Source: a virus (taxonomy: Duplodnaviria; Caudoviricetes). From it: a stretch of 53,368 nt of DNA. Under the pieces are notes generated by a model that saw only the letters and a list, made by a program, of their open reading frames with translations, did no database searches and was not told the DNA's origin. Numbering within the stretch: position 1 is the stretch's first letter; the number at the start of each line of letters is the position of its first letter. This document shows, in pieces, positions 1-53,368 of this stretch. Both the position numbers and the translations under genes were made by a program. The stretch covers positions 1-53,368 of IMG/VR virus record IMGVR_UViG_3300042475_005524; one strand, given 5' to 3'.

Positions 1-430
1 CGCGAATGGCACTAGCGGCACCACTGGCACTAGCGGTTCGTCAGGCACTAGCGGCACAGAAGGCACTAGCGGTACAAGCGGTACCCAAGGCACCAGCGGC
101 TCATCAGGCACTAGCGGCGCGAATGGCACTAGCGGCACCACTGGCACTAGCGGTTCGTCAGGCACTAGCGGCACAGAAGGCACTAGCGGTACAAGCGGTA
201 CTGAAGGCACCAGTGGCTCGTCAGGCACAAGCGGTGCAAATGGCACTAGCGGCACCACTGGCACTAGCGGTTCGTCAGGCACTAGCGGCACAGAAGGCAC
301 TAGCGGTACAAGCGGCACCCAAGGCACCAGCGGCTCGTCAGGCACAAGCGGCGCAAATGGCACTAGCGGTAGTAGCGGCACTAGCGGCACAACTGGCACC
401 AGTGGCTCTTCTGGAACTGCGGGCACATCT
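1..430 (+). repeat. 117-bp (39-aa, 13-triplet) coding tandem repeat, block 1
   Basis: gaatggcactagcggcaccactggc occurs at 4 and 121 (period 117); the unit is built from 9-bp ggcactagc-like subunits. Confidence 0.9.
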
Positions 431-3208
431 GGTCAAGATGGTAATTTTGGCGGCGCATCATTTAAATATAATTTTAGTTCAGTAACAACTGACTCTGATC
501 CCGGATCAGGGAATTTTATATTTAACCAATCAACTCAAAATTCATCAACAAGAATAAATCTTGATAATGTTGATTTAAATGGGGCAGATATACAAAATTA
601 TTTAAGAACAATTGATGATTCGACTTCAACAATAAAAGGTCACGTAAAAGTAAGTAAGTTATTCAATACTGCTGCTTTTATTTTGTTTACGATTAGCGCC
701 ACAGAAGAGGCATCTGGTTATTTTAAAATTACTGTTTCTCCTGTAGATAGTTCAGTTTCTAATCCATTCATTGATGGAGATGATTGCATTTTAACATTTG
801 CCAGAACTGGCGACAAAGGAGATAACGGATCTAGTGGCACTAGCGGCACTAGTGGCACTCAAGGCACCAGCGGCTCATCAGGCACCAGCGGCGCGAATGG
901 CACTAGCGGCACGACCGGCACTAGCGGTTCGTCAGGCACTAGCGGCACAGAAGGCACTAGTGGCACAAGCGGCACCCAAGGCACCAGCGGCTCGTCAGGC
1001 ACCAGCGGCGCAAATGGCACTAGCGGCACCACTGGCACTAGCGGTTCATCAGGCAGCAGCGGCACAGAAGGCACTAGCGGCACAAGCGGCACCCAAGGCA
1101 CCAGCGGCTCGTCAGGCACCAGCGGCGCAAATGGCACTAGCGGCACCACTGGCACCAGCGGCTCATCAGGCAGCAGCGGCACAGAAGGCACTAGCGGCAC
1201 AAGCGGTACGCAAGGCACCAGCGGCTCATCAGGCACCAGCGGTGCGAATGGCACTAGCGGCACCACTGGCACTAGCGGTTCGTCAGGCACTAGCGGCACA
1301 GAAGGCACTAGCGGCACAAGCGGTACACAAGGCACTAGCGGCTCATCAGGCACCAGCGGTGCAAATGGCACTAGCGGTAGTAGCGGCACTAGCGGCACAA
1401 CTGGCACCAGCGGTTCTTCTGGCACAAGCGGAACAGCAGGAACTAGTGGAGTTGGTCTTTCTGCTGGAAGAGATTACTTTTTTAATTATACTGAAGCCTC
1501 TGATATATCAGGATATAAAGATCTTGGACAAAGCACTATAACTGGACTTGAAGCAGTAGTTGCTGTACCTCTTTCTTCACACCAACAAAATGTAATTGTT
1601 GATGGAGGATTTATTACTGCTAGCGGCGATCCTAACGTAACAGTAGTTCCAAATGGAATTTGGCACGCTTATGCTTATTTTTCAAAATCTACTCAAAATG
1701 CAGACATTTCCTATTATTACACTGTATCAAAATATACTACAGGAAACCTTGAATCAGTTTTGTTCACTTCTGAAACTGTCGCATTAGGTTGGGATACAAA
1801 TAGCGGAATTCCTGTAGAGATTAAAAATAATGCCGTCGCTACTACAGAAATATTAGATCCTACTGATAGAATTCTTGTAAAATTTTATTTGAATAATAAT
1901 GACTCTAATGCTCATACTGTAAATTTTTTCACAGAAGGCACAAATCATTATTCTTACATTGTAACTACATTAACTGCTTTTCAGGGAAGTAGCGGAACAT
2001 CTGGTAGCAGTGGTACATCTGGATCTTCTGGCACCAGCGGAACAACTGGTACTAGCGGCTCCTCGGGCACCAGCGGTGCGACTGGAAGTAGTGGTGAGAC
2101 GGGCTCTTCTGGCACCAGTGGTACAACTGGCACTAGCGGTTCTTCAGGTAGTAGTGGCTCGTCAGGCACTAGCGGTTCGTCAGGCACCAGCGGTTCGTCA
2201 GGCACCAGCGGCATAGATGGCACTAGCGGTACAACTGGCACTAGCGGTTCTTCAGGCACCAGCGGTACAAGTGGCACCAGCGGTACAAGTGGCACCAGCG
2301 GTACAACTGGCACTAGCGGTTCATCAGGCACTAGCGGCACCAGCGGCGCTAACGGTACTAGTGGTACAACTGGCACTAGCGGAACTAGTGGATTAATGCC
2401 AGTTTGGGTAGTTAAAACATCTAACTATACAGCCGTAAATTCAGACAGAATATTGGCGGATACTTCCGCTGGTTCTTTCACGATTACATTGCCAAGTTCT
2501 CCGTCCCCAGCAAATTATATTGAAATCAATGACCCAGAAGGAACATGGGGAACAAATAATTTAATAATTGCAAGAAATGGAAGTAACATAAGCAGTCTTG
2601 CCGAAGACCTAACATGCAACGCTTCTACTGCTATTGGGTTAACTTATGTAGATGCTACAATTGGCTGGAAAGTTGATTTTATTATTGAACTTGGCGGCAC
2701 AAGAAATGTAACAAGAAGCTTGTGGATTCCAGCTTCGGCTTGGATTCCAAGAACAACCGCAGGATGCGGAATAAATTCTTTAGAAAGTTCTACAAATAAA
2801 ATTAACTACGATGTTCTTGAGTTTGATCCGGGCGCAATTGAATACGCTCAAGCAATGACTACAATGCCATCTAATTGGGACGGCTTAACTGTTAATGCGG
2901 CATTCTACTGGACAGTCACCTCTGGTTTTTCTGGTTCTGGCTCAGTTGTTTGGCAGATGGCAGGAAGATCTTATGCCGATCAAAGCGCTATTGATCAAGT
3001 AGTTTCAGCAGCTAAATCGACAACTGACGCATTTACTACTGGAGATTATGTTCACGTTTCTCCACTTGTTACAGGGATAACATTGGAAGGATTAAATTCG
3101 ACAGGAAATCCAATTGTGTACGAAATTAGCCGTAACGCAACTGATGCTAACGACACACTAGCAGTAGATGCCCGTTTGCTTGGAATACAAATATCTTATA
3201 ATACATAA
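2..3208 (+). CDS. Collagen-like (Gly-X-Y, Ser/Thr-rich) tail fibre/virion fibre protein, 5'-partial
   Basis: The frame of ORF 683..3208 is open back to base 2, so the gene starts before the window. Three GTS/GSS/GTT/GAN triplet blocks are separated by globular domains (e.g. GQDGNFGGASF...FARTGDKGD). A later segment VKTSNYTA...DTSAGSFTITLP...WGTNNL is typical of phage fibre proteins. Confidence 0.8.
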   Translation, partial: ANGTSGTTGTSGSSGTSGTEGTSGTSGTQGTSGSSGTSGANGTSGTTGTSGSSGTSGTEGTSGTSGTEGTSGSSGTSGANGTSGTTGTSGSSGTSGTEGTSGTSGTQGTSGSSGTSGANGTSGSSGTSGTTGTSGSSGTAGTSGQDGNFGGASFKYNFSSVTTDSDPGSGNFIFNQSTQNSSTRINLDNVDLNGADIQNYLRTIDDSTSTIKGHVKVSKLFNTAAFILFTISATEEASGYFKITVSPVDSSVSNPFIDGDDCILTFARTGDKGDNGSSGTSGTSGTQGTSGSSGTSGANGTSGTTGTSGSSGTSGTEGTSGTSGTQGTSGSSGTSGANGTSGTTGTSGSSGSSGTEGTSGTSGTQGTSGSSGTSGANGTSGTTGTSGSSGSSGTEGTSGTSGTQGTSGSSGTSGANGTSGTTGTSGSSGTSGTEGTSGTSGTQGTSGSSGTSGANGTSGSSGTSGTTGTSGSSGTSGTAGTSGVGLSAGRDYFFNYTEASDISGYKDLGQSTITGLEAVVAVPLSSHQQNVIVDGGFITASGDPNVTVVPNGIWHAYAYFSKSTQNADISYYYTVSKYTTGNLESVLFTSETVALGWDTNSGIPVEIKNNAVATTEILDPTDRILVKFYLNNNDSNAHTVNFFTEGTNHYSYIVTTLTAFQGSSGTSGSSGTSGSSGTSGTTGTSGSSGTSGATGSSGETGSSGTSGTTGTSGSSGSSGSSGTSGSSGTSGSSGTSGIDGTSGTTGTSGSSGTSGTSGTSGTSGTSGTTGTSGSSGTSGTSGANGTSGTTGTSGTSGLMPVWVVKTSNYTAVNSDRILADTSAGSFTITLPSSPSPANYIEINDPEGTWGTNNLIIARNGSNISSLAEDLTCNASTAIGLTYVDATIGWKVDFIIELGGTRNVTRSLWIPASAWIPRTTAGCGINSLESSTNKINYDVLEFDPGAIEYAQAMTTMPSNWDGLTVNAAFYWTVTSGFSGSGSVVWQMAGRSYADQSAIDQVVSAAKSTTDAFTTGDYVHVSPLVTGITLEGLNSTGNPIVYEISRNATDANDTLAVDARLLGIQISYNT
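830..1450 (+). repeat. 117-bp coding tandem repeat, block 2
   Basis: The unit GTSGTEGTSGTSGTQGTSGSSGTSGANGTSGTTGTSGSS repeats about 4-5 times. Confidence 0.9.
1985..2392 (+). repeat. Gly-X-Y triplet repeat, block 3
   Basis: Uninterrupted GTS/GSS/GTT triplets with a less regular higher-order period. Confidence 0.85.
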
Positions 3209-3209
3209 T

Positions 3210-3896
3210 ATGAGAGCGCGACAACGACACTACAAACCTATAGGAGCGCTTTTATCTTATGATGCGAGATATATTGCTGGTTCAAATGGGTCTGAGATTA
3301 GCACTTGGGAAAATAGAAATAGCACCAGTTACAGTTTAACTCAATCGACATCTACAAACCGACCATTATTGCAAACCGGCACAAATGGGATAAATAATCA
3401 AAACGCAGTAAAGTTTGACGGAATCGATGATAACTTGTCGGCTGTAGCGCCTATAGTTACTTATGTTACACTGGTTGCAGTTGGCAAATTTACAAGCGCG
3501 AATCCAATGGTTTTTAGGCATGGTCCAGACGCTGGATTTTCTTTTTCAGGTACTAACAATTCGGCTTGGCTTATTTCAAGAGCGTCAACACATAGCGCAT
3601 CTGGAGTTAGTCAATGGATGGGTTCAGATAGTGCAGTTGCTTCTTTTGTTTATAATGGAGATGGAACATATTATAAAAATGGCGTGGCGCAAAGCAACGA
3701 AACCATTAGTGGAACAAGTCTAACAAATGGTCAAAGATACTCAAGTAGTTTTATTGCTTGCTGGGACCCGGTTGCCTCTAAATTTAGTGATGGATTATTG
3801 GGTATTTTAGTTTTATATATTGGAATTAAAAACGATTCATTACGCAAACGAACAGAACATGCTTCTAGTTATTCATATAAACTCGCCTGCTCATAA
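3210..3896 (+). CDS. Lectin/LamG-like beta-sandwich virion protein (start revised to ATG 3210)
   Basis: ATG lies 1 nt after the upstream TAA. The motif YDA...GSEISTW.N....LTQST...RP...INNQNAVKFDGIDD is typical of phage concanavalin-A-like domains. Confidence 0.55.
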   Translation: MRARQRHYKPIGALLSYDARYIAGSNGSEISTWENRNSTSYSLTQSTSTNRPLLQTGTNGINNQNAVKFDGIDDNLSAVAPIVTYVTLVAVGKFTSANPMVFRHGPDAGFSFSGTNNSAWLISRASTHSASGVSQWMGSDSAVASFVYNGDGTYYKNGVAQSNETISGTSLTNGQRYSSSFIACWDPVASKFSDGLLGILVLYIGIKNDSLRKRTEHASSYSYKLACS

Positions 3897-3899
3897 CCA

Positions 3900-4292
3900 A
3901 TGATTTATCTTACTTACAACTGCATTTTACGGTCTGAAACTGACGCTCAAGTCATTGATAATTTAATTCGCAAAGGTTGGCAAGTCACTACGCCGCCTAG
4001 TTATGATCCTGCTACTGAGCAGCCTCCTGTTTGGGAAGATTGCGGATGGGTAGTTCATCCATTGCCACCAAAACAACCATATAGAGTATCAAAAGACACT
4101 ATAACTTACAGAGTAATGGAAGCTGGCAAAACGGCAGATTTAATAAACTTAATTTCTAGTCTCACTACAGAACAACAGTTTTATTGGAATAACTTTGCTT
4201 GGTTTTGGTCAAATAACCAAACAGTAATTTCAATGTGCCAGCAACTTGGATTAGACGCAAATGTTATTTTGGCTGAAGATCCATATTTATAA
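3900..4292 (+). CDS. Small fibre-associated protein (possible assembly chaperone)
   Basis: Tightly packed between fibre genes; PPSYDPATEQPPVWEDCGWVV resembles tail-fibre-assembly-type motifs. Confidence 0.45.
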   Translation: MIYLTYNCILRSETDAQVIDNLIRKGWQVTTPPSYDPATEQPPVWEDCGWVVHPLPPKQPYRVSKDTITYRVMEAGKTADLINLISSLTTEQQFYWNNFAWFWSNNQTVISMCQQLGLDANVILAEDPYL

Positions 4293-4301
4293 TGTAATAT
4301 A
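4292..4301 (+). promoter_or_regulatory. RTGTAA candidate late-promoter motif
   Basis: ATGTAATATA; TGTAA begins 16 nt before ATG 4309. Confidence 0.45.
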
Positions 4302-4308
4302 ATTATAT

Positions 4309-5529
4309 ATGAATTTAACTTCATTATTTCCAGTTGGGCTAACAGGACCACAAGGGCTAACTGGTAGTGCAGGCACTAGTGGTACTAGTGGTTCTACTGG
4401 AACAAGTGGAGTTAATGGCACTAGCGGTACTAATGGCGCAGCAGGCGCAAACGGTTCGTCAGGCACTAGCGGCGCGAATGGCACCAGTGGCACAACTGGC
4501 ACCAGCGGCTCTTCTGGCACAAACGGCGCGAATGGTACTAGCGGCACTAATGGCGCAGCAGGCGCAAACGGCACCAGCGGCACAACTGGCACTAGTGGCA
4601 CCAACGGCGCGGCTGGCGCAAACGGTTCGTCAGGCACTAACGGCGCGAATGGCACCAGTGGCACAAACGGTGCAGCAGGCGCAAACGGCACTAGCGGCAC
4701 AACCGGCACCAGCGGCACTAACGGTGCAGCAGGCGCAAACGGTTCGTCAGGCACTAGTGGCGCTAACGGCACCAGTGGCACAAACGGTGCAGCAGGCGCA
4801 AACGGCACTAGCGGCACAACTGGCACTAGTGGCACCAACGGCGCGGCTGGCGCAAACGGTTCGTCAGGCACTAACGGCGCGAATGGCACCAGTGGCACAA
4901 ACGGTGCAGCAGGCGCAAACGGCACTAGCGGCACAACCGGCACCAGCGGCACTAACGGTGCAGCAGGCGCAAACGGTTCATCAGGCACTAACGGCGCGAA
5001 TGGTACTAGCGGTACAACTGGTACAAGTGGTACTGCTGGCGCGGCTGGCACAAGCGGCACAAGTGGAGCAGGAACTATCTCAGGAACAACTAATACAGTT
5101 GCAAAATTTAGTTCAACAACGGCAGTTGGCAATTCTTCAATAACCGATACGGGCAGCTTAGTTACAATTGGCGTTAATACAACAGTTAATGGACACTTAG
5201 CAGCGCAAACTAAGGCATTCCTTATTGACCACCCCACAAAGAGTGGAATGAAGTTGCAATACGCCTGCTTAGAAGGCCCAGAGAATGGCGTGTACGTGCG
5301 CGGGCGCGCGCGTGGGCGCGAGATCAGATTACCCGATTATTGGGTCGCGCTAGTTGATTGGAACTCTATTTCAGTTCAGCTAACTCCTATTGGATCATTC
5401 AAGGAGCTTTATGTTGAGGCGGTAGACAGCGGCAGCGTTTACATTAACGGTAATGGCGGCAATCTGGATTATTTTTATATTGTTTACGCCGAGCGTAAAG
5501 ACGTAGAGAAATTAACTGTGGAGTTTTAA
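4309..5529 (+). CDS. Collagen-like (GTS/GAN/GAA) fibre protein with phage fibre C-terminal domain
   Basis: About 250 aa of Gly-X-Y, then KAFLIDHP..GMKLQYACLEGPENGVYVRG...LPDYW...AERKDV, a C-terminal domain common in phage fibre proteins. Confidence 0.75.
   Translation: MNLTSLFPVGLTGPQGLTGSAGTSGTSGSTGTSGVNGTSGTNGAAGANGSSGTSGANGTSGTTGTSGSSGTNGANGTSGTNGAAGANGTSGTTGTSGTNGAAGANGSSGTNGANGTSGTNGAAGANGTSGTTGTSGTNGAAGANGSSGTSGANGTSGTNGAAGANGTSGTTGTSGTNGAAGANGSSGTNGANGTSGTNGAAGANGTSGTTGTSGTNGAAGANGSSGTNGANGTSGTTGTSGTAGAAGTSGTSGAGTISGTTNTVAKFSSTTAVGNSSITDTGSLVTIGVNTTVNGHLAAQTKAFLIDHPTKSGMKLQYACLEGPENGVYVRGRARGREIRLPDYWVALVDWNSISVQLTPIGSFKELYVEAVDSGSVYINGNGGNLDYFYIVYAERKDVEKLTVEF
4425..5073 (+). repeat. 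117-bp (39-aa) coding tandem repeat with 234-bp higher-order duplication
   Basis: The unit GTNGAAGANGSSGTNGANGTSGTNGAAGANGTSGTTGTS repeats about 5 times. Confidence 0.85.
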
Positions 5530-5530
5530 T

Positions 5531-6223
5531 ATGCCGAATTATTACGGGCCAAGAATAGTTACTGATGGGTTAGTTTTGTGCTTAGATGCGGCTAATCCAA
5601 AAAGCTATCCTGGTTCTGGTACAGCTTGGACTGACTTGAGCCGAAATGGCAATAATGGAACTTTAACTAACGGACCGACTTTCAGTAGCGCTAATGGTGG
5701 CAGTATTGCGTTTGACGGTACTGACGATTATGTTTCTTGCCCAGCATTTACTGGACTTGGTTCATCAAATAGAACAATAGATGTCTGGTTTCAAATCAGA
5801 TCTTTGCCGCTCTCAGGAACAAAAAGAATTTTATCTTTAGTTACTGACGATACTTCTACAGACACACCCGCACTTACTATTGGATACAGCACTAGTTTAT
5901 CTTCACTGAATGCCGGATTTGGAGGCAGTCCTTACAATGGATACGTTTCTAATCTTAATTTTACTTTGTCTATGTGGACAAATTTGACAGTTACGATAAC
6001 AGGAAATAATATAGTTATATACAAAAATACTATTTCTGTTGGTAGTGCGACTAATTCAGGAACCGTTGGATCTAATCCAATATTGCATTTGGGAAGATAT
6101 AATAATTTTTACAGTCAATATGCAGATATAATCATAAGCAACGCCAAGATATATAATCGAGCGTTATCAGCATCAGAAATCATTCAAAACTATAATACAA
6201 CTAAAGGAAGATTTAAACTATGA
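5531..6223 (+). CDS. LamG/concanavalin-A-like lectin-fold protein, paralogue 1
   Basis: IVTDGLVLCLDAAN.KSYPGSGT.W.DLS.NGNNGTL.NGPT...FDGTDD at the N-terminus and IYNRALS..EI.QNYN.TKGRF at the C-terminus. Confidence 0.8.
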   Translation: MPNYYGPRIVTDGLVLCLDAANPKSYPGSGTAWTDLSRNGNNGTLTNGPTFSSANGGSIAFDGTDDYVSCPAFTGLGSSNRTIDVWFQIRSLPLSGTKRILSLVTDDTSTDTPALTIGYSTSLSSLNAGFGGSPYNGYVSNLNFTLSMWTNLTVTITGNNIVIYKNTISVGSATNSGTVGSNPILHLGRYNNFYSQYADIIISNAKIYNRALSASEIIQNYNTTKGRFKL

Positions 6224-6480
6224 GTCACATATTCGAAAATAGAGAATACTTAATCCTACCAGTTTCTGAATTAACCAAGGTTGACTTTAACCTTGTTTTA
6301 GAAACCAGCGCCGAAACTGTTAGAAAATCAATTGACGAGACAAAAACATTTGTGAAGTGGGACGGCGAAACTCCCGCTTTCGTCGCCACAATTTCTGGCG
6401 CAGAAGGTCCATATACTTACTCTGAAATTCTAGATGTTTTGACTGGGGTAGAGTGGACATCAACTGGACTGTACCCTTAA
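6220..6480 (+). CDS. Small conserved phage protein associated with LamG genes
   Basis: 4-bp ATGA overlap with the upstream gene; motif VLETSAETVRKS.D.TKTFVKW.G..P...GPYTYSEIL. Confidence 0.6.
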   Translation: MSHIFENREYLILPVSELTKVDFNLVLETSAETVRKSIDETKTFVKWDGETPAFVATISGAEGPYTYSEILDVLTGVEWTSTGLYP

Positions 6481-6481
6481 C

Positions 6482-7168
6482 ATGGCTTATCAAAACGGTC
6501 CAAAGATTGTTACTGATGGATTGGTTTTGTGCTTAGATGCTGGAAACCCAAAAAGTTATCCAGGTTCTGGAACAGCTTGGACTGATTTGAGCCGAAATGG
6601 GAATAATGGGACTTTGACGAATGGGCCGACTTATAATAGTGCGAATGGTGGGAGTATTGTGTTTGATGGGACTGATGATGTTATAACTTGCGGAACAACA
6701 TCACCACCATCTGGAGATTTATCAGTGTTTGCTTGGGTGTATTCAACATCATTTAATAGCACTTGGAATATCATATCTACAAAATGGTTTTCTGGTTCTG
6801 GTTCTGATTTTCACTGGGCACTTAAAAGTGATCTTGGTAATGGTACAAACATAAAACAAAATTTATATACAACTTCTAATAGTGATATTTACGGAACAAC
6901 AACTTTTTTAATAAACACTTGGTATTATGTTGGATTTACTTTAGTGAATGGGGGTACTCTAACATTTTATAAAAATGGAGTTTCTGATGGTACAAGTTCT
7001 ACAGTTTCTAGAACAGCACATAGTAGTACTTTACAACTAGGTGATTCTAGGGGAGTTAATTTTGGACTTATTGGCAGAATACCGCAAGTATCCATATACA
7101 AAAGAGCACTCACACCATCAGAAATTCTTCAAAACTACAACGCAACAAAAGGAAGATTTAAACTATGA
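6482..7168 (+). CDS. LamG/concanavalin-A-like lectin-fold protein, paralogue 2
   Basis: Same N- and C-terminal motifs as 5531..6223, with a divergent core (WYYVGFTL). Confidence 0.8.
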   Translation: MAYQNGPKIVTDGLVLCLDAGNPKSYPGSGTAWTDLSRNGNNGTLTNGPTYNSANGGSIVFDGTDDVITCGTTSPPSGDLSVFAWVYSTSFNSTWNIISTKWFSGSGSDFHWALKSDLGNGTNIKQNLYTTSNSDIYGTTTFLINTWYYVGFTLVNGGTLTFYKNGVSDGTSSTVSRTAHSSTLQLGDSRGVNFGLIGRIPQVSIYKRALTPSEILQNYNATKGRFKL

Positions 7169-7875
7169 GTGTCTCCGGGGGTCCAGATTTAATCCAAGAT
7201 GGTTTAGTTTTGTGCTTAGATGCGGCGAACACTAAAAGTTATCCGGGCAGTGGAACTTCGTGGGTTGATTTGAGTGGGAATGGCAATAATGGGACTTTAA
7301 CAAATGGGCCAACGTTTAGTAGCGCTAATAGCGGAAGCGTCTTGCTTGATGGGGCCAATGATTACATAGCGTGCGGTAATTTTTCTACTCTTAACAATAT
7401 GAGTATTGGCATGTGGGTAAGGGTTTTATCTAACGCTGGAAACTATAAAGCTTTTGCGGGGGCAGTTGGTGCGGGTACAGACTGGGGTACGGGATTTGCC
7501 ATACATATGTCTCAAAATGGTCGAGCCTCTTTTGATACATGCTGCTTTGAAGGAGGTATATTATATGTTGGAGGGGGGACTAATTTTATGACAACATCTG
7601 TGCCGTTTGGTGATTGGGCAAACATATATTTTACCATATCTGCTAATTATATTCAATTTTATTTAAATGGCTCTGCTCAGTTTGGAACAGCAAGATTAAA
7701 TAACAGTACTTCTACGATAGGCATGAATAGTTTAGTAATTGGATCTAGGCCAGATGCGGTTGCTAGTAGGGGAGCAAATGCCAATATAGCATCAGCAATT
7801 ATACATAATCGTGCATTATCTGCCTCTGAAGTTTTTCAAAACTACAACGCAACTAAAGGCCGTTTTCGCTTATAA
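7165..7875 (+). CDS. LamG/concanavalin-A-like lectin-fold protein, paralogue 3
   Basis: Same terminal motifs; ATGA overlap with paralogue 2. Confidence 0.8.
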   Translation: MSVSGGPDLIQDGLVLCLDAANTKSYPGSGTSWVDLSGNGNNGTLTNGPTFSSANSGSVLLDGANDYIACGNFSTLNNMSIGMWVRVLSNAGNYKAFAGAVGAGTDWGTGFAIHMSQNGRASFDTCCFEGGILYVGGGTNFMTTSVPFGDWANIYFTISANYIQFYLNGSAQFGTARLNNSTSTIGMNSLVIGSRPDAVASRGANANIASAIIHNRALSASEVFQNYNATKGRFRL

Positions 7876-7876
7876 A

Positions 7877-7886
7877 GTGTAAAATA
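7877..7886 (+). promoter_or_regulatory. RTGTAAA candidate late-promoter motif
   Basis: GTGTAAAATA; 14 nt before ATG 7892. Confidence 0.55.
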
Positions 7887-7891
7887 TAACA

Positions 7892-8734
7892 ATGCCCAAC
7901 ATATTAATACATCCAAATTCTGGCATACTGGAGTTCAATACAGGAACCACCGGGTCTTCTTCGCTGGATGCATCAATGAGCGGCGCCGCTAGGCTGACTT
8001 TTACAAATAGTGGAACTCTAGGTCTTACTAGCTACTCAACAGGGACTGTTGACAGATTTTTCGTCGAGGGTATTAATGGCAGATTATTTGAAGTGGACGA
8101 CGTTATGACAGGCTCATTAATGAGCGTTAACGACATTGCTGGCTTGCCAATATTTGAAGTATTTAGCGACGACAGAGTAGTGATGGGGCAATATAATCAA
8201 AATACTCTTGTTGTTTCTGGAACTTTAGTTAATATTAGCGGCAAAACGACAATTGCGGCATCTTCAACAGGACGCGCGAATTTAAATTTGCCACATGGAA
8301 CCGCTCCAACTTCGCCAGTTAACGGCGACATTTGGACAACAAATTCAGGATTATACGTTCAAATCAGCGGATCAACAGTTGGTCCACTTAGCACAGGTGG
8401 CGGCGGATCATCAAGCTTTAGTTATTATGTGGTTTCTGGTTTTACTGGAACAGCTTTGACTCTTGCTCTTGGACACGCCTCGGATTATATTAGAACAACT
8501 TCGGCCACAGCAGTCACCATTACTGTTCCTCCGACATCTGTTGTAAATTGGGTTAACGATACTGAAATTCTTTTTGAGCAAGCTGGCGCAGGGCAAATCA
8601 CATTTGCAACTGGAACTGGAGTTCTCATAAACACTAGTGAGACCCTTAAAACACAAAAACAATACTCTGTAGCTGCATTAAAAATGGTTTCTGGTAATGT
8701 ATGGACTTTGCTTGGAGAAAGGGAATTATTATAA
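7892..8734 (+). CDS. Putative tail fibre/virion structural protein
   Basis: G/S/T-rich. Contains RLFEVDD...SLMSVNDIAGLPIFEVFSD, APTSPVNGDIW and a C-terminal ITVP...EQAGAGQITF...QYSVAAL...W.L.G module seen in phage fibres. Confidence 0.55.
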   Translation: MPNILIHPNSGILEFNTGTTGSSSLDASMSGAARLTFTNSGTLGLTSYSTGTVDRFFVEGINGRLFEVDDVMTGSLMSVNDIAGLPIFEVFSDDRVVMGQYNQNTLVVSGTLVNISGKTTIAASSTGRANLNLPHGTAPTSPVNGDIWTTNSGLYVQISGSTVGPLSTGGGGSSSFSYYVVSGFTGTALTLALGHASDYIRTTSATAVTITVPPTSVVNWVNDTEILFEQAGAGQITFATGTGVLINTSETLKTQKQYSVAALKMVSGNVWTLLGERELL

Positions 8735-8748
8735 TATAATATACAAAG

Positions 8749-9261
8749 ATGCAAACTTTTCTTTACAATTTAAATACGCAACAAAGAGAAGGGCCAATTA
8801 GAGAAGGGCGCTATTTGGTTGATGGTCAACCCGGTCCTTTGCCAAATTATTTAGTTGAATTGGAAATTGTAGTAGTTGTTCCAGATCCTCCTTACAATCC
8901 CGCGACTCAAACATTAGAGCACAGATCTTACCCTGATTTGGTTAATAATAAATGGTATGAGGAAAACTATGTAAGAGATTTAACTGAAGAAGAAATCCAG
9001 CAAAGATTAGCGAAACCGCCGAATAGCTGCACCCCAAGACAGTTAAGACTAGCTTTAATCCAAAGTGGAATTTCTTTATCAGCAGTACAAGGCTTTATTG
9101 ATGGGATTGCAGATCCAATTCAAAAAGAAATCGCTATTGTAGAATGGGAATATGCTCTTGAAATCGTAAAAGAGCATCCTCTTGTACAGGCGATTGCGGT
9201 TAATTTAAATTTAAGTGAACAACAAGTGGATAATATTTTTACTTTAGCGGTAACTTTATAA
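8749..9261 (+). CDS. Putative tail fibre assembly/chaperone-like protein
   Basis: PPYNPATQ and TPRQLRLAL...EWEYA...HPLV..I...LNLSEQQVDNIF motifs, common in small genes flanking phage fibre genes. Confidence 0.55.
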   Translation: MQTFLYNLNTQQREGPIREGRYLVDGQPGPLPNYLVELEIVVVVPDPPYNPATQTLEHRSYPDLVNNKWYEENYVRDLTEEEIQQRLAKPPNSCTPRQLRLALIQSGISLSAVQGFIDGIADPIQKEIAIVEWEYALEIVKEHPLVQAIAVNLNLSEQQVDNIFTLAVTL

Positions 9262-9265
9262 TGTT

Positions 9266-12200
9266 ATGAGTTTATTGATAGATGTTCCGGTAAAATACAA
9301 TGCTTATAAAAAAATAGGAATTATAGCTAATGGTTCATCCGCAAATCATTCTTTATTTATTAATCCATTTAATAAAACTTTTGCTTGGGGAATAAATAGC
9401 AATAGTCAACTTGGAGATAATACAAATATCGCCAGATTTTCTCCTGTAATTATTGCGCTTTATGGATTAAATAAAACATTTTGCAAAATAAGCGCGGGAA
9501 ATAGCCACTCTCTTGCCATTGATAAAAACGGGCGCGCGTGGGCATGGGGAGTAAACGGCAATGGTCGCCTTGGCGATAATACACTCACTCAAAAATGTTA
9601 TCCGGTATTAGTGGTGGGTGTAATTAAAACTTTTTGTCAAATAAGCGCGGGAGGTAGTCACTCTCTTGCAATCGATAAAAATGGCCGTGCGTGGGGGTGG
9701 GGATATAATGGCCTTGGTCAACTTGGCGATAATTCAATTACCAGCAGGCTCACCCCCGTTAGCGTGTTAGGCGCCGTTAAAACTTTTTGTCAAATAAGCG
9801 CGGGAGCCAACCACACTCTTGCAATCGATAAAAACGGGCGCGCGTGGGCGTGGGGATTTAATACTAGCGGTCAACTTGGTGATAATTCAGTTATTAGTAA
9901 GCGGACTCCCGTTAGCGTTCAGGGAGGAGTAAAAACATTTTGCCAAATAAGCGCGGGAGCCAACCAGACTCTTGCAATCGATAAAAACGGGCGCGCGTGG
10001 GCATGGGGAATTAATACTAACGGTCGCCTTGGCGATAATTCAATTACAAGTAGGCTCACCCCCGTTAGCGTGTTAGGCGCCGTTAAAACTTTTTGTAAAA
10101 TAAGCGGGGGAGGTGGTCACTCTCTCGCAATCGATAAAAACGGGCGCGTCTGGGCGTGGGGACTTAATACTAGCGGTCAACTTGGCGATAATTCAGTTAC
10201 AAGTAGGCTCACCCCGGTTAGCGTGTTAGGCGCCGTTAAAACTTTTTGTCAAATAAGCGCAGCAAATAACCACTCTCTTGCAATCGATAAAAATGGTCGA
10301 GTGTGGGGCTGGGGATATAACACCAATGGTCAACTTGGTGATAATTCAATTGCTAGCAAGCGCACGCCAGTTAGCGTGTTGGGTGCCGTTAAAACTTTTT
10401 GTCAAATAATCGCAGGAGGTAGCCACACTCTTGCAATCGATAAAAATGGTCGCGCATGGGCATGGGGAGCTAATATATTTGGTATGATTGGTGATAATTC
10501 AACCTTTCAAAGACTCACGCCAGTTAGCGTTCTTGGCGCCATTAAAACTTTTTGTAAAATAAGCGTTGGATCTTTTTACTCTCTCGCAATCGATAAAAAT
10601 GGCCGTGCGTGGGGATGGGGTTATAACACCACTGGTCAACTTGGCGATAATTCAATTACCAGCAGGCTCACCCCCGTTAGCGTGTTAGGCGCCGTTAAAA
10701 CTTTTTGTCAAATAAGCGCGGGAAATGCTCACTCTCTTGCTATCGATAAAAATGGCCGAGCATGGGGGTGGGGATCAAACAATGGTCGGCTTGGTGATAA
10801 TACAACAGTTAGCAAGCGTACACCAGTTAGCGTACAGGGCGCCGTTAAAACTTTTTGTCAAATAAGCGCGGGAAATTCTCACTCTATTGCAATCGATAAA
10901 AATGGCCGTGCGTGGGGATGGGGTTATAACACCAGTGGTCAACTTGGCGATAATTCAATTACCAGCAGGCTCACCCCCGTTAGCGTGTTAGGCGCCGTTA
11001 AAACTTTTTGCCAAATAAGCGGGGGCCAAAACCATTCTCTTGCAATCGATAAAAACGGGCGCGCTTGGGGGTGGGGATTAAGTAGTGGTGGTCAAACTGG
11101 TTTAGGTGGAGTTCTTTTTTCATCTACTCCTGTCTCAATAACTGGAGCAATTAAAACTTTTTGCGCAATAAGCGCGGGAGATGGTTTTTCTACAGCAATC
11201 GATAAAAATGGTCGCGCATGGGCATGGGGCGCTAACAATGGCGGTCAACTTGGTGATAATTCAATAGTTCAAAAAACTTCTCCTGTTAGTGTTCTTGGAA
11301 CAGTAAGAACTTTTTGCAAAATAACTGGGGGCGGGGTACTAAATTCAAGTTCTTTTACCTTAGCTCTTGACAAAAATGGTAGAGCTTGGAGTTGGGGCTA
11401 TAATGGAGTTGGTCAACTTGGAAATAATGCTGTAACTTCTCAACTCACTCCAGTTAGCGTTCTTGGTGCAGTAAAAACGTTTTGCGAAATTAGTAATGGC
11501 GTTAACCAAGCATTTGCATTAGCTATAGATAAAAATGGTAGGGCATGGGCATGGGGAGTAAACGGGAATGGTCAACTCGGCAACAATACAGTTATTTCAC
11601 AACGTACTCCAGTTAGCGTACTCGGCGCAGTAAAAACATTTTGCAAAGTATCTGTAGGCGGATTTCACTCTCTTGCTATAGATAAAAATGGTCGCTTGTG
11701 GGCATGGGGAAATAATAGCAACGGTCAATTAGGAAATAATACTTCGGCAAATAGTGTTTGTACTCCAGTTTCTGTATTAGGGGCAATTAAAACATTTTGT
11801 CATATAGCTGGAGGAAATAGCCAATCAGTTGCTATTGATAAAAATGGTCAAGCATGGGGCTGGGGGTTTAACGGATCTGGTCAAACTGGAGACGGCTCTG
11901 CTACTGATAGATTAACTCCAGTAAGTGTTCAAGGCCAAAAGAAAACATTTTGCAAAATAGCTAGCGGTAACGGTGTTACTCTATCTATAGATAATTATGG
12001 GCGGTTATGGGCTTGGGGATTTAACGGAAACGCTCAAATAGGAGATGGCTCCACCATACCAAAAAGAACTCCAACAAGAGTTTGCAATACTAGAACTTTT
12101 TGTGAAGTAAAAGCCGCGAATAACCATGTTTTAGTAATTGAAAAAAATGGCAACGTTTGGGCGTGGGGCGGTAATGGTAGTGGACAATTAGCAAATAATT

Positions 12201-12556
12201 CTATTACAAGCGTTTTGACTCCAGTTAGCGTTGCAGGAGCAGTAAAAACATTTTGTCAAATAAACGCGCAAAACACTCATTCAATAGCTTTGGATAAAAA
12301 TGGAAAAATTTGGACTTGGGGAAGAAATGATGTTGGTCAACTAGGCATTGGTTCAACTATAGATTATGTTGCTACTCCTAGATCTCTTTATGGAAATAAA
12401 ACTTTTTGCAAAATAAATAATAAACTTGGCTCGTATTCCGCAGCTATAGATTATCAAGGTAGAGTTTGGAGTTGGGGACAGAATACCTCTAATCAATTAG
12501 GCACAAATAATTATATTACATGCACCCTTACTCCAGTAAGAGTTTGCGTCATTTAA
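9266..12556 (+). CDS. RCC1/BLIP-II-like repeat beta-propeller protein (21 repeats)
   Basis: Repeats of about 51 aa with consensus KTFCQISAGxxHSLAIDKNGRAWxWGxNxxGQLGDNSxxSRLTPVSV; 21 counted. Confidence 0.92.
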   Translation: MSLLIDVPVKYNAYKKIGIIANGSSANHSLFINPFNKTFAWGINSNSQLGDNTNIARFSPVIIALYGLNKTFCKISAGNSHSLAIDKNGRAWAWGVNGNGRLGDNTLTQKCYPVLVVGVIKTFCQISAGGSHSLAIDKNGRAWGWGYNGLGQLGDNSITSRLTPVSVLGAVKTFCQISAGANHTLAIDKNGRAWAWGFNTSGQLGDNSVISKRTPVSVQGGVKTFCQISAGANQTLAIDKNGRAWAWGINTNGRLGDNSITSRLTPVSVLGAVKTFCKISGGGGHSLAIDKNGRVWAWGLNTSGQLGDNSVTSRLTPVSVLGAVKTFCQISAANNHSLAIDKNGRVWGWGYNTNGQLGDNSIASKRTPVSVLGAVKTFCQIIAGGSHTLAIDKNGRAWAWGANIFGMIGDNSTFQRLTPVSVLGAIKTFCKISVGSFYSLAIDKNGRAWGWGYNTTGQLGDNSITSRLTPVSVLGAVKTFCQISAGNAHSLAIDKNGRAWGWGSNNGRLGDNTTVSKRTPVSVQGAVKTFCQISAGNSHSIAIDKNGRAWGWGYNTSGQLGDNSITSRLTPVSVLGAVKTFCQISGGQNHSLAIDKNGRAWGWGLSSGGQTGLGGVLFSSTPVSITGAIKTFCAISAGDGFSTAIDKNGRAWAWGANNGGQLGDNSIVQKTSPVSVLGTVRTFCKITGGGVLNSSSFTLALDKNGRAWSWGYNGVGQLGNNAVTSQLTPVSVLGAVKTFCEISNGVNQAFALAIDKNGRAWAWGVNGNGQLGNNTVISQRTPVSVLGAVKTFCKVSVGGFHSLAIDKNGRLWAWGNNSNGQLGNNTSANSVCTPVSVLGAIKTFCHIAGGNSQSVAIDKNGQAWGWGFNGSGQTGDGSATDRLTPVSVQGQKKTFCKIASGNGVTLSIDNYGRLWAWGFNGNAQIGDGSTIPKRTPTRVCNTRTFCEVKAANNHVLVIEKNGNVWAWGGNGSGQLANNSITSVLTPVSVAGAVKTFCQINAQNTHSIALDKNGKIWTWGRNDVGQLGIGSTIDYVATPRSLYGNKTFCKINNKLGSYSAAIDYQGRVWSWGQNTSNQLGTNNYITCTLTPVRVCVI
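9470..11330 (+). repeat. ~153-bp near-identical coding tandem repeats (RCC1 blades)
   Basis: cccgttagcgtgttaggcgccgttaaaactttttgtcaaataagcgcggga and ctcttgcaatcgataaaaa recur; later repeats are more diverged. Confidence 0.9.
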
Positions 12557-12558
12557 GA

Positions 12559-12586
12559 TTGACTTTTGCGAAGCTTCCAAGATAAT
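12559..12586 (+). promoter_or_regulatory. Candidate sigma70-type promoter
   Basis: TTGACT (12559) - 16 nt - GATAAT (12581), ending 6 nt before ATG 12593. Confidence 0.4.
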
Positions 12587-12592
12587 TTTCTT

Positions 12593-13372
12593 ATGGTTAA
12601 GCCCATAATTGTCGTAACTCATGAGCGTTCTGGCACTCATTTATTGATTAATTGCATTAACCACACTAATAATGGACAGTTTTATACAATTGGTTACACA
12701 TCAAACAGAAACGATTTTAATTTAAAAGGATATCTTCATACTACGCACAAAGATATCCTATGTAATGCGTATATGCCAAACTCGGTCTGCAAATCCCACC
12801 ATCAAGTAGACTTTATGGTGAATTATATAGATTTTTTATTTGCAAAGTATAAAGTTATATACGTAAAACGAAACTTGCCAGATGTTCTAACCAGTTATTA
12901 TAAATTTATTCCAAAGCCAGAGGAAAAAGATTTTCCAAAGATAGAAGAATGGGTTTTTAGCGAGCCAGACAGAGTTGGGCGCAAATATTTACAGCCTTAT
13001 TCTCCAGATCCTCACGTTATAATTGAACCGGAAAATTACGTTCATCGTTGGTACTTGCATACGAGCGGCTGGCTAAAATACGCCAATCAAATGCTAGTAG
13101 TTAATTACGAAGATATGCTGCTTGATTACAGAAATCAAAAGCAAAAGATTGAAAATTATATTGGCAGAAAAATTGCCGACAAAATTCCAGACGTAAACGA
13201 TAAGTCGCTTCCAAATTTTGGCCCAGTTAAAGGAATCATTGGTGGGCATAAAGAACTTATGTCAGAAGAGCTTCAGAAAAAAATTGAAGATCAAGTTTCT
13301 CTTTATACAATTAGAGAGAAGCATGAAAAAAGAGAACCTAGTTCTAGCCATCTCAATTGGGGATTATTATAA
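12593..13372 (+). CDS. PAPS-dependent sulfotransferase (start revised to ATG 12593)
   Basis: 5'-PSB loop VVTHERSGTHLL, KSHH, 3'-PB motif IYVKRNLPDVLTSYY, VNYEDM and C-terminal KGIIGGHKE. Confidence 0.8.
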   Translation: MVKPIIVVTHERSGTHLLINCINHTNNGQFYTIGYTSNRNDFNLKGYLHTTHKDILCNAYMPNSVCKSHHQVDFMVNYIDFLFAKYKVIYVKRNLPDVLTSYYKFIPKPEEKDFPKIEEWVFSEPDRVGRKYLQPYSPDPHVIIEPENYVHRWYLHTSGWLKYANQMLVVNYEDMLLDYRNQKQKIENYIGRKIADKIPDVNDKSLPNFGPVKGIIGGHKELMSEELQKKIEDQVSLYTIREKHEKREPSSSHLNWGLL

Positions 13373-14921
13373 CGAAGTCGCAAAGATTACTTTGCCCTCG
13401 ATCAAGAAATACGCCGAGAAAATCGGCGCCGATTTCTTAAACGTTACAGAGTTCAATAAGTTTTATATTACGCAAAAATGGAATAAGTTCCTGATTGCGG
13501 AACTCCTAAATCAATACAAGAGAATCATTTATCTTGATGTTGATATTTTAATCAGAGATGATTGTCCGAATCTTTTTGAGGTTGTGCCCGAAAATAAATT
13601 GGGCATGTTTAACGAGGGCCGATATTCGCCGCGATTTGAATATCTTGAGCAAGCTTCAGAGTACTACAAAGAGCCACTAAAGAAGTGGGGCGGTAAGTTT
13701 TACAACTCTGGCGTGATGGTTATTTCGCGCATTCATAAGCAAATTTTCAGACTTCCAAAAGGTGTTGACTTTGTAGAAACTGATCAGCCCTACATTAACC
13801 TCCGAATCCTAAATGATAAGGTCGAGATGCATGACTTGCACTACGACTTTAATCGTATGGATATTCTTGATAAGTTCTGTGGCATTTCTCGCCTAAATTC
13901 TTATATTGTCCACTATGCTGGCGCTCCAAAGGATGTCCAAATGGGCGTTATTCTTAAGGATATCGACCAATGGGAAAGGGATAAAGAAGAGGGCTACAAG
14001 TACAAGCGTAATATCTTGATTTCTGTTACTGCTGGAATGGGCGATCAACTTTGCTCAGAGCCCGCTATCCGATACACTCAAAAAATGTATCCTGATGCAA
14101 ATATTACTGTAGTGTCGCATTTCCCGCGCTTGTTTGAGCATCTTAGCTGCCCAGTAATGACTTACGATCAGTGGAAGGGGATCAATGATGCTTTGCTTAC
14201 AATGTATACTTGTCCAGAAGACGAGCATTCGGAGCACAAGATGTCTCACGTTCTCTTCCATCCTACCGATTTCGCTTCAATGTCCATGATTAAGCGAACA
14301 ATCCCAAACAACGACAAAACAATTCAATTAAAATTGGACGCCGAGGATGTTTCTTATGTTATTGATTTGTTCAAGGACAAAGATCCTAAGAAACCTGTTG
14401 TTGTGGTTCATGCTGGCAAGTGGTGGCCTTCAAAGACCTTGCCCCTTGATTGGTGGCAGCAGATCGTGAATAAGCTTTCAGAGAAGCTGACTGTTGTTCT
14501 CATTGGTAAGACTATTGATGAGAAGCAAGGTTATCTCCCTGTACAAATTCCACAAGGCGGCTATGATCTGAGAGACCTCACAACTCTTGGTCAGCTTTTT
14601 GCCCTTATTTCGCTATCAAGATGCTTGGTCACTAACGATTCCTCGCCCCTGCATATCGCGGGCGCGTTTGATAACTGGATCGTGACATTCCCAACTTGCA
14701 AGCACGAAGACCATATCCTGCCATTCCGCAATGGAACTCAAGCTTATAAGACCAAGGCTCTACGTAAGGACCTTCTCCTAGACGACCTTGAGATTCGCCA
14801 CACAGAGTTCAAGCACGACACTATTGACTTGATTCCAAAAGGGAAAACAGTCCTTGAGTATCTCCCAGAGGTCGATACTGTCGTTAAGGAAGTAATGGAC
14901 ATTTACGACAACAAGCGATGA
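13323..14921 (+). CDS. Fused glycosyltransferase: GT8-like (GT-A) plus GT9-like (GT-B) (start revised to ATG 13323)
   Basis: N-half has IIYLDVD, FYNSGVMV, DQPYIN and IVHYAG (GT8). C-half has GMGDQLC, HAGKWWPSK, DLRDLTTL and VTNDSSPLHIAGA (GT9/heptosyltransferase-like). Confidence 0.8.
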   Translation: MKKENLVLAISIGDYYNEVAKITLPSIKKYAEKIGADFLNVTEFNKFYITQKWNKFLIAELLNQYKRIIYLDVDILIRDDCPNLFEVVPENKLGMFNEGRYSPRFEYLEQASEYYKEPLKKWGGKFYNSGVMVISRIHKQIFRLPKGVDFVETDQPYINLRILNDKVEMHDLHYDFNRMDILDKFCGISRLNSYIVHYAGAPKDVQMGVILKDIDQWERDKEEGYKYKRNILISVTAGMGDQLCSEPAIRYTQKMYPDANITVVSHFPRLFEHLSCPVMTYDQWKGINDALLTMYTCPEDEHSEHKMSHVLFHPTDFASMSMIKRTIPNNDKTIQLKLDAEDVSYVIDLFKDKDPKKPVVVVHAGKWWPSKTLPLDWWQQIVNKLSEKLTVVLIGKTIDEKQGYLPVQIPQGGYDLRDLTTLGQLFALISLSRCLVTNDSSPLHIAGAFDNWIVTFPTCKHEDHILPFRNGTQAYKTKALRKDLLLDDLEIRHTEFKHDTIDLIPKGKTVLEYLPEVDTVVKEVMDIYDNKR

Positions 14922-15457
14922 ACAAATTCAGTTCCTTCCGCCCGCTCATGCATGAGCATGAGTATAAATTCATTGAAAAGTTCCTAAATAAAAATGACAC
15001 TTTGCTTGAGTTTGGTAGTGGCAATAGCACTATTTATTTTTCTGGAATTGTAAAGAAAGTAATTTCTATTGAGCATGACATTGATTGGGTAAATAGCCTA
15101 AATAAACTAATCAATGTTTATGACATCCAGAATATTGAATTGCTATATCAAGCAGCGCATTCTCCAGACCCAAAGCCTTGCAGATACGAGCAATTCAAGG
15201 ACTATGTGCATCTACCAGCAAACAAAAACCTAAAGTTTACCAAGGCTTTAATTGACGGTAGAGCAAGAAAGTATTGCGCCAAATATCTCTGGGATATTAT
15301 CGATGAAAATGTAGTGGTTTTTATTCATGACTTTAACCGCTCTGATTATCAAATGGCGCTAAAGTATTACGATATGATTGAGGTACTGACAGAGGGGCAA
15401 GGAATTGCCGCTCTAAAAAAGAAAAAAGAAGTCCCCAAAGAAGACTTCTATTACTAA
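14918..15457 (+). CDS. Class I SAM-dependent methyltransferase (glycan-modifying type)
   Basis: LLEFGSGNST, SIEHD, LIDGRAR and FIHDF motifs. Confidence 0.7.
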   Translation: MNKFSSFRPLMHEHEYKFIEKFLNKNDTLLEFGSGNSTIYFSGIVKKVISIEHDIDWVNSLNKLINVYDIQNIELLYQAAHSPDPKPCRYEQFKDYVHLPANKNLKFTKALIDGRARKYCAKYLWDIIDENVVVFIHDFNRSDYQMALKYYDMIEVLTEGQGIAALKKKKEVPKEDFYY

Positions 15458-15458
15458 T

Positions 15459-15494
15459 AAAAAACCCCCGAATTTCTTCGGGGGTTTTTCTTTT
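15459..15494. terminator. Bidirectional rho-independent terminator
   Basis: AAAAAA-CCCCCGAA-tttc-TTCGGGGG-TTTTT between convergent genes. Confidence 0.9.
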
Positions 15495-15508
15495 AAGGGC
15501 TACTTAGT

Positions 15509-16672
15509 TTATAGTATGCTAGGGGTGTAAGCGGCGGTCTGTGTCCACACGAACACGCCGTTTGTGGTGTCTTGTGGGCTACCAATCTGAGTGGTGAAGG
15601 TGAGGTCAACACTCTTGTTATCGCCAATTGCGCTAGAATAATTTTCGCTGACAAGTTTAGCGCCTCTGATCTCATATACGATACGAGGTTCAGTACCAGC
15701 GCTACCAGGGGTCTTGAAGACGAAGGCGAGGGTCTTAGTAGTGTCTGCGTCAAGCAGGCTTGTGATAGACCCGCTGGTCTCCAGATCTGCAACGATTGCG
15801 CTCATATTGATAGTTACCTCTACAGGAAAGTCAATAACCTTAGTGAAGCCGAAACGGCTACCAAGACGCTCAAGTGTAGTACGACCAATTGGAATTTCAA
15901 TTGAAACGTTTTGAATGTGAGCAGCAGTATTGTTGGCAGGAGAGCCTTCAACGCCTGTGGGCAGATCAACAATTATACCGTCTGTAACAATTACGGTAAC
16001 GTCACCTGGGCGGAGGGCTGTAGTTCCAATACTTCCAGAAAGTGGAGGAGGAACAACAGAGGTGTTCTGGGAAGCGGTTCCAGCTTCTACGTTGATGCCG
16101 GGGCAGGTTCCAGAATTACCAGAGATAACATTAAGATTGAGTCCTTCAGCTGTAATCGATACAGTTGGCAGACCACCTACTGCGGCTTCTAAGCTGTAGT
16201 TGGTGATGTAGCCGTTGCCGATACCGATGGTTCTTGCGGAAGTCGCATTATAGATGCTTGAAGCAGAACCGTTTGCATCGTTACCTTCTGCGACCGAAAG
16301 AATATGGAAATTGCGTCCAGAAACGATACCAATGTTATTGGTGTTAACGGAAGAGTCAACAAGGCCGCTGATAAACGAAAGGGTGTTTGTGCCAGTACCT
16401 ACAGTAAAGCCAAGACCTCTTTCGTTGGTGCCAGTACCGATATAGTAAGAAAAATCAAGATTTACAGTTGGAGCCTCGATTGAGATCTGGTCAATACGAG
16501 CAAGGTTGCCAAATTGGTTAACATCTTGACGATTGATAGTAAGGCCATAGTTGGCCGATTGAACGCGATGAAGCTGGGTAATGTTGCCCGATGGGTGATG
16601 TGCTGTTGGAACAAGGGTGCCGTCAGCGACATACAGCGCTTCTGATTGATAAATTACTCTTGTGCGTGCCAT
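15509..16672 (-). CDS. Putative major tail tube protein
   Basis: Beta-rich 387-aa protein downstream of neck-like genes and followed by a strong terminator; two paralogues lie in the tail-tip region. Confidence 0.65.
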   Translation of the reverse strand: MARTRVIYQSEALYVADGTLVPTAHHPSGNITQLHRVQSANYGLTINRQDVNQFGNLARIDQISIEAPTVNLDFSYYIGTGTNERGLGFTVGTGTNTLSFISGLVDSSVNTNNIGIVSGRNFHILSVAEGNDANGSASSIYNATSARTIGIGNGYITNYSLEAAVGGLPTVSITAEGLNLNVISGNSGTCPGINVEAGTASQNTSVVPPPLSGSIGTTALRPGDVTVIVTDGIIVDLPTGVEGSPANNTAAHIQNVSIEIPIGRTTLERLGSRFGFTKVIDFPVEVTINMSAIVADLETSGSITSLLDADTTKTLAFVFKTPGSAGTEPRIVYEIRGAKLVSENYSSAIGDNKSVDLTFTTQIGSPQDTTNGVFVWTQTAAYTPSIL

Positions 16673-16698
16673 AAGTTTTTAGTTAAGAAGGTTTGAAA

Positions 16699-16708
16699 TA
16701 CTTTACAT
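16699..16708 (-). promoter_or_regulatory. RTGTAAA candidate late-promoter motif
   Basis: ATGTAAAGTA on the minus strand; 35 nt before the tube gene ATG. Confidence 0.5.
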
Positions 16709-16731
16709 TTTTTTATCTAAAAATGGAATAA

Positions 16732-17568
16732 TCAGGCTCTTGGGTAACGATATTTGACTACCTCGAAATCGATAAAGCCGATGTAAGGTTTCGCATTGCC
16801 ACCTCTAGCGCGAGAATCTTTCAATTTTGAGCAAACAACTTCATCAATAAAAAAGTCATTTTGATTTGTGGGAGAGGAATCGTAGGAGTATGTTCCATTT
16901 TTAACATCTCCATACTCTGTCAGTGGATATCCAGTAAAATCTTTATATTTAAAACTGCTAGACTTAGAATCAGCAAAAATAGAGAGGACGCCATCAAGCT
17001 GATATGGGTTATCGGTAAAAACTACACACTTTACAAATGAACGACTCTCATCCTCACCGCCAAATGAGAATGGCGAATTATAAGTTGAGTCATTTGCAAT
17101 AAAGACTGCTGGAGCAACTTGATCGTATGGAGGAATGTATTTCCCAGTCCAAGGAAACTTTTTATTAAAATCTAGATTATTATCTAAAATTAAATCGTCT
17201 TCGTTCTCGTTAGTTAGGTAAATATTAAAGTCTTTGACCGCAAAAGATCCAGTAACAGGAACTCCAGCAGAAACGCCGCTAATCAGGGCTCTGCCATTGA
17301 TATAATCTATAATAACCCCATCGTTACGACCCTTAAAAACTCCCGACACATGAACGCCGCTAGGAATGCTTGCTCCAGTAATTGTGGAGTCGTATACAAA
17401 CTGTTTGTAAGGAGTGCCGAAAGCTTTGTAAGTAGTTGATATTCTTGGATCTGCATAATAAGTGAAAGTGCCAGTTTGGTTGCTATAAGCCTCACCCTTT
17501 TCTAAAAGATAGTGGTCAAACCATAAAGCAAAAGATGTCGTTACATTATGTTGATATTGCGGTTTCAT
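16732..17568 (-). CDS. Virion structural protein (tail terminator/neck-like)
   Basis: Immediately upstream of the tube gene; function inferred from synteny only. Confidence 0.4.
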   Translation of the reverse strand: MKPQYQHNVTTSFALWFDHYLLEKGEAYSNQTGTFTYYADPRISTTYKAFGTPYKQFVYDSTITGASIPSGVHVSGVFKGRNDGVIIDYINGRALISGVSAGVPVTGSFAVKDFNIYLTNENEDDLILDNNLDFNKKFPWTGKYIPPYDQVAPAVFIANDSTYNSPFSFGGEDESRSFVKCVVFTDNPYQLDGVLSIFADSKSSSFKYKDFTGYPLTEYGDVKNGTYSYDSSPTNQNDFFIDEVVCSKLKDSRARGGNAKPYIGFIDFEVVKYRYPRA

Positions 17569-18154
17569 CTAATAGGTTTATCTTTTTTTCGAAGTTAGCT
17601 AATATAGCGCTAATGTATTTTACATTTTTAAATCTCGTTTTTCTTCTAATATTTTTACTTGTTTGAATAGCAGTATCTGATCTTGAATTAGGAAGCTCTT
17701 CTCTCAAGGTATAAAAATATTGACCAATGCCTGAGATTCCTGTTTCTATACCTTTGACCCAACTGCGGCCCGGAGCCCAAGGCATTGGAGAAACATCCCA
17801 GATGTCTTCTTTAGCTGGAATAAAAACATTCCATACTACCCCGCCATCAATTAGCCTTGAAAAATTAATGCTGCTTTTTTGAAATAATTCTGTTATTGGC
17901 GAAATTGGATCGTCTCCATTATAAAAACCAATATAAGAAAAGAGATTACCATAACCATCGAGAGTGCCGCTAATGTTTTGAGCCGTTGGACCAGCTTCGA
18001 TTTCTTTCGTGACAGGGTGTCTAAGAAATTCATTGATAGTTTCTCTTTTGATCCTTTCAAAAGCTAGCAGCAGCCGTTTCTCAACGCTATTTCTTAATAT
18101 CGGCGCTATGTCTCGATTGATTTTTTTGGCGACGTTTTGAGGGATTTTCGCCAT
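17546..18154 (-). CDS. Virion morphogenesis protein (neck/tail completion-like)
   Basis: Basic 202-aa ORF between head-closure-like and terminator-like genes; synteny only. Confidence 0.4.
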   Translation of the reverse strand: MAKIPQNVAKKINRDIAPILRNSVEKRLLLAFERIKRETINEFLRHPVTKEIEAGPTAQNISGTLDGYGNLFSYIGFYNGDDPISPITELFQKSSINFSRLIDGGVVWNVFIPAKEDIWDVSPMPWAPGRSWVKGIETGISGIGQYFYTLREELPNSRSDTAIQTSKNIRRKTRFKNVKYISAILANFEKKINLLDETAIST

Positions 18155-18156
18155 AA

Positions 18157-18606
18157 TTATTCATTAATTGGAGATAAAATAAAAGAATAATACCGTGGCC
18201 CAAACATTCCGTAAGGCTTTGAGTCGGAAGAGATTGCGTATCTACGGCCATCAAACTCTACTCTGCGAGCTTCTTTTAAAATAGAGTAGGCTGCTGCTGG
18301 AACTTTGATCTTAACGCTGCCAGCGGGATAGTCGATCTTCTGTTGGGTATCTGCTCCGGGTACTGGAGCTTTAGCCTGATCTAAATATTTAATCTTTGCC
18401 TGAAAGGTATTCTGTACAGTAGTGAATTCTTTGCTTTCTACCTGTGGAACATCCTTATCGTAAAAGTAATTATAGCTAGCTGAAGTAGAGATAACTGTTT
18501 CCTTTGGGTTTGAGTAAACAGTGATTTCTCTTGAGAAGGTATCAAACACATCGTCAATAACTTCATTAATAAAGTTTTTCTGTGCGTCTGAGAGGTAAGA
18601 TGCCAT
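18157..18606 (-). CDS. Putative head-closure/head-tail joining protein
   Basis: 149 aa with C-terminal RVEFDGRRYAI, typical of stopper-type beta proteins; synteny. Confidence 0.45.
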   Translation of the reverse strand: MASYLSDAQKNFINEVIDDVFDTFSREITVYSNPKETVISTSASYNYFYDKDVPQVESKEFTTVQNTFQAKIKYLDQAKAPVPGADTQQKIDYPAGSVKIKVPAAAYSILKEARRVEFDGRRYAISSDSKPYGMFGPRYYSFILSPINE

Positions 18607-18610
18607 ATTT

Positions 18611-18620
18611 TACTTTACAC
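18611..18620 (-). promoter_or_regulatory. RTGTAAA candidate late-promoter motif
   Basis: GTGTAAAGTA on the minus strand; 13 nt before ATG 18606. Confidence 0.55.
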
Positions 18621-18658
18621 TTTTTATATTAGATATAATATATAGTAAGGTAAAAGGT

Positions 18659-18955
18659 ATGACGGGCAAGGACTATTTAAATGACAGGGTAAAGGTTAAT
18701 ACTTCTGATCTTTTCAAGCGTATGCTTGGGGTATTGGAGGATATTAAGCACGAACACGACCGACAATTCGGGATTTTATACTCTTCTGCACCCGATTCCT
18801 TTAAGCCAGTGGTCAAACAAGCTAACTATCTTGACGAAAGTCAGATGGCTTGGCTCAGAAAAAAAGTGCTGGATATGGGCAATGAATCTATCCGCAAAAT
18901 GACAACTGAAATGGATTTAATCCGCATTGAATTTCATCATACATTTAAACAATGA
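18659..18955 (+). CDS. Hypothetical protein
   Basis: Clean 98-aa ORF, divergent from the neck module, with ATGA overlap to the next gene. Confidence 0.65.
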   Translation: MTGKDYLNDRVKVNTSDLFKRMLGVLEDIKHEHDRQFGILYSSAPDSFKPVVKQANYLDESQMAWLRKKVLDMGNESIRKMTTEMDLIRIEFHHTFKQ

Positions 18956-19683
18956 AAGAACTATTCGACTTCACGGTCAAAATTAACAAAGAAGTAGAGA
19001 AGACCGAAACTCGCGAAGAGGACGGCAAGACCATCACTGTTACTAGCAAGGTAAAGGAGGATGTGCCTGTTCGTATCGTTTTCAAGCAGCCTTCTCGCCG
19101 CGACACTGAGGAGGCCGAAATTCAATTTAGCGTTGAAATGTCAAACTGCATCAAGAAGGGTATTTTGACAAAGGGAATGTTGGTTAAGAAGTACTCTGAT
19201 ACAGGCGGCATTTTTTCAGAGGATGACGATAAGCGTTTAACAGCAATGTATATTGATATGGCTAAGCTTCAGAGAGAGTATGTTGCCCTCGAAAATGGTA
19301 ACGCTGAGGAAAAGCAAAAGGCGAATATCGTCTTGGAAAAGCTCGCCGCTACAAGAAAGGAAATGGTCGATCTTGAGTCTACCTATCTTAATCTGTTTAA
19401 TAACACAGCGGATATTATCGCCCAAAATAATATCATCCGCTGGTTCTGCGTTAACCTCGCTTATAAGCAGGAAGAGAGCGGCAAGATTGAGCCGCTGTTC
19501 TTTGGCTCAACCTATGAGCAAAAGCTCGATAATATGAGAGATCTTGATGAGGCAGAAGATCCTCTGTATCAAGCAGCTTTTAGAAAGCTAGCTACATTTG
19601 TTTCTTTCTGGTACTTCAGCAAGAATGCCACAAAGGACGACTTTAAGAAGCTAGAGAAAGACCTTGAAGAAGGAAAGTATTAA
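18952..19683 (+). CDS. Putative tail assembly chaperone
   Basis: Charged helical protein two genes upstream of the TMP; synteny. Confidence 0.45.
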   Translation: MKELFDFTVKINKEVEKTETREEDGKTITVTSKVKEDVPVRIVFKQPSRRDTEEAEIQFSVEMSNCIKKGILTKGMLVKKYSDTGGIFSEDDDKRLTAMYIDMAKLQREYVALENGNAEEKQKANIVLEKLAATRKEMVDLESTYLNLFNNTADIIAQNNIIRWFCVNLAYKQEESGKIEPLFFGSTYEQKLDNMRDLDEAEDPLYQAAFRKLATFVSFWYFSKNATKDDFKKLEKDLEEGKY

Positions 19684-20653
19684 CGATACTGATTTATTCT
19701 TGGCGTTCTGCCAGATAGTTGAGGGTTGCTCTGAGAAGATCTTCTTGGGCAACCCTGTTTTTATTAAGCATATCGCTATTAAAGAGCGTGAGTTTTTTAA
19801 TAAAAAATATAAAACCTATCTCGCGCACGCTATATCAAAAGGGTTACCTAAAGAGGAGGATGCGCTAAAAAAAGCGATAGATGAAGAGCTTTGGTCAGAA
19901 AAAGAAGATGATGATATTAGGGTTTCGGAGAGGTATATTGAAACTCTTAACATAACAAAAAAGAAAGTATTTAAAAAGCTCCAGATTCAAGAAATTGAAA
20001 AAACCTTGAAAGAAGAGAAGGAAAAGATTGCAAAGAAGCTTGCAGAAAAAAAGCAGATTTTAGGGAAAACTGCTGAAGACTATGCATCAAACAGAGCTAG
20101 CGACTATTTGATATACAGCTGCTTTTACAAAGACCGTGAATTGACTAAACTGTTGTTTTCCGAGGAAGAATTTGAAGAGATATCAACTAAAGAATTAGAA
20201 GAGTGTATTCTAGTATATAATAGTTATTTTAACGACATTTCTGACTTAACTATCCAGCATATAGCGCTTTCTGACTTTTTTCAGCCAAATTATCTTGTTC
20301 TGGACTATCCTAACGAGCTTTTTGGTAAACCGATGGTAAAACTTTCGGAAAATCAGGTAAGATTATTAATTTATTCCAAAATATTTAAAAATATATTTGA
20401 GACTATTGAGCACATTCCTGATGGAATTAAGAAAGATCCAGAGGCTCTATTGCAATACAAGGACAAGAGTCAGGCTCAAAAAGAGTTCGAAAGCAAGACT
20501 AGAAGCAAAAAAAAGGGTAATGTCGAGGGCGCCGAAATGGTTTTTGGAGCTACAAAGGAAGAGATTGGCAAAGATACTAAAACATTAAAGGATGTCATGA
20601 AAGATAAAACATCTCTTTCAATGGAAGACTTGATGAAATTGCACGATCAATAA
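19664..20653 (+). CDS. Putative tail assembly chaperone 2 (TTG start)
   Basis: Helical K/E-rich ORF directly upstream of the TMP; 20-bp overlap with the previous gene. Confidence 0.45.
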   Translation: MKKESINDTDLFLAFCQIVEGCSEKIFLGNPVFIKHIAIKEREFFNKKYKTYLAHAISKGLPKEEDALKKAIDEELWSEKEDDDIRVSERYIETLNITKKKVFKKLQIQEIEKTLKEEKEKIAKKLAEKKQILGKTAEDYASNRASDYLIYSCFYKDRELTKLLFSEEEFEEISTKELEECILVYNSYFNDISDLTIQHIALSDFFQPNYLVLDYPNELFGKPMVKLSENQVRLLIYSKIFKNIFETIEHIPDGIKKDPEALLQYKDKSQAQKEFESKTRSKKKGNVEGAEMVFGATKEEIGKDTKTLKDVMKDKTSLSMEDLMKLHDQ

Positions 20654-20663
20654 TATAAATTCT

Positions 20664-20673
20664 GTGTAAATAA
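20664..20673 (+). promoter_or_regulatory. RTGTAAA candidate late-promoter motif
   Basis: GTGTAAATAA; 25 nt before the TMP ATG. Confidence 0.55.
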
Positions 20674-20689
20674 CCTCAAAGGTTAAAGG

Positions 20690-23600
20690 ATGGCAAAAGG
20701 AATCACAGTACCTGTAGTCCAGTCGGGTTTAGAAGCTTCTATCGAAGCAGCTGCCAAGAAAGCTGGGCCGCTGAACCTTTCTGCTACAGTCGATCCTAGC
20801 TCATTCAAAAGACTTTCCCAACCGCTCGGAAGAGTAAGTGGTTTGGCTACAGAGTTTGAAAAGTCCATTGCCGCCTCAAATGCGCGCGTTATCGCATTCG
20901 GCGCTTCGGTAGGAATTATCAACGGTGTGCAAAATGCTTTTGCGTCGCTTGTTAAGACGACAATAGAGGTTGAAAAGAGCCTAGCAAATATTGCAGTGAT
21001 CAGCGGCAAAACTACTGACCAGCTTCAGCCGTTTTCAAGAGCGCTTTTTGAAATCGCAAAGAATACCGCTCAATCGTTTCAGACTGCGTCTGAAGCTGCT
21101 TTAGAGTTTTCTAGACAAGGTTTAAGCCTTGAAGAGACGTTAAAGAGAACCCAAGACGCTCTTACTCTTACTCGTTTTACAAGCTTGAGTGCTGCTGAGG
21201 CGGTAGATGTATTGACTGCTGCGGCAAACTCTTTCGGCGCAACTGGAATCACGACTAGCGAAATTCTTAATAAACTCGTTGCGGTTGACACCAAGTTCGC
21301 AGTTTCCGCCGAAGACTTAGCCAAGGGCTTGTCCCGTGCAGGGTCGATTGCTCAGGAAGTTGGAGTTAACTTTGACGAGTTAAATGCTATCGTCACCATT
21401 GCGCAAGAAAGAACTGCTCGCGGTGGCGCGGTTATCGGTAACGCTTTCAAGACAATCTTTAGTAGAATTAGATCGGAGGAAACGATCCAAGCCCTACAAA
21501 GCATTGGTATTTACTCATTTGATGCGGAAGGAAGATTGAAACCAGTTGTAAGTCTTCTTGAAGAATTAGCTGGAAAAATTAATACTCTTGACGAAACAAA
21601 GAAAATTGAAGTTCTTGAGGCTATCGCTAGCAAGTACAACATCAACGTCTTAACGGCGCTTGTTGATGATTTGAGTTCGACCGCTAGTAAATTTAGAGAG
21701 GCTAGAGATGTTTCTTCTGGCGCGCAAAGCGAAGCATATCAGCGCCAGATTGAACTTAATAAAACTCTTGACGCAGTTATCAGCAGAGTGACAAACTCTG
21801 CGGCTCAACTTGCTGACACTCTTGGCAAAATCGGCGTAACTGACAGCTTAAAGTCACTTTTAAATTTCTTTGATAGTATTCTTACTGGAATTAATGACGT
21901 TGTTGATTCCGAGGGAATTGGTGGCACTATCGCCAAGGGTCTAATATCTGGAATCAGCGGGGTATTTTTCAAGATTGGTATCCCTCTTCTTTTAGCCATA
22001 TTTGTCAAGTTAACAAAAGATATCGCGCAGTTTGGCACTGAATCGCTAAAAACTATCTTAGGAATCAATAAAGAAGTTAGAGAGCGCCAAGCTTTGGAAC
22101 AGGCTGTTGTTAATACTTTGATTAAAGATCAGCAAGTAATGGCATCGATCTTGTCTCTTAGCGGAGACCGTAGGAAGCAGGAGGAATATTTACTTGGCGT
22201 ATATAACCGGCAGCTTGCGGCACTTCAACAGGTTCAGAGTATTGCCTCGACAGTCGCTCCTGCGTTGCAAGCCGCTGGATTGAGCGCTACATCTGGAACA
22301 GTTAAAAAGAGGGCGGCAGAGGGTTATTTGCCAGCGCAAGAAGCTGCTGACGTAAGGCGCGGAGTTGGTGGTGCAGACAAGAGCGCAAAAGTAGTCAAGA
22401 TTCCAAACTTTTCTTTTGGAGACGGCAAGAAAGGCACAATGTACGCAAATACAAGCGAATACATTGTTCCTAATTATAACGGAGGCGATGGAAGTGCTAT
22501 CTTTAATAAAGATATGGTTCGCAAGTATGGAATGCCAGAAAATGCTAAAAAGATAAATGCGGCAACTGGATATATTCCTAATTTTGTAGAAGAATCTCCC
22601 AAGTACTCAACAGCAAAAGAAAAGGAATTAGCTAAGAAAAAGGAAAGAAGAGAGAATTACAATAATAGAGTCGCTTCTTCTTTTGGTATAGCAGCCCTTT
22701 TAGTAAAAAGTGAAGCTGAACAAAGGGAAGTCGAATCAGAAACTGCTTATGGCAAGATGCCAAAAACAGATGCTAATTTTAATCAATTTTCAAGAGTAAA
22801 GTTTCCAGTTTATGGGTTAAAGCAGTCAGGTTTAGATCAAGCAAAGCTTGGGCTTTTACCAGAAATAGAAGAGCCTTTACGACGGGCTGCTTTTGATGTT
22901 GGTCTAGCAGCTTCTTCTCAAATTTCTGGAAGACAAGTTGCTCCTGAAGAGTATAAAACTTCATTTAAAAAATCGCTCGGTGGCGCTGGAGCTTTTGGCG
23001 GAACAATTGGATCAATTTTTGAATCTGCTGCCAGAACTGCATTTAAATTCGAAAATAGCCCAGACAATACTTTAGACGTTCCAGTGGTTTCAGATTCAGT
23101 ACGAACTGCATTTGGAATAACTGGAGGAGAAAGAAGTGCGGATCTTAAGGGATCTGTTAGCGATGGAGTTTTAAGAAGATTCGCAGATCAAGTAATAAAT
23201 AACGGCCTAATTAGAGACGAGACTCCTAACGTTAAGCAGGCGATAGCCTCAAAAGGCTATATTCCAAATTTTGCTAAAGAAAAAGGAATTGGAGGTTTAG
23301 CTGGAAAGGTTATAGAGATTTTAGCTGGAAGAGTTTTTGAATCTTTAGTAAAAGATTCAGATACAGTTGATCTTTATGAAAATGCAGCTAGACCAGACAT
23401 TGATCTAAACCCAGAAGAAAGGTCAAAAGAGATAAAATTATCTTTGGATGCAGCCGCAAAAGATGATCGCGTAGGTAAAAAAGTAAGTCAAGGAGGAAAA
23501 GGTTTTACGGTAGTAGTCCCACAAAATGCTCAAAATGAGCCATCTGCTGTTAAAAAATTACAAGATAAAAAAGTAAAAATACAAAGGTGGCCCATACGAA

Positions 23601-26600
23601 GAGAAAAAGCTTTTGAAGGCGCTAGAAAGCTATTAGAAATATATGAAAATGTAGATAGAAGTAAAATTGGCAATCCGTTACCATTACCAGGCAAACAAAA
23701 AGGCAAACGAAATGATGTCACGGCAGTAAAAGGCTATATCCCAAATTATGCTGAAACGCTTTCTGAAATGTATGATTGGGATGGTACGATCATTCCCAGA
23801 ATGGCCGGTAAGCCAGAAGAATATATCCAATCTCTTCAAAAGTTAGAAAAGAAAGATCTTTTACCCATTGGTAAAGAGCTAGCGTCTTCAAAAGAAAAAT
23901 TTGATATTGCGACCGCCAGACCGATTCTATTTAGAGAGCCGATTAAACAGACGGCTCAAAGACTTGGCCTTAATGTTGAAAGAATTTTTCCATTAGGTTC
24001 AATGTTTGAAAACCGTAGAACCATGGGCGTCAAGGGAAAACCAAGAAAGCTTTATGGCCCAGAAAGAAAAGCTTTGTTTGCTGAAAAAACTAATAGATCA
24101 ATCGTTGATAATCAAGAAGATGTTTTAGCCGCTTTAGGAAGTCGCGGCATTGATGCGAATTTAAGAAATCGCGGCGCTTTTGGGTTTATTCCAAATTTTG
24201 CTTCTCAAAACGCAATAGACGCGATGAGAAGAATCATCTCAGACCCTGCGGCTCCACAAGGAGAAAAAGATGCAGCGTCGTTAAAACTTTCTCAACTTAC
24301 AAAAGTAAGTTCATTAAATAATCCAAGAGTTGCGGCGCAAAAGACCACAAAAATAAAGGTTCCGATAACCCAAGAAGACAAGGACTATCTTAATCAGAAC
24401 AAAGAAAAAATTGTCGCAGGAATGGGCAGAAGTTTTGGAATGCTGTTTAATTTAGATGCTTTGGAGATGGGGGATTTAGGCTACGTAAAACGTTTAGATC
24501 CAATAGTTGCGAAAAAATTGTCGGAAATAGCGCAAAAACAAGGTGGCAGAGATTCTATCAGATCTTTGGTTGATTTCGGATCTGCGGCGCGAGGATATAT
24601 TCCAAACTTTGCCGAAAATGAGCCGCTGAAAGAAGCTATTAGTAGAGAGATGGGTGCGGGCGTGCCTGCCGCGCGCGTGCGCGTGACGCAGGACGGTAGA
24701 CTAAAGAACCCCAAGAACCCAAATGGTCTTGCCGTCATCAATACTAGAGACGAGCCAAATGGTAAGATTCCAAATGATTTTAGAGAAAGAGGCATGCGCG
24801 CCGCTATGGCGAGTAGAGGCTTTGTACCGAATTTTGCAGATGAAGATACTAGTATTAATGTTGGGGGCGTTTTTGGTATGGGCTCTAACAAGGTAGATTT
24901 AAGCGGAATTCAAACAGCAACAACAGAGCTTCTTGCAAAATTAAAAAATTCAACTATAGAGTCTGATCAGTTTAATACTGAACTAGAGTCTTTAACAAGA
25001 GCTTTTAATGACTTAAAAACCAAAGCACTTAAAGACTTAAAAAACAAAACAGAAAATGCTGGTGATGCTACTAAAAAATATTCGGATGCTGTACAACAAA
25101 AAGCAAAAGCTATTCAGGCTCAAAAGACTGCGCCGACAACAGGTGGAGGCGCAACAGGTGGAGACGTAGCAGGCCGAGGAAAAGGTCTAGATATTGGTAA
25201 ATTTCTTGTTTTACAAACGGCAGTAGTTGGTTTAACTTCCGCGATTCAATCTGCAACTGAGCAAGGAAGCGCTGCTGCTAATGCATTGGAAGGTATTTCT
25301 GCGATTGGATCGGGACTTGCGACCTTTGTCGCCATAGGAACAAGTCTTTCTCCTCAGTTTAGGATATTAGCTGCCGCTGCCACTGCTTTAGCATCCGCTT
25401 TCCCGCTTTTATCAAGACTTTACGAAGACTTTAAAGATCCAGCGCAAAGAGCAGCGGAAGCGCTTTCCAAACTTGCTAAAGAAGCAGAAAAAACAGGAAG
25501 AAAGATAAGTCCAGAAGAATTTTTGGCTATTTTTGAAGAGCAGGATAAAATTAAAAAAGCAGAAGAAAAGAAAAAAAGCGCGACACAGCAAATTCAGGAA
25601 TCTTTAAGTAAACAAGGCTTAGGGGCTGGCACGGAAACATTACAGCAGCTTTATGCAATAGCAAATACTTTAGACCTTATAAGTAAAGACGGGATTGTGC
25701 AACAAGCAGAGTTGCAAAAAATTATAAGAACTTCACAAAAAGCTCTACCTGTCAGGGGTGGAGCCCCTGGTTTAGGTTTTGTAAGTACAGAAACTGGTAT
25801 CGATATTGGTGCTACGATACAAAGTGCAAGAGAAAAAGTAACTGAAAAACGTTTGGCCGACGCAAGAAAACCGCAAACAGAAGATCGTACAGTTAAAACT
25901 GTAAAAGCTGAAAATGAATTGTTGAAAATAAAATTTGATATTTTAAATAGTATTGTAAAAAAAGAACTAGAAATTAATAATGTTTATGCCAACAGGATAA
26001 GAAGTATTAATAGCGAAAACACTGCTTTAGAAAGATCTAAAACAATTTTACTCGAAACAAAATTTTCAGAATTACAAGCTTCTCAAGAAAGACGGAAAAT
26101 TAGAGCAGAAGAAGCTAAGGCGATAAGCGAAAATGCAAATAATTTAAGATCTTCTTTGGCTGGATTGCAAGACCAAGGGTTGGGAAATATATTTGGAGAG
26201 GCAGACACTGGAAAACTGCAAGGCTTATTAGAGGCTTTTAAAACAGGAGGAGTTGGGTCAGAAGCATTTGGAAAGGCTTTTCAAGCTGCTACGGCTCGCG
26301 TTGGACAGGATGGAAAGCCTATAGCTGGCACCAATATAGCGCAGCTTTCTTCTGCAACTCAGCAGGATGTTTATAAAAATTTAAATGAAGCTGCGAACAA
26401 TGAAGCTAGAGCAAGAAATAATGCAGTTAACAGAGTAAGAGATATAGATCAAGCTCAAAAAGATTTTCAATCTTCAACCCAGCTTTTAATAAATGAAACA
26501 AATTTATTAAATGCTATAATTTCTGGAACTCCTGTTTTAGTTGGAAAATTAAATCAAACTTTTTCAGGCGCAGCAAAGTACGAAGAGATCCTTGGAGGCG

Positions 26601-29311
26601 AGCGTGCAAAACTTTCAAATTCGTTATCAAAAGCAGCACTGCAAAATAAAATTAGCATTGATTTAGCCGAGGAAAATTATGCAAGTGAAGTGGGCTTGCT
26701 TGCATTAAGAATTAATTTGGAGGAAGAGCTTAGAAAAAGAGTTCCAATAGAGGCTAGAGTGCGCAAGGATGCAATGGAGCTTAATAGAGCCACTTCTGAA
26801 AGAATAGATCAGTTGGGAAGAGATGCCCGTAATGCTGGACCGAGACTCAAGGCTCAAAGAGACATTCTGGATGCTGAAAGCCTAGTTATAGAATCTGAAA
26901 ATGCCATTAATGAAGGAAATATTGATTTGGCTAATGTAACTTCCTTGAGAAAATCAACTTTAGCTAAATTAATACAATCGGAAAAAAAAGCTGAAGAAGA
27001 GACATTGGCTTCTGTTCAAATAATTGGAAAAAAAATAGGAGCCAACAGAGCGGCTCTTGTCAGAGAAACTGGTTTGATAAACGCAGAAAATAATTATTAC
27101 AATATAGTTGAAAGACTTGCTGACATAAGCGCCTTAAGAGAATCTACTTTAGCGAAACTAAATCAATCAGAAAGACAGGCTGAAATTCAAAATCAGGCCG
27201 CAATTGAAACTGCATCAGAAAAATATGATACTGATCTTAATGCGATTAGGAGACAAGCTGAACTGACTGAGGCGCAAAATCGAGCGGCTGAAAATACCAA
27301 TCAATTAAATGCAGTGGTTATTGGTCTCAGGTTAGCCAGAGCAAAACTTGTTGAGTCAGAAAGAAAAGCTGAAGAAGAGAATCAGATCGCAATTCGAATG
27401 ATTGGTCAGAGTTATCAGGCTGATATTGATTCGACAAAGAGAAAAATTGAATATGCTCAAGCTTTAATTGGGCAGATAGATGCGGCAAAAGTAAATGAAA
27501 AAGTAACCGGAGAAATGACTCTGGAGGCTTTGAATTTGATAAATTCTTTGAGAGAGGCTCAAGCTAAATTTAATAACATCGACGATATAGAAGTAGGAAA
27601 TGAAGCTTTAAGAACGCGCACAAATATTCTTGGAGAAACTACTTCTACAATATCAAGGGGATTAGCGCTTTCAAATCTGGGGATAGGTGGAGAACTGGAG
27701 GCTCAAGCTTTTGCCAAGGTAGCGGAGCAGAGAAGAGCCGGAAGAAAGGCTGAAGACATCAGCGCATCAGAACTTTATGATATCTCTAAGGGTAGAAACT
27801 TAAGCATAAGACAGGGGCTGTCCATACAAAAATCGGCTCTTCTGGACGAAGCTCAGACATTCCAAGATATTATTGGTAAATCAACACCAAAGCTTTTTGC
27901 AGATGGTATGGCCGAAGCTATGCAAGCGGCTCTGAATCAAGCAGACGATCTTGGGGGCGCATTAAGAAATGTTGCATTGACCTTCCTTAAAAATCTTCAA
28001 AGCGCATTTTTGCAAAGCGCTTCAAGGCAAATTGTTTCTTCAATTCTTCCAAATGCTGTTCCTGGTATGAAAGAAGGTGGCTATGTAAAAGGTTATGCTT
28101 CAGGTGGTCTTGTAACAGGGGGCAGTGGCTACAAAGATGATGTTCCAGCAATGTTAAGCGAAGGCGAATATGTCATCCGTAAGTCTTCTGTAAATAAATA
28201 CGGTGCGTCTAACCTTCAAAAACTGAATTCGGGCGAGGCTCCTAAATTTGCCGATGGTGGTATCTTCTTGCCCGGTGTTCGCGGGCAGGGGCAAATTTCT
28301 GGATATAAAGATTTAACTGCTTTTGCCAAGCAAACTACAACAAGCGGAGCAACTGATGTATTAGCTGGCGGCGCAACAACTGCTTTTGCCAGCCTTGAAG
28401 ATCAAAGTTCAAGACTTTCTGCGTATGCGCTGATGAACGAAGACGATACTATTAATCAAGAGATTCGTAGTGCCCAAGAGCAGGCGATGAACATAATGGC
28501 GGAAAGAGAAGCCTACAGAACTGCGGAAAGAAAGGCGTTTCAAAAGCAGCTAATCGGAACAGTAGCTTCTGCTGCTTTAAGTTTTGGCGTTGGAAAGTTG
28601 GGTTCGATGTTTACTACAAAAACTCCTGCGGCAATTCCAAATTTAGGATTCGATGCTGCAAAGGCATCTTCTAATATTGGGCAAGTTGCGCTTCCAACTC
28701 CAAGCATGCTGTCCGCGCCAATAACAACTCCGAGTATAAGAACTCCAAGTACATCTTTTGGAGACTTTATGTCTCCAGCAAGAATCCAGACTCCAAATTA
28801 TGGAAGTGTGCTTTCGATGTTCCAGCCGCAAATGCAGTCTCCAGTTCTTATGGGATCTAGTATATTCTCAGCGCCTCGCGCTCCTGGTCGTGCTTACGGC
28901 GGGATAGTCAAGCGCTATAATACTGGTGGCCCAACAGACGATATCCCAGCCCTCCTTATGGGTGGCGAATATGTAATGAATCGCCAAGCCACCAAGAAAT
29001 ATGGCAGGCAGTTCTTCGATTCTATTAATCAAGGCCGCGCCCCAAGATTTGCAGACGGCGGCAATGTTTCAACCGCAGAGCCAAGCTTTGCTGAGAAAGC
29101 CGCTTCATCTTCCGACTCAAAGGCCACAGGTGCAACTAACGTTAGCATCAATATCAACGTTACTAGCGGAACATCAGATACCCAGACTCAGGGTGACACC
29201 AAGCAAGGCGGCGTTGATTATAAGAAGATGAGCGAGCAGATCAAACAAGTCGTTATCCAAACAATCAACGAAGAAAAGAGGCTAGGTGGATCACTAAGAC
29301 CGCGAAACTAA
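20690..29311 (+). CDS. Tail tape measure protein with internal cargo-like domains
   Basis: The N-terminus is a TP901-type TMP domain (FSRQGLS.EE.L.RT..AL.L...DKLVAVD..FAVS.EDL..G.SRAG...TARGGAVIGNAFKTIFSRI). There are long coiled-coil segments and C-terminal YASGG...DDVPAMLSEGEYVI and FADGG motifs. Confidence 0.92.
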   Translation: MAKGITVPVVQSGLEASIEAAAKKAGPLNLSATVDPSSFKRLSQPLGRVSGLATEFEKSIAASNARVIAFGASVGIINGVQNAFASLVKTTIEVEKSLANIAVISGKTTDQLQPFSRALFEIAKNTAQSFQTASEAALEFSRQGLSLEETLKRTQDALTLTRFTSLSAAEAVDVLTAAANSFGATGITTSEILNKLVAVDTKFAVSAEDLAKGLSRAGSIAQEVGVNFDELNAIVTIAQERTARGGAVIGNAFKTIFSRIRSEETIQALQSIGIYSFDAEGRLKPVVSLLEELAGKINTLDETKKIEVLEAIASKYNINVLTALVDDLSSTASKFREARDVSSGAQSEAYQRQIELNKTLDAVISRVTNSAAQLADTLGKIGVTDSLKSLLNFFDSILTGINDVVDSEGIGGTIAKGLISGISGVFFKIGIPLLLAIFVKLTKDIAQFGTESLKTILGINKEVRERQALEQAVVNTLIKDQQVMASILSLSGDRRKQEEYLLGVYNRQLAALQQVQSIASTVAPALQAAGLSATSGTVKKRAAEGYLPAQEAADVRRGVGGADKSAKVVKIPNFSFGDGKKGTMYANTSEYIVPNYNGGDGSAIFNKDMVRKYGMPENAKKINAATGYIPNFVEESPKYSTAKEKELAKKKERRENYNNRVASSFGIAALLVKSEAEQREVESETAYGKMPKTDANFNQFSRVKFPVYGLKQSGLDQAKLGLLPEIEEPLRRAAFDVGLAASSQISGRQVAPEEYKTSFKKSLGGAGAFGGTIGSIFESAARTAFKFENSPDNTLDVPVVSDSVRTAFGITGGERSADLKGSVSDGVLRRFADQVINNGLIRDETPNVKQAIASKGYIPNFAKEKGIGGLAGKVIEILAGRVFESLVKDSDTVDLYENAARPDIDLNPEERSKEIKLSLDAAAKDDRVGKKVSQGGKGFTVVVPQNAQNEPSAVKKLQDKKVKIQRWPIRREKAFEGARKLLEIYENVDRSKIGNPLPLPGKQKGKRNDVTAVKGYIPNYAETLSEMYDWDGTIIPRMAGKPEEYIQSLQKLEKKDLLPIGKELASSKEKFDIATARPILFREPIKQTAQRLGLNVERIFPLGSMFENRRTMGVKGKPRKLYGPERKALFAEKTNRSIVDNQEDVLAALGSRGIDANLRNRGAFGFIPNFASQNAIDAMRRIISDPAAPQGEKDAASLKLSQLTKVSSLNNPRVAAQKTTKIKVPITQEDKDYLNQNKEKIVAGMGRSFGMLFNLDALEMGDLGYVKRLDPIVAKKLSEIAQKQGGRDSIRSLVDFGSAARGYIPNFAENEPLKEAISREMGAGVPAARVRVTQDGRLKNPKNPNGLAVINTRDEPNGKIPNDFRERGMRAAMASRGFVPNFADEDTSINVGGVFGMGSNKVDLSGIQTATTELLAKLKNSTIESDQFNTELESLTRAFNDLKTKALKDLKNKTENAGDATKKYSDAVQQKAKAIQAQKTAPTTGGGATGGDVAGRGKGLDIGKFLVLQTAVVGLTSAIQSATEQGSAAANALEGISAIGSGLATFVAIGTSLSPQFRILAAAATALASAFPLLSRLYEDFKDPAQRAAEALSKLAKEAEKTGRKISPEEFLAIFEEQDKIKKAEEKKKSATQQIQESLSKQGLGAGTETLQQLYAIANTLDLISKDGIVQQAELQKIIRTSQKALPVRGGAPGLGFVSTETGIDIGATIQSAREKVTEKRLADARKPQTEDRTVKTVKAENELLKIKFDILNSIVKKELEINNVYANRIRSINSENTALERSKTILLETKFSELQASQERRKIRAEEAKAISENANNLRSSLAGLQDQGLGNIFGEADTGKLQGLLEAFKTGGVGSEAFGKAFQAATARVGQDGKPIAGTNIAQLSSATQQDVYKNLNEAANNEARARNNAVNRVRDIDQAQKDFQSSTQLLINETNLLNAIISGTPVLVGKLNQTFSGAAKYEEILGGERAKLSNSLSKAALQNKISIDLAEENYASEVGLLALRINLEEELRKRVPIEARVRKDAMELNRATSERIDQLGRDARNAGPRLKAQRDILDAESLVIESENAINEGNIDLANVTSLRKSTLAKLIQSEKKAEEETLASVQIIGKKIGANRAALVRETGLINAENNYYNIVERLADISALRESTLAKLNQSERQAEIQNQAAIETASEKYDTDLNAIRRQAELTEAQNRAAENTNQLNAVVIGLRLARAKLVESERKAEEENQIAIRMIGQSYQADIDSTKRKIEYAQALIGQIDAAKVNEKVTGEMTLEALNLINSLREAQAKFNNIDDIEVGNEALRTRTNILGETTSTISRGLALSNLGIGGELEAQAFAKVAEQRRAGRKAEDISASELYDISKGRNLSIRQGLSIQKSALLDEAQTFQDIIGKSTPKLFADGMAEAMQAALNQADDLGGALRNVALTFLKNLQSAFLQSASRQIVSSILPNAVPGMKEGGYVKGYASGGLVTGGSGYKDDVPAMLSEGEYVIRKSSVNKYGASNLQKLNSGEAPKFADGGIFLPGVRGQGQISGYKDLTAFAKQTTTSGATDVLAGGATTAFASLEDQSSRLSAYALMNEDDTINQEIRSAQEQAMNIMAEREAYRTAERKAFQKQLIGTVASAALSFGVGKLGSMFTTKTPAAIPNLGFDAAKASSNIGQVALPTPSMLSAPITTPSIRTPSTSFGDFMSPARIQTPNYGSVLSMFQPQMQSPVLMGSSIFSAPRAPGRAYGGIVKRYNTGGPTDDIPALLMGGEYVMNRQATKKYGRQFFDSINQGRAPRFADGGNVSTAEPSFAEKAASSSDSKATGATNVSININVTSGTSDTQTQGDTKQGGVDYKKMSEQIKQVVIQTINEEKRLGGSLRPRN
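22568..24838 (+). repeat. Dispersed peptide motif G(Y/F)(I/V)PN(F/Y) x6 within the TMP
   Basis: Motif glycine codons at 22568, 23255, 23732, 24182, 24593 and 24818; a degenerate copy AEGYLP lies near 22316. Confidence 0.9.
26860..27450 (+). repeat. Three 63-64-aa helical repeats in the TMP
   Basis: LRKSTLAKLIQSEKKAEEE (~26945), LRESTLAKLNQSERQAEIQ (~27134) and LRLARAKLVESERKAEEE (~27326). Confidence 0.75.
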
Positions 29312-29314
29312 AGG

Positions 29315-30085
29315 ATGAAATCCTCCGTATCAAATTATGAAAACAGTCTTTATATCAGCGGCGTTAAAATATTTGGCGTCAACGATGTTAATTTCGGCTA
29401 TTCTTTACCAATTGAGCACATCAATGTTATCGGAGCTAATAAATTTACTACATTCACGAATAATGCGCCGCAATCGAATCTGAGTGTTCAAAAATATCTT
29501 TCGCCAGCAGATTTCTTTTTAAATTTTACAGGAGCGGGGCAGATTAGCGGAGGCTTATTTTATAATAATAAAAATTTTACTTTTAATCGGGCATATCTAA
29601 ATAATTATTCAGTTTCCTGTGCGGTTGGGAACTTTCCTTCTTTAAGCGCCGATTTTACTATTTTTGGCAATGTTGGGACTGGGGTTGCGGGCTCTGGAGC
29701 TTCGCAGACTGGAGCCTTATCGGTTGTGCGTCCAAGAGACATCGCTATTCGATGCGATGGCACAGGCACAAATAGAATTGAGGCTTTTACTTATTCAGTA
29801 GAGTGTCCAAGGCAAGCTTTTTATCACCCAACTGGATCAACTCCAATGGATGTCGTGACCTTGCGCCCATTTAGGGCAACCGCCCAATTTACAATTGGGG
29901 TTGATGATTATGAATCGAAAAGAGCTTTAGATTATATTGTTGACTCCAACAAACAGAATATTAATATAACAATAGGATCTCTAGTAACTTTTTCGATGTC
30001 GAATATGGAATTAATAAGCGAAACAATCAACTCGTCCGCAACCGACGAGCTTTCGTTAACGCTTAGTTATCAAGGATTTATCTAA
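29315..30085 (+). CDS. Tail-tip protein, tube-protein paralogue (distal-tail-like)
   Basis: First gene after the TMP; AYLNNYSVSCAVGNFPSLS and VRPRDI match GYITNYSLEAAVGGLPTVS and LRPGDV of the tube gene. Confidence 0.6.
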   Translation: MKSSVSNYENSLYISGVKIFGVNDVNFGYSLPIEHINVIGANKFTTFTNNAPQSNLSVQKYLSPADFFLNFTGAGQISGGLFYNNKNFTFNRAYLNNYSVSCAVGNFPSLSADFTIFGNVGTGVAGSGASQTGALSVVRPRDIAIRCDGTGTNRIEAFTYSVECPRQAFYHPTGSTPMDVVTLRPFRATAQFTIGVDDYESKRALDYIVDSNKQNINITIGSLVTFSMSNMELISETINSSATDELSLTLSYQGFI

Positions 30086-31047
30086 TGTCATTCCTATACG
30101 ACAGAGATTATAATGTCACTGGAACGGTTCAAACAACGTTTGATTTCAAGCCGTCTTATGGCACCTCTGTCAATTTTTCAGCAGATTTGACTTCATATAA
30201 TACTGTTGATAATTATTTATATACTATGCCCAGAGGACTGAATCATTTGCAGATGACGGTGCAAATGCCCTTTGAAAACAGAAAAGAGGCCGAAGCGACA
30301 AGGATCGCCAGCTTTTTTGAAAACCTTCGTGGTACAGGATATTTTACCTTTACTGATCCAGCTTCTATATACAAGCCAGTTAATTTATTTTGCGGCGGTA
30401 TTCAGACTAATTTCACTGTTAACGATCTTTATACAATACAAGTTGAATTGGCCACCGACCAAGTTTCGTCACTTTTAAATTGGAATGGAATGTTTGTTAC
30501 AGGTTCAGGAATCAAGGGAAGCTGGGCTACATCAACAGCGTATTCTAAGTACGATGTTGTTAGGCACACTGGTAACGCATCTTACCCGCAGAATACTGGC
30601 AACTTATATGACTGTTTTTATTACTGTACTGGTGACCACACGAGCCAATCTTCGATCAACGGCTCCGAAATCACCAACGGAAAATGGACGCAGGAGTTTT
30701 TTTACCAGCCAACTTACTCGTCAACAATTGGAAAAGAGACTTCTGTTTTAAAGACTGAGCTTCCATACTCTTTCACAAAGAGAAGCGACTTTGGACTTCA
30801 TGCGAATGTTATGAGGCAGTTTAGCATGGAGTTTAAAGGAATCAGCGACCTTGAGGCAAGATCGATTTTGCATTTCCTAACCGGAAGACAGGGATACAGA
30901 AAATTCCAGTATAAGATTCCGAATATCTATAATAAGAATAAGTATTTCTTTGCGCCTGAATGGAAGCATACTTTTGTTTATAAAAACGTTAACGATATTT
31001 CGGTAACACTAGTCGAAGATCCTGTCGGCATAAGGAGGACTTATTAA
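30085..31047 (+). CDS. Minor tail protein with duplicated domain
   Basis: Two similar halves (PSYGTS...GLN...F..R...EA..I..F..L.G...F and PTYSST...GLH...F......EA..I..FL....G...F), reminiscent of lambda gpM-type domains, flank a W..STAYSKYDVV carbohydrate-binding-like insert. Confidence 0.55.
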   Translation: MSFLYDRDYNVTGTVQTTFDFKPSYGTSVNFSADLTSYNTVDNYLYTMPRGLNHLQMTVQMPFENRKEAEATRIASFFENLRGTGYFTFTDPASIYKPVNLFCGGIQTNFTVNDLYTIQVELATDQVSSLLNWNGMFVTGSGIKGSWATSTAYSKYDVVRHTGNASYPQNTGNLYDCFYYCTGDHTSQSSINGSEITNGKWTQEFFYQPTYSSTIGKETSVLKTELPYSFTKRSDFGLHANVMRQFSMEFKGISDLEARSILHFLTGRQGYRKFQYKIPNIYNKNKYFFAPEWKHTFVYKNVNDISVTLVEDPVGIRRTY

Positions 31048-32225
31048 TGGGTAGGCCAATTTCATATGAGATGCAAATGATGTTTGTCGGCTCCTCTGGC
31101 GCTTTTGAGGAGTCGATGAATACTGGCAGCGGAATCAGTCGGCTTGATTTCATTCAAAGCTACGACTTCTCTTTCAATATTGAAAGAACTCCGCTGAAGC
31201 AAATCGGGTCAGATTCTTTTGCAACAAGGCAAACTCAGCTTGCGCCAGATGTTAATTTAAATATTGAATATTATTTAAATGATGGTTGGAACGATAAGTA
31301 TATTGGACTAGATATTCCGACAGGTGTGACTGGTAATCCATTTGACTCTATTCTTTCGTCTACTGGCGACCGTAATTTTTATATCAGTATTGCGCAAAAT
31401 GACGGTATTGATCAGAATTTGCAGACTGGAATCGTTAATAGTAATATCCTCGCGGTTGGTAATGCCTATATCACTAACTACGAGATCAGTGTGGCGGTTA
31501 ATCAGCTGGCGACTGTTTCCTGTTCTTTTGTGGGGGCAAATGCTAATGTGCAAGATTACGCGACTTCAAAGTACTTACCATCAGTAAATACTCTTGTTAG
31601 CGGCCAAAACGCTCAGGATGCTAATAAAAATTTTGCATTAAACTTTGTCAATAATTCTAGAACAGAAAGTTATCTGCCAAAAGCTAAAGAAATATTTGAT
31701 GGCGGTTGTCCTTATAGCAAATGCAAGATTACGCCGAATTTTCAGTCTGGAGGAGGAACGTCTCCAATTACTTTTGGATTTTTTGATGCAATTGCTAATA
31801 ACTTTCAAAGCATGCAGTTCTCCGTGCAGTTTGAAAGAAAAGCTCTTTATGGATTTGGTAATAACCATCCATATATTAGAAAAATCCAAAGACCAACAGT
31901 TGCAACTCTTGCATTATCAGCTTTAATTGATGACTTTCAGGCTGAAAATTTGAGTAAGGTTTTTCATAGCGAAGGAGGAACTCAGAAGTCCATGTTGATC
32001 GAATTCTTTAACCTCCAAGATGTAAAGAAGTTTGGATTATCATTGCAGAACTTAACACTTGAGTCTTATAATCTTGGCGCGAGGATTGGAGATAGGGTTT
32101 TAGTAGAAACTAATTGGAGTGTTGAAGTTAAGAACGGGGCAAGCGCAGATATTGGGATGGTTGGGTCTTATGGGCCGCCGCTTCTTGATGTGACAAAAGT
32201 CAACGAGTCTTTTAATGTAAATTAA
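31047..32225 (+). CDS. Tail protein, full-length paralogue of the tube protein
   Basis: RLDFIQSYDFSFNIER...APDVNLNIEYY...RNFYI...GNAYITNYEISVAV aligns by eye with 15509..16672. Confidence 0.65.
   Translation: MGRPISYEMQMMFVGSSGAFEESMNTGSGISRLDFIQSYDFSFNIERTPLKQIGSDSFATRQTQLAPDVNLNIEYYLNDGWNDKYIGLDIPTGVTGNPFDSILSSTGDRNFYISIAQNDGIDQNLQTGIVNSNILAVGNAYITNYEISVAVNQLATVSCSFVGANANVQDYATSKYLPSVNTLVSGQNAQDANKNFALNFVNNSRTESYLPKAKEIFDGGCPYSKCKITPNFQSGGGTSPITFGFFDAIANNFQSMQFSVQFERKALYGFGNNHPYIRKIQRPTVATLALSALIDDFQAENLSKVFHSEGGTQKSMLIEFFNLQDVKKFGLSLQNLTLESYNLGARIGDRVLVETNWSVEVKNGASADIGMVGSYGPPLLDVTKVNESFNVN
32215..32224 (+). promoter_or_regulatory. RTGTAAA candidate late-promoter motif
   Basis: ATGTAAATTA; 13 nt before ATG 32229. 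Confidence 0.5.
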
Positions 32226-32228
32226 TAT

Positions 32229-34121
32229 ATGAGCGTTTCATTCCAAGATCTTCAAGAAGCACTGACCCTTGACGACAAGGATGAATTTATCATTTGGCAA
32301 AACTCAAGCAAAAGAAACAAAAGAGTAAAGAGAGGAAATCTATTTGCAAGCAAAGGTTTAACAGTAAAGGGTAAGTTTATTGATGTTGAAAGTGGCAATG
32401 ATGTTGGATTAGCAGCTGCTGCTGCTGCAAACGATGCTGCTGTCGCGCTAGCGACAGCGGAAGGGGCGCAATTATCAGCTAACGGCAAAAATAGAATATT
32501 TTATCAAAGCTCGGAGCCGACAAGCGGATCAGGAGGTACAAGCGGTTACGCCTTAATTGAAAATGACTTATGGTTTGATACTGATGGTGGATATAGAATG
32601 GCTAAATGGAACGGAACTTCTTGGGAAGACTATGGACTTGAAACAGAAGCTATTGCTAATCTTGATGCGGGAAAGATAACTGCTGGGTTTATTGGCGCTC
32701 AAGTTATTAATATTAATGGTTCTGAAGGAGGAGGTATTAGTGGAACAGCTGGCGCTGGAGGCTATATAGAATCAACAAATTTCGTTCCAAGTTGGGTCTC
32801 TGGCGCTTTGACCGTAAGGCAGTATACAACATCTGGAACATATGGCGCTTATTTAGGTAAACATATTCCAAGCGACGCTGTTCAAGTAAAGGTTTTACAA
32901 GGCGATGGAAAATATAAACTTTTTAGATCGCTACAAAATCAAGGAGAAAACGCTACAAATGCCCCGCCTTCTAGCGGAAATAATTCCTATTGGCAGGAAA
33001 TAACTGGAGCCAATATTCCAGTATTTGAAATAGAGCTTCCAGGCGGAGGCACAAAACAAATTCAGAATTTTGGATTCAGAATAGTAAGCAATGGATATGC
33101 TGAATTTGGAGGCTCTCTTTTTAGAGGGGCTGTTATTGCAAACGAGGGTTTTTTTGGTACTACTTCTAATGCGGTAAGATTAGATGACGATGGGTTGACT
33201 GTAGGAGACTATGGAAGATTAAAATCTGCTAGTCTTGGTTATAATGGAACTAGTTTCTTTGTAAACTCTGGGACATCTGGGGGGTTTTTTCTTGGAAACA
33301 CTCAAGCAGAAGGGGGACCAGCTCTTTACCAGTTATATATTGGCAGTCCAGCTGGAAATAATTTATGGTGGAATGGAACTAGTTTAATTATAAATGGTAA
33401 AATTGGATTGCCAGACGGTGGAGATCAAGACAGCGATGCCGGTTTAGAGATTACAAGCGGATTTGGTATTAGAAGGTCTACAAGGAATAAGGTTTTAACA
33501 ATAACCGGAGGAGATGGCAATGGTGTTACCTTCGGGTCACAGATTGACCTTGTTGGTACACAATTTATGGGCGCTGGAGGTGGTGCCGAGGGTCAGTTAA
33601 TTTTATCTGGCGGCTATGACGCTACTTTAGATCCAGTTGATCCTTCTCGCGATGGATGCATCATATTTAGAACCGCCAGAGAAGAGGATAATGAAAATAT
33701 TGGGGCTGTTAGAGCTAGAATAGATTTAGATGGAACTTTTAGAATTATTGCGGCAGATAATGTTTATTCTGAAGCGCCAAATGATGGGGCTGGAAATTTA
33801 ATTGTCGATAATGAGGTTGAAGCGATAGCTTATAATTCGACTTCTTCTAAGCGTTTTAAGAAGAAAATTAAAAATTTAAAAAATGGTCTTACTCTTGTAA
33901 AATCTTTAAGGCCAGTTACTTTTGAATGGAAAAATAAAAAAAGAACAAGTGATATAGGTTTAATTGCTGAAGAGGTGAATGAAATTCTTCCAATGGTTGT
34001 TGGAAAAAATACAAATGGAGAAATTTCAAGCTTAGACTATGGCAAATTAACTACAATTTTAATTCAAGCGGTTAAAGAGCTTTCTGTTGAAGTTGAAAAA
34101 TTAAAAAGTAAAATAGGCTAA
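32229..34121 (+). CDS. Tail fibre/spike with C-terminal peptidase-S74-type intramolecular chaperone
   Basis: C-terminal [11 protein letters not shown]...[10 protein letters not shown]....IGLIAEEV....P..V...LDYGKL...LIQAVKEL plus coiled coil; also [20 protein letters not shown] and [12 protein letters not shown]. Confidence 0.85.
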
Positions 34122-34132
34122 GCTTTAATAAA

Positions 34133-35479
34133 ATGCCAGAAGAGCCGCCACCATCGACTTCGACTTCGACTTCGACATCGACTTCGACATCTGGTTCAAC
34201 ATCGAGTTCGACATCGAGTTCTGGTTCAAGTTCTAGTTCAACTTCTAGTTCAACTTCTAGTTCTAGTTCAACTTCTACTTCCAGTTCAACTTCTAGTTCT
34301 AGTTCCAGTTCGACTTCGAATTCAACATCGAACTCGACTTCTAATTCAGACTCTGCTTCGGTATCCGATTCGCCTTCGGTATCCGATTCTGTGTCCGAAT
34401 CGGACTCTGTGTCGGTGTCAGAGTCTGACTCGGTGTCCGTGTCCGAATCGGACTCTGTGTCGGTGTCCGAATCGGACTCTGTGTCGGTGTCAGAGTCTGA
34501 CTCGGTGTCCGTGTCCGAATCGGACTCTGTGTCGGTGTCCGAATCGGACTCTGTGTCGGTGTCAGAGTCTGACTCGGTGTCCGTGTCCGAATCGGACTCT
34601 GTGTCGGTGTCAGAGTCTGACTCGGTGTCCGTGTCCGAATCGGACTCTGTGTCGGTGTCAGAGTCTGACTCGGTGTCGGTGTCAGTGTCGGATTCGGTGT
34701 CGGTGTCAGTGTCGGATTCGGTGTCGGTGTCAGTGTCGGATTCGGTGTCGGTTTCTATTGAGATTACCACTACGCCGCCGCCGACTACGCCGCCGCCGAC
34801 TACGCCGCCGCCGACTACGCCGCCGCCGACAACGACGCCGCCGACAACGCCGCCGCCGACAACGACGCCCGCACCAACTACACCGCCGCCGACAACGACG
34901 CCTGCACCGACTACAACGCTTGCACCAACCACCACAACTGTTGCGCCGACAACTAGCACTACTCCAGCGCCGACAACTAGTACTACAGCTACCAGTACTA
35001 CTCAAACTAGTACCAGTACTACTCAAACTAGTACCAGTACTACCAGTACTACTCAAACTAGTACCAGTACTACCAGTACTACTACCAGTACTACTCAAAC
35101 TAGTACCAGTACTACCAGTACTACTACCAGTACTACAACTAGCACCACAACTAGTACTACTACCAGTACCACTACAACACCATCTCCTGTTTTTTGTAAT
35201 TATTTAGTAACTAATGAAAGCCTATCGATGGAAAGGGTTGATTTAGGTGAAATATTCTTTCCAAGAATTTCTGACAAAAGAGACGATATTAATTTTAAAA
35301 GTACTGGATACCAATATTCTGGAGTTGCGACAACAATTTTAAATGAAGATCCAATTGATATTTCTAATTTTTATGAAAAATCTACTGGAAATGGAATTGC
35401 TGCTGATGATCAAATAGATTACGATACGAACTATAAATTTAGCGGAGTAGATTTAAGATATTACTTTAGAAAGAAATAA
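34133..35479 (+). CDS. Ser/Thr/Pro-rich mucin-/SRRP-like repeat protein
   Basis: Consecutive blocks (S/T)n, (SVSESDSV)n, (TTPPP)n and (TSTT)n, then a globular C-terminal domain of about 95 aa; no signal peptide. Confidence 0.8.
34388..34755 (+). repeat. 24-bp coding tandem repeat (SVSESDSV about 12x, SVSVSDSV 3x)
   Basis: Two alternating synonymous variants: tccgaatcggactctgtgtcggtg and tcagagtctgactcggtgtccgtg. Confidence 0.9.
34766..35182 (+). repeat. 15-bp TTPPP repeats followed by accagtact (TST) repeats
   Basis: actacgccgccgccg x4 plus variants, then accagtactactcaaactagt-type units. Confidence 0.85.
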
Positions 35480-35480
35480 T

Positions 35481-36203
35481 ATGAAGGTAACAGCTTTAAT
35501 GGCTACATGCGGTAGGCACTACTACTGCGAAAGATCTGTCGCAATGTTTTTGGCGCAAAATTACCAAAATAAACATTTAGTTATAATTCAAAATTCAGAA
35601 AAAGAACAAAAGTTAGACCAGAATTATGATAATATCACACTGCTTAATAAATTTGGATTTTCTAATTTAGGATCTATTTATAATTACGCTTTAGATTTTA
35701 TTCCTCAAGATACAGACGTAATTTGTTTGTTTGACGATGATGATATGTATATGCCTGAGCATGTTACAGAGGGGGTGAACGGTTTAAAAAGAGGCGGCAA
35801 GAAGGCGTATAAGCCAAAATTCTCTTTTATGCAAATGAGATACGACATCTCTAAAATAAATAACGTCCTAGAACCGAGTTGGTTTATTAGTGCGGATGTT
35901 ATAAAAAAAGAAAAATTTAGAGAAGAAAGCGCAAAGCATCATTTCAACTGGATTGACTGGTGCCTAAAGAATAAACAAATTTATGTAGATCCAGAAGGTC
36001 CGTCCACATTAATTTATACTTGGGGAAATCAAGAGCGCCCGTGTTACAAAACAAGCGGATATGGTAAGCGCCCAGATGCTTTTGAACAATACAGAAAAAA
36101 CTCTCAAGATCACGGAGATGGAGTAATAACTCCAAATTCAAAAGAAGAAATAAATAAAATTTACGAAAAATTCTATCAATGGAAGCCAAAATCCACGCAG
36201 TAA
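35481..36203 (+). CDS. GT2-like (GT-A) glycosyltransferase
   Basis: VTALMATCGR...FLAQNY and CLFDDDDMY motifs. Confidence 0.75.
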   Translation: MKVTALMATCGRHYYCERSVAMFLAQNYQNKHLVIIQNSEKEQKLDQNYDNITLLNKFGFSNLGSIYNYALDFIPQDTDVICLFDDDDMYMPEHVTEGVNGLKRGGKKAYKPKFSFMQMRYDISKINNVLEPSWFISADVIKKEKFREESAKHHFNWIDWCLKNKQIYVDPEGPSTLIYTWGNQERPCYKTSGYGKRPDAFEQYRKNSQDHGDGVITPNSKEEINKIYEKFYQWKPKSTQ

Positions 36204-36769
36204 TAGTTGGTAAAGGGGCGACAGCAATAGAATTAAAAAGAAAAGACTTTCCAAATTCTATTTTAGTAGGAGTTAATCAGTCACCTTGTTTAGCAGACGA
36301 TCTTGATTATTCTTTTGCAAATGATGTTGAGGGTCTCTATGGCTTAACTGACGAGCATATGAAAAATGTTAAAGTTTTGGCGATACCAGAATACCCTCAC
36401 TTTAAAGGCTGGTCAAAGATTGATGTTTTGTATACAAAAGTCTTCGAAACTTGGGGTCATGTTGTTAAAGATTTTTTAATATATAATCTGTGGACGACTC
36501 CCAAAAAAAATAAAGATTTACCAACTTTAGATTGGGTAATGTCTAGTGGAGACGCTCCAATAAGCTATTTGGCAAAATACCATAATATTAAAAAATTTGA
36601 TTTATATGGAATTGGCGTTGGTAATGGATATCATCCAAAAGTATTAGAAATATTACCAAAAGATCATAAAAGATTTGGGAATACTTGGTCCGCTCCTCGA
36701 ATTGGCAAGCTTAGCAATAATATACAAAAGTTAAAAGATCTATACAATTTAGAGATTAATCTTCATTAG
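36179..36769 (+). CDS. Maf/DUF115-like (nonulosonate-transferase-fold) protein
   Basis: Pattern AVIVGKG...LVGVNQ...SSG..ISYLA...IKKFDLYGI resembles the Maf/CstII-like Rossmann fold. Confidence 0.45.
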   Translation: MEAKIHAVIVGKGATAIELKRKDFPNSILVGVNQSPCLADDLDYSFANDVEGLYGLTDEHMKNVKVLAIPEYPHFKGWSKIDVLYTKVFETWGHVVKDFLIYNLWTTPKKNKDLPTLDWVMSSGDAPISYLAKYHNIKKFDLYGIGVGNGYHPKVLEILPKDHKRFGNTWSAPRIGKLSNNIQKLKDLYNLEINLH

Positions 36770-36770
36770 T

Positions 36771-37631
36771 ATGAACGATAAATTAACAATTGGAATAGCC
36801 ACCTATGAAGACTATGATGGTTTATTTTTTACAATTCAATCTTTAAGAATGCATCATGCGGATGCAATGAAAGATGTCGAATTTGTTGTTATAGACAATA
36901 ATCCAGATAGCGCCTGTGGAGAAGCGTCAAGAAATTTTCTAAAGTCTATAAGGGAGCCAGCTAAATATATCCCATTTAGCGATTATAAATCTCCATTTCT
37001 TAAAGGGCAAATTTTTCATTTTGCCGAAACTAAATATGTGCTAGTTATGGATTCCCACATCCTCATGATGCCAAATTCAATTAAAAAATTAATTGAATTT
37101 TTTAGGCAGGAAAGGGATGAGGGTAACTTGCTTCATGGTCCACTTATTTACGATGACTTAGATAATATTTCTACTCACTTTGAAAATACTTGGAGAGGGC
37201 AAATGTGGGGAGTTTGGGGCACCGATGAAAGAGGGCGAAATGAGAATAATCCTCCTTTTGAAATTGAAATGCAGGGAATGGGGTTGTTTGCTTGTAGAAA
37301 ATTTTCTTGGCCAAAATTTAATCCTAATTTTAGAGGATTTGGTGGAGAAGAGGGCTACATACATCGTAAATTTAAAGCTGCTGGCAAAAAGACATTGTGC
37401 TTGCCTTTTCTTAGATGGATGCATCGATTTAATCGACCAAATGGAGTTCCGTATCCACTAGCACTAAAGGATAGAATAATGAATTATTTTATTGGCCATA
37501 TAGAATTGGGGCTAGACTGCGCACCAATATTTGAGCATTTTAAACAGTGGGAATCTGAAGAAAATCTTAAAAACATGCATCAAGATGCCGCCAGAATGAT
37601 AGATAATGATTTTTTAAAATTTTCAATTTAA
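36771..37631 (+). CDS. GT2-like glycosyltransferase
   Basis: LTIGIATY, EFVVIDNN, YVLVMDSH and FRGFGGEEGY motifs. Confidence 0.8.
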   Translation: MNDKLTIGIATYEDYDGLFFTIQSLRMHHADAMKDVEFVVIDNNPDSACGEASRNFLKSIREPAKYIPFSDYKSPFLKGQIFHFAETKYVLVMDSHILMMPNSIKKLIEFFRQERDEGNLLHGPLIYDDLDNISTHFENTWRGQMWGVWGTDERGRNENNPPFEIEMQGMGLFACRKFSWPKFNPNFRGFGGEEGYIHRKFKAAGKKTLCLPFLRWMHRFNRPNGVPYPLALKDRIMNYFIGHIELGLDCAPIFEHFKQWESEENLKNMHQDAARMIDNDFLKFSI

Positions 37632-38720
37632 ATGAGCAGAACAGTAGAATTTTTATTTTGGAATGATAAAAAGCTGTACGACTATAAAATGAGAGGTATA
37701 GTGATTGAGGCTATAGATGACAATGGTGGTAGAAAGAAAGAGTATAAAATGTCTATGGTCTCAACTTTAGATAATTTTTTTCATGACTTCTCTATAGAGA
37801 AAACTCTAAAGTCTATAAGAAAAGGTAGAATAGCAGCCGATGTTTTAGTTAGGAGAGATGAACATGGAACTTTATGGGGTGGAACTGAAAAATGGAAGAG
37901 TGTTGTAAATGAGTGTTATGCATTAAACATCAAGCCAATGTTTTTTGATTTTGGTTATTTTGACCATTACGACTCTTTCATGATTGATCATTATAACATA
38001 GATGGGAGAAGTGATATTTTTGCAGAATGGTCAAGCATTAGTGATGTGGTGAATTGGGACGCTTCGGAAAGTTATATCCAAAAATATAGAAATAATTTTC
38101 TAAAAAATTTAAAAAAAGCAAAAGAAGAAAAGCCTCTGGATGGACTAAAAGAGGGCGAATATGTAGTAATTTGGCCGCAATACTCTATGGATCTTCTACG
38201 AAAAGAGTTTAAGGAAAATTTAAATAAAAAGGATGAAGTAACAGATTGGATTAATAATATATGTAAAATAGTTTTAGATCAAGGTTTGATTCCAGTTGTA
38301 AAAGGTGGTCCTGCAATGCATAAGTGGTCAAGATTAAATACGGAAAACGTAAAAGATGTGCGGGTATTTACGCATACCGAAAAGCAGTCTGCTGAAATGA
38401 AAAATACGAAGTTTGAAAAAGATATAAACTATAAGCTAATCGCTCATGCTAAATACCATATAGTTTCATGCAGCAGCGTAACAAATGAACTCGTCTTGGC
38501 GAATGCACCAGTGGTCGCAATGGGTAAAAGCTGGTTTACTGGATTGGATATTTTTAATGAGCCTAATTCTTGGGGAAGTTTAACAAAAAATGCAACAGAG
38601 ATTAACACCAAAAACAGAAACAAATGGATAAATTGGTGGTTGAGCAGGCAGGTAAAAAAAGAAAAAGCGGCTGAAAAATTTTTTCAAATTTATAAAAAAT
38701 ATTCAAATATCGATTCCTAA
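37632..38720 (+). CDS. GT-B protein resembling capsule biosynthesis (KpsS/KpsC-like) transferases
   Basis: FFDFGYF, VVIWPQ and LIAHAKYHIVSCSSVTNELVLANAPVVAMG motifs. Confidence 0.45.
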   Translation: MSRTVEFLFWNDKKLYDYKMRGIVIEAIDDNGGRKKEYKMSMVSTLDNFFHDFSIEKTLKSIRKGRIAADVLVRRDEHGTLWGGTEKWKSVVNECYALNIKPMFFDFGYFDHYDSFMIDHYNIDGRSDIFAEWSSISDVVNWDASESYIQKYRNNFLKNLKKAKEEKPLDGLKEGEYVVIWPQYSMDLLRKEFKENLNKKDEVTDWINNICKIVLDQGLIPVVKGGPAMHKWSRLNTENVKDVRVFTHTEKQSAEMKNTKFEKDINYKLIAHAKYHIVSCSSVTNELVLANAPVVAMGKSWFTGLDIFNEPNSWGSLTKNATEINTKNRNKWINWWLSRQVKKEKAAEKFFQIYKKYSNIDS

Positions 38721-39437
38721 ATAATCGCATGCATTTTTAAATCCAGCACTTTCTATCTTTCCGTGAATACAAAATGGTTTAATTTTATTCTTTTCAAATT
38801 TAGAAATTCTTGACTTCCAAGCTTCTTGATTTTCAGAAGCTATGTTGAATCTATATGGATATTTATAGTAATTTTCCATTAATACTTTATTCGGAATTTT
38901 ATTTAAGAAAAATTTAGCCGCTTTAAATCCTGATCCTTTATTAAGATTTAGATTTTTATTTATATTCAAGAATTCTTTTAGGTATCCACTGCACCTTGGG
39001 CTAAAAAAAATAGAAAGATCGCTCCATTCTACTTTGCTCTTTTCTGGCTTTATTTTTTTTATTTGGCCAGAGCAGTATATATCGTACTTTTCTAAAATTT
39101 TATCTATATTTTTGGTTTCAAAAGGCTTAAACTGGAAGTTATCGTGATCGTTAACCCATAGGTTTTCGCCAAATCTTTCAATAGCCCAATTTAAAGCTAT
39201 ATACTTGCTTAGGCAACATCCGACCTGATTTTTAAATTCAACTTCTATATTAAAGCTTTTTATATCAAAAAGCTCATAATCAAAGTTTGTGGCTATAATG
39301 ATGTCGTTCTTGACCCAGCCACATTTTAGACTAGTGGACACTTGCTTATTTAAATAAAAAATAGCCTGCTCTTTCTCTAAGGAGTGCTTCCATTTTTCAT
39401 GTCCACTGGACAGGGTATAAGAAATCAGTTTCTTCAT
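38703..39437 (-). CDS. Hypothetical protein, possible GT-A glycosyltransferase
   Basis: SKY.AL.W....NLWVNDHDNF (DxD-like); lone inverted gene in the cluster. Confidence 0.4.
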   Translation of the reverse strand: MKKLISYTLSSGHEKWKHSLEKEQAIFYLNKQVSTSLKCGWVKNDIIIATNFDYELFDIKSFNIEVEFKNQVGCCLSKYIALNWAIERFGENLWVNDHDNFQFKPFETKNIDKILEKYDIYCSGQIKKIKPEKSKVEWSDLSIFFSPRCSGYLKEFLNINKNLNLNKGSGFKAAKFFLNKIPNKVLMENYYKYPYRFNIASENQEAWKSRISKFEKNKIKPFCIHGKIESAGFKNACDYLGIDI

Positions 39438-39491
39438 TAAATGAATAATATTTAAAAAAGCCCTATTATTTTATAATAATATGGGCTACGT

Positions 39492-40259
39492 ATGAATTTA
39501 AAAGATAAAATATTTAAAAAAATTTGGGATGGCAAGAAAACGGCCCATACGCCGATAGATCAATCAAAAATTGAACCGTATAGTATATACAAGAAATATA
39601 TAGTAGATATAAGCGATAAAAGATCTGGCAGCAGTAGCTTAGCTAGAAAAAAAATTTCTGTTTGGAGCGAATGTATGGAGTTATTGCCTGATGATTTTAT
39701 AGGTTTGGAGTTTGGTGTTTTTGAGGGGCGATCAATAAACTTTTTTTCAAAATTTTGCTCAAATGCTGTATTTTATGGATTTGATACATTTGACGGTCTA
39801 CCTGAACCTTGGATAGATCCTAGTGGCAGGGTTATTGGAAAAACTGGGGCGTTTAAAACTAAATTTAATAAAATTTCATTTAACGAAAACGTTAAAATAG
39901 TAAAGGGTTTATTTCAAGATACGCTACCAAAATTTTTAATAGAAAAACAAGATTTACTAGAAAAAGTAAATCTTATACATATTGACTGCGATATATATTC
40001 ATCAACTAGATTTGTTCTAGATCAGTGCCTAAGTATTATCAAATATAATAAGCCATATATTTTATTTGACGAATTTGTTAACTGCATAGAAGGCCAAGAT
40101 GAAAATTTTAAAGTAAATAATAAATTAATAGATATTACTCATGGATGTGAGTCACTTGCGTTTTTAGAATTTGTTGAAAAAAATCAAATAGATTTCGAGG
40201 TAATAGTTTCTTTCTTAAAGCCAAAAAAGACTTCCGTTGTTTTGATAAAGATTTTATGA
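39492..40259 (+). CDS. TylF/MycF-like sugar O-methyltransferase
   Basis: LEFGVFEGRS, YGFDTFDGLPE, VKGLFQDTLP, IHIDCDIYSST and ILFDE motifs. Confidence 0.8.
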   Translation: MNLKDKIFKKIWDGKKTAHTPIDQSKIEPYSIYKKYIVDISDKRSGSSSLARKKISVWSECMELLPDDFIGLEFGVFEGRSINFFSKFCSNAVFYGFDTFDGLPEPWIDPSGRVIGKTGAFKTKFNKISFNENVKIVKGLFQDTLPKFLIEKQDLLEKVNLIHIDCDIYSSTRFVLDQCLSIIKYNKPYILFDEFVNCIEGQDENFKVNNKLIDITHGCESLAFLEFVEKNQIDFEVIVSFLKPKKTSVVLIKIL

Positions 40260-40966
40260 GTATTCCAAAAAAAATTCATCAAATATGGATTGGTGAATCG
40301 GCAATACCAAGAAGCTGGGAATTTGACTGCAAGGAAATAGAGAAAAGACACCCAGATTGGGAATATATATTTTGGGGCAATGAAAAAGTTAATACGGAAT
40401 TAGATAAGATGCCTAAAAATGTAAAAGAAAAATATCAATATTTCTTCTCGGAAAAGAAGTGGGCCTATGCATGCGATATTCTTAGATACTGGATTCTATA
40501 TAAGCATGGTGGAGTTTATTTAGACTGTGATTTTAAAATGACAGAAAATGGGTCTTTAAATATGCTTCCTTTGAAAAAAAACCTAATCCTAGTGAACATG
40601 AGGGCGATACATAAAGGAAAAAAATTTAAATGTAGAATTCAAAATTGTTTTATGGCGGCAAAAAAGAAACAGAGTTTCTTAAAAAGAGTTGTACAAAAAA
40701 TATCAAATCTGAATTATAAATTAAAAACAATGCATGGGCAGGAAACAGAAAAATATAGCTGCGGGTTTCTGACTACAGAATATTGTTTCTACTCTCAAGG
40801 ATTAGAGACTATAAAGCATAAGAACTCATTTAGAAAAAAGATAAAAAAGATAATGCCAGATAAAGAGTGTATTTTAAATAAAGAATTTTTTCTTGGCAAA
40901 GATCCTATTATTGCCAAACATTTATCAAAAAGATCACACGGTCTAAAGCTTACAAATATATTTTAA
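40256..40966 (+). CDS. GT32 (OCH1-like, DxD) glycosyltransferase
   Basis: IPKKIHQIWIG, HPDWEY..W and DILRY.ILYKHGGVYLDCD motifs. Confidence 0.85.
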   Translation: MSIPKKIHQIWIGESAIPRSWEFDCKEIEKRHPDWEYIFWGNEKVNTELDKMPKNVKEKYQYFFSEKKWAYACDILRYWILYKHGGVYLDCDFKMTENGSLNMLPLKKNLILVNMRAIHKGKKFKCRIQNCFMAAKKKQSFLKRVVQKISNLNYKLKTMHGQETEKYSCGFLTTEYCFYSQGLETIKHKNSFRKKIKKIMPDKECILNKEFFLGKDPIIAKHLSKRSHGLKLTNIF

Positions 40967-40974
40967 ATTTTAAT

Positions 40975-41436
40975 ATGTGCGCCGCAATAGGAACTACAGA
41001 CCCGTATTCTACTCATCAAGAAGCTTTAGTTTTTGCGGCTCTATCTACTTCGGGAGATATTTTGGAGCTAGGATGCGGAGATTATTCAACTCCAATTTTA
41101 AATCAAATAGCTAATTTTCAGAAAAAAAAATTTAAAATTATTTCTTCTAATAAGGCTTGGTTAGACAAGTATCAATACGTAGAAGATAGAGAGTTAATAA
41201 AAAAATGGAAAGACTATGTTTTTGAAGGCTCGTATGGAATGGTATTTTTAGATAACGAGCAGTTTACTATTGACCGATTAGAGTTAATTCCAAAAATATT
41301 TAATATTACTAAGACTTTAGTTGTTCACGATGCTGACAAAATTAGCAAATTAAAAAATTGGAATGATTATGTTTTTGGTAAAAAAATAACTTGGTTTAAA
41401 AAATATTTACCTCATACAGCTATTATAGAAAAATGA
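40975..41436 (+). CDS. Small methyltransferase-like protein
   Basis: ILELGCGDYSTP, VFLD and VVHD motifs. Confidence 0.55.
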   Translation: MCAAIGTTDPYSTHQEALVFAALSTSGDILELGCGDYSTPILNQIANFQKKKFKIISSNKAWLDKYQYVEDRELIKKWKDYVFEGSYGMVFLDNEQFTIDRLELIPKIFNITKTLVVHDADKISKLKNWNDYVFGKKITWFKKYLPHTAIIEK

Positions 41437-42086
41437 ATGTTTTTTGCCAAAGCTGTAAAAAAAATATTGCCAATATAAATCCGTGCGTATCTAATCTTGA
41501 TAGAATTCATTTTCCATTTCAAAGAAGAAAGGATTCAGATATCCCAGAATTGCAGGATGTAAAGAAAATAAAATGCAAGTATAAAAAATTAAAATATTGC
41601 ATATGCGCTTTAAGAAGAAAAAAAATTCAATATTGGTACTTATTTGATGAAATTGTCAGTAATAATATAGACGAGTTATGCACTACATTAAACGCTAGAT
41701 GGATAGTTTCAATTTGTGATACATATATAGACTATGGAAGTGATGAAGAAAAATGTGGATCAATTGCAGTATCGACATTAAATTTTTGCTTTACACTTAA
41801 CAATTCTATATATCATTCAAAAGAAAAAATAAATCCAAAATCAAATATAATAGGCAAGATATGCTCTGTTCCGTATGACACTAGCTTTATGTTTAAAAAC
41901 GAGAATGATTTTTTTGAAAACTATCTTAAAAGATTTATTTATTCAATAAAGAGATCGGATAAAATTTATCGCTTTGGTATGGCTTTTTTACAAAGACAAA
42001 TAAAAGACAAGAATACTTTATTTTTCTATGTAAATAGTTTAAATGAAAAAAAATTTAAAATAGATGAACAAATTTCAAATAGTTAG
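41433..42086 (+). CDS. Hypothetical protein
   Basis: ORF overlaps both neighbours; core LNARWIVSICDTYIDYG; function unknown. Confidence 0.55.
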   Translation: MNVFCQSCKKNIANINPCVSNLDRIHFPFQRRKDSDIPELQDVKKIKCKYKKLKYCICALRRKKIQYWYLFDEIVSNNIDELCTTLNARWIVSICDTYIDYGSDEEKCGSIAVSTLNFCFTLNNSIYHSKEKINPKSNIIGKICSVPYDTSFMFKNENDFFENYLKRFIYSIKRSDKIYRFGMAFLQRQIKDKNTLFFYVNSLNEKKFKIDEQISNS

Positions 42087-43227
42087 TGGCTATACCAAAA
42101 ATACTCCATACGAAAAAGAAGTTCAAAACTTAAAAGCTTCACTAGATAAGTTTGGATTTAGCTGTGAGCACGTAGTTGGTTTTGAAAATCTTGGAACTTG
42201 GGAAAAAAACTGTCAGCAGAAAGCCTTGATACTAAAATCAAAACTACAAGAGCTTAAAACTCCAATTGTGTGGTTAGATGCCGATGCGGTGCTAAAAAAG
42301 AATCCAGTGCTCTTTTATGAAATAGAAAAGGATATTGCGTTTTGTTATTATAGGATAGCTGGCAAGGATGAACTCCTTAGCGGCACTATTTTTTTAAAAC
42401 CTTCTGAAATAAGCTTTAAAATATTGGATGAATGGATTAAATTAAACAATCAAAATCCAAAAGAATGGGATCAAAGAACGCTGCAAAAAATAATAAAAAA
42501 TTTCAAAATAGATTATTACAACTTACCGCCTTCGTATTGCAAAATAGATTACATAAAATGTGATGAAATAGTAATAGGACAAAATCAATCTAGCAGAAGG
42601 TTTAAGTCAATAATTAATGCGGACGAAGAAATTTATAAAAGATATTCTGAATATAATGTTTCTTTATGGGAAAATTTAAAAATTGTATACTGGGCAATTC
42701 CAAAGAGTGGATCAACAACAATAAAGAATCATTTATTAAATCTAAATAGCGGTATTGTATTAAAAAATCCTTTACAGGTTCACGATCAGCAATATCAAAA
42801 AATAATAAAACCAGAGTATAGAGATAAGTATTTTAATTTTTCATTAGTCAGAAATCCAATATCTAGATTTTGCAGCATGTATCAAGATTTTTTTGTATAT
42901 AGGCAAAAAAATAATATGTACTTTCCAAAGGAGTTGAATAAAGATTGGAAGGCATTGGATTTTGCAAAATACCTTTTAGAAACAGAAGATAAACAATTAA
43001 ATATTCACTTTAAAAGTTTTTCATTTTTTTTAAAAGATAAAAGGATTAAAATTTTTACATTAGAAAATTTAAAAGAAGATTGGAGCATTGATATACCGGC
43101 TCCAGATAAAAAAATGAATACAAGATCTGATAACAATTTTACAATTTGTGAAGATACAGTCGCTTTAATAAAAGCAAGATATAGTGATGATTTTTTAATT
43201 TGGCAAAATAAAGATTTAAATTTTTAA
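42064..43227 (+). CDS. Fusion of a GT-A nucleotide-diphospho-sugar transferase and a family-2 sulfotransferase
   Basis: N-half has IVWLDADA, LLSGTIF and WDQRTL. C-half has AIPKSGSTTI, FSLVRNPISRFCSMY and IHF. Confidence 0.8.
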   Translation: MNKFQIVSGYTKNTPYEKEVQNLKASLDKFGFSCEHVVGFENLGTWEKNCQQKALILKSKLQELKTPIVWLDADAVLKKNPVLFYEIEKDIAFCYYRIAGKDELLSGTIFLKPSEISFKILDEWIKLNNQNPKEWDQRTLQKIIKNFKIDYYNLPPSYCKIDYIKCDEIVIGQNQSSRRFKSIINADEEIYKRYSEYNVSLWENLKIVYWAIPKSGSTTIKNHLLNLNSGIVLKNPLQVHDQQYQKIIKPEYRDKYFNFSLVRNPISRFCSMYQDFFVYRQKNNMYFPKELNKDWKALDFAKYLLETEDKQLNIHFKSFSFFLKDKRIKIFTLENLKEDWSIDIPAPDKKMNTRSDNNFTICEDTVALIKARYSDDFLIWQNKDLNF

Positions 43228-44153
43228 TGAAAATACTTTACATAACCCCTCACTTATCAACTGGAGGTTTGCCTCAGTATCTTTTAAAAAAGATGGAATG
43301 CTTAAAAAAGCATGAACTCTGGTGCGTTGAATATAATTTTGTATCAGATAAATATACGGTTCAAAGAAATCAAGTAGTAGATCTTTTAAAAGATAGATTT
43401 GTTTCTTTAGGCAATCGGCCAAAAGAAAAGCTGCTGGACTTGATAGCTGAGACATCGCCAGATGTAATTCATTTTGAGGAGTTTCCAGAAACGTTTGTCT
43501 CTCACGAAATGCTGTATAAAATATACAGCAAAAGTAGGAATTATTTAATATTTGAAACCAGTCACGGAATTTATTACAAGGCCGAAAGTAAGATTTTCCT
43601 ACCGGATAAGTTCATTTTTGTTTCTGAAATGCAGGCTGAATTATACGGAAAGATGGGCGTTAGTTATGAGATAGTTGAGTACCCAATAGACTTTAAAAAC
43701 CCAGATAAAAGTTTTAAAAAAGAATTGGGATTAACTGGCGATGTAAAGCACGTATTAAACGTTGGACTTTTTACTCAGGGTAAGAACCAAAAAGAGTTAA
43801 TAGAATACGCGCGCGCGCTAGTGGGCGAGAAGATTCAATTTCATTTTGTTGGCAATATGGCAATTAACTTTAAAGAGTATTGGGAGCCGATTCTAAAAAA
43901 CTTACCAAGTAACTGCTTAATTTGGGGCGAAAGAAGCGATGTGGATAAGTTTTACCAATCTGCCGATTTGATGGTATTTACCTCAAAAAAAGAAACATCG
44001 CCACTAGTTATCAGGGAAGCCTTGTCTTGGAAACTGCCCTGCTTAATTTATAATCTACCAGCCTATAAGAATATGTACGACAAGTTCTCTGGAGTTGGTT
44101 ATTTAAAAGATGGCGACTTTAAGGAAAACATTAAAAAGATAAAAAGCCTATGA
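43227..44153 (+). CDS. GT4-family glycosyltransferase
   Basis: MKILYITPHLSTGGLPQY, LNVGLFTQGKNQ and FYQSADLMVFTS..E.SPLVIREAL motifs. Confidence 0.85.
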   Translation: MKILYITPHLSTGGLPQYLLKKMECLKKHELWCVEYNFVSDKYTVQRNQVVDLLKDRFVSLGNRPKEKLLDLIAETSPDVIHFEEFPETFVSHEMLYKIYSKSRNYLIFETSHGIYYKAESKIFLPDKFIFVSEMQAELYGKMGVSYEIVEYPIDFKNPDKSFKKELGLTGDVKHVLNVGLFTQGKNQKELIEYARALVGEKIQFHFVGNMAINFKEYWEPILKNLPSNCLIWGERSDVDKFYQSADLMVFTSKKETSPLVIREALSWKLPCLIYNLPAYKNMYDKFSGVGYLKDGDFKENIKKIKSL

Positions 44154-45319
44154 AAGACAGCTTAATGCAAATTTACTCAATGACTGAGAAGTCGTCTAAG
44201 GAACCAAGAAAGGCTCAAAATGCTATCGAAGTATCATTTACTGATTCCGCTAAGGTGTCAATAAACGGCCCAGTTGATCAGAGTTATACCGTAAAGTTTA
44301 TTAATAATAAGACTGGCGAGATTACTTATTCTTCAGAAATTAAAAATAATATGTGGTCGAAGTCAGCGATCTCCTATTATGTTGAATGGAGAATCATAGT
44401 GGAATCAGGTGGTCAAACCGTATTTGACCAAGTTTTAAATCTTAACGATAAGAAGGTATTGATAATTATAGACTCACAAAGCCTTGGCGATATTCTTGCC
44501 TATACTGGTCAGATTGACCGATTTCAAATTAAGCACGGATGTAAGATGGATGTTTTGGTGCTAAATAAGGAGTTGGCTGAAATACTTGATTCCTCTTATG
44601 AGAATATAAGTTTTATTTCTGATATTGGCTATAGGGAAGATTACTATGCAATTTACAGTATAGGCTACCCATTAGAAAACTGGAAAAACAAAAATGCAAT
44701 TGATCCTCGGACCATTCCATTGCAAAAAGTTGCCAGTTCAGTTCTTGGCCTTGATTTTAAAGAGGAAAAGCCTATTTTGACATTTTTAAATACAACTAGG
44801 AAAAATAAAAAATATGTGACTATTGCGACTCAAAGCACGGCTCAGTGCAAATACTGGAATAATGAAAATGGCTGGAAAGAGGTAATAAAATATTTAAATA
44901 ATAAAGGGTATGATGTTTGGTGCATTGACCGTTTTCCTTCTTTTGGAAATCAAAAGATGATGAACTATATTCCAAAGGGCGCAATAGATAAGACTGGAAA
45001 CTTTCCGCTAGAGATGAGAATGTCGCAAATCTATAATTCCGAATTTTTTATTGGCTTAGGATCTGGTCTGTCTTGGTTGGCATGGGCGTTGAACAAGCCT
45101 GTAGTTCTCATTAGCGGTTTTAGCAAACCGCTTGCAGAGTTTGAGACTCCTTATAGAATTATTAATGAGTCGGTTTGTAATGGTTGCTGGAATGATTCAA
45201 GTTTAAAATTTGATAAATCTGACTGGATGTGGTGTCCAAGAAATAAAAAATTTGAGTGCTCTTCAGAAATAAGCTCTGATATGGTTATAGATAAAATTAA
45301 AAATTTATTAAAAAATTAA
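44150..45319 (+). CDS. Aah/TibC-like autotransporter protein O-heptosyltransferase homologue
   Basis: SLGD, YV.IATQSTAQCKYWNN..GW..V, FFIGLGSGLSWLAWA..KPVVLISGFS.P..EF.TPYR and CNGCWN-x13-CP-x4-FEC motifs. Confidence 0.85.
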   Translation: MKDSLMQIYSMTEKSSKEPRKAQNAIEVSFTDSAKVSINGPVDQSYTVKFINNKTGEITYSSEIKNNMWSKSAISYYVEWRIIVESGGQTVFDQVLNLNDKKVLIIIDSQSLGDILAYTGQIDRFQIKHGCKMDVLVLNKELAEILDSSYENISFISDIGYREDYYAIYSIGYPLENWKNKNAIDPRTIPLQKVASSVLGLDFKEEKPILTFLNTTRKNKKYVTIATQSTAQCKYWNNENGWKEVIKYLNNKGYDVWCIDRFPSFGNQKMMNYIPKGAIDKTGNFPLEMRMSQIYNSEFFIGLGSGLSWLAWALNKPVVLISGFSKPLAEFETPYRIINESVCNGCWNDSSLKFDKSDWMWCPRNKKFECSSEISSDMVIDKIKNLLKN

Positions 45320-46018
45320 TTTTTGTTTTATTTTTTCAAAATTTAGACCAAGTTCAAAAAGCTTTTCTTCGTAGCCATATCTTACAAAAGCTGAATATTC
45401 GTATATAGCAGTTTTAATCAGAGTTTCTTTGTCCCATACCAGCCCATTTTGTGGTGCAATGCTTTGGTTTTGACGGGGGTACTGTCTTACAAAATCTTCG
45501 TCAAAATTAATATTCATTATATTTAAAACTTTAATAAAGTCATTTAACAAATTTTCTTGCTTTCCTATAAAATTTATTTTATGCATTGTGAACCAGCCAT
45601 ATAGCTCTGTGACATATCCTGGTCTTTTTTTATTTACACTTTGTACAAATGAATTAAAATTTGTATTATCTATTTTATTCAAAATACAACTTGGGTGCCA
45701 GTAACGAATATCATTTTCATCTCCAAATGTTCGCCATTGTATATTTGGAAGATTCATGTAATTAAACCATGATTCATACCAAGTTATTGGATTTCTGACA
45801 AAGCAAAAAGAAAATGGGGGAGCCTGAATTTCTTTACTTTTATTAAGCTTGCTTGCGGCCATTTTATAAAGCTCTCTTTTACCGCATAAAAAAGTAGCAT
45901 GTTTTACGCTAACTCTTTTTTCAATCAGGCCAAGATCTTTTAATACACTAGCTACCCAAGTTCCGCCTGTCTTTGGTACATGTAAAAATACTGCTCCATT
46001 TTTCAATATTATGGGCAT
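45308..46018 (-). CDS. Family-2 (carbohydrate) sulfotransferase
   Basis: FLHVPKTGGT, FCFVRNPITWYES and FIGKQENL motifs. Confidence 0.8.
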   Translation of the reverse strand: MPIILKNGAVFLHVPKTGGTWVASVLKDLGLIEKRVSVKHATFLCGKRELYKMAASKLNKSKEIQAPPFSFCFVRNPITWYESWFNYMNLPNIQWRTFGDENDIRYWHPSCILNKIDNTNFNSFVQSVNKKRPGYVTELYGWFTMHKINFIGKQENLLNDFIKVLNIMNINFDEDFVRQYPRQNQSIAPQNGLVWDKETLIKTAIYEYSAFVRYGYEEKLFELGLNFEKIKQKLIF

Positions 46019-46019
46019 T

Positions 46020-46400
46020 TCAATACTCTACTTTAACCCGCTTAGACTCGTAGGTCTTTTTTTGGTCAGGGTGAATTGCCCCTTTGCGACTGGAGGAATA
46101 GTCCTTAAAAAACTTTTCTTTTATTGGATCAGATCCGCCATAAGTCTTTGCGCGCTTTTCGCTTAATTCTTTACTTTTATCTATCAAATCGCCATAAGTA
46201 CCCTTCTTGTTCTTTGTTGCGTCAATGAATGCGGTACTGCTATTCGGGTCTATTTGCGAATCTATCGAGGCATTGGGTATCTGGTATACCCTTTTCCACT
46301 TTAGGCCGCTTTTGTCGATATATGAGTGCTCCTCGTTCATAGACTGGAGCACGTCGATAGTTTCTCCAGTATCGGGATTCTCGTATGTGTAAAGTGGCAT
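46020..46400 (-). CDS. FmdB-like small protein (zinc-ribbon-type N-terminus without Cys)
   Basis: N-terminal MPLYTYENPDTGETIDVLQSM. Confidence 0.5.
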   Translation of the reverse strand: MPLYTYENPDTGETIDVLQSMNEEHSYIDKSGLKWKRVYQIPNASIDSQIDPNSSTAFIDATKNKKGTYGDLIDKSKELSEKRAKTYGGSDPIKEKFFKDYSSSRKGAIHPDQKKTYESKRVKVEY

Positions 46401-46414
46401 ATTTTATTATAAAT

Positions 46415-46440
46415 AAAAAAGCCGCTTTTTCAAGCGGCTT
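46415..46440 (-). terminator. Rho-independent terminator after hsp20
   Basis: AAGCCGCTT-gaaa-AAGCGGCTT followed by a T run on the minus strand. Confidence 0.8.
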
Positions 46441-46445
46441 AGTTT

Positions 46446-46769
46446 TTACGTAATTTTAATTGTTTTCAGTTGAGGAGGCTTCTTGTTTGGAATTCTAAAT
46501 AGAAGCTGTCCGTGTTCCATAGTTGCCGTCGCATTGTGCATATCAAGCTTCTCGGAAACATCAAAAACTTGGCTAAACACGCTAGCCTTATTCTTTTGAG
46601 CTTCGATTTTAACCGTATAGTCAACGTCACTATACGAGATGGTCACGTTGTCTTTGTGGACTCCTGGTAGATCAACGGTGATTGTGGCGCCGTTTTCATC
46701 TACGTTAGAGATATAGTTATAAGTGCTCGCAGCACTTGTTGCTGAATAATAATATGTTTTTGAGTACAT
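46446..46769 (-). CDS. Small heat-shock protein (Hsp20/alpha-crystallin) (start revised to ATG 46769)
   Basis: ITVDLPGV.K.NV.I...FSQVFDV...A.ATMEHGQL...IP motif. Confidence 0.75.
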   Translation of the reverse strand: MYSKTYYYSATSAASTYNYISNVDENGATITVDLPGVHKDNVTISYSDVDYTVKIEAQKNKASVFSQVFDVSEKLDMHNATATMEHGQLLFRIPNKKPPQLKTIKIT

Positions 46770-46824
46770 AGTTGTTACGGCGCTATTTAGCAAAGCTTAT
46801 GCCAAGAGCTTTTCCTAGGCAGAG

Positions 46825-47925
46825 TTAGGAAATGCCCTTAATAATTGAGACAATTTGTCTTACAGATTTTTCGTAAGTGAAGTTTTGTCTCGTAATCTTG
46901 CCCTGCTCATTTATCTTCCCAGCCTCAACAAGAGTAACAGCTTTCTCCATTGCAGCAATAGCCTGATCTTCATTGAAGTCATAGATGCATCCTTGATTGA
47001 AATCGCTGCCTTTATTAAAGAATGTTCCATCATAGGCTTCGATTTTAGCAGAAGGATTAACTAGAATTGAGTTCTGATCTGTGGCCCAGTCCTTATGGCT
47101 AGTAGCGTTAAGAACAACGCTCCACTTACCTAAACAAGTGGAATTAAAAGCTGGAAGACCCCAGCCTTCTGCGCCGCTCAGTCCGCTTAGATCAATATTA
47201 CAAGAATTAATAATATCATTAACTTCTGAGTTCGTACTGACATAGGGTAGAACATTAATATTCCAAGCTAGGCCGCGATAACCCAAAATAATCTTCTTCA
47301 TCAATTCGTGATTAAAAAATGGGTTAATAATCGAGCAGTTAAGCTGGAACTTGGGATTGTTCCCGAATCGCTTAGCCCACATTTTAACAATCTTATCAGT
47401 ATGCTTCCGCTTCTCAAACTTACCCATTAGCAAGAATGAGATCTTGTCTGGCATGTATGTCTTCTTTGTTTCGAAGAAGTCTTCGTCAAAACCAAGAGGG
47501 GTAGAATACGCCTTGCCAAGATTAGCGTTAGCAAAACACCTAGATGCGTGCGAACTAGAGAAGATCACCGCATCTTGAGAACCAACTATTGCATTTTCCG
47601 CAACAGTTGGCTGATCAAGTTCGTAAAAGGTATAAAGAACCTGTTTTGGACAGATCCTCTTTTCGGCTCCATTAATGTGCCAAAGCTTAAGACTTACCGC
47701 ATCCTTTGATAAGGACGAGTATCGATTAGAGATAATCGACTGAACCCAAGCGGAAAAATCCTTGTCCATTTTATCGAATGCGGAAGTTTTAACTTCCCCG
47801 ATAGGGAACATAGAGATTTTAAAGCTTGGATCAGAAATCGAAAGCTTATAGAACTCCTTTAGGAAGTTGTAACAAACATTCCCAAAGGAAACTTGGTTTA
47901 ATGGAGCTTCAAAGACGATCTTCAT
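46825..47925 (-). CDS. GT4-like glycosyltransferase
   Basis: PLGFDE, FLLMGKFEKRKH and SGAEGWGLPAF motifs. Confidence 0.8.
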   Translation of the reverse strand: MKIVFEAPLNQVSFGNVCYNFLKEFYKLSISDPSFKISMFPIGEVKTSAFDKMDKDFSAWVQSIISNRYSSLSKDAVSLKLWHINGAEKRICPKQVLYTFYELDQPTVAENAIVGSQDAVIFSSSHASRCFANANLGKAYSTPLGFDEDFFETKKTYMPDKISFLLMGKFEKRKHTDKIVKMWAKRFGNNPKFQLNCSIINPFFNHELMKKIILGYRGLAWNINVLPYVSTNSEVNDIINSCNIDLSGLSGAEGWGLPAFNSTCLGKWSVVLNATSHKDWATDQNSILVNPSAKIEAYDGTFFNKGSDFNQGCIYDFNEDQAIAAMEKAVTLVEAGKINEQGKITRQNFTYEKSVRQIVSIIKGIS

Positions 47926-48377
47926 TACATTGGTACTTCGTCGTCCTCAAGAGGAGCAGGCTTCTGAGGCTTTGAATAGGCTGGAGCCTTGGCAGCTGGC
48001 TTTGCAGCTTGTTTTACTGCTGGGCGTTGAGCAGTCTCATCTTGCTCTTCACCGTCTTGAGCAGTATCCTTCTTTTTGCCCCCAACAAAATTTACTCGGT
48101 CCGCGACGACCAGAATCTTGGACTGCTTCTTTCCGTCCTTCTCCCAAGAGTCCTGCTTCAGACGGCCAACTACAGAAACCGCGCTACCCTTCTTTACGTA
48201 GGTTGTAACAAAGTCCGCCTGCTTTTCCCAAGTATCAACGTCGATATAAACAACGTCCTTATCATTGATTGGGTTATTAACGGCGAGACGAAAAGTGGCA
48301 ATTGCCTTGCCAGTTTGAGTGCTGCGCGACTCTGGGTCGGCAACCACATTTCCTGCTAATACGATTGAGTTAATCAT
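47925..48377 (-). CDS. ssb: Single-stranded DNA-binding protein
   Basis: MINSIVLAGNVVADPE...FRLAVN...KKGSAVSVVGRL.Q.SWE.DG and acidic tail EDDEVPM. Confidence 0.95.
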   Translation of the reverse strand: MINSIVLAGNVVADPESRSTQTGKAIATFRLAVNNPINDKDVVYIDVDTWEKQADFVTTYVKKGSAVSVVGRLKQDSWEKDGKKQSKILVVADRVNFVGGKKKDTAQDGEEQDETAQRPAVKQAAKPAAKAPAYSKPQKPAPLEDDEVPM

Positions 48378-48957
48378 GTGATTTATAAAATTTCTTCTTC
48401 AGTTTTTTTAACGTAGAGTTATGAATATTAATGCATCCCTGTATCGAAAGGTTAATCTCTTTTGCTATCTTACGCCAAGGAACGATCTTTCTTTTGCCAT
48501 CGACCGAAACATAGCGCATCTTGAAAATTTTTACAACGCGAGAATCTTCACTATCTTCTATATATTTAAATACTTTATTTAATGTATCGCTTTCAATCTT
48601 TTGAATAGACTCTGAGCTTTCGAACTCGCAGTCAAAATTATCATCAAGCGGGCAATGGCTCTTCTTGTTTGCCGCATTCAAGCATAACCAGCGAGTGTGG
48701 TTGCCAAGATATGTTGAGAATTTGATGTTGCGACTCTCATCAAAGTTTTGAATTGCGTCGTAGATATGAGACTCCTTGCTATCAAGTAGGTCGTTAATAT
48801 TATCGATAGCGATTGAACGAGGAGCGTAACTATGAACCATTTGAAGGTAGATCCCAGAATGACGGTTTACAATCTCCTGAAAACAGGAGCTATCTCCGTG
48901 ATCTCTGACCTTTTCAATCAGAGATAAGTCATCCATCTTTTCTGGGACAAGCTTCAT
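48370..48957 (-). CDS. Phage-encoded sigma70-family RNA polymerase sigma factor
   Basis: Region 2 (AIQNFDESRNIKFSTYL) and region 4 HTH (IFKMRY...WRKIAKEINLS.QGC.NIH...LKKLK). Confidence 0.8.
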   Translation of the reverse strand: MKLVPEKMDDLSLIEKVRDHGDSSCFQEIVNRHSGIYLQMVHSYAPRSIAIDNINDLLDSKESHIYDAIQNFDESRNIKFSTYLGNHTRWLCLNAANKKSHCPLDDNFDCEFESSESIQKIESDTLNKVFKYIEDSEDSRVVKIFKMRYVSVDGKRKIVPWRKIAKEINLSIQGCINIHNSTLKKLKKKFYKSHD

Positions 48958-49421
48958 GCTCCGGTGCTACCAAATCCGCCTAAACCTCTTTGGCTTTCAT
49001 CCAGCGAATCAGTTTGATGAGCAGAAAGGTTAAAGCTTGGCATAAACAGTAGTTGCCCAATCTTGTCTCCCTTTTGGTAAATTAAAGATTTCTTTGTCAG
49101 CTTCTTGCCCAAGAAACGGAAGCGCAGCTTGATAGAATTGCGATACCCAGCATCAATTACTCCAACCGAGTTTGCTAGCGAAAGCTCGTACTTGCTGATG
49201 CTTGAGCGAGGAAACACAAGGGTAAAAAAACCATCTGGGGGCTGAATCGTAACTCCAGTGTCATACTCGACATACAAAACCGTTTTGTTCGAATCGTCAG
49301 TAAACACGATCTGGGCCTCAGACGAGGCTACGAGATCCCAACCGACATCGCCTTTTGCTGGGGTAAGCAAGTTGTTTTCGTGACCGTTTTTGAGAATTTT
49401 GAAGGCGAGGTTTTGGCTCAT
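48954..49421 (-). CDS. dut: Trimeric dUTPase (start revised to ATG 49421)
   Basis: Motifs GWDL, PRSS, GVIDAGYR, GDKIGQL and RGLGGFGSTG. Confidence 0.93.
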   Translation of the reverse strand: MSQNLAFKILKNGHENNLLTPAKGDVGWDLVASSEAQIVFTDDSNKTVLYVEYDTGVTIQPPDGFFTLVFPRSSISKYELSLANSVGVIDAGYRNSIKLRFRFLGKKLTKKSLIYQKGDKIGQLLFMPSFNLSAHQTDSLDESQRGLGGFGSTGA

Positions 49422-49428
49422 TGGACAG

Positions 49429-49457
49429 ACTGTGCCACCAATCGTAGTTCTCGTCAA
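49429..49457 (-). promoter_or_regulatory. Candidate sigma70-type promoter for the dut-sigma-ssb operon
   Basis: On the minus strand: TTGACG - 17 nt (ending TGG) - CACAGT - 7 nt - ATG. Confidence 0.5.
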
Positions 49458-49520
49458 TAGTTTTTCCAAAGATTTTTGCGCGGAGCGCATAAAAAACCGA
49501 AGGTTTTTTATATATCGAAA

Positions 49521-49616
49521 GGGAGGGGGATAAAGGGATAGTGGGTTGGGGGATAATAGGGGGGGAGTCTGAGGGGGGGAAAGAAGGGGGAAGGGAGAAA
49601 GGGTTAAGGGGGAGGG
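49521..49616 (+). other. Non-coding G-run/purine tract
   Basis: About a dozen runs of 3-8 G in about 96 bp with a single C, in a divergent intergenic region. Confidence 0.85.
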
Positions 49617-49630
49617 AAAACCAAAATCGG

Positions 49631-49640
49631 GTGTAAAATT
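49631..49640 (+). promoter_or_regulatory. RTGTAAA candidate late-promoter motif
   Basis: GTGTAAAATT; 13 nt before ATG 49645. Confidence 0.55.
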
Positions 49641-49644
49641 TTAG

Positions 49645-50319
49645 ATGAGAAATCAGGCCAAAAACATCTACTTTTTCCTCGCAGGATTGCTGCTTGGATT
49701 GGGGTCTGTATTTTTATCTCGGACTGCCGAGAAGTTCTATCATAAGTACAACCCAATCAACGAGTCACAACCAATTCGCAGGCTTGGCCGAAACAATATT
49801 AATTCTTGGTTTCAAGACGGTCTTCTTTTTTTAAAAACCTCTCCCAAAACTGAAAGTATTAGCCAATCTTATAGCACAGACTACCTCAAAGAAACTCTTC
49901 TTAACACCGGACTATCAACAAATGTTGATGTGATCTTTAGAGACAAGCATTACAGCTTCTCCACTCTTTCTTGGTTTAACAAATACGTAACGTGGTGGAT
50001 CACGATGGTAATCGATCACGATATTTATTTTGTAGCAAACTCCTTTGATTGCGACAATTTTAGTGATTTTTTTATGGTCGCTTATAGCTTTTCGAATTAT
50101 AATTTGAACAGCAACTTGGCGTCGCAGCTTGCTTGTGGAACCGTTATAGTTGAGCAGCTTGAAGAGTTTGGCGGGATTCAATATGGAAACGGCATATGGC
50201 ATTCCCTGAATATTGTTTGGCTGGACGAAGGCTGGTTTGTAATCGAGCCGCAAAACGGAGCTTACATAAGTTTAGCTTCTTATCCAAACAAAAAGAACAT
50301 AAAAGCGATAATCTTTTAG
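49645..50319 (+). CDS. Membrane-anchored/secreted papain/transglutaminase-like Cys protease-fold protein
   Basis: N-terminal hydrophobic helix; FDCDNFS...HSLN...IEPQ gives a Cys-His-Glu arrangement. Confidence 0.55.
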   Translation: MRNQAKNIYFFLAGLLLGLGSVFLSRTAEKFYHKYNPINESQPIRRLGRNNINSWFQDGLLFLKTSPKTESISQSYSTDYLKETLLNTGLSTNVDVIFRDKHYSFSTLSWFNKYVTWWITMVIDHDIYFVANSFDCDNFSDFFMVAYSFSNYNLNSNLASQLACGTVIVEQLEEFGGIQYGNGIWHSLNIVWLDEGWFVIEPQNGAYISLASYPNKKNIKAIIF

Positions 50320-50328
50320 TGTAAATAA
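50319..50328 (+). promoter_or_regulatory. RTGTAAA candidate late-promoter motif
   Basis: GTGTAAATAA; 16 nt before ATG 50336. Confidence 0.55.
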
Positions 50329-50335
50329 CAATACT

Positions 50336-50953
50336 ATGGAACTTGATTTTTCTGAAAAGATCTTGGCTAGAAAAAGATCTGGCCCAAGAAGCGCAGCTCA
50401 AACACCGGCTAAACCAGAGGACAGGCTGAAGGGATCTCCAAAAAATAAACCCGGTTCTGCTGGCACATCCCCAGACGCCAAAGAAAAAGCCGAAAAAGCA
50501 CTTAAAAGAAAAGACGATAAAAAAGTAGTAAAAGCCGCTATCACTTTCAGCGAAAAAGTCACAGAAGCTTTAAGAAAAAAAGTACAAGAGCATAATAAAA
50601 AATACTCAAAGAAAGTAACCCTTTCTCAGCTAAAAAAAGTATACAGAAGAGGTGCAGGAGCCTTCTCTGCATCTAGCAGACCTGGTAAAAGTCGCGGTCA
50701 ATGGGCAATGGCTCGCGTAAACATGTTTTTGAAAATGATGGCTGGCGGCAAAGTTAAAGATGCGTACAGAGCCGCCGATCAAGATATAGCAAAAGCGGAT
50801 AGCTATGAAATGAAAAGCATCACAGACGAATCAACAGCGTCAATTGATTTCGAAGATGTGGAATTAATCATAGCCTCATTTGACCTTTCAAATTCAAACA
50901 TTTCTACTAAAGAAATGAACGAAGTATATGAACCACAAGACGAACAAGAATAA
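50336..50953 (+). CDS. Basic phage protein of unknown function
   Basis: Lys-rich with LKKVYRRGAGAF...RPG..R.QWAMARVN.FL domain and an acidic tail. Confidence 0.7.
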   Translation: MELDFSEKILARKRSGPRSAAQTPAKPEDRLKGSPKNKPGSAGTSPDAKEKAEKALKRKDDKKVVKAAITFSEKVTEALRKKVQEHNKKYSKKVTLSQLKKVYRRGAGAFSASSRPGKSRGQWAMARVNMFLKMMAGGKVKDAYRAADQDIAKADSYEMKSITDESTASIDFEDVELIIASFDLSNSNISTKEMNEVYEPQDEQE

Positions 50954-50954
50954 T

Positions 50955-51707
50955 ATGGAACTAGACTTTTCAAAACAAATATCGGAAATTTCAAAATCTG
51001 GACTTTGGGACAATATTAGAAAAAAGAAGCAAAGAATGGGCAAAAACTATCGCGCAGCCAAGCCCGGTTCTCCTGAGCGCCCAAGCAAACAAGCTTGGGA
51101 AAAAGCTCAGGCATCTATTGAGCTTACATACACAGAAGCAGAAAAGAAAACTCTTAATAAACCGTTCCGACTTCCTTCTGGCTCAAAAAAGAAATTCGGC
51201 GTATATGTAAAGAATCCCAAGGGCAATGTTGTCATGGTTAAGTTTGGTGATCCAAATATGGAGATCAAACGTGATGATCCAGATCGCCGCAAGAATTTCC
51301 GCGCACGCCACCAATGCGACTCCAACCCCGGTCCTAAATGGAAAGCTCGCTACTGGTCTTGCAGAATGTGGGAGGGTGGCAAATCAGTTACTCAGGTGAC
51401 TAAAGGATCACTTGAAGAAGATCTATACGAGCAGCAAATGCTGATGCAGGAAAACCCAGAACTCAATAACGTAGAGGAAGTTGAAGATCCAGAAGAGGAG
51501 ATGATGGATTATTCTAAAGAAGCCGCAGAAATGGCTTACTCAAACCTTATGGCTATCAAGAGAAATGCTTTGATGATCGAAGCTCTTGTTAATTCATCTG
51601 AAGAAGTTAAGATGGAGCTTGGAGAGTCTTGGTTGGGCGGCAAGCTGGTTATTTGTGACGACTATCTTAATTCTGTTGCTAAGTATTTAAGTTCAGAACA
51701 AGAATAA
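50955..51707 (+). CDS. Basic phage protein of unknown function (start revised to ATG 50955)
   Basis: GLWDNIRKK and LNKPFR...KKF.VYVKN..GNV..VKFGDPNM.IKR..P.RRKNFRARH.C...KARYWSC modules; acidic tail. Confidence 0.7.
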   Translation: MELDFSKQISEISKSGLWDNIRKKKQRMGKNYRAAKPGSPERPSKQAWEKAQASIELTYTEAEKKTLNKPFRLPSGSKKKFGVYVKNPKGNVVMVKFGDPNMEIKRDDPDRRKNFRARHQCDSNPGPKWKARYWSCRMWEGGKSVTQVTKGSLEEDLYEQQMLMQENPELNNVEEVEDPEEEMMDYSKEAAEMAYSNLMAIKRNALMIEALVNSSEEVKMELGESWLGGKLVICDDYLNSVAKYLSSEQE

Positions 51708-51729
51708 TAATTAATTTGTAGAATTTATC

Positions 51730-51760
51730 AACCCGCACTCTAGGATTAGGGTGCGGGTTT
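51730..51760 (+). terminator. 13-bp hairpin (terminator or translational control)
   Basis: AACCCGCACTCTA-ggat-TAGGGTGCGGGTT ends 1 nt before ATG 51761; the U-tract is short. Confidence 0.55.
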
Positions 51761-52342
51761 ATGATTTGTGGCAAAACTCTTACCGTTTTAACTGTAGCTT
51801 GGGGGAAAGAACTGCCCCTAGCAGAAAAGGTTTTGAATCATTGCGCGACTTGTTTCCCAAGCTTTGATTCTGTTGTTTTGTATAAAGAAATAGATAACCT
51901 TTTAGACTATAACAAGTTTATGGTCGAAGGGCTCAGTAGTATTATAAATACTGATTTTGTTTTGATCGTTCAACCTGATGGTTTTATTATAAACTCCAAT
52001 CTGTGGCAGGACAAGTTCTTGGAATATGATTATATTGGCGCGCCTTGGCCTTGGCACGGCGTATGTGGAAACGGAGGCTTCTCTTTAAGAAGCAAACGAT
52101 TCTTAGATCTAAGCTCTCGGTTGAAATACGACCATAGACATGAAGAATATGATTTTTGCCCAGAAGATAACTTTCTATGCTTAGAAAAATACAATAGAAA
52201 TTATTTTCTACAAAATCAAATAAAATTCGCAGATATTAAAACATCTATCGAGTTCTCTTTTGAGCATCCGATCAAAGAGTATCCAGATCATAAATTATTT
52301 AACTCGTTTGGTTTTCACGGTAAACATTTAATTCAAAATTGA
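51761..52342 (+). CDS. DUF5672-like (GT-A-like) protein
   Basis: VLIVQPDGFI...FLEYDYIGAPW...GNGGFSLRS...PED...FSFE...FGFHG motif series. Confidence 0.7.
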   Translation: MICGKTLTVLTVAWGKELPLAEKVLNHCATCFPSFDSVVLYKEIDNLLDYNKFMVEGLSSIINTDFVLIVQPDGFIINSNLWQDKFLEYDYIGAPWPWHGVCGNGGFSLRSKRFLDLSSRLKYDHRHEEYDFCPEDNFLCLEKYNRNYFLQNQIKFADIKTSIEFSFEHPIKEYPDHKLFNSFGFHGKHLIQN

Positions 52343-53202
52343 TGAAAGTTTTAATTTTTAACCACCATCCAGATTGCTCCTTGTACATGTGGAGAGCAAT
52401 GAAGGAGATCGGACTAGAGGTAGATTTCGCAACCGAAGATCTGACAATGAAAGTTGGATTCCCTCATTCAAGTACAAAAAACAATAAATTTGAGGTGGTT
52501 AATCGACTATATTCTCCAGAAGAATTTAACTCAGAGTTTAAAAATGTAAGCTTTACCGACAAGATAAGTCACGATCTATACTTATCTATTCAGCCAGAGG
52601 TGGTTAATATATTTGGGCCGTATGCCTACTGGGACGCTCAAATGCAATATTTTCTAAGAAACTTTGGACACATAAACGTCAGAAAAAGCTGCAATCATCC
52701 TGACGCGCAGAAATTTGGATTCAAATTTTGTGCAAACTGGATTCCAAATCAAAATTATAATCTAGATAACCCAAAGCTGATAACCCAGCTAATTACTCAG
52801 CATCAACTAGTTCAAGAAACTGAAGAACTAATTAAGCTACAGGATAGCGGCTATCCAGTCGTTATCGCTGGTGGAGACAATTGTAAAAATGGCTTCATCA
52901 GAGATACTGAAATCCTACCAAAGACAAGTATGCTTGTTCATAATAAGCAATTTGGAATAAACTGCTATGCTGTTTGCAAGGCTTTAGATTTAGGTATTCC
53001 AGTCTATATGAGCAAGGCTACAAAGCAAATTATTGGGTTTGACGATCTACCAGATAGCCTCTTTCTTTTTAAGGAAGAGCTTTCGATTCTTGACGCTTAT
53101 AACCAATCATTAAATATCAATAGGAAAACTATACAAGACACGTATAGATCAATTTATACCTTAGATAGAACAGTATCAACATTAAAGGAATGCTTAAAAT
53201 GA
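52339..53202 (+). CDS. Hypothetical protein, possible GT-B fold
   Basis: C-terminal MLVHNK.FG..CYAVCKALDLGIPV resembles a GT-B nucleotide-binding motif. Confidence 0.45.
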   Translation: MMKVLIFNHHPDCSLYMWRAMKEIGLEVDFATEDLTMKVGFPHSSTKNNKFEVVNRLYSPEEFNSEFKNVSFTDKISHDLYLSIQPEVVNIFGPYAYWDAQMQYFLRNFGHINVRKSCNHPDAQKFGFKFCANWIPNQNYNLDNPKLITQLITQHQLVQETEELIKLQDSGYPVVIAGGDNCKNGFIRDTEILPKTSMLVHNKQFGINCYAVCKALDLGIPVYMSKATKQIIGFDDLPDSLFLFKEELSILDAYNQSLNINRKTIQDTYRSIYTLDRTVSTLKECLK

Positions 53203-53236
53203 TAGAAAACGAATTTAACAATTTCGTATTTTAAAT

Positions 53237-53368
53237 ATGAAGATCTTTGATGGATTCATGTTTTTTAATGAGCTAGACCTTTTGGAAATAAGGCTAGAAG
53301 AGCTTTATGACGACGTAGATTTTTTTATTATCTCTGAGTCAACCAAAACCCACCAAAATAAAGACAAA
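53237..53368 (+). CDS. GT17-like (MGAT3-type) glycosyltransferase, 3'-partial
   Basis: Not in the ORF track. It translates MKIFDGFMFFNELDLLEIRLEELYDDVDFFIISESTKTHQNKDK, the characteristic GT17 N-terminus. Confidence 0.8.
   Translation, partial: MKIFDGFMFFNELDLLEIRLEELYDDVDFFIISESTKTHQNKDK

Follow-up and report, generated by a model that had tools for sequence, protein, structure and literature searches.

Behind the tail-fibre gene of an uncultured lake-water phage lies a gene for a serine- and threonine-rich protein, and behind that a cluster of genes for sugar-, sulfate- and methyl-adding enzymes. What do these enzymes act on? Judged from the genes, the most likely answer is that the phage coats its own particle with sugars, since a Ser/Thr-rich protein occupies the post-fibre position and soluble enzymes of these kinds are encoded behind it. 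Cytoplasmic O-glycosylation of a virion appendage protein by phage-encoded enzymes is the best reading, and one that we hold with somewhat better than even confidence. The whole stretch analysed, 53,368 nucleotides, is referred to as the window; features lie on the plus strand unless stated otherwise, and comparison loci carry the prefix L.

The fibre gene (32229..34121) encodes 630 residues with a C-terminal Peptidase_S74 intramolecular chaperone (Pfam PF13884, E 1.8e-12), and 19 of its 25 PHROG matches are tail-category families. The repeat gene (34133-35479) starts 11 bases after the fibre stop and encodes 448 residues, comprising 343 of low complexity followed by a non-repetitive C-terminal region of 105 (residues 344-448; 35162..35479). 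The mucin-like part (34133..35161) opens with MPEEPPPS (residues 1-8) and continues through (STS/SSS)n (residues 9-73; 34157-34351), (SVSESDSV)n and (SVSVSDSV)n (residues 74-211; 34352-34765), a block whose 11 protein letters are not shown (residues 212-277; 34766-34963) and TSTT(Q) (residues 278-343; 34964-35161). Serine and threonine make up 220 of the 343 residues, or 64% (S 130, T 90, V 37, P 33, D 18, E 15), and a composition count found no K, R or aromatic residue in this part. The repeats score up to 528 in Tandem Repeats Finder, and a 24-nt unit occurs in 15 copies. The sequence-only reading had described (S-X)n and mucin-like blocks directly after the tail fibre and a protein with neither signal peptide nor LPxTG motif; the repeats and the 11-base gap confirm the former, and sequence inspection agrees with the latter. 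The highest 19-residue Kyte-Doolittle mean is 1.04. Lacking a signal peptide, the protein would remain cytoplasmic.

It is very improbable that the long repeat ORF is no real gene, with non-coding or hypermutable repeats and only the last ~83 codons translated from an internal ATG. The database representative P0001 (83 aa) does begin at the internal Met, the antisense frame is likewise open for 295 codons (a minus-strand 295-aa ORF, 34072-34959, a by-product of the repeats), and assemblies break within the repeats (L014). However, in alignments the family domain starts upstream of that Met, and the L015 repeat ORF has no internal Met there, its frame staying open through 191 low-complexity codons to the contig edge. 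Moreover, six of the seven variable columns among the 15 repeat units fall at codon position 3, and the ATG 11 bases past the fibre stop gives an MP start like that of the positional equivalents. The frame is open despite differing repeat number and composition both in L014, whose enzymes are 99-100% identical, and in L015, whose anchor domain is 67% identical. Judging by these open frames and the third-position variation, the long ORF is real.

The next ATG, at 35481, lies one base past the repeat-gene stop, and from there to 46018 a run of 10,538 bases contains 13 ORFs, just as the sequence-only reading had counted (13 genes over about 10.5 kb); up to 38720, the same-strand genes are separated by gaps of at most 11 bases or overlap. 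The first encodes a weakly matching GT2-like glycosyltransferase (35481..36203; PF00535 E 5.2e-4, its 20.4 bits falling short of the 23.3 cut-off) with a 90% identical counterpart in L015. Two GT2 enzymes had been proposed, and the solid one is encoded at 36771..37631 (PF00535 E 7e-8, 33 bits against 23.3). The proposed KpsS-like protein (37632..38720) has a 51% identical homologue in L005-type cassettes; its KpsS/Capsule_synth label is kept as a lead only, its sole support being an Atlas structure match (TM 0.65) to PF05159 clusters. Methyltransferases had been named in the plural, but only one is supported, a TylF/Methyltransf_24-type O-methyltransferase (39492..40259; PF13578 E 1.4e-8, PF05711 E 6.3e-7, phrog_6608 E 3.7e-29). 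The other assignments held up: a GT32-type glycosyltransferase of the Gly_transf_sug family with a DXD sugar-binding region (40256..40966; PF04488 E 4.4e-13); a fusion of a nucleotide-diphospho-sugar transferase (Nucleotid_trans) with a Sulfotransfer_2 domain (42064..43227; PF03407 E 1e-4, PF03567 E 2.4e-12); a GT4 glycosyltransferase, conserved together with the TibC-like enzyme as its partner (43227..44153; PF00534 E 3.3e-14); and a second Sulfotransfer_2 protein on the converging minus strand (45308..46018; PF03567 E 3.5e-7, phrog_3347). Pfam also solidly assigns GT9 in the cluster. Three ORFs, at 38703..39437 (minus strand, 244 aa, 100% identical in L014), 40975-41436 (153 aa) and 41433-42086 (217 aa), have no match in Pfam, PHROGs or NCBIfam.

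All 13 proteins have 19-residue hydropathy means of at most 1.32, and none contains a membrane-helix-like segment; the enzymes are thus predicted to be soluble. This bears on the view that the cluster remodels host LPS, capsule or S-layer glycan during infection and that the repeat protein is unrelated. Cyanophage "LPS gene" clusters are usually explained in this way. Papers on cyanomyoviruses read large glycosyltransferase sets as modifying the host cell surface (PMC12801897), and polysaccharide synthesis commonly involves GT2, GT4, GT32, KpsS-like and sulfotransferase families. We nevertheless regard host-glycan remodelling as quite unlikely: Pfam and NCBIfam searches of the window found no flippase, polymerase or lipid-carrier initiating phosphoglycosyltransferase, no membrane-spanning enzyme was found, the cluster belongs to the late tail operon and varies in step with the tail on the adjacent protein, sister cassettes hold prolyl hydroxylases, and two of the enzymes indicate protein acceptors.

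The first of these two is encoded at 44150..45319. Characterised members of the Aah/TibC family heptosylate protein serines in the cytoplasm. The earlier label "Aah/TibC-like" is strongly borne out here: this protein O-heptosyltransferase homologue scores 363.6 bits with the equivalog model TIGR04414, above its cut-off of 200 (E 1.1e-108), matches the TibC structure 4rap_A (E 6.2e-75) and, on these scores, is a true member of the family. Its D114, T230, K234, R290, W309 and C343/346/362/370 align with functional residues given in PMC4358343, and it keeps the catalytic Asp, the four sugar-binding residues and the four iron-finger Cys named there. As in the TibC-TibA and Aah-AIDA-I systems of E. 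coli (BAHT; TIGR04414; PDB 4RAP), of whose enzymes it is a sequence-level relative, a soluble enzyme working in the cytoplasm would be expected to O-modify serines of a repetitive protein, and its gene lies near that of the presumed substrate. Unlike those systems, it is found in a phage genome, its acceptor is presumed to be a disordered mucin-like tract or a collagen-like fibre rather than a beta-helical autotransporter passenger, it carries Gly at the donor-selectivity position (Pro-300 in TibC; Pro-300/Ser-294), and it is paired with a GT4 (fused to it in other phages) and accompanied by many tailoring enzymes.

The second enzyme (36179..36769) is a candidate nonulosonic-acid transferase with an MptE/Maf/sialyltransferase fold (AF2 pLDDT 84.2). 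Maf enzymes O-link nonulosonic acids onto flagellin Ser/Thr in the cytoplasm. In VIA-align comparisons, the model aligned over 162 residues with the Maf glycosyltransferase 5mu5 (Z 12.8, rmsd 3.3) and scored Z 13.0 to 8sd5 and Z 9.3 to the sialyltransferase Cst-I (2p56), and Foldseek matched it to CstII at E 1.3e-3. The description "Maf-like" therefore stands for the fold but not at the level of sequence families, as there is no Pfam match even at E 5; unlike 5mu5, with 632 aa, the phage protein has 196. A search for heptose and nonulosonic-acid nucleotide-sugar genes covered the window and four partial relatives and found none; a cytidylyltransferase-like gene turned up in the Microcystis phage Mel-JY01 only. 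Together, TibC family membership and the modelled Maf fold point to protein acceptors. They also weigh, with the sulfotransferases, against hypermodification of phage DNA by the glycosyltransferases, a proposal that is scarcely credible here. Phage glycosyltransferases that build DNA glycans are known (Pyle et al. 2024, as cited in PMC12619734), and the opposite strand next to the cluster carries replication genes for SSB and dUTPase, but no base-hydroxymethylase was found in the window, and the prolyl hydroxylases of sister cassettes and the association with protein tails point away from a DNA target.

The sequence-only reading had likened the locus to a serine-rich-repeat (SRR) glycoprotein system. 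As in SRR systems (Fap1, GspB; GtfA/GtfB, accessory Sec) and staphylococcal SD-repeat systems (SdgA/SdgB), a Ser-dipeptide repeat protein adjoins cytoplasmic glycosyltransferases, and the likeness holds as an analogy. It does not extend to membership: signal peptide, LPxTG, SecA2/SecY2/Asp and GtfA/GtfB are missing from the phage locus, the repeat tract matches the ClfA/SdrD SD regions at the level of composition (52.6 bits against a cut-off of 1150), and the SdgA match of 25 bits falls far under the family threshold of 800. In mycobacteriophages (Freeman et al. 2023, Cell Host Microbe), capsid and tail-tube subunits reportedly carry glycans at their C-termini, with few transferases involved. 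As in that case, the phage would encode glycosyltransferases for its own structural proteins; different here are the dedicated mucin-like protein at the tail-fibre locus, the TibC-type, Maf-fold and sulfotransferase enzymes, and the prolyl hydroxylases and GT29 of relatives. In Megavirinae (Mimivirus), virus-encoded glycan clusters that are clade-specific, much as the phage cassettes differ between close relatives, decorate surface fibrils (PMC10117803). These giant viruses, however, infect eukaryotes and synthesise nucleotide sugars of their own, genes for which were not found here.

A link between the repeat protein and the virion is suggested by its C-terminal domain of ~105 residues (35162..35479), proposed as a docking module from BLASTP and profile searches. 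It holds the motif N-F/Y-K-x-x-G-x-D-L-x-x-I/Y-F three times and matches the N-terminus of the L005 post-fibre protein (BLASTP E 4e-8). A profile search retrieved 167 representatives with E <= 0.001; of the 150 listed among them, 145 have a match that begins within the first 40 residues. The same domain, at ~95 residues, is common to the post-fibre proteins of relatives with an anchor-family gene in this slot. Eight locus types have such a gene, which in all of them abuts or overlaps the S74-fibre gene, and in every relative examined for synteny the gene ahead matches the fibre of the window. Because the domain is homologous to the module that opens the post-fibre gene in relatives, it fits a role in anchoring the repeat protein on the virion. 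Its AF2 model is moderately confident (pLDDT 64.7), and a PDB structure search returned no match.

The sequence-only reading had also suggested looking for co-occurrence of repeat gene and enzyme cluster, and this was found across eight locus types, which, all being related phages, are not independent events. Extra modifying-enzyme genes, two to ten in number, follow the post-fibre gene in 5/5 types with an STP-rich or collagen-like tract (window/L014, L015, L004/L005/L021, L006/L022, L007-9) versus 0/3 without one (L024/L025, L028, L027). Three cassette types, all with Pro-rich tracts (L015, L006/L022, L007-9), include a PF13640 2OG oxygenase gene, and the L015 and L006 oxygenases match prolyl 4-hydroxylase structures (E 2e-24 and 3.6e-25). 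Prolyl 4-hydroxylases act on protein. The match between tract and enzymes is imperfect, since the window and the L005-type cassettes have no prolyl hydroxylase despite their Pro-containing tracts. Cassettes differ between close relatives, and we infer that in this lineage the cassette has probably been swapped together with the post-fibre gene ahead of it.

The GT4 and TibC-like enzymes behave differently. The GT4 is 74-87% identical in L003-L009, and the two domains share one polypeptide in L010, L011, L013 and L025. The pair is absent from L027, but it occurs in two types in which the post-fibre protein lacks a mucin tail (L024/L025 and L028); it is therefore not tied to the repeat protein and may serve other substrates. 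This favours the possibility that the enzymes glycosylate other virion proteins, such as collagen-like (G-T/S-S)n fibres, the S74 fibre or Ig-array proteins, while the mucin-like tract is an unmodified flexible spacer in the same hypervariable island. Two collagen-like fibre genes with (GTS/GSS)n repeats do lie within the window (683-3208 and 4309-5529; PF01391 E 8e-49 and 4.3e-37), and may be alternative or additional substrates for the pair. In addition, a second modification module (12566..14921), consisting of a Sulfotransfer_1 protein and a fusion of GT8 with a generic GT9 that membership testing placed outside the TibC family, sits downstream of collagen-like fibres, lectin-fold proteins and an RCC1-repeat protein, thus adjoining other appendage genes. 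An unmodified spacer is nonetheless fairly unlikely, as the variable cassette comes and goes with the tail, prolyl hydroxylases are confined to cassettes beside Pro-rich tails, and a tract so rich in Ser/Thr is a plausible acceptor for O-glycosyltransferases.

The glycosylation proposed by the sequence-only reading thus gains from the soluble enzymes, from the protein-directed TibC and Maf relatives and from cassettes that track tails, but the GT4-TibC pair is not specific to the repeat protein. Under the favoured reading of a glycosylated appendage protein, the tail operon would be read late in infection through the fibre, repeat-protein and enzyme genes. The acidic Ser/Thr/Pro tract of 343 residues would then be O-glycosylated by the soluble enzymes, with the TibC-type Ser O-heptosyltransferase and the Maf-fold enzyme as candidates for priming, the GT2, GT32, GT4 and Nucleotid_trans-type enzymes extending the glycans, and the methyltransferase and two sulfotransferases decorating them; different blocks may serve different transferases, as the sequence-only reading proposed. 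The triple-motif C-terminal domain would dock the product to the tail, near or on the S74 fibre, yielding a negatively charged glycan brush that could shield the tail tip or mediate adhesion; the conserved GT4-TibC pair may also modify other Ser/Thr-rich fibres. Glycosylation, virion location, donor sugars and biological role of the repeat protein are in this scheme what we infer from the genes.

Contigs from RNA libraries cover four short pieces of two of the enzyme genes, possibly from carried-over DNA. The pairing recurs among more distant phages: TibC-like domains fused to GT4 adjoin fibre or low-complexity structural genes in three of four loci, namely L011, L012 and that of Mel-JY01 (L013), but not in the fourth, L010.

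The locus behind the tail fibre gene may encode glycosylation of the phage's own virion, a known kind of viral activity that would here take a new form; judged from the sequence, this reading is partly supported, and its comparative support is good. Its presumed acceptor is the product of an ORF at 34133-35479 (+), which starts 11 bases past the fibre stop and encodes 448 residues. Residues 1-343 are of low complexity and fall into four blocks, namely (STS/SSS)n, (SVSESDSV)n, a TTPPP-type block, and TSTT(Q). Their main residues are Ser (130), Thr (90), Val (37), Pro (33), Asp (18), and Glu (15); basic and aromatic residues are absent, and tandem-repeat scores in the gene reach 528; residues 344-448 hold no repeats. 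The sequence-only reading had described a protein of Ser dipeptides, TTPPP, and TSTT blocks directly behind the tail fibre, and sequence, composition, and repeat scores bear this out. It had also noted that the protein lacks a signal peptide and an LPxTG motif, which agrees with an N-terminus of MPEEPPPS and a maximum hydropathy of 1.04.

As repeats of this kind would lead one to expect, an antisense frame is open for 295 codons at 34072-34959 (-); it contains DTESDSDT repeats and stretches of Gly/Val and reaches into the end of the fibre gene. Among 15 repeat units of 24 nt, six of the seven variable columns fall on third codon positions; hand frame arithmetic shows that the third positions of the sense and antisense frames coincide, so that this pattern indicates coding but does not pick out the strand. 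In addition, a database representative, P0001 (83 residues), begins at an internal Met of the ORF, which would leave out the repeats. The plus frame, for its part, continues unbroken into a conserved domain, and the earliest segment conserved in that domain precedes the internal Met. In the related locus L014, whose enzymes are 99-100% identical, repeat numbers differ and all differences are in-frame. In L015, a relative with a 67% identical C-terminal domain and 90-94% identity in its first three enzymes, the tract consists of poly-Pro, TTPPPP, TTVPP, and TTSTTPAP blocks, runs in the same frame until the contig edge, and has no Met at the internal position. With three lines in its favour and one caveat, the long ORF 34133-35479 appears to be real, and the 295-aa antisense ORF most likely reflects no more than the composition of the repeats.

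The C-terminal domain of the repeat protein, termed here the anchor domain, carries three copies of a motif near N-F/Y-K-x-x-G-x-D-L-x-x-I/Y-F. BLASTP aligns it with the N-terminal 80 residues of a 738-residue protein whose gene stands directly behind the fibre gene of the related locus L005 (E 4e-8, 30% identity over 61 residues), and the start of the collagen-like fibre that occupies this position in L007 gives a weak match (E 0.02). Searched against 1.84 billion proteins, a three-sequence profile retrieved 167 representatives at E <= 0.001, including 26 at E <= 1e-10. Of the 150 listed, 145 have a match that begins no later than residue 40 (the exceptions being P0029, P0067, P0080, P0091, and P0122); 17 of these 150 contain a 40-residue window of at least 70% Ser/Thr/Pro and eight a collagen-like run, and many of the top-scoring long members that were inspected are Ig-domain arrays. 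Searches of Pfam and PHROG assigned no family. A model of the domain (moderate at pLDDT 64.7, though its final 40 residues include blocks of 84-91) gave nothing at E <= 10 in Foldseek against the PDB, nothing at Z >= 2 in VIA-align wide, and only unnamed viral proteins in BFVD (best E 6.6e-3). A word-based homologue search with residues 340-448 scored none of 2826 candidates, and a scan of IMG/VR with the C-terminal domain found none. From these sequence relationships, the domain is an uncharacterised module that usually opens appendage-type proteins and here closes a protein otherwise made of a disordered tract only. If the repeat protein sits on the virion, the anchor domain would presumably be the part that holds it there.

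One base after the repeat-gene stop, a cluster of 13 ORFs begins (35481-46018; 10,538 bases), 11 of them on the plus strand, which matches the 13 genes and roughly 10.5 kb originally described. The cluster ORFs have a GC content of 0.25-0.35, while the repeat gene stands at 0.48 and the flanks at about 0.40. By Pfam, one GT2 is clear and another falls below the cut-off; further matches are to a TylF-type methyltransferase, a GT32-type transferase, a fusion of Nucleotid_trans and Sulfotransfer_2, GT4 and GT9 transferases, and one more sulfotransferase. Three ORFs have no family match. For ORF 37632-38720, Capsule_synth (KpsS-type) clusters were matched by the Atlas model only (TM 0.65). Thus, of the enzyme names first proposed, one GT2, the GT32, the GT4, one methyltransferase, and the sulfotransferases stand on Pfam and the Maf-like protein stands by fold, whereas the second GT2 stays sub-threshold and the KpsS-like label comes from the Atlas model. 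The 19-residue hydropathy mean is at most 1.32 in all 13 proteins; the customary threshold for a membrane helix is about 1.6. Pfam and NCBIfam scans of the window ORFs found no flippase, polymerase, or initiating lipid-carrier transferase.

The strongest family assignment concerns ORF 44150-45319, whose product scores 363.6 bits against the TIGR04414 equivalog (cut-off 200; E 1.1e-108) and aligns with the TibC structure 4rap_A across residues 28-379 (E 6.2e-75). TibC uses Asp-110 as catalytic base, binds sugar through Thr-226, Lys-230, Arg-286, and Trp-305, and holds an iron finger with Cys-339/342/358/370 (PMC4358343). By hand count on the phmmer alignment, D114, T230, K234, R290, and W309 of the phage protein line up with the catalytic and sugar-binding residues, all conserved, and C343, C346, C362, and C370 align with the iron-finger cysteines. 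The Aah/TibC-like label therefore holds, with the family score above its cut-off and the functional residues kept, and by sequence the predicted protein is a member of the autotransporter O-heptosyltransferase family Aah/TibC. The Pfam model of the N-terminal beta-barrel (TibC_1st) reaches 16.4 bits, under its cut-off of 27, and the phmmer alignment to TibC begins at residue 28. At the donor-selectivity position the phage protein has Gly304, compared with Pro-300 in TibC (D,D) and Ser-294 in AAH (L,D). The window ORFs scanned contain no autotransporter domain and so no beta-helical passenger of the AIDA-I/TibA type as acceptor; since the presumed acceptor is not an autotransporter, the enzyme would be a BAHT family member by sequence with a different class of substrate.

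Homologues of this enzyme occur in relatives and in distant phages, and all seven tested exceed the TIGR04414 cut-off (205-355 bits). In four distant or sister loci (L010, L011, L025, and L013, the last being Microcystis phage Mel-JY01), the TibC-like protein is fused to GT4, the enzyme encoded next to it in the window (43227-44153), which argues from sequence that the two act on a common substrate. Fibre-like or low-complexity structural genes lie beside GT4-TibC in three of four distant loci (L011, L012, and L013, and not L010). In Mel-JY01 (PP395634.1), a 1226-aa protein annotated as 'methyltransferase FkbM' (3065-8430) combines GT4 with a TibC-family domain (317 bits), and its gene directly follows that of a 'structural protein' rich in I-S-S-S motifs; this isolated cyanophage would offer a culturable test system for the idea.

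The protein at 36179-36769 had been called Maf-like. No Pfam match to the Maf family (MptE-like, PF01973) was found at E <= 5, and the lead came from the Atlas, where MptE-like is recorded on 13% of the members of a cluster matched at a score of 0.90. An AlphaFold model (pLDDT 84.2, from a seven-sequence alignment) matches the MptE-type kinase 8sd5 (Z 13.0), residues 270-492 of the Maf glycosyltransferase 5mu5 (Z 12.8, rmsd 3.3 over 162 residues), and the sialyltransferase Cst-I 2p56 (Z 9.3); Foldseek adds CstII (E 1.3e-3). In the model, then, the product has the fold of the Maf catalytic domain.

Acceptor tracts and enzyme genes were compared across relatives with the same gene order, which were collected by two scans, one with the TibC-like protein and one with an alignment of the anchor domain. 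Their order is tape measure, a gene of the 29315 type, Dit, a gene of the 31047 type, S74 fibre, post-fibre gene, variable genes, GT4, TibC-like, and conserved minus-strand genes. Wherever the post-fibre gene belongs to the anchor family, as in eight locus types, it abuts or overlaps the fibre gene; the L007 type has a collagen fibre in its place. When grouped by post-fibre protein, the loci fall into eight types having downstream sequence; L003 (4.7 kb long and lacking a post-fibre gene), L017, L020, L023, and L026 (contig ending before the cassette position), and L010-L013 (a different lineage) were left out of this count. The window and L014, with Ser-rich, TTPPP, and TSTT blocks, have 10 extra enzyme genes before GT4-TibC. 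L015, with poly-Pro and Thr/Pro blocks, has at least eight, encoding GT2, Maf-fold, GT2, methyltransferase, 2OG oxygenase, polysialyltransferase-like, Nucleotid_trans-like, and GT29 sialyltransferase (E 1.2e-19) proteins. L004, L005, and L021, in which an Ig array ends in a poly-Thr, (SP)n, and poly-Ser tail, have six (KpsS-like, unknown, TylF methyltransferase, GT8, unknown, and GT2), and L006 and L022, with an Ig array and a (TP/EP)n tail, have two (an O-FucT-family protein and a 2OG oxygenase). Two are likewise found in L007-9 (a 2OG oxygenase and a double GT2), beside a collagen-like fibre with S74. No tract and no extra gene occur in L024 and L025, whose GT4 and TibC-like proteins bear extra fused domains including a second GT4, in L028, or in L027, which also lacks GT4 and TibC. 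The maximum Ser/Thr/Pro share in 30 residues is 0.53-0.57 in L024/L025, whereas L021 and L022, whose Ig arrays do bear a tail, reach 0.87-0.97.

Co-occurrence of the repeat-type gene and the enzyme cluster had been proposed as a check, and it is seen among these relatives: extra genes accompany all five tract types and none of the three tract-free ones. The hypergeometric probability of this split, calculated by hand, is 1 in 56, a figure that is not a proper significance test because the types are related phages. The kind of enzyme also follows the tract in part. Of the 2OG oxygenases, those of L015 and L006 hit prolyl 4-hydroxylases of known structure (E 2e-24 and 3.6e-25), among them enzymes from Bacillus anthracis, Chlamydomonas, human, and a chlorovirus. 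Proteins are the substrates of prolyl hydroxylases. In this set they appear only in cassettes beside Pro-rich tracts, although none accompanies the Pro-containing tracts of the window and L005 types. The best explanation of the variable cassette is that its enzymes are fitted to the low-complexity tail of the protein encoded next to it. As the GT4-TibC pair also occurs without a mucin-like tail, it may in addition prime other Ser/Thr-rich appendages, such as (GTS)n collagen-like fibres; a collagen Pfam search gave matches in two of five partial relatives' records, which are too incomplete for a link between the pair and such fibres. In the L015 4111-6173 region, the GT29 protein belongs to a eukaryote-type sialyltransferase family and lies with the polysialyltransferase-like protein (E 2.4e-7), and these two hint from sequence at nonulosonic acids in the glycans of such relatives. 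Among five relatives' records, all fragments except the complete Mel-JY01, PF13580 (GmhA type) is absent and PF01467 occurs in Mel-JY01 only; apart from this match no nucleotide-sugar synthesis genes were found, so donors must come from host pools or be supplied by the missing 63% of the genome.

The first interpretation likened the locus to bacterial serine-rich-repeat (SRR) glycoprotein systems. Like adhesins of the Fap1 and GspB type, the phage protein has Ser-X dipeptide tracts ((SVSESDSV)n and (STS)n), and the logic of a Ser-repeat protein encoded with cytoplasmic transferase genes is common to the SRR/accessory-Sec and Sdr/Sdg systems. However, those adhesins have a long N-terminal signal peptide and LPxTG, both absent here. 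Pfam and NCBIfam scans of the window ORFs found no SecA2/SecY2/Asp and no GtfA/GtfB, and GT4 gave generic GT4 matches only. Scores against ClfA (52.6 bits, family cut-off 1150), SdrD (49.6, 2500), SdgA (25, 800), and SdgB (18.1, 800) are far from membership. The organisational likeness, Ser-X repeats with adjacent transferases, thus survives, whereas membership of the SRR/accessory-Sec or Sdr/Sdg systems was rejected for want of their defining features. The accompanying proposal of a glycosylated virion mucin is partly supported, by co-variation of tail and cassette, the TibC family, the Maf fold, and the predicted solubility of the enzymes; within it, the separate blocks might serve separate transferases, as first suggested. 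The two closest viral precedents are mycobacteriophage virion glycosylation, where phage enzymes reportedly act on capsid and tail-tube termini, and the clade-specific fibril-glycosylation clusters of Megavirinae (PMC10117803). As far as we found, virion glycosylation by phage-encoded enzymes has been shown only for those mycobacteriophage termini, and the full-text literature searched, which covers few subscription journals, held no paper on a phage-encoded TibC homologue or a phage locus of mucin and transferases.

Extending this to the lineage, we tentatively propose, as something a little short of evenly likely, that lake-water siphophages of this group keep a plug-and-play slot behind the fibre gene in which a low-complexity acceptor tail is swapped together with matching soluble enzymes. 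The tails would be Ser-rich, Thr/Pro-rich, poly-Pro, or collagen-like; the enzymes would include TibC-type and Maf-fold primers, GT2/GT8/GT29/GT32/O-FucT-like extenders, and prolyl hydroxylases, methyltransferases, and sulfotransferases. The phages could thereby make their own mucin- or extensin-like, partly sulfated virion glycoproteins, a viral equivalent of eukaryotic mucin-type and hydroxyproline O-glycosylation, built in the bacterial cytoplasm and then mounted on the virion to diversify the particle surface. If true, three things would be new: a dedicated mucin-like virion glycoprotein, the employment by phages of the adhesin-glycosylating TibC family and of a flagellin-glycosyltransferase fold, and sulfated, possibly acidic-sugar, glycans produced in bacterial cytoplasm. 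With tail and cassette swapped jointly among close relatives, the surface glycan of these phages would evolve fast, with a bearing on adsorption, survival in water, and recognition by grazers or immune systems. Glyco-engineering, too, could draw on such loci for soluble enzymes that glycosylate proteins.

The window itself is one linear IMG/VR virus record of 53,368 bases with a completeness estimate of 37% and represents a piece of a siphovirus-type genome. A megablast of 30000-48000 found no close relative among 50,697 deposited phage records, and tblastn against phage records gave no match for the repeat protein, the Dit-like protein, the L005 anchor domain, or the family member P0063. At least half of the sampled words occur in 18 lake-water DNA runs, 16 of which are possibly source samples. 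Two RNA-library runs hold small shares of the words, with four short pieces within 36625-38704 (0-2 differences, three of the four in the 99%+ band), which does not in itself show transcription. P0152, an 82%-identical homologue of the Maf-fold protein, is labelled as from a 'Candidatus Fonsibacter ubiquis' MAG; this label, low GC, and the lake-water runs provide a lead to a freshwater SAR11 host, and the label is equally explicable as a binning artefact. No tRNA genes were found in the window, and a promoter scan gave 77 hits against 66.0 expected from shuffles, which is not above them. Terminators show a modest excess (22 against a shuffle mean of 12.8, sd 3.6), and the sole clear feature of either kind is a bidirectional terminator at 46419-46440.

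Among the tail genes are a tape-measure gene (20690-29311), which implies a very long tail because it encodes 2873 residues, a Phage_min_tail/Dit-like gene (30085-31047), and the 630-residue tail fibre with its C-terminal Peptidase_S74 chaperone (32229-34121). Beyond the cluster, a GT1/GT4-like protein (phrog_2170; 46825-47925 (-)) lies in a block with HSP20, SSB, a 195-aa protein, and dUTPase. All relatives conserve it (65-83% identity), even L027, which has no GT4-TibC, and it may act on another target than the tail-side cluster does. Near the right end are DUF5672 and DUF5824 proteins (51761-52342 and 50336-50953). Upstream in the window, two genes for collagen-like (G-T/S-S)n fibres and three for concanavalin-like lectin-fold proteins are found, together with one for an RCC1-repeat protein and a further small modification module (12566-14921). 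The latter encodes a Sulfotransfer_1 protein and a 567-aa fusion of GT8 with a generic GT9 that is not of the TibC family, and it lies directly behind the RCC1-repeat protein and the three lectin-fold (Laminin_G_3) paralogues.
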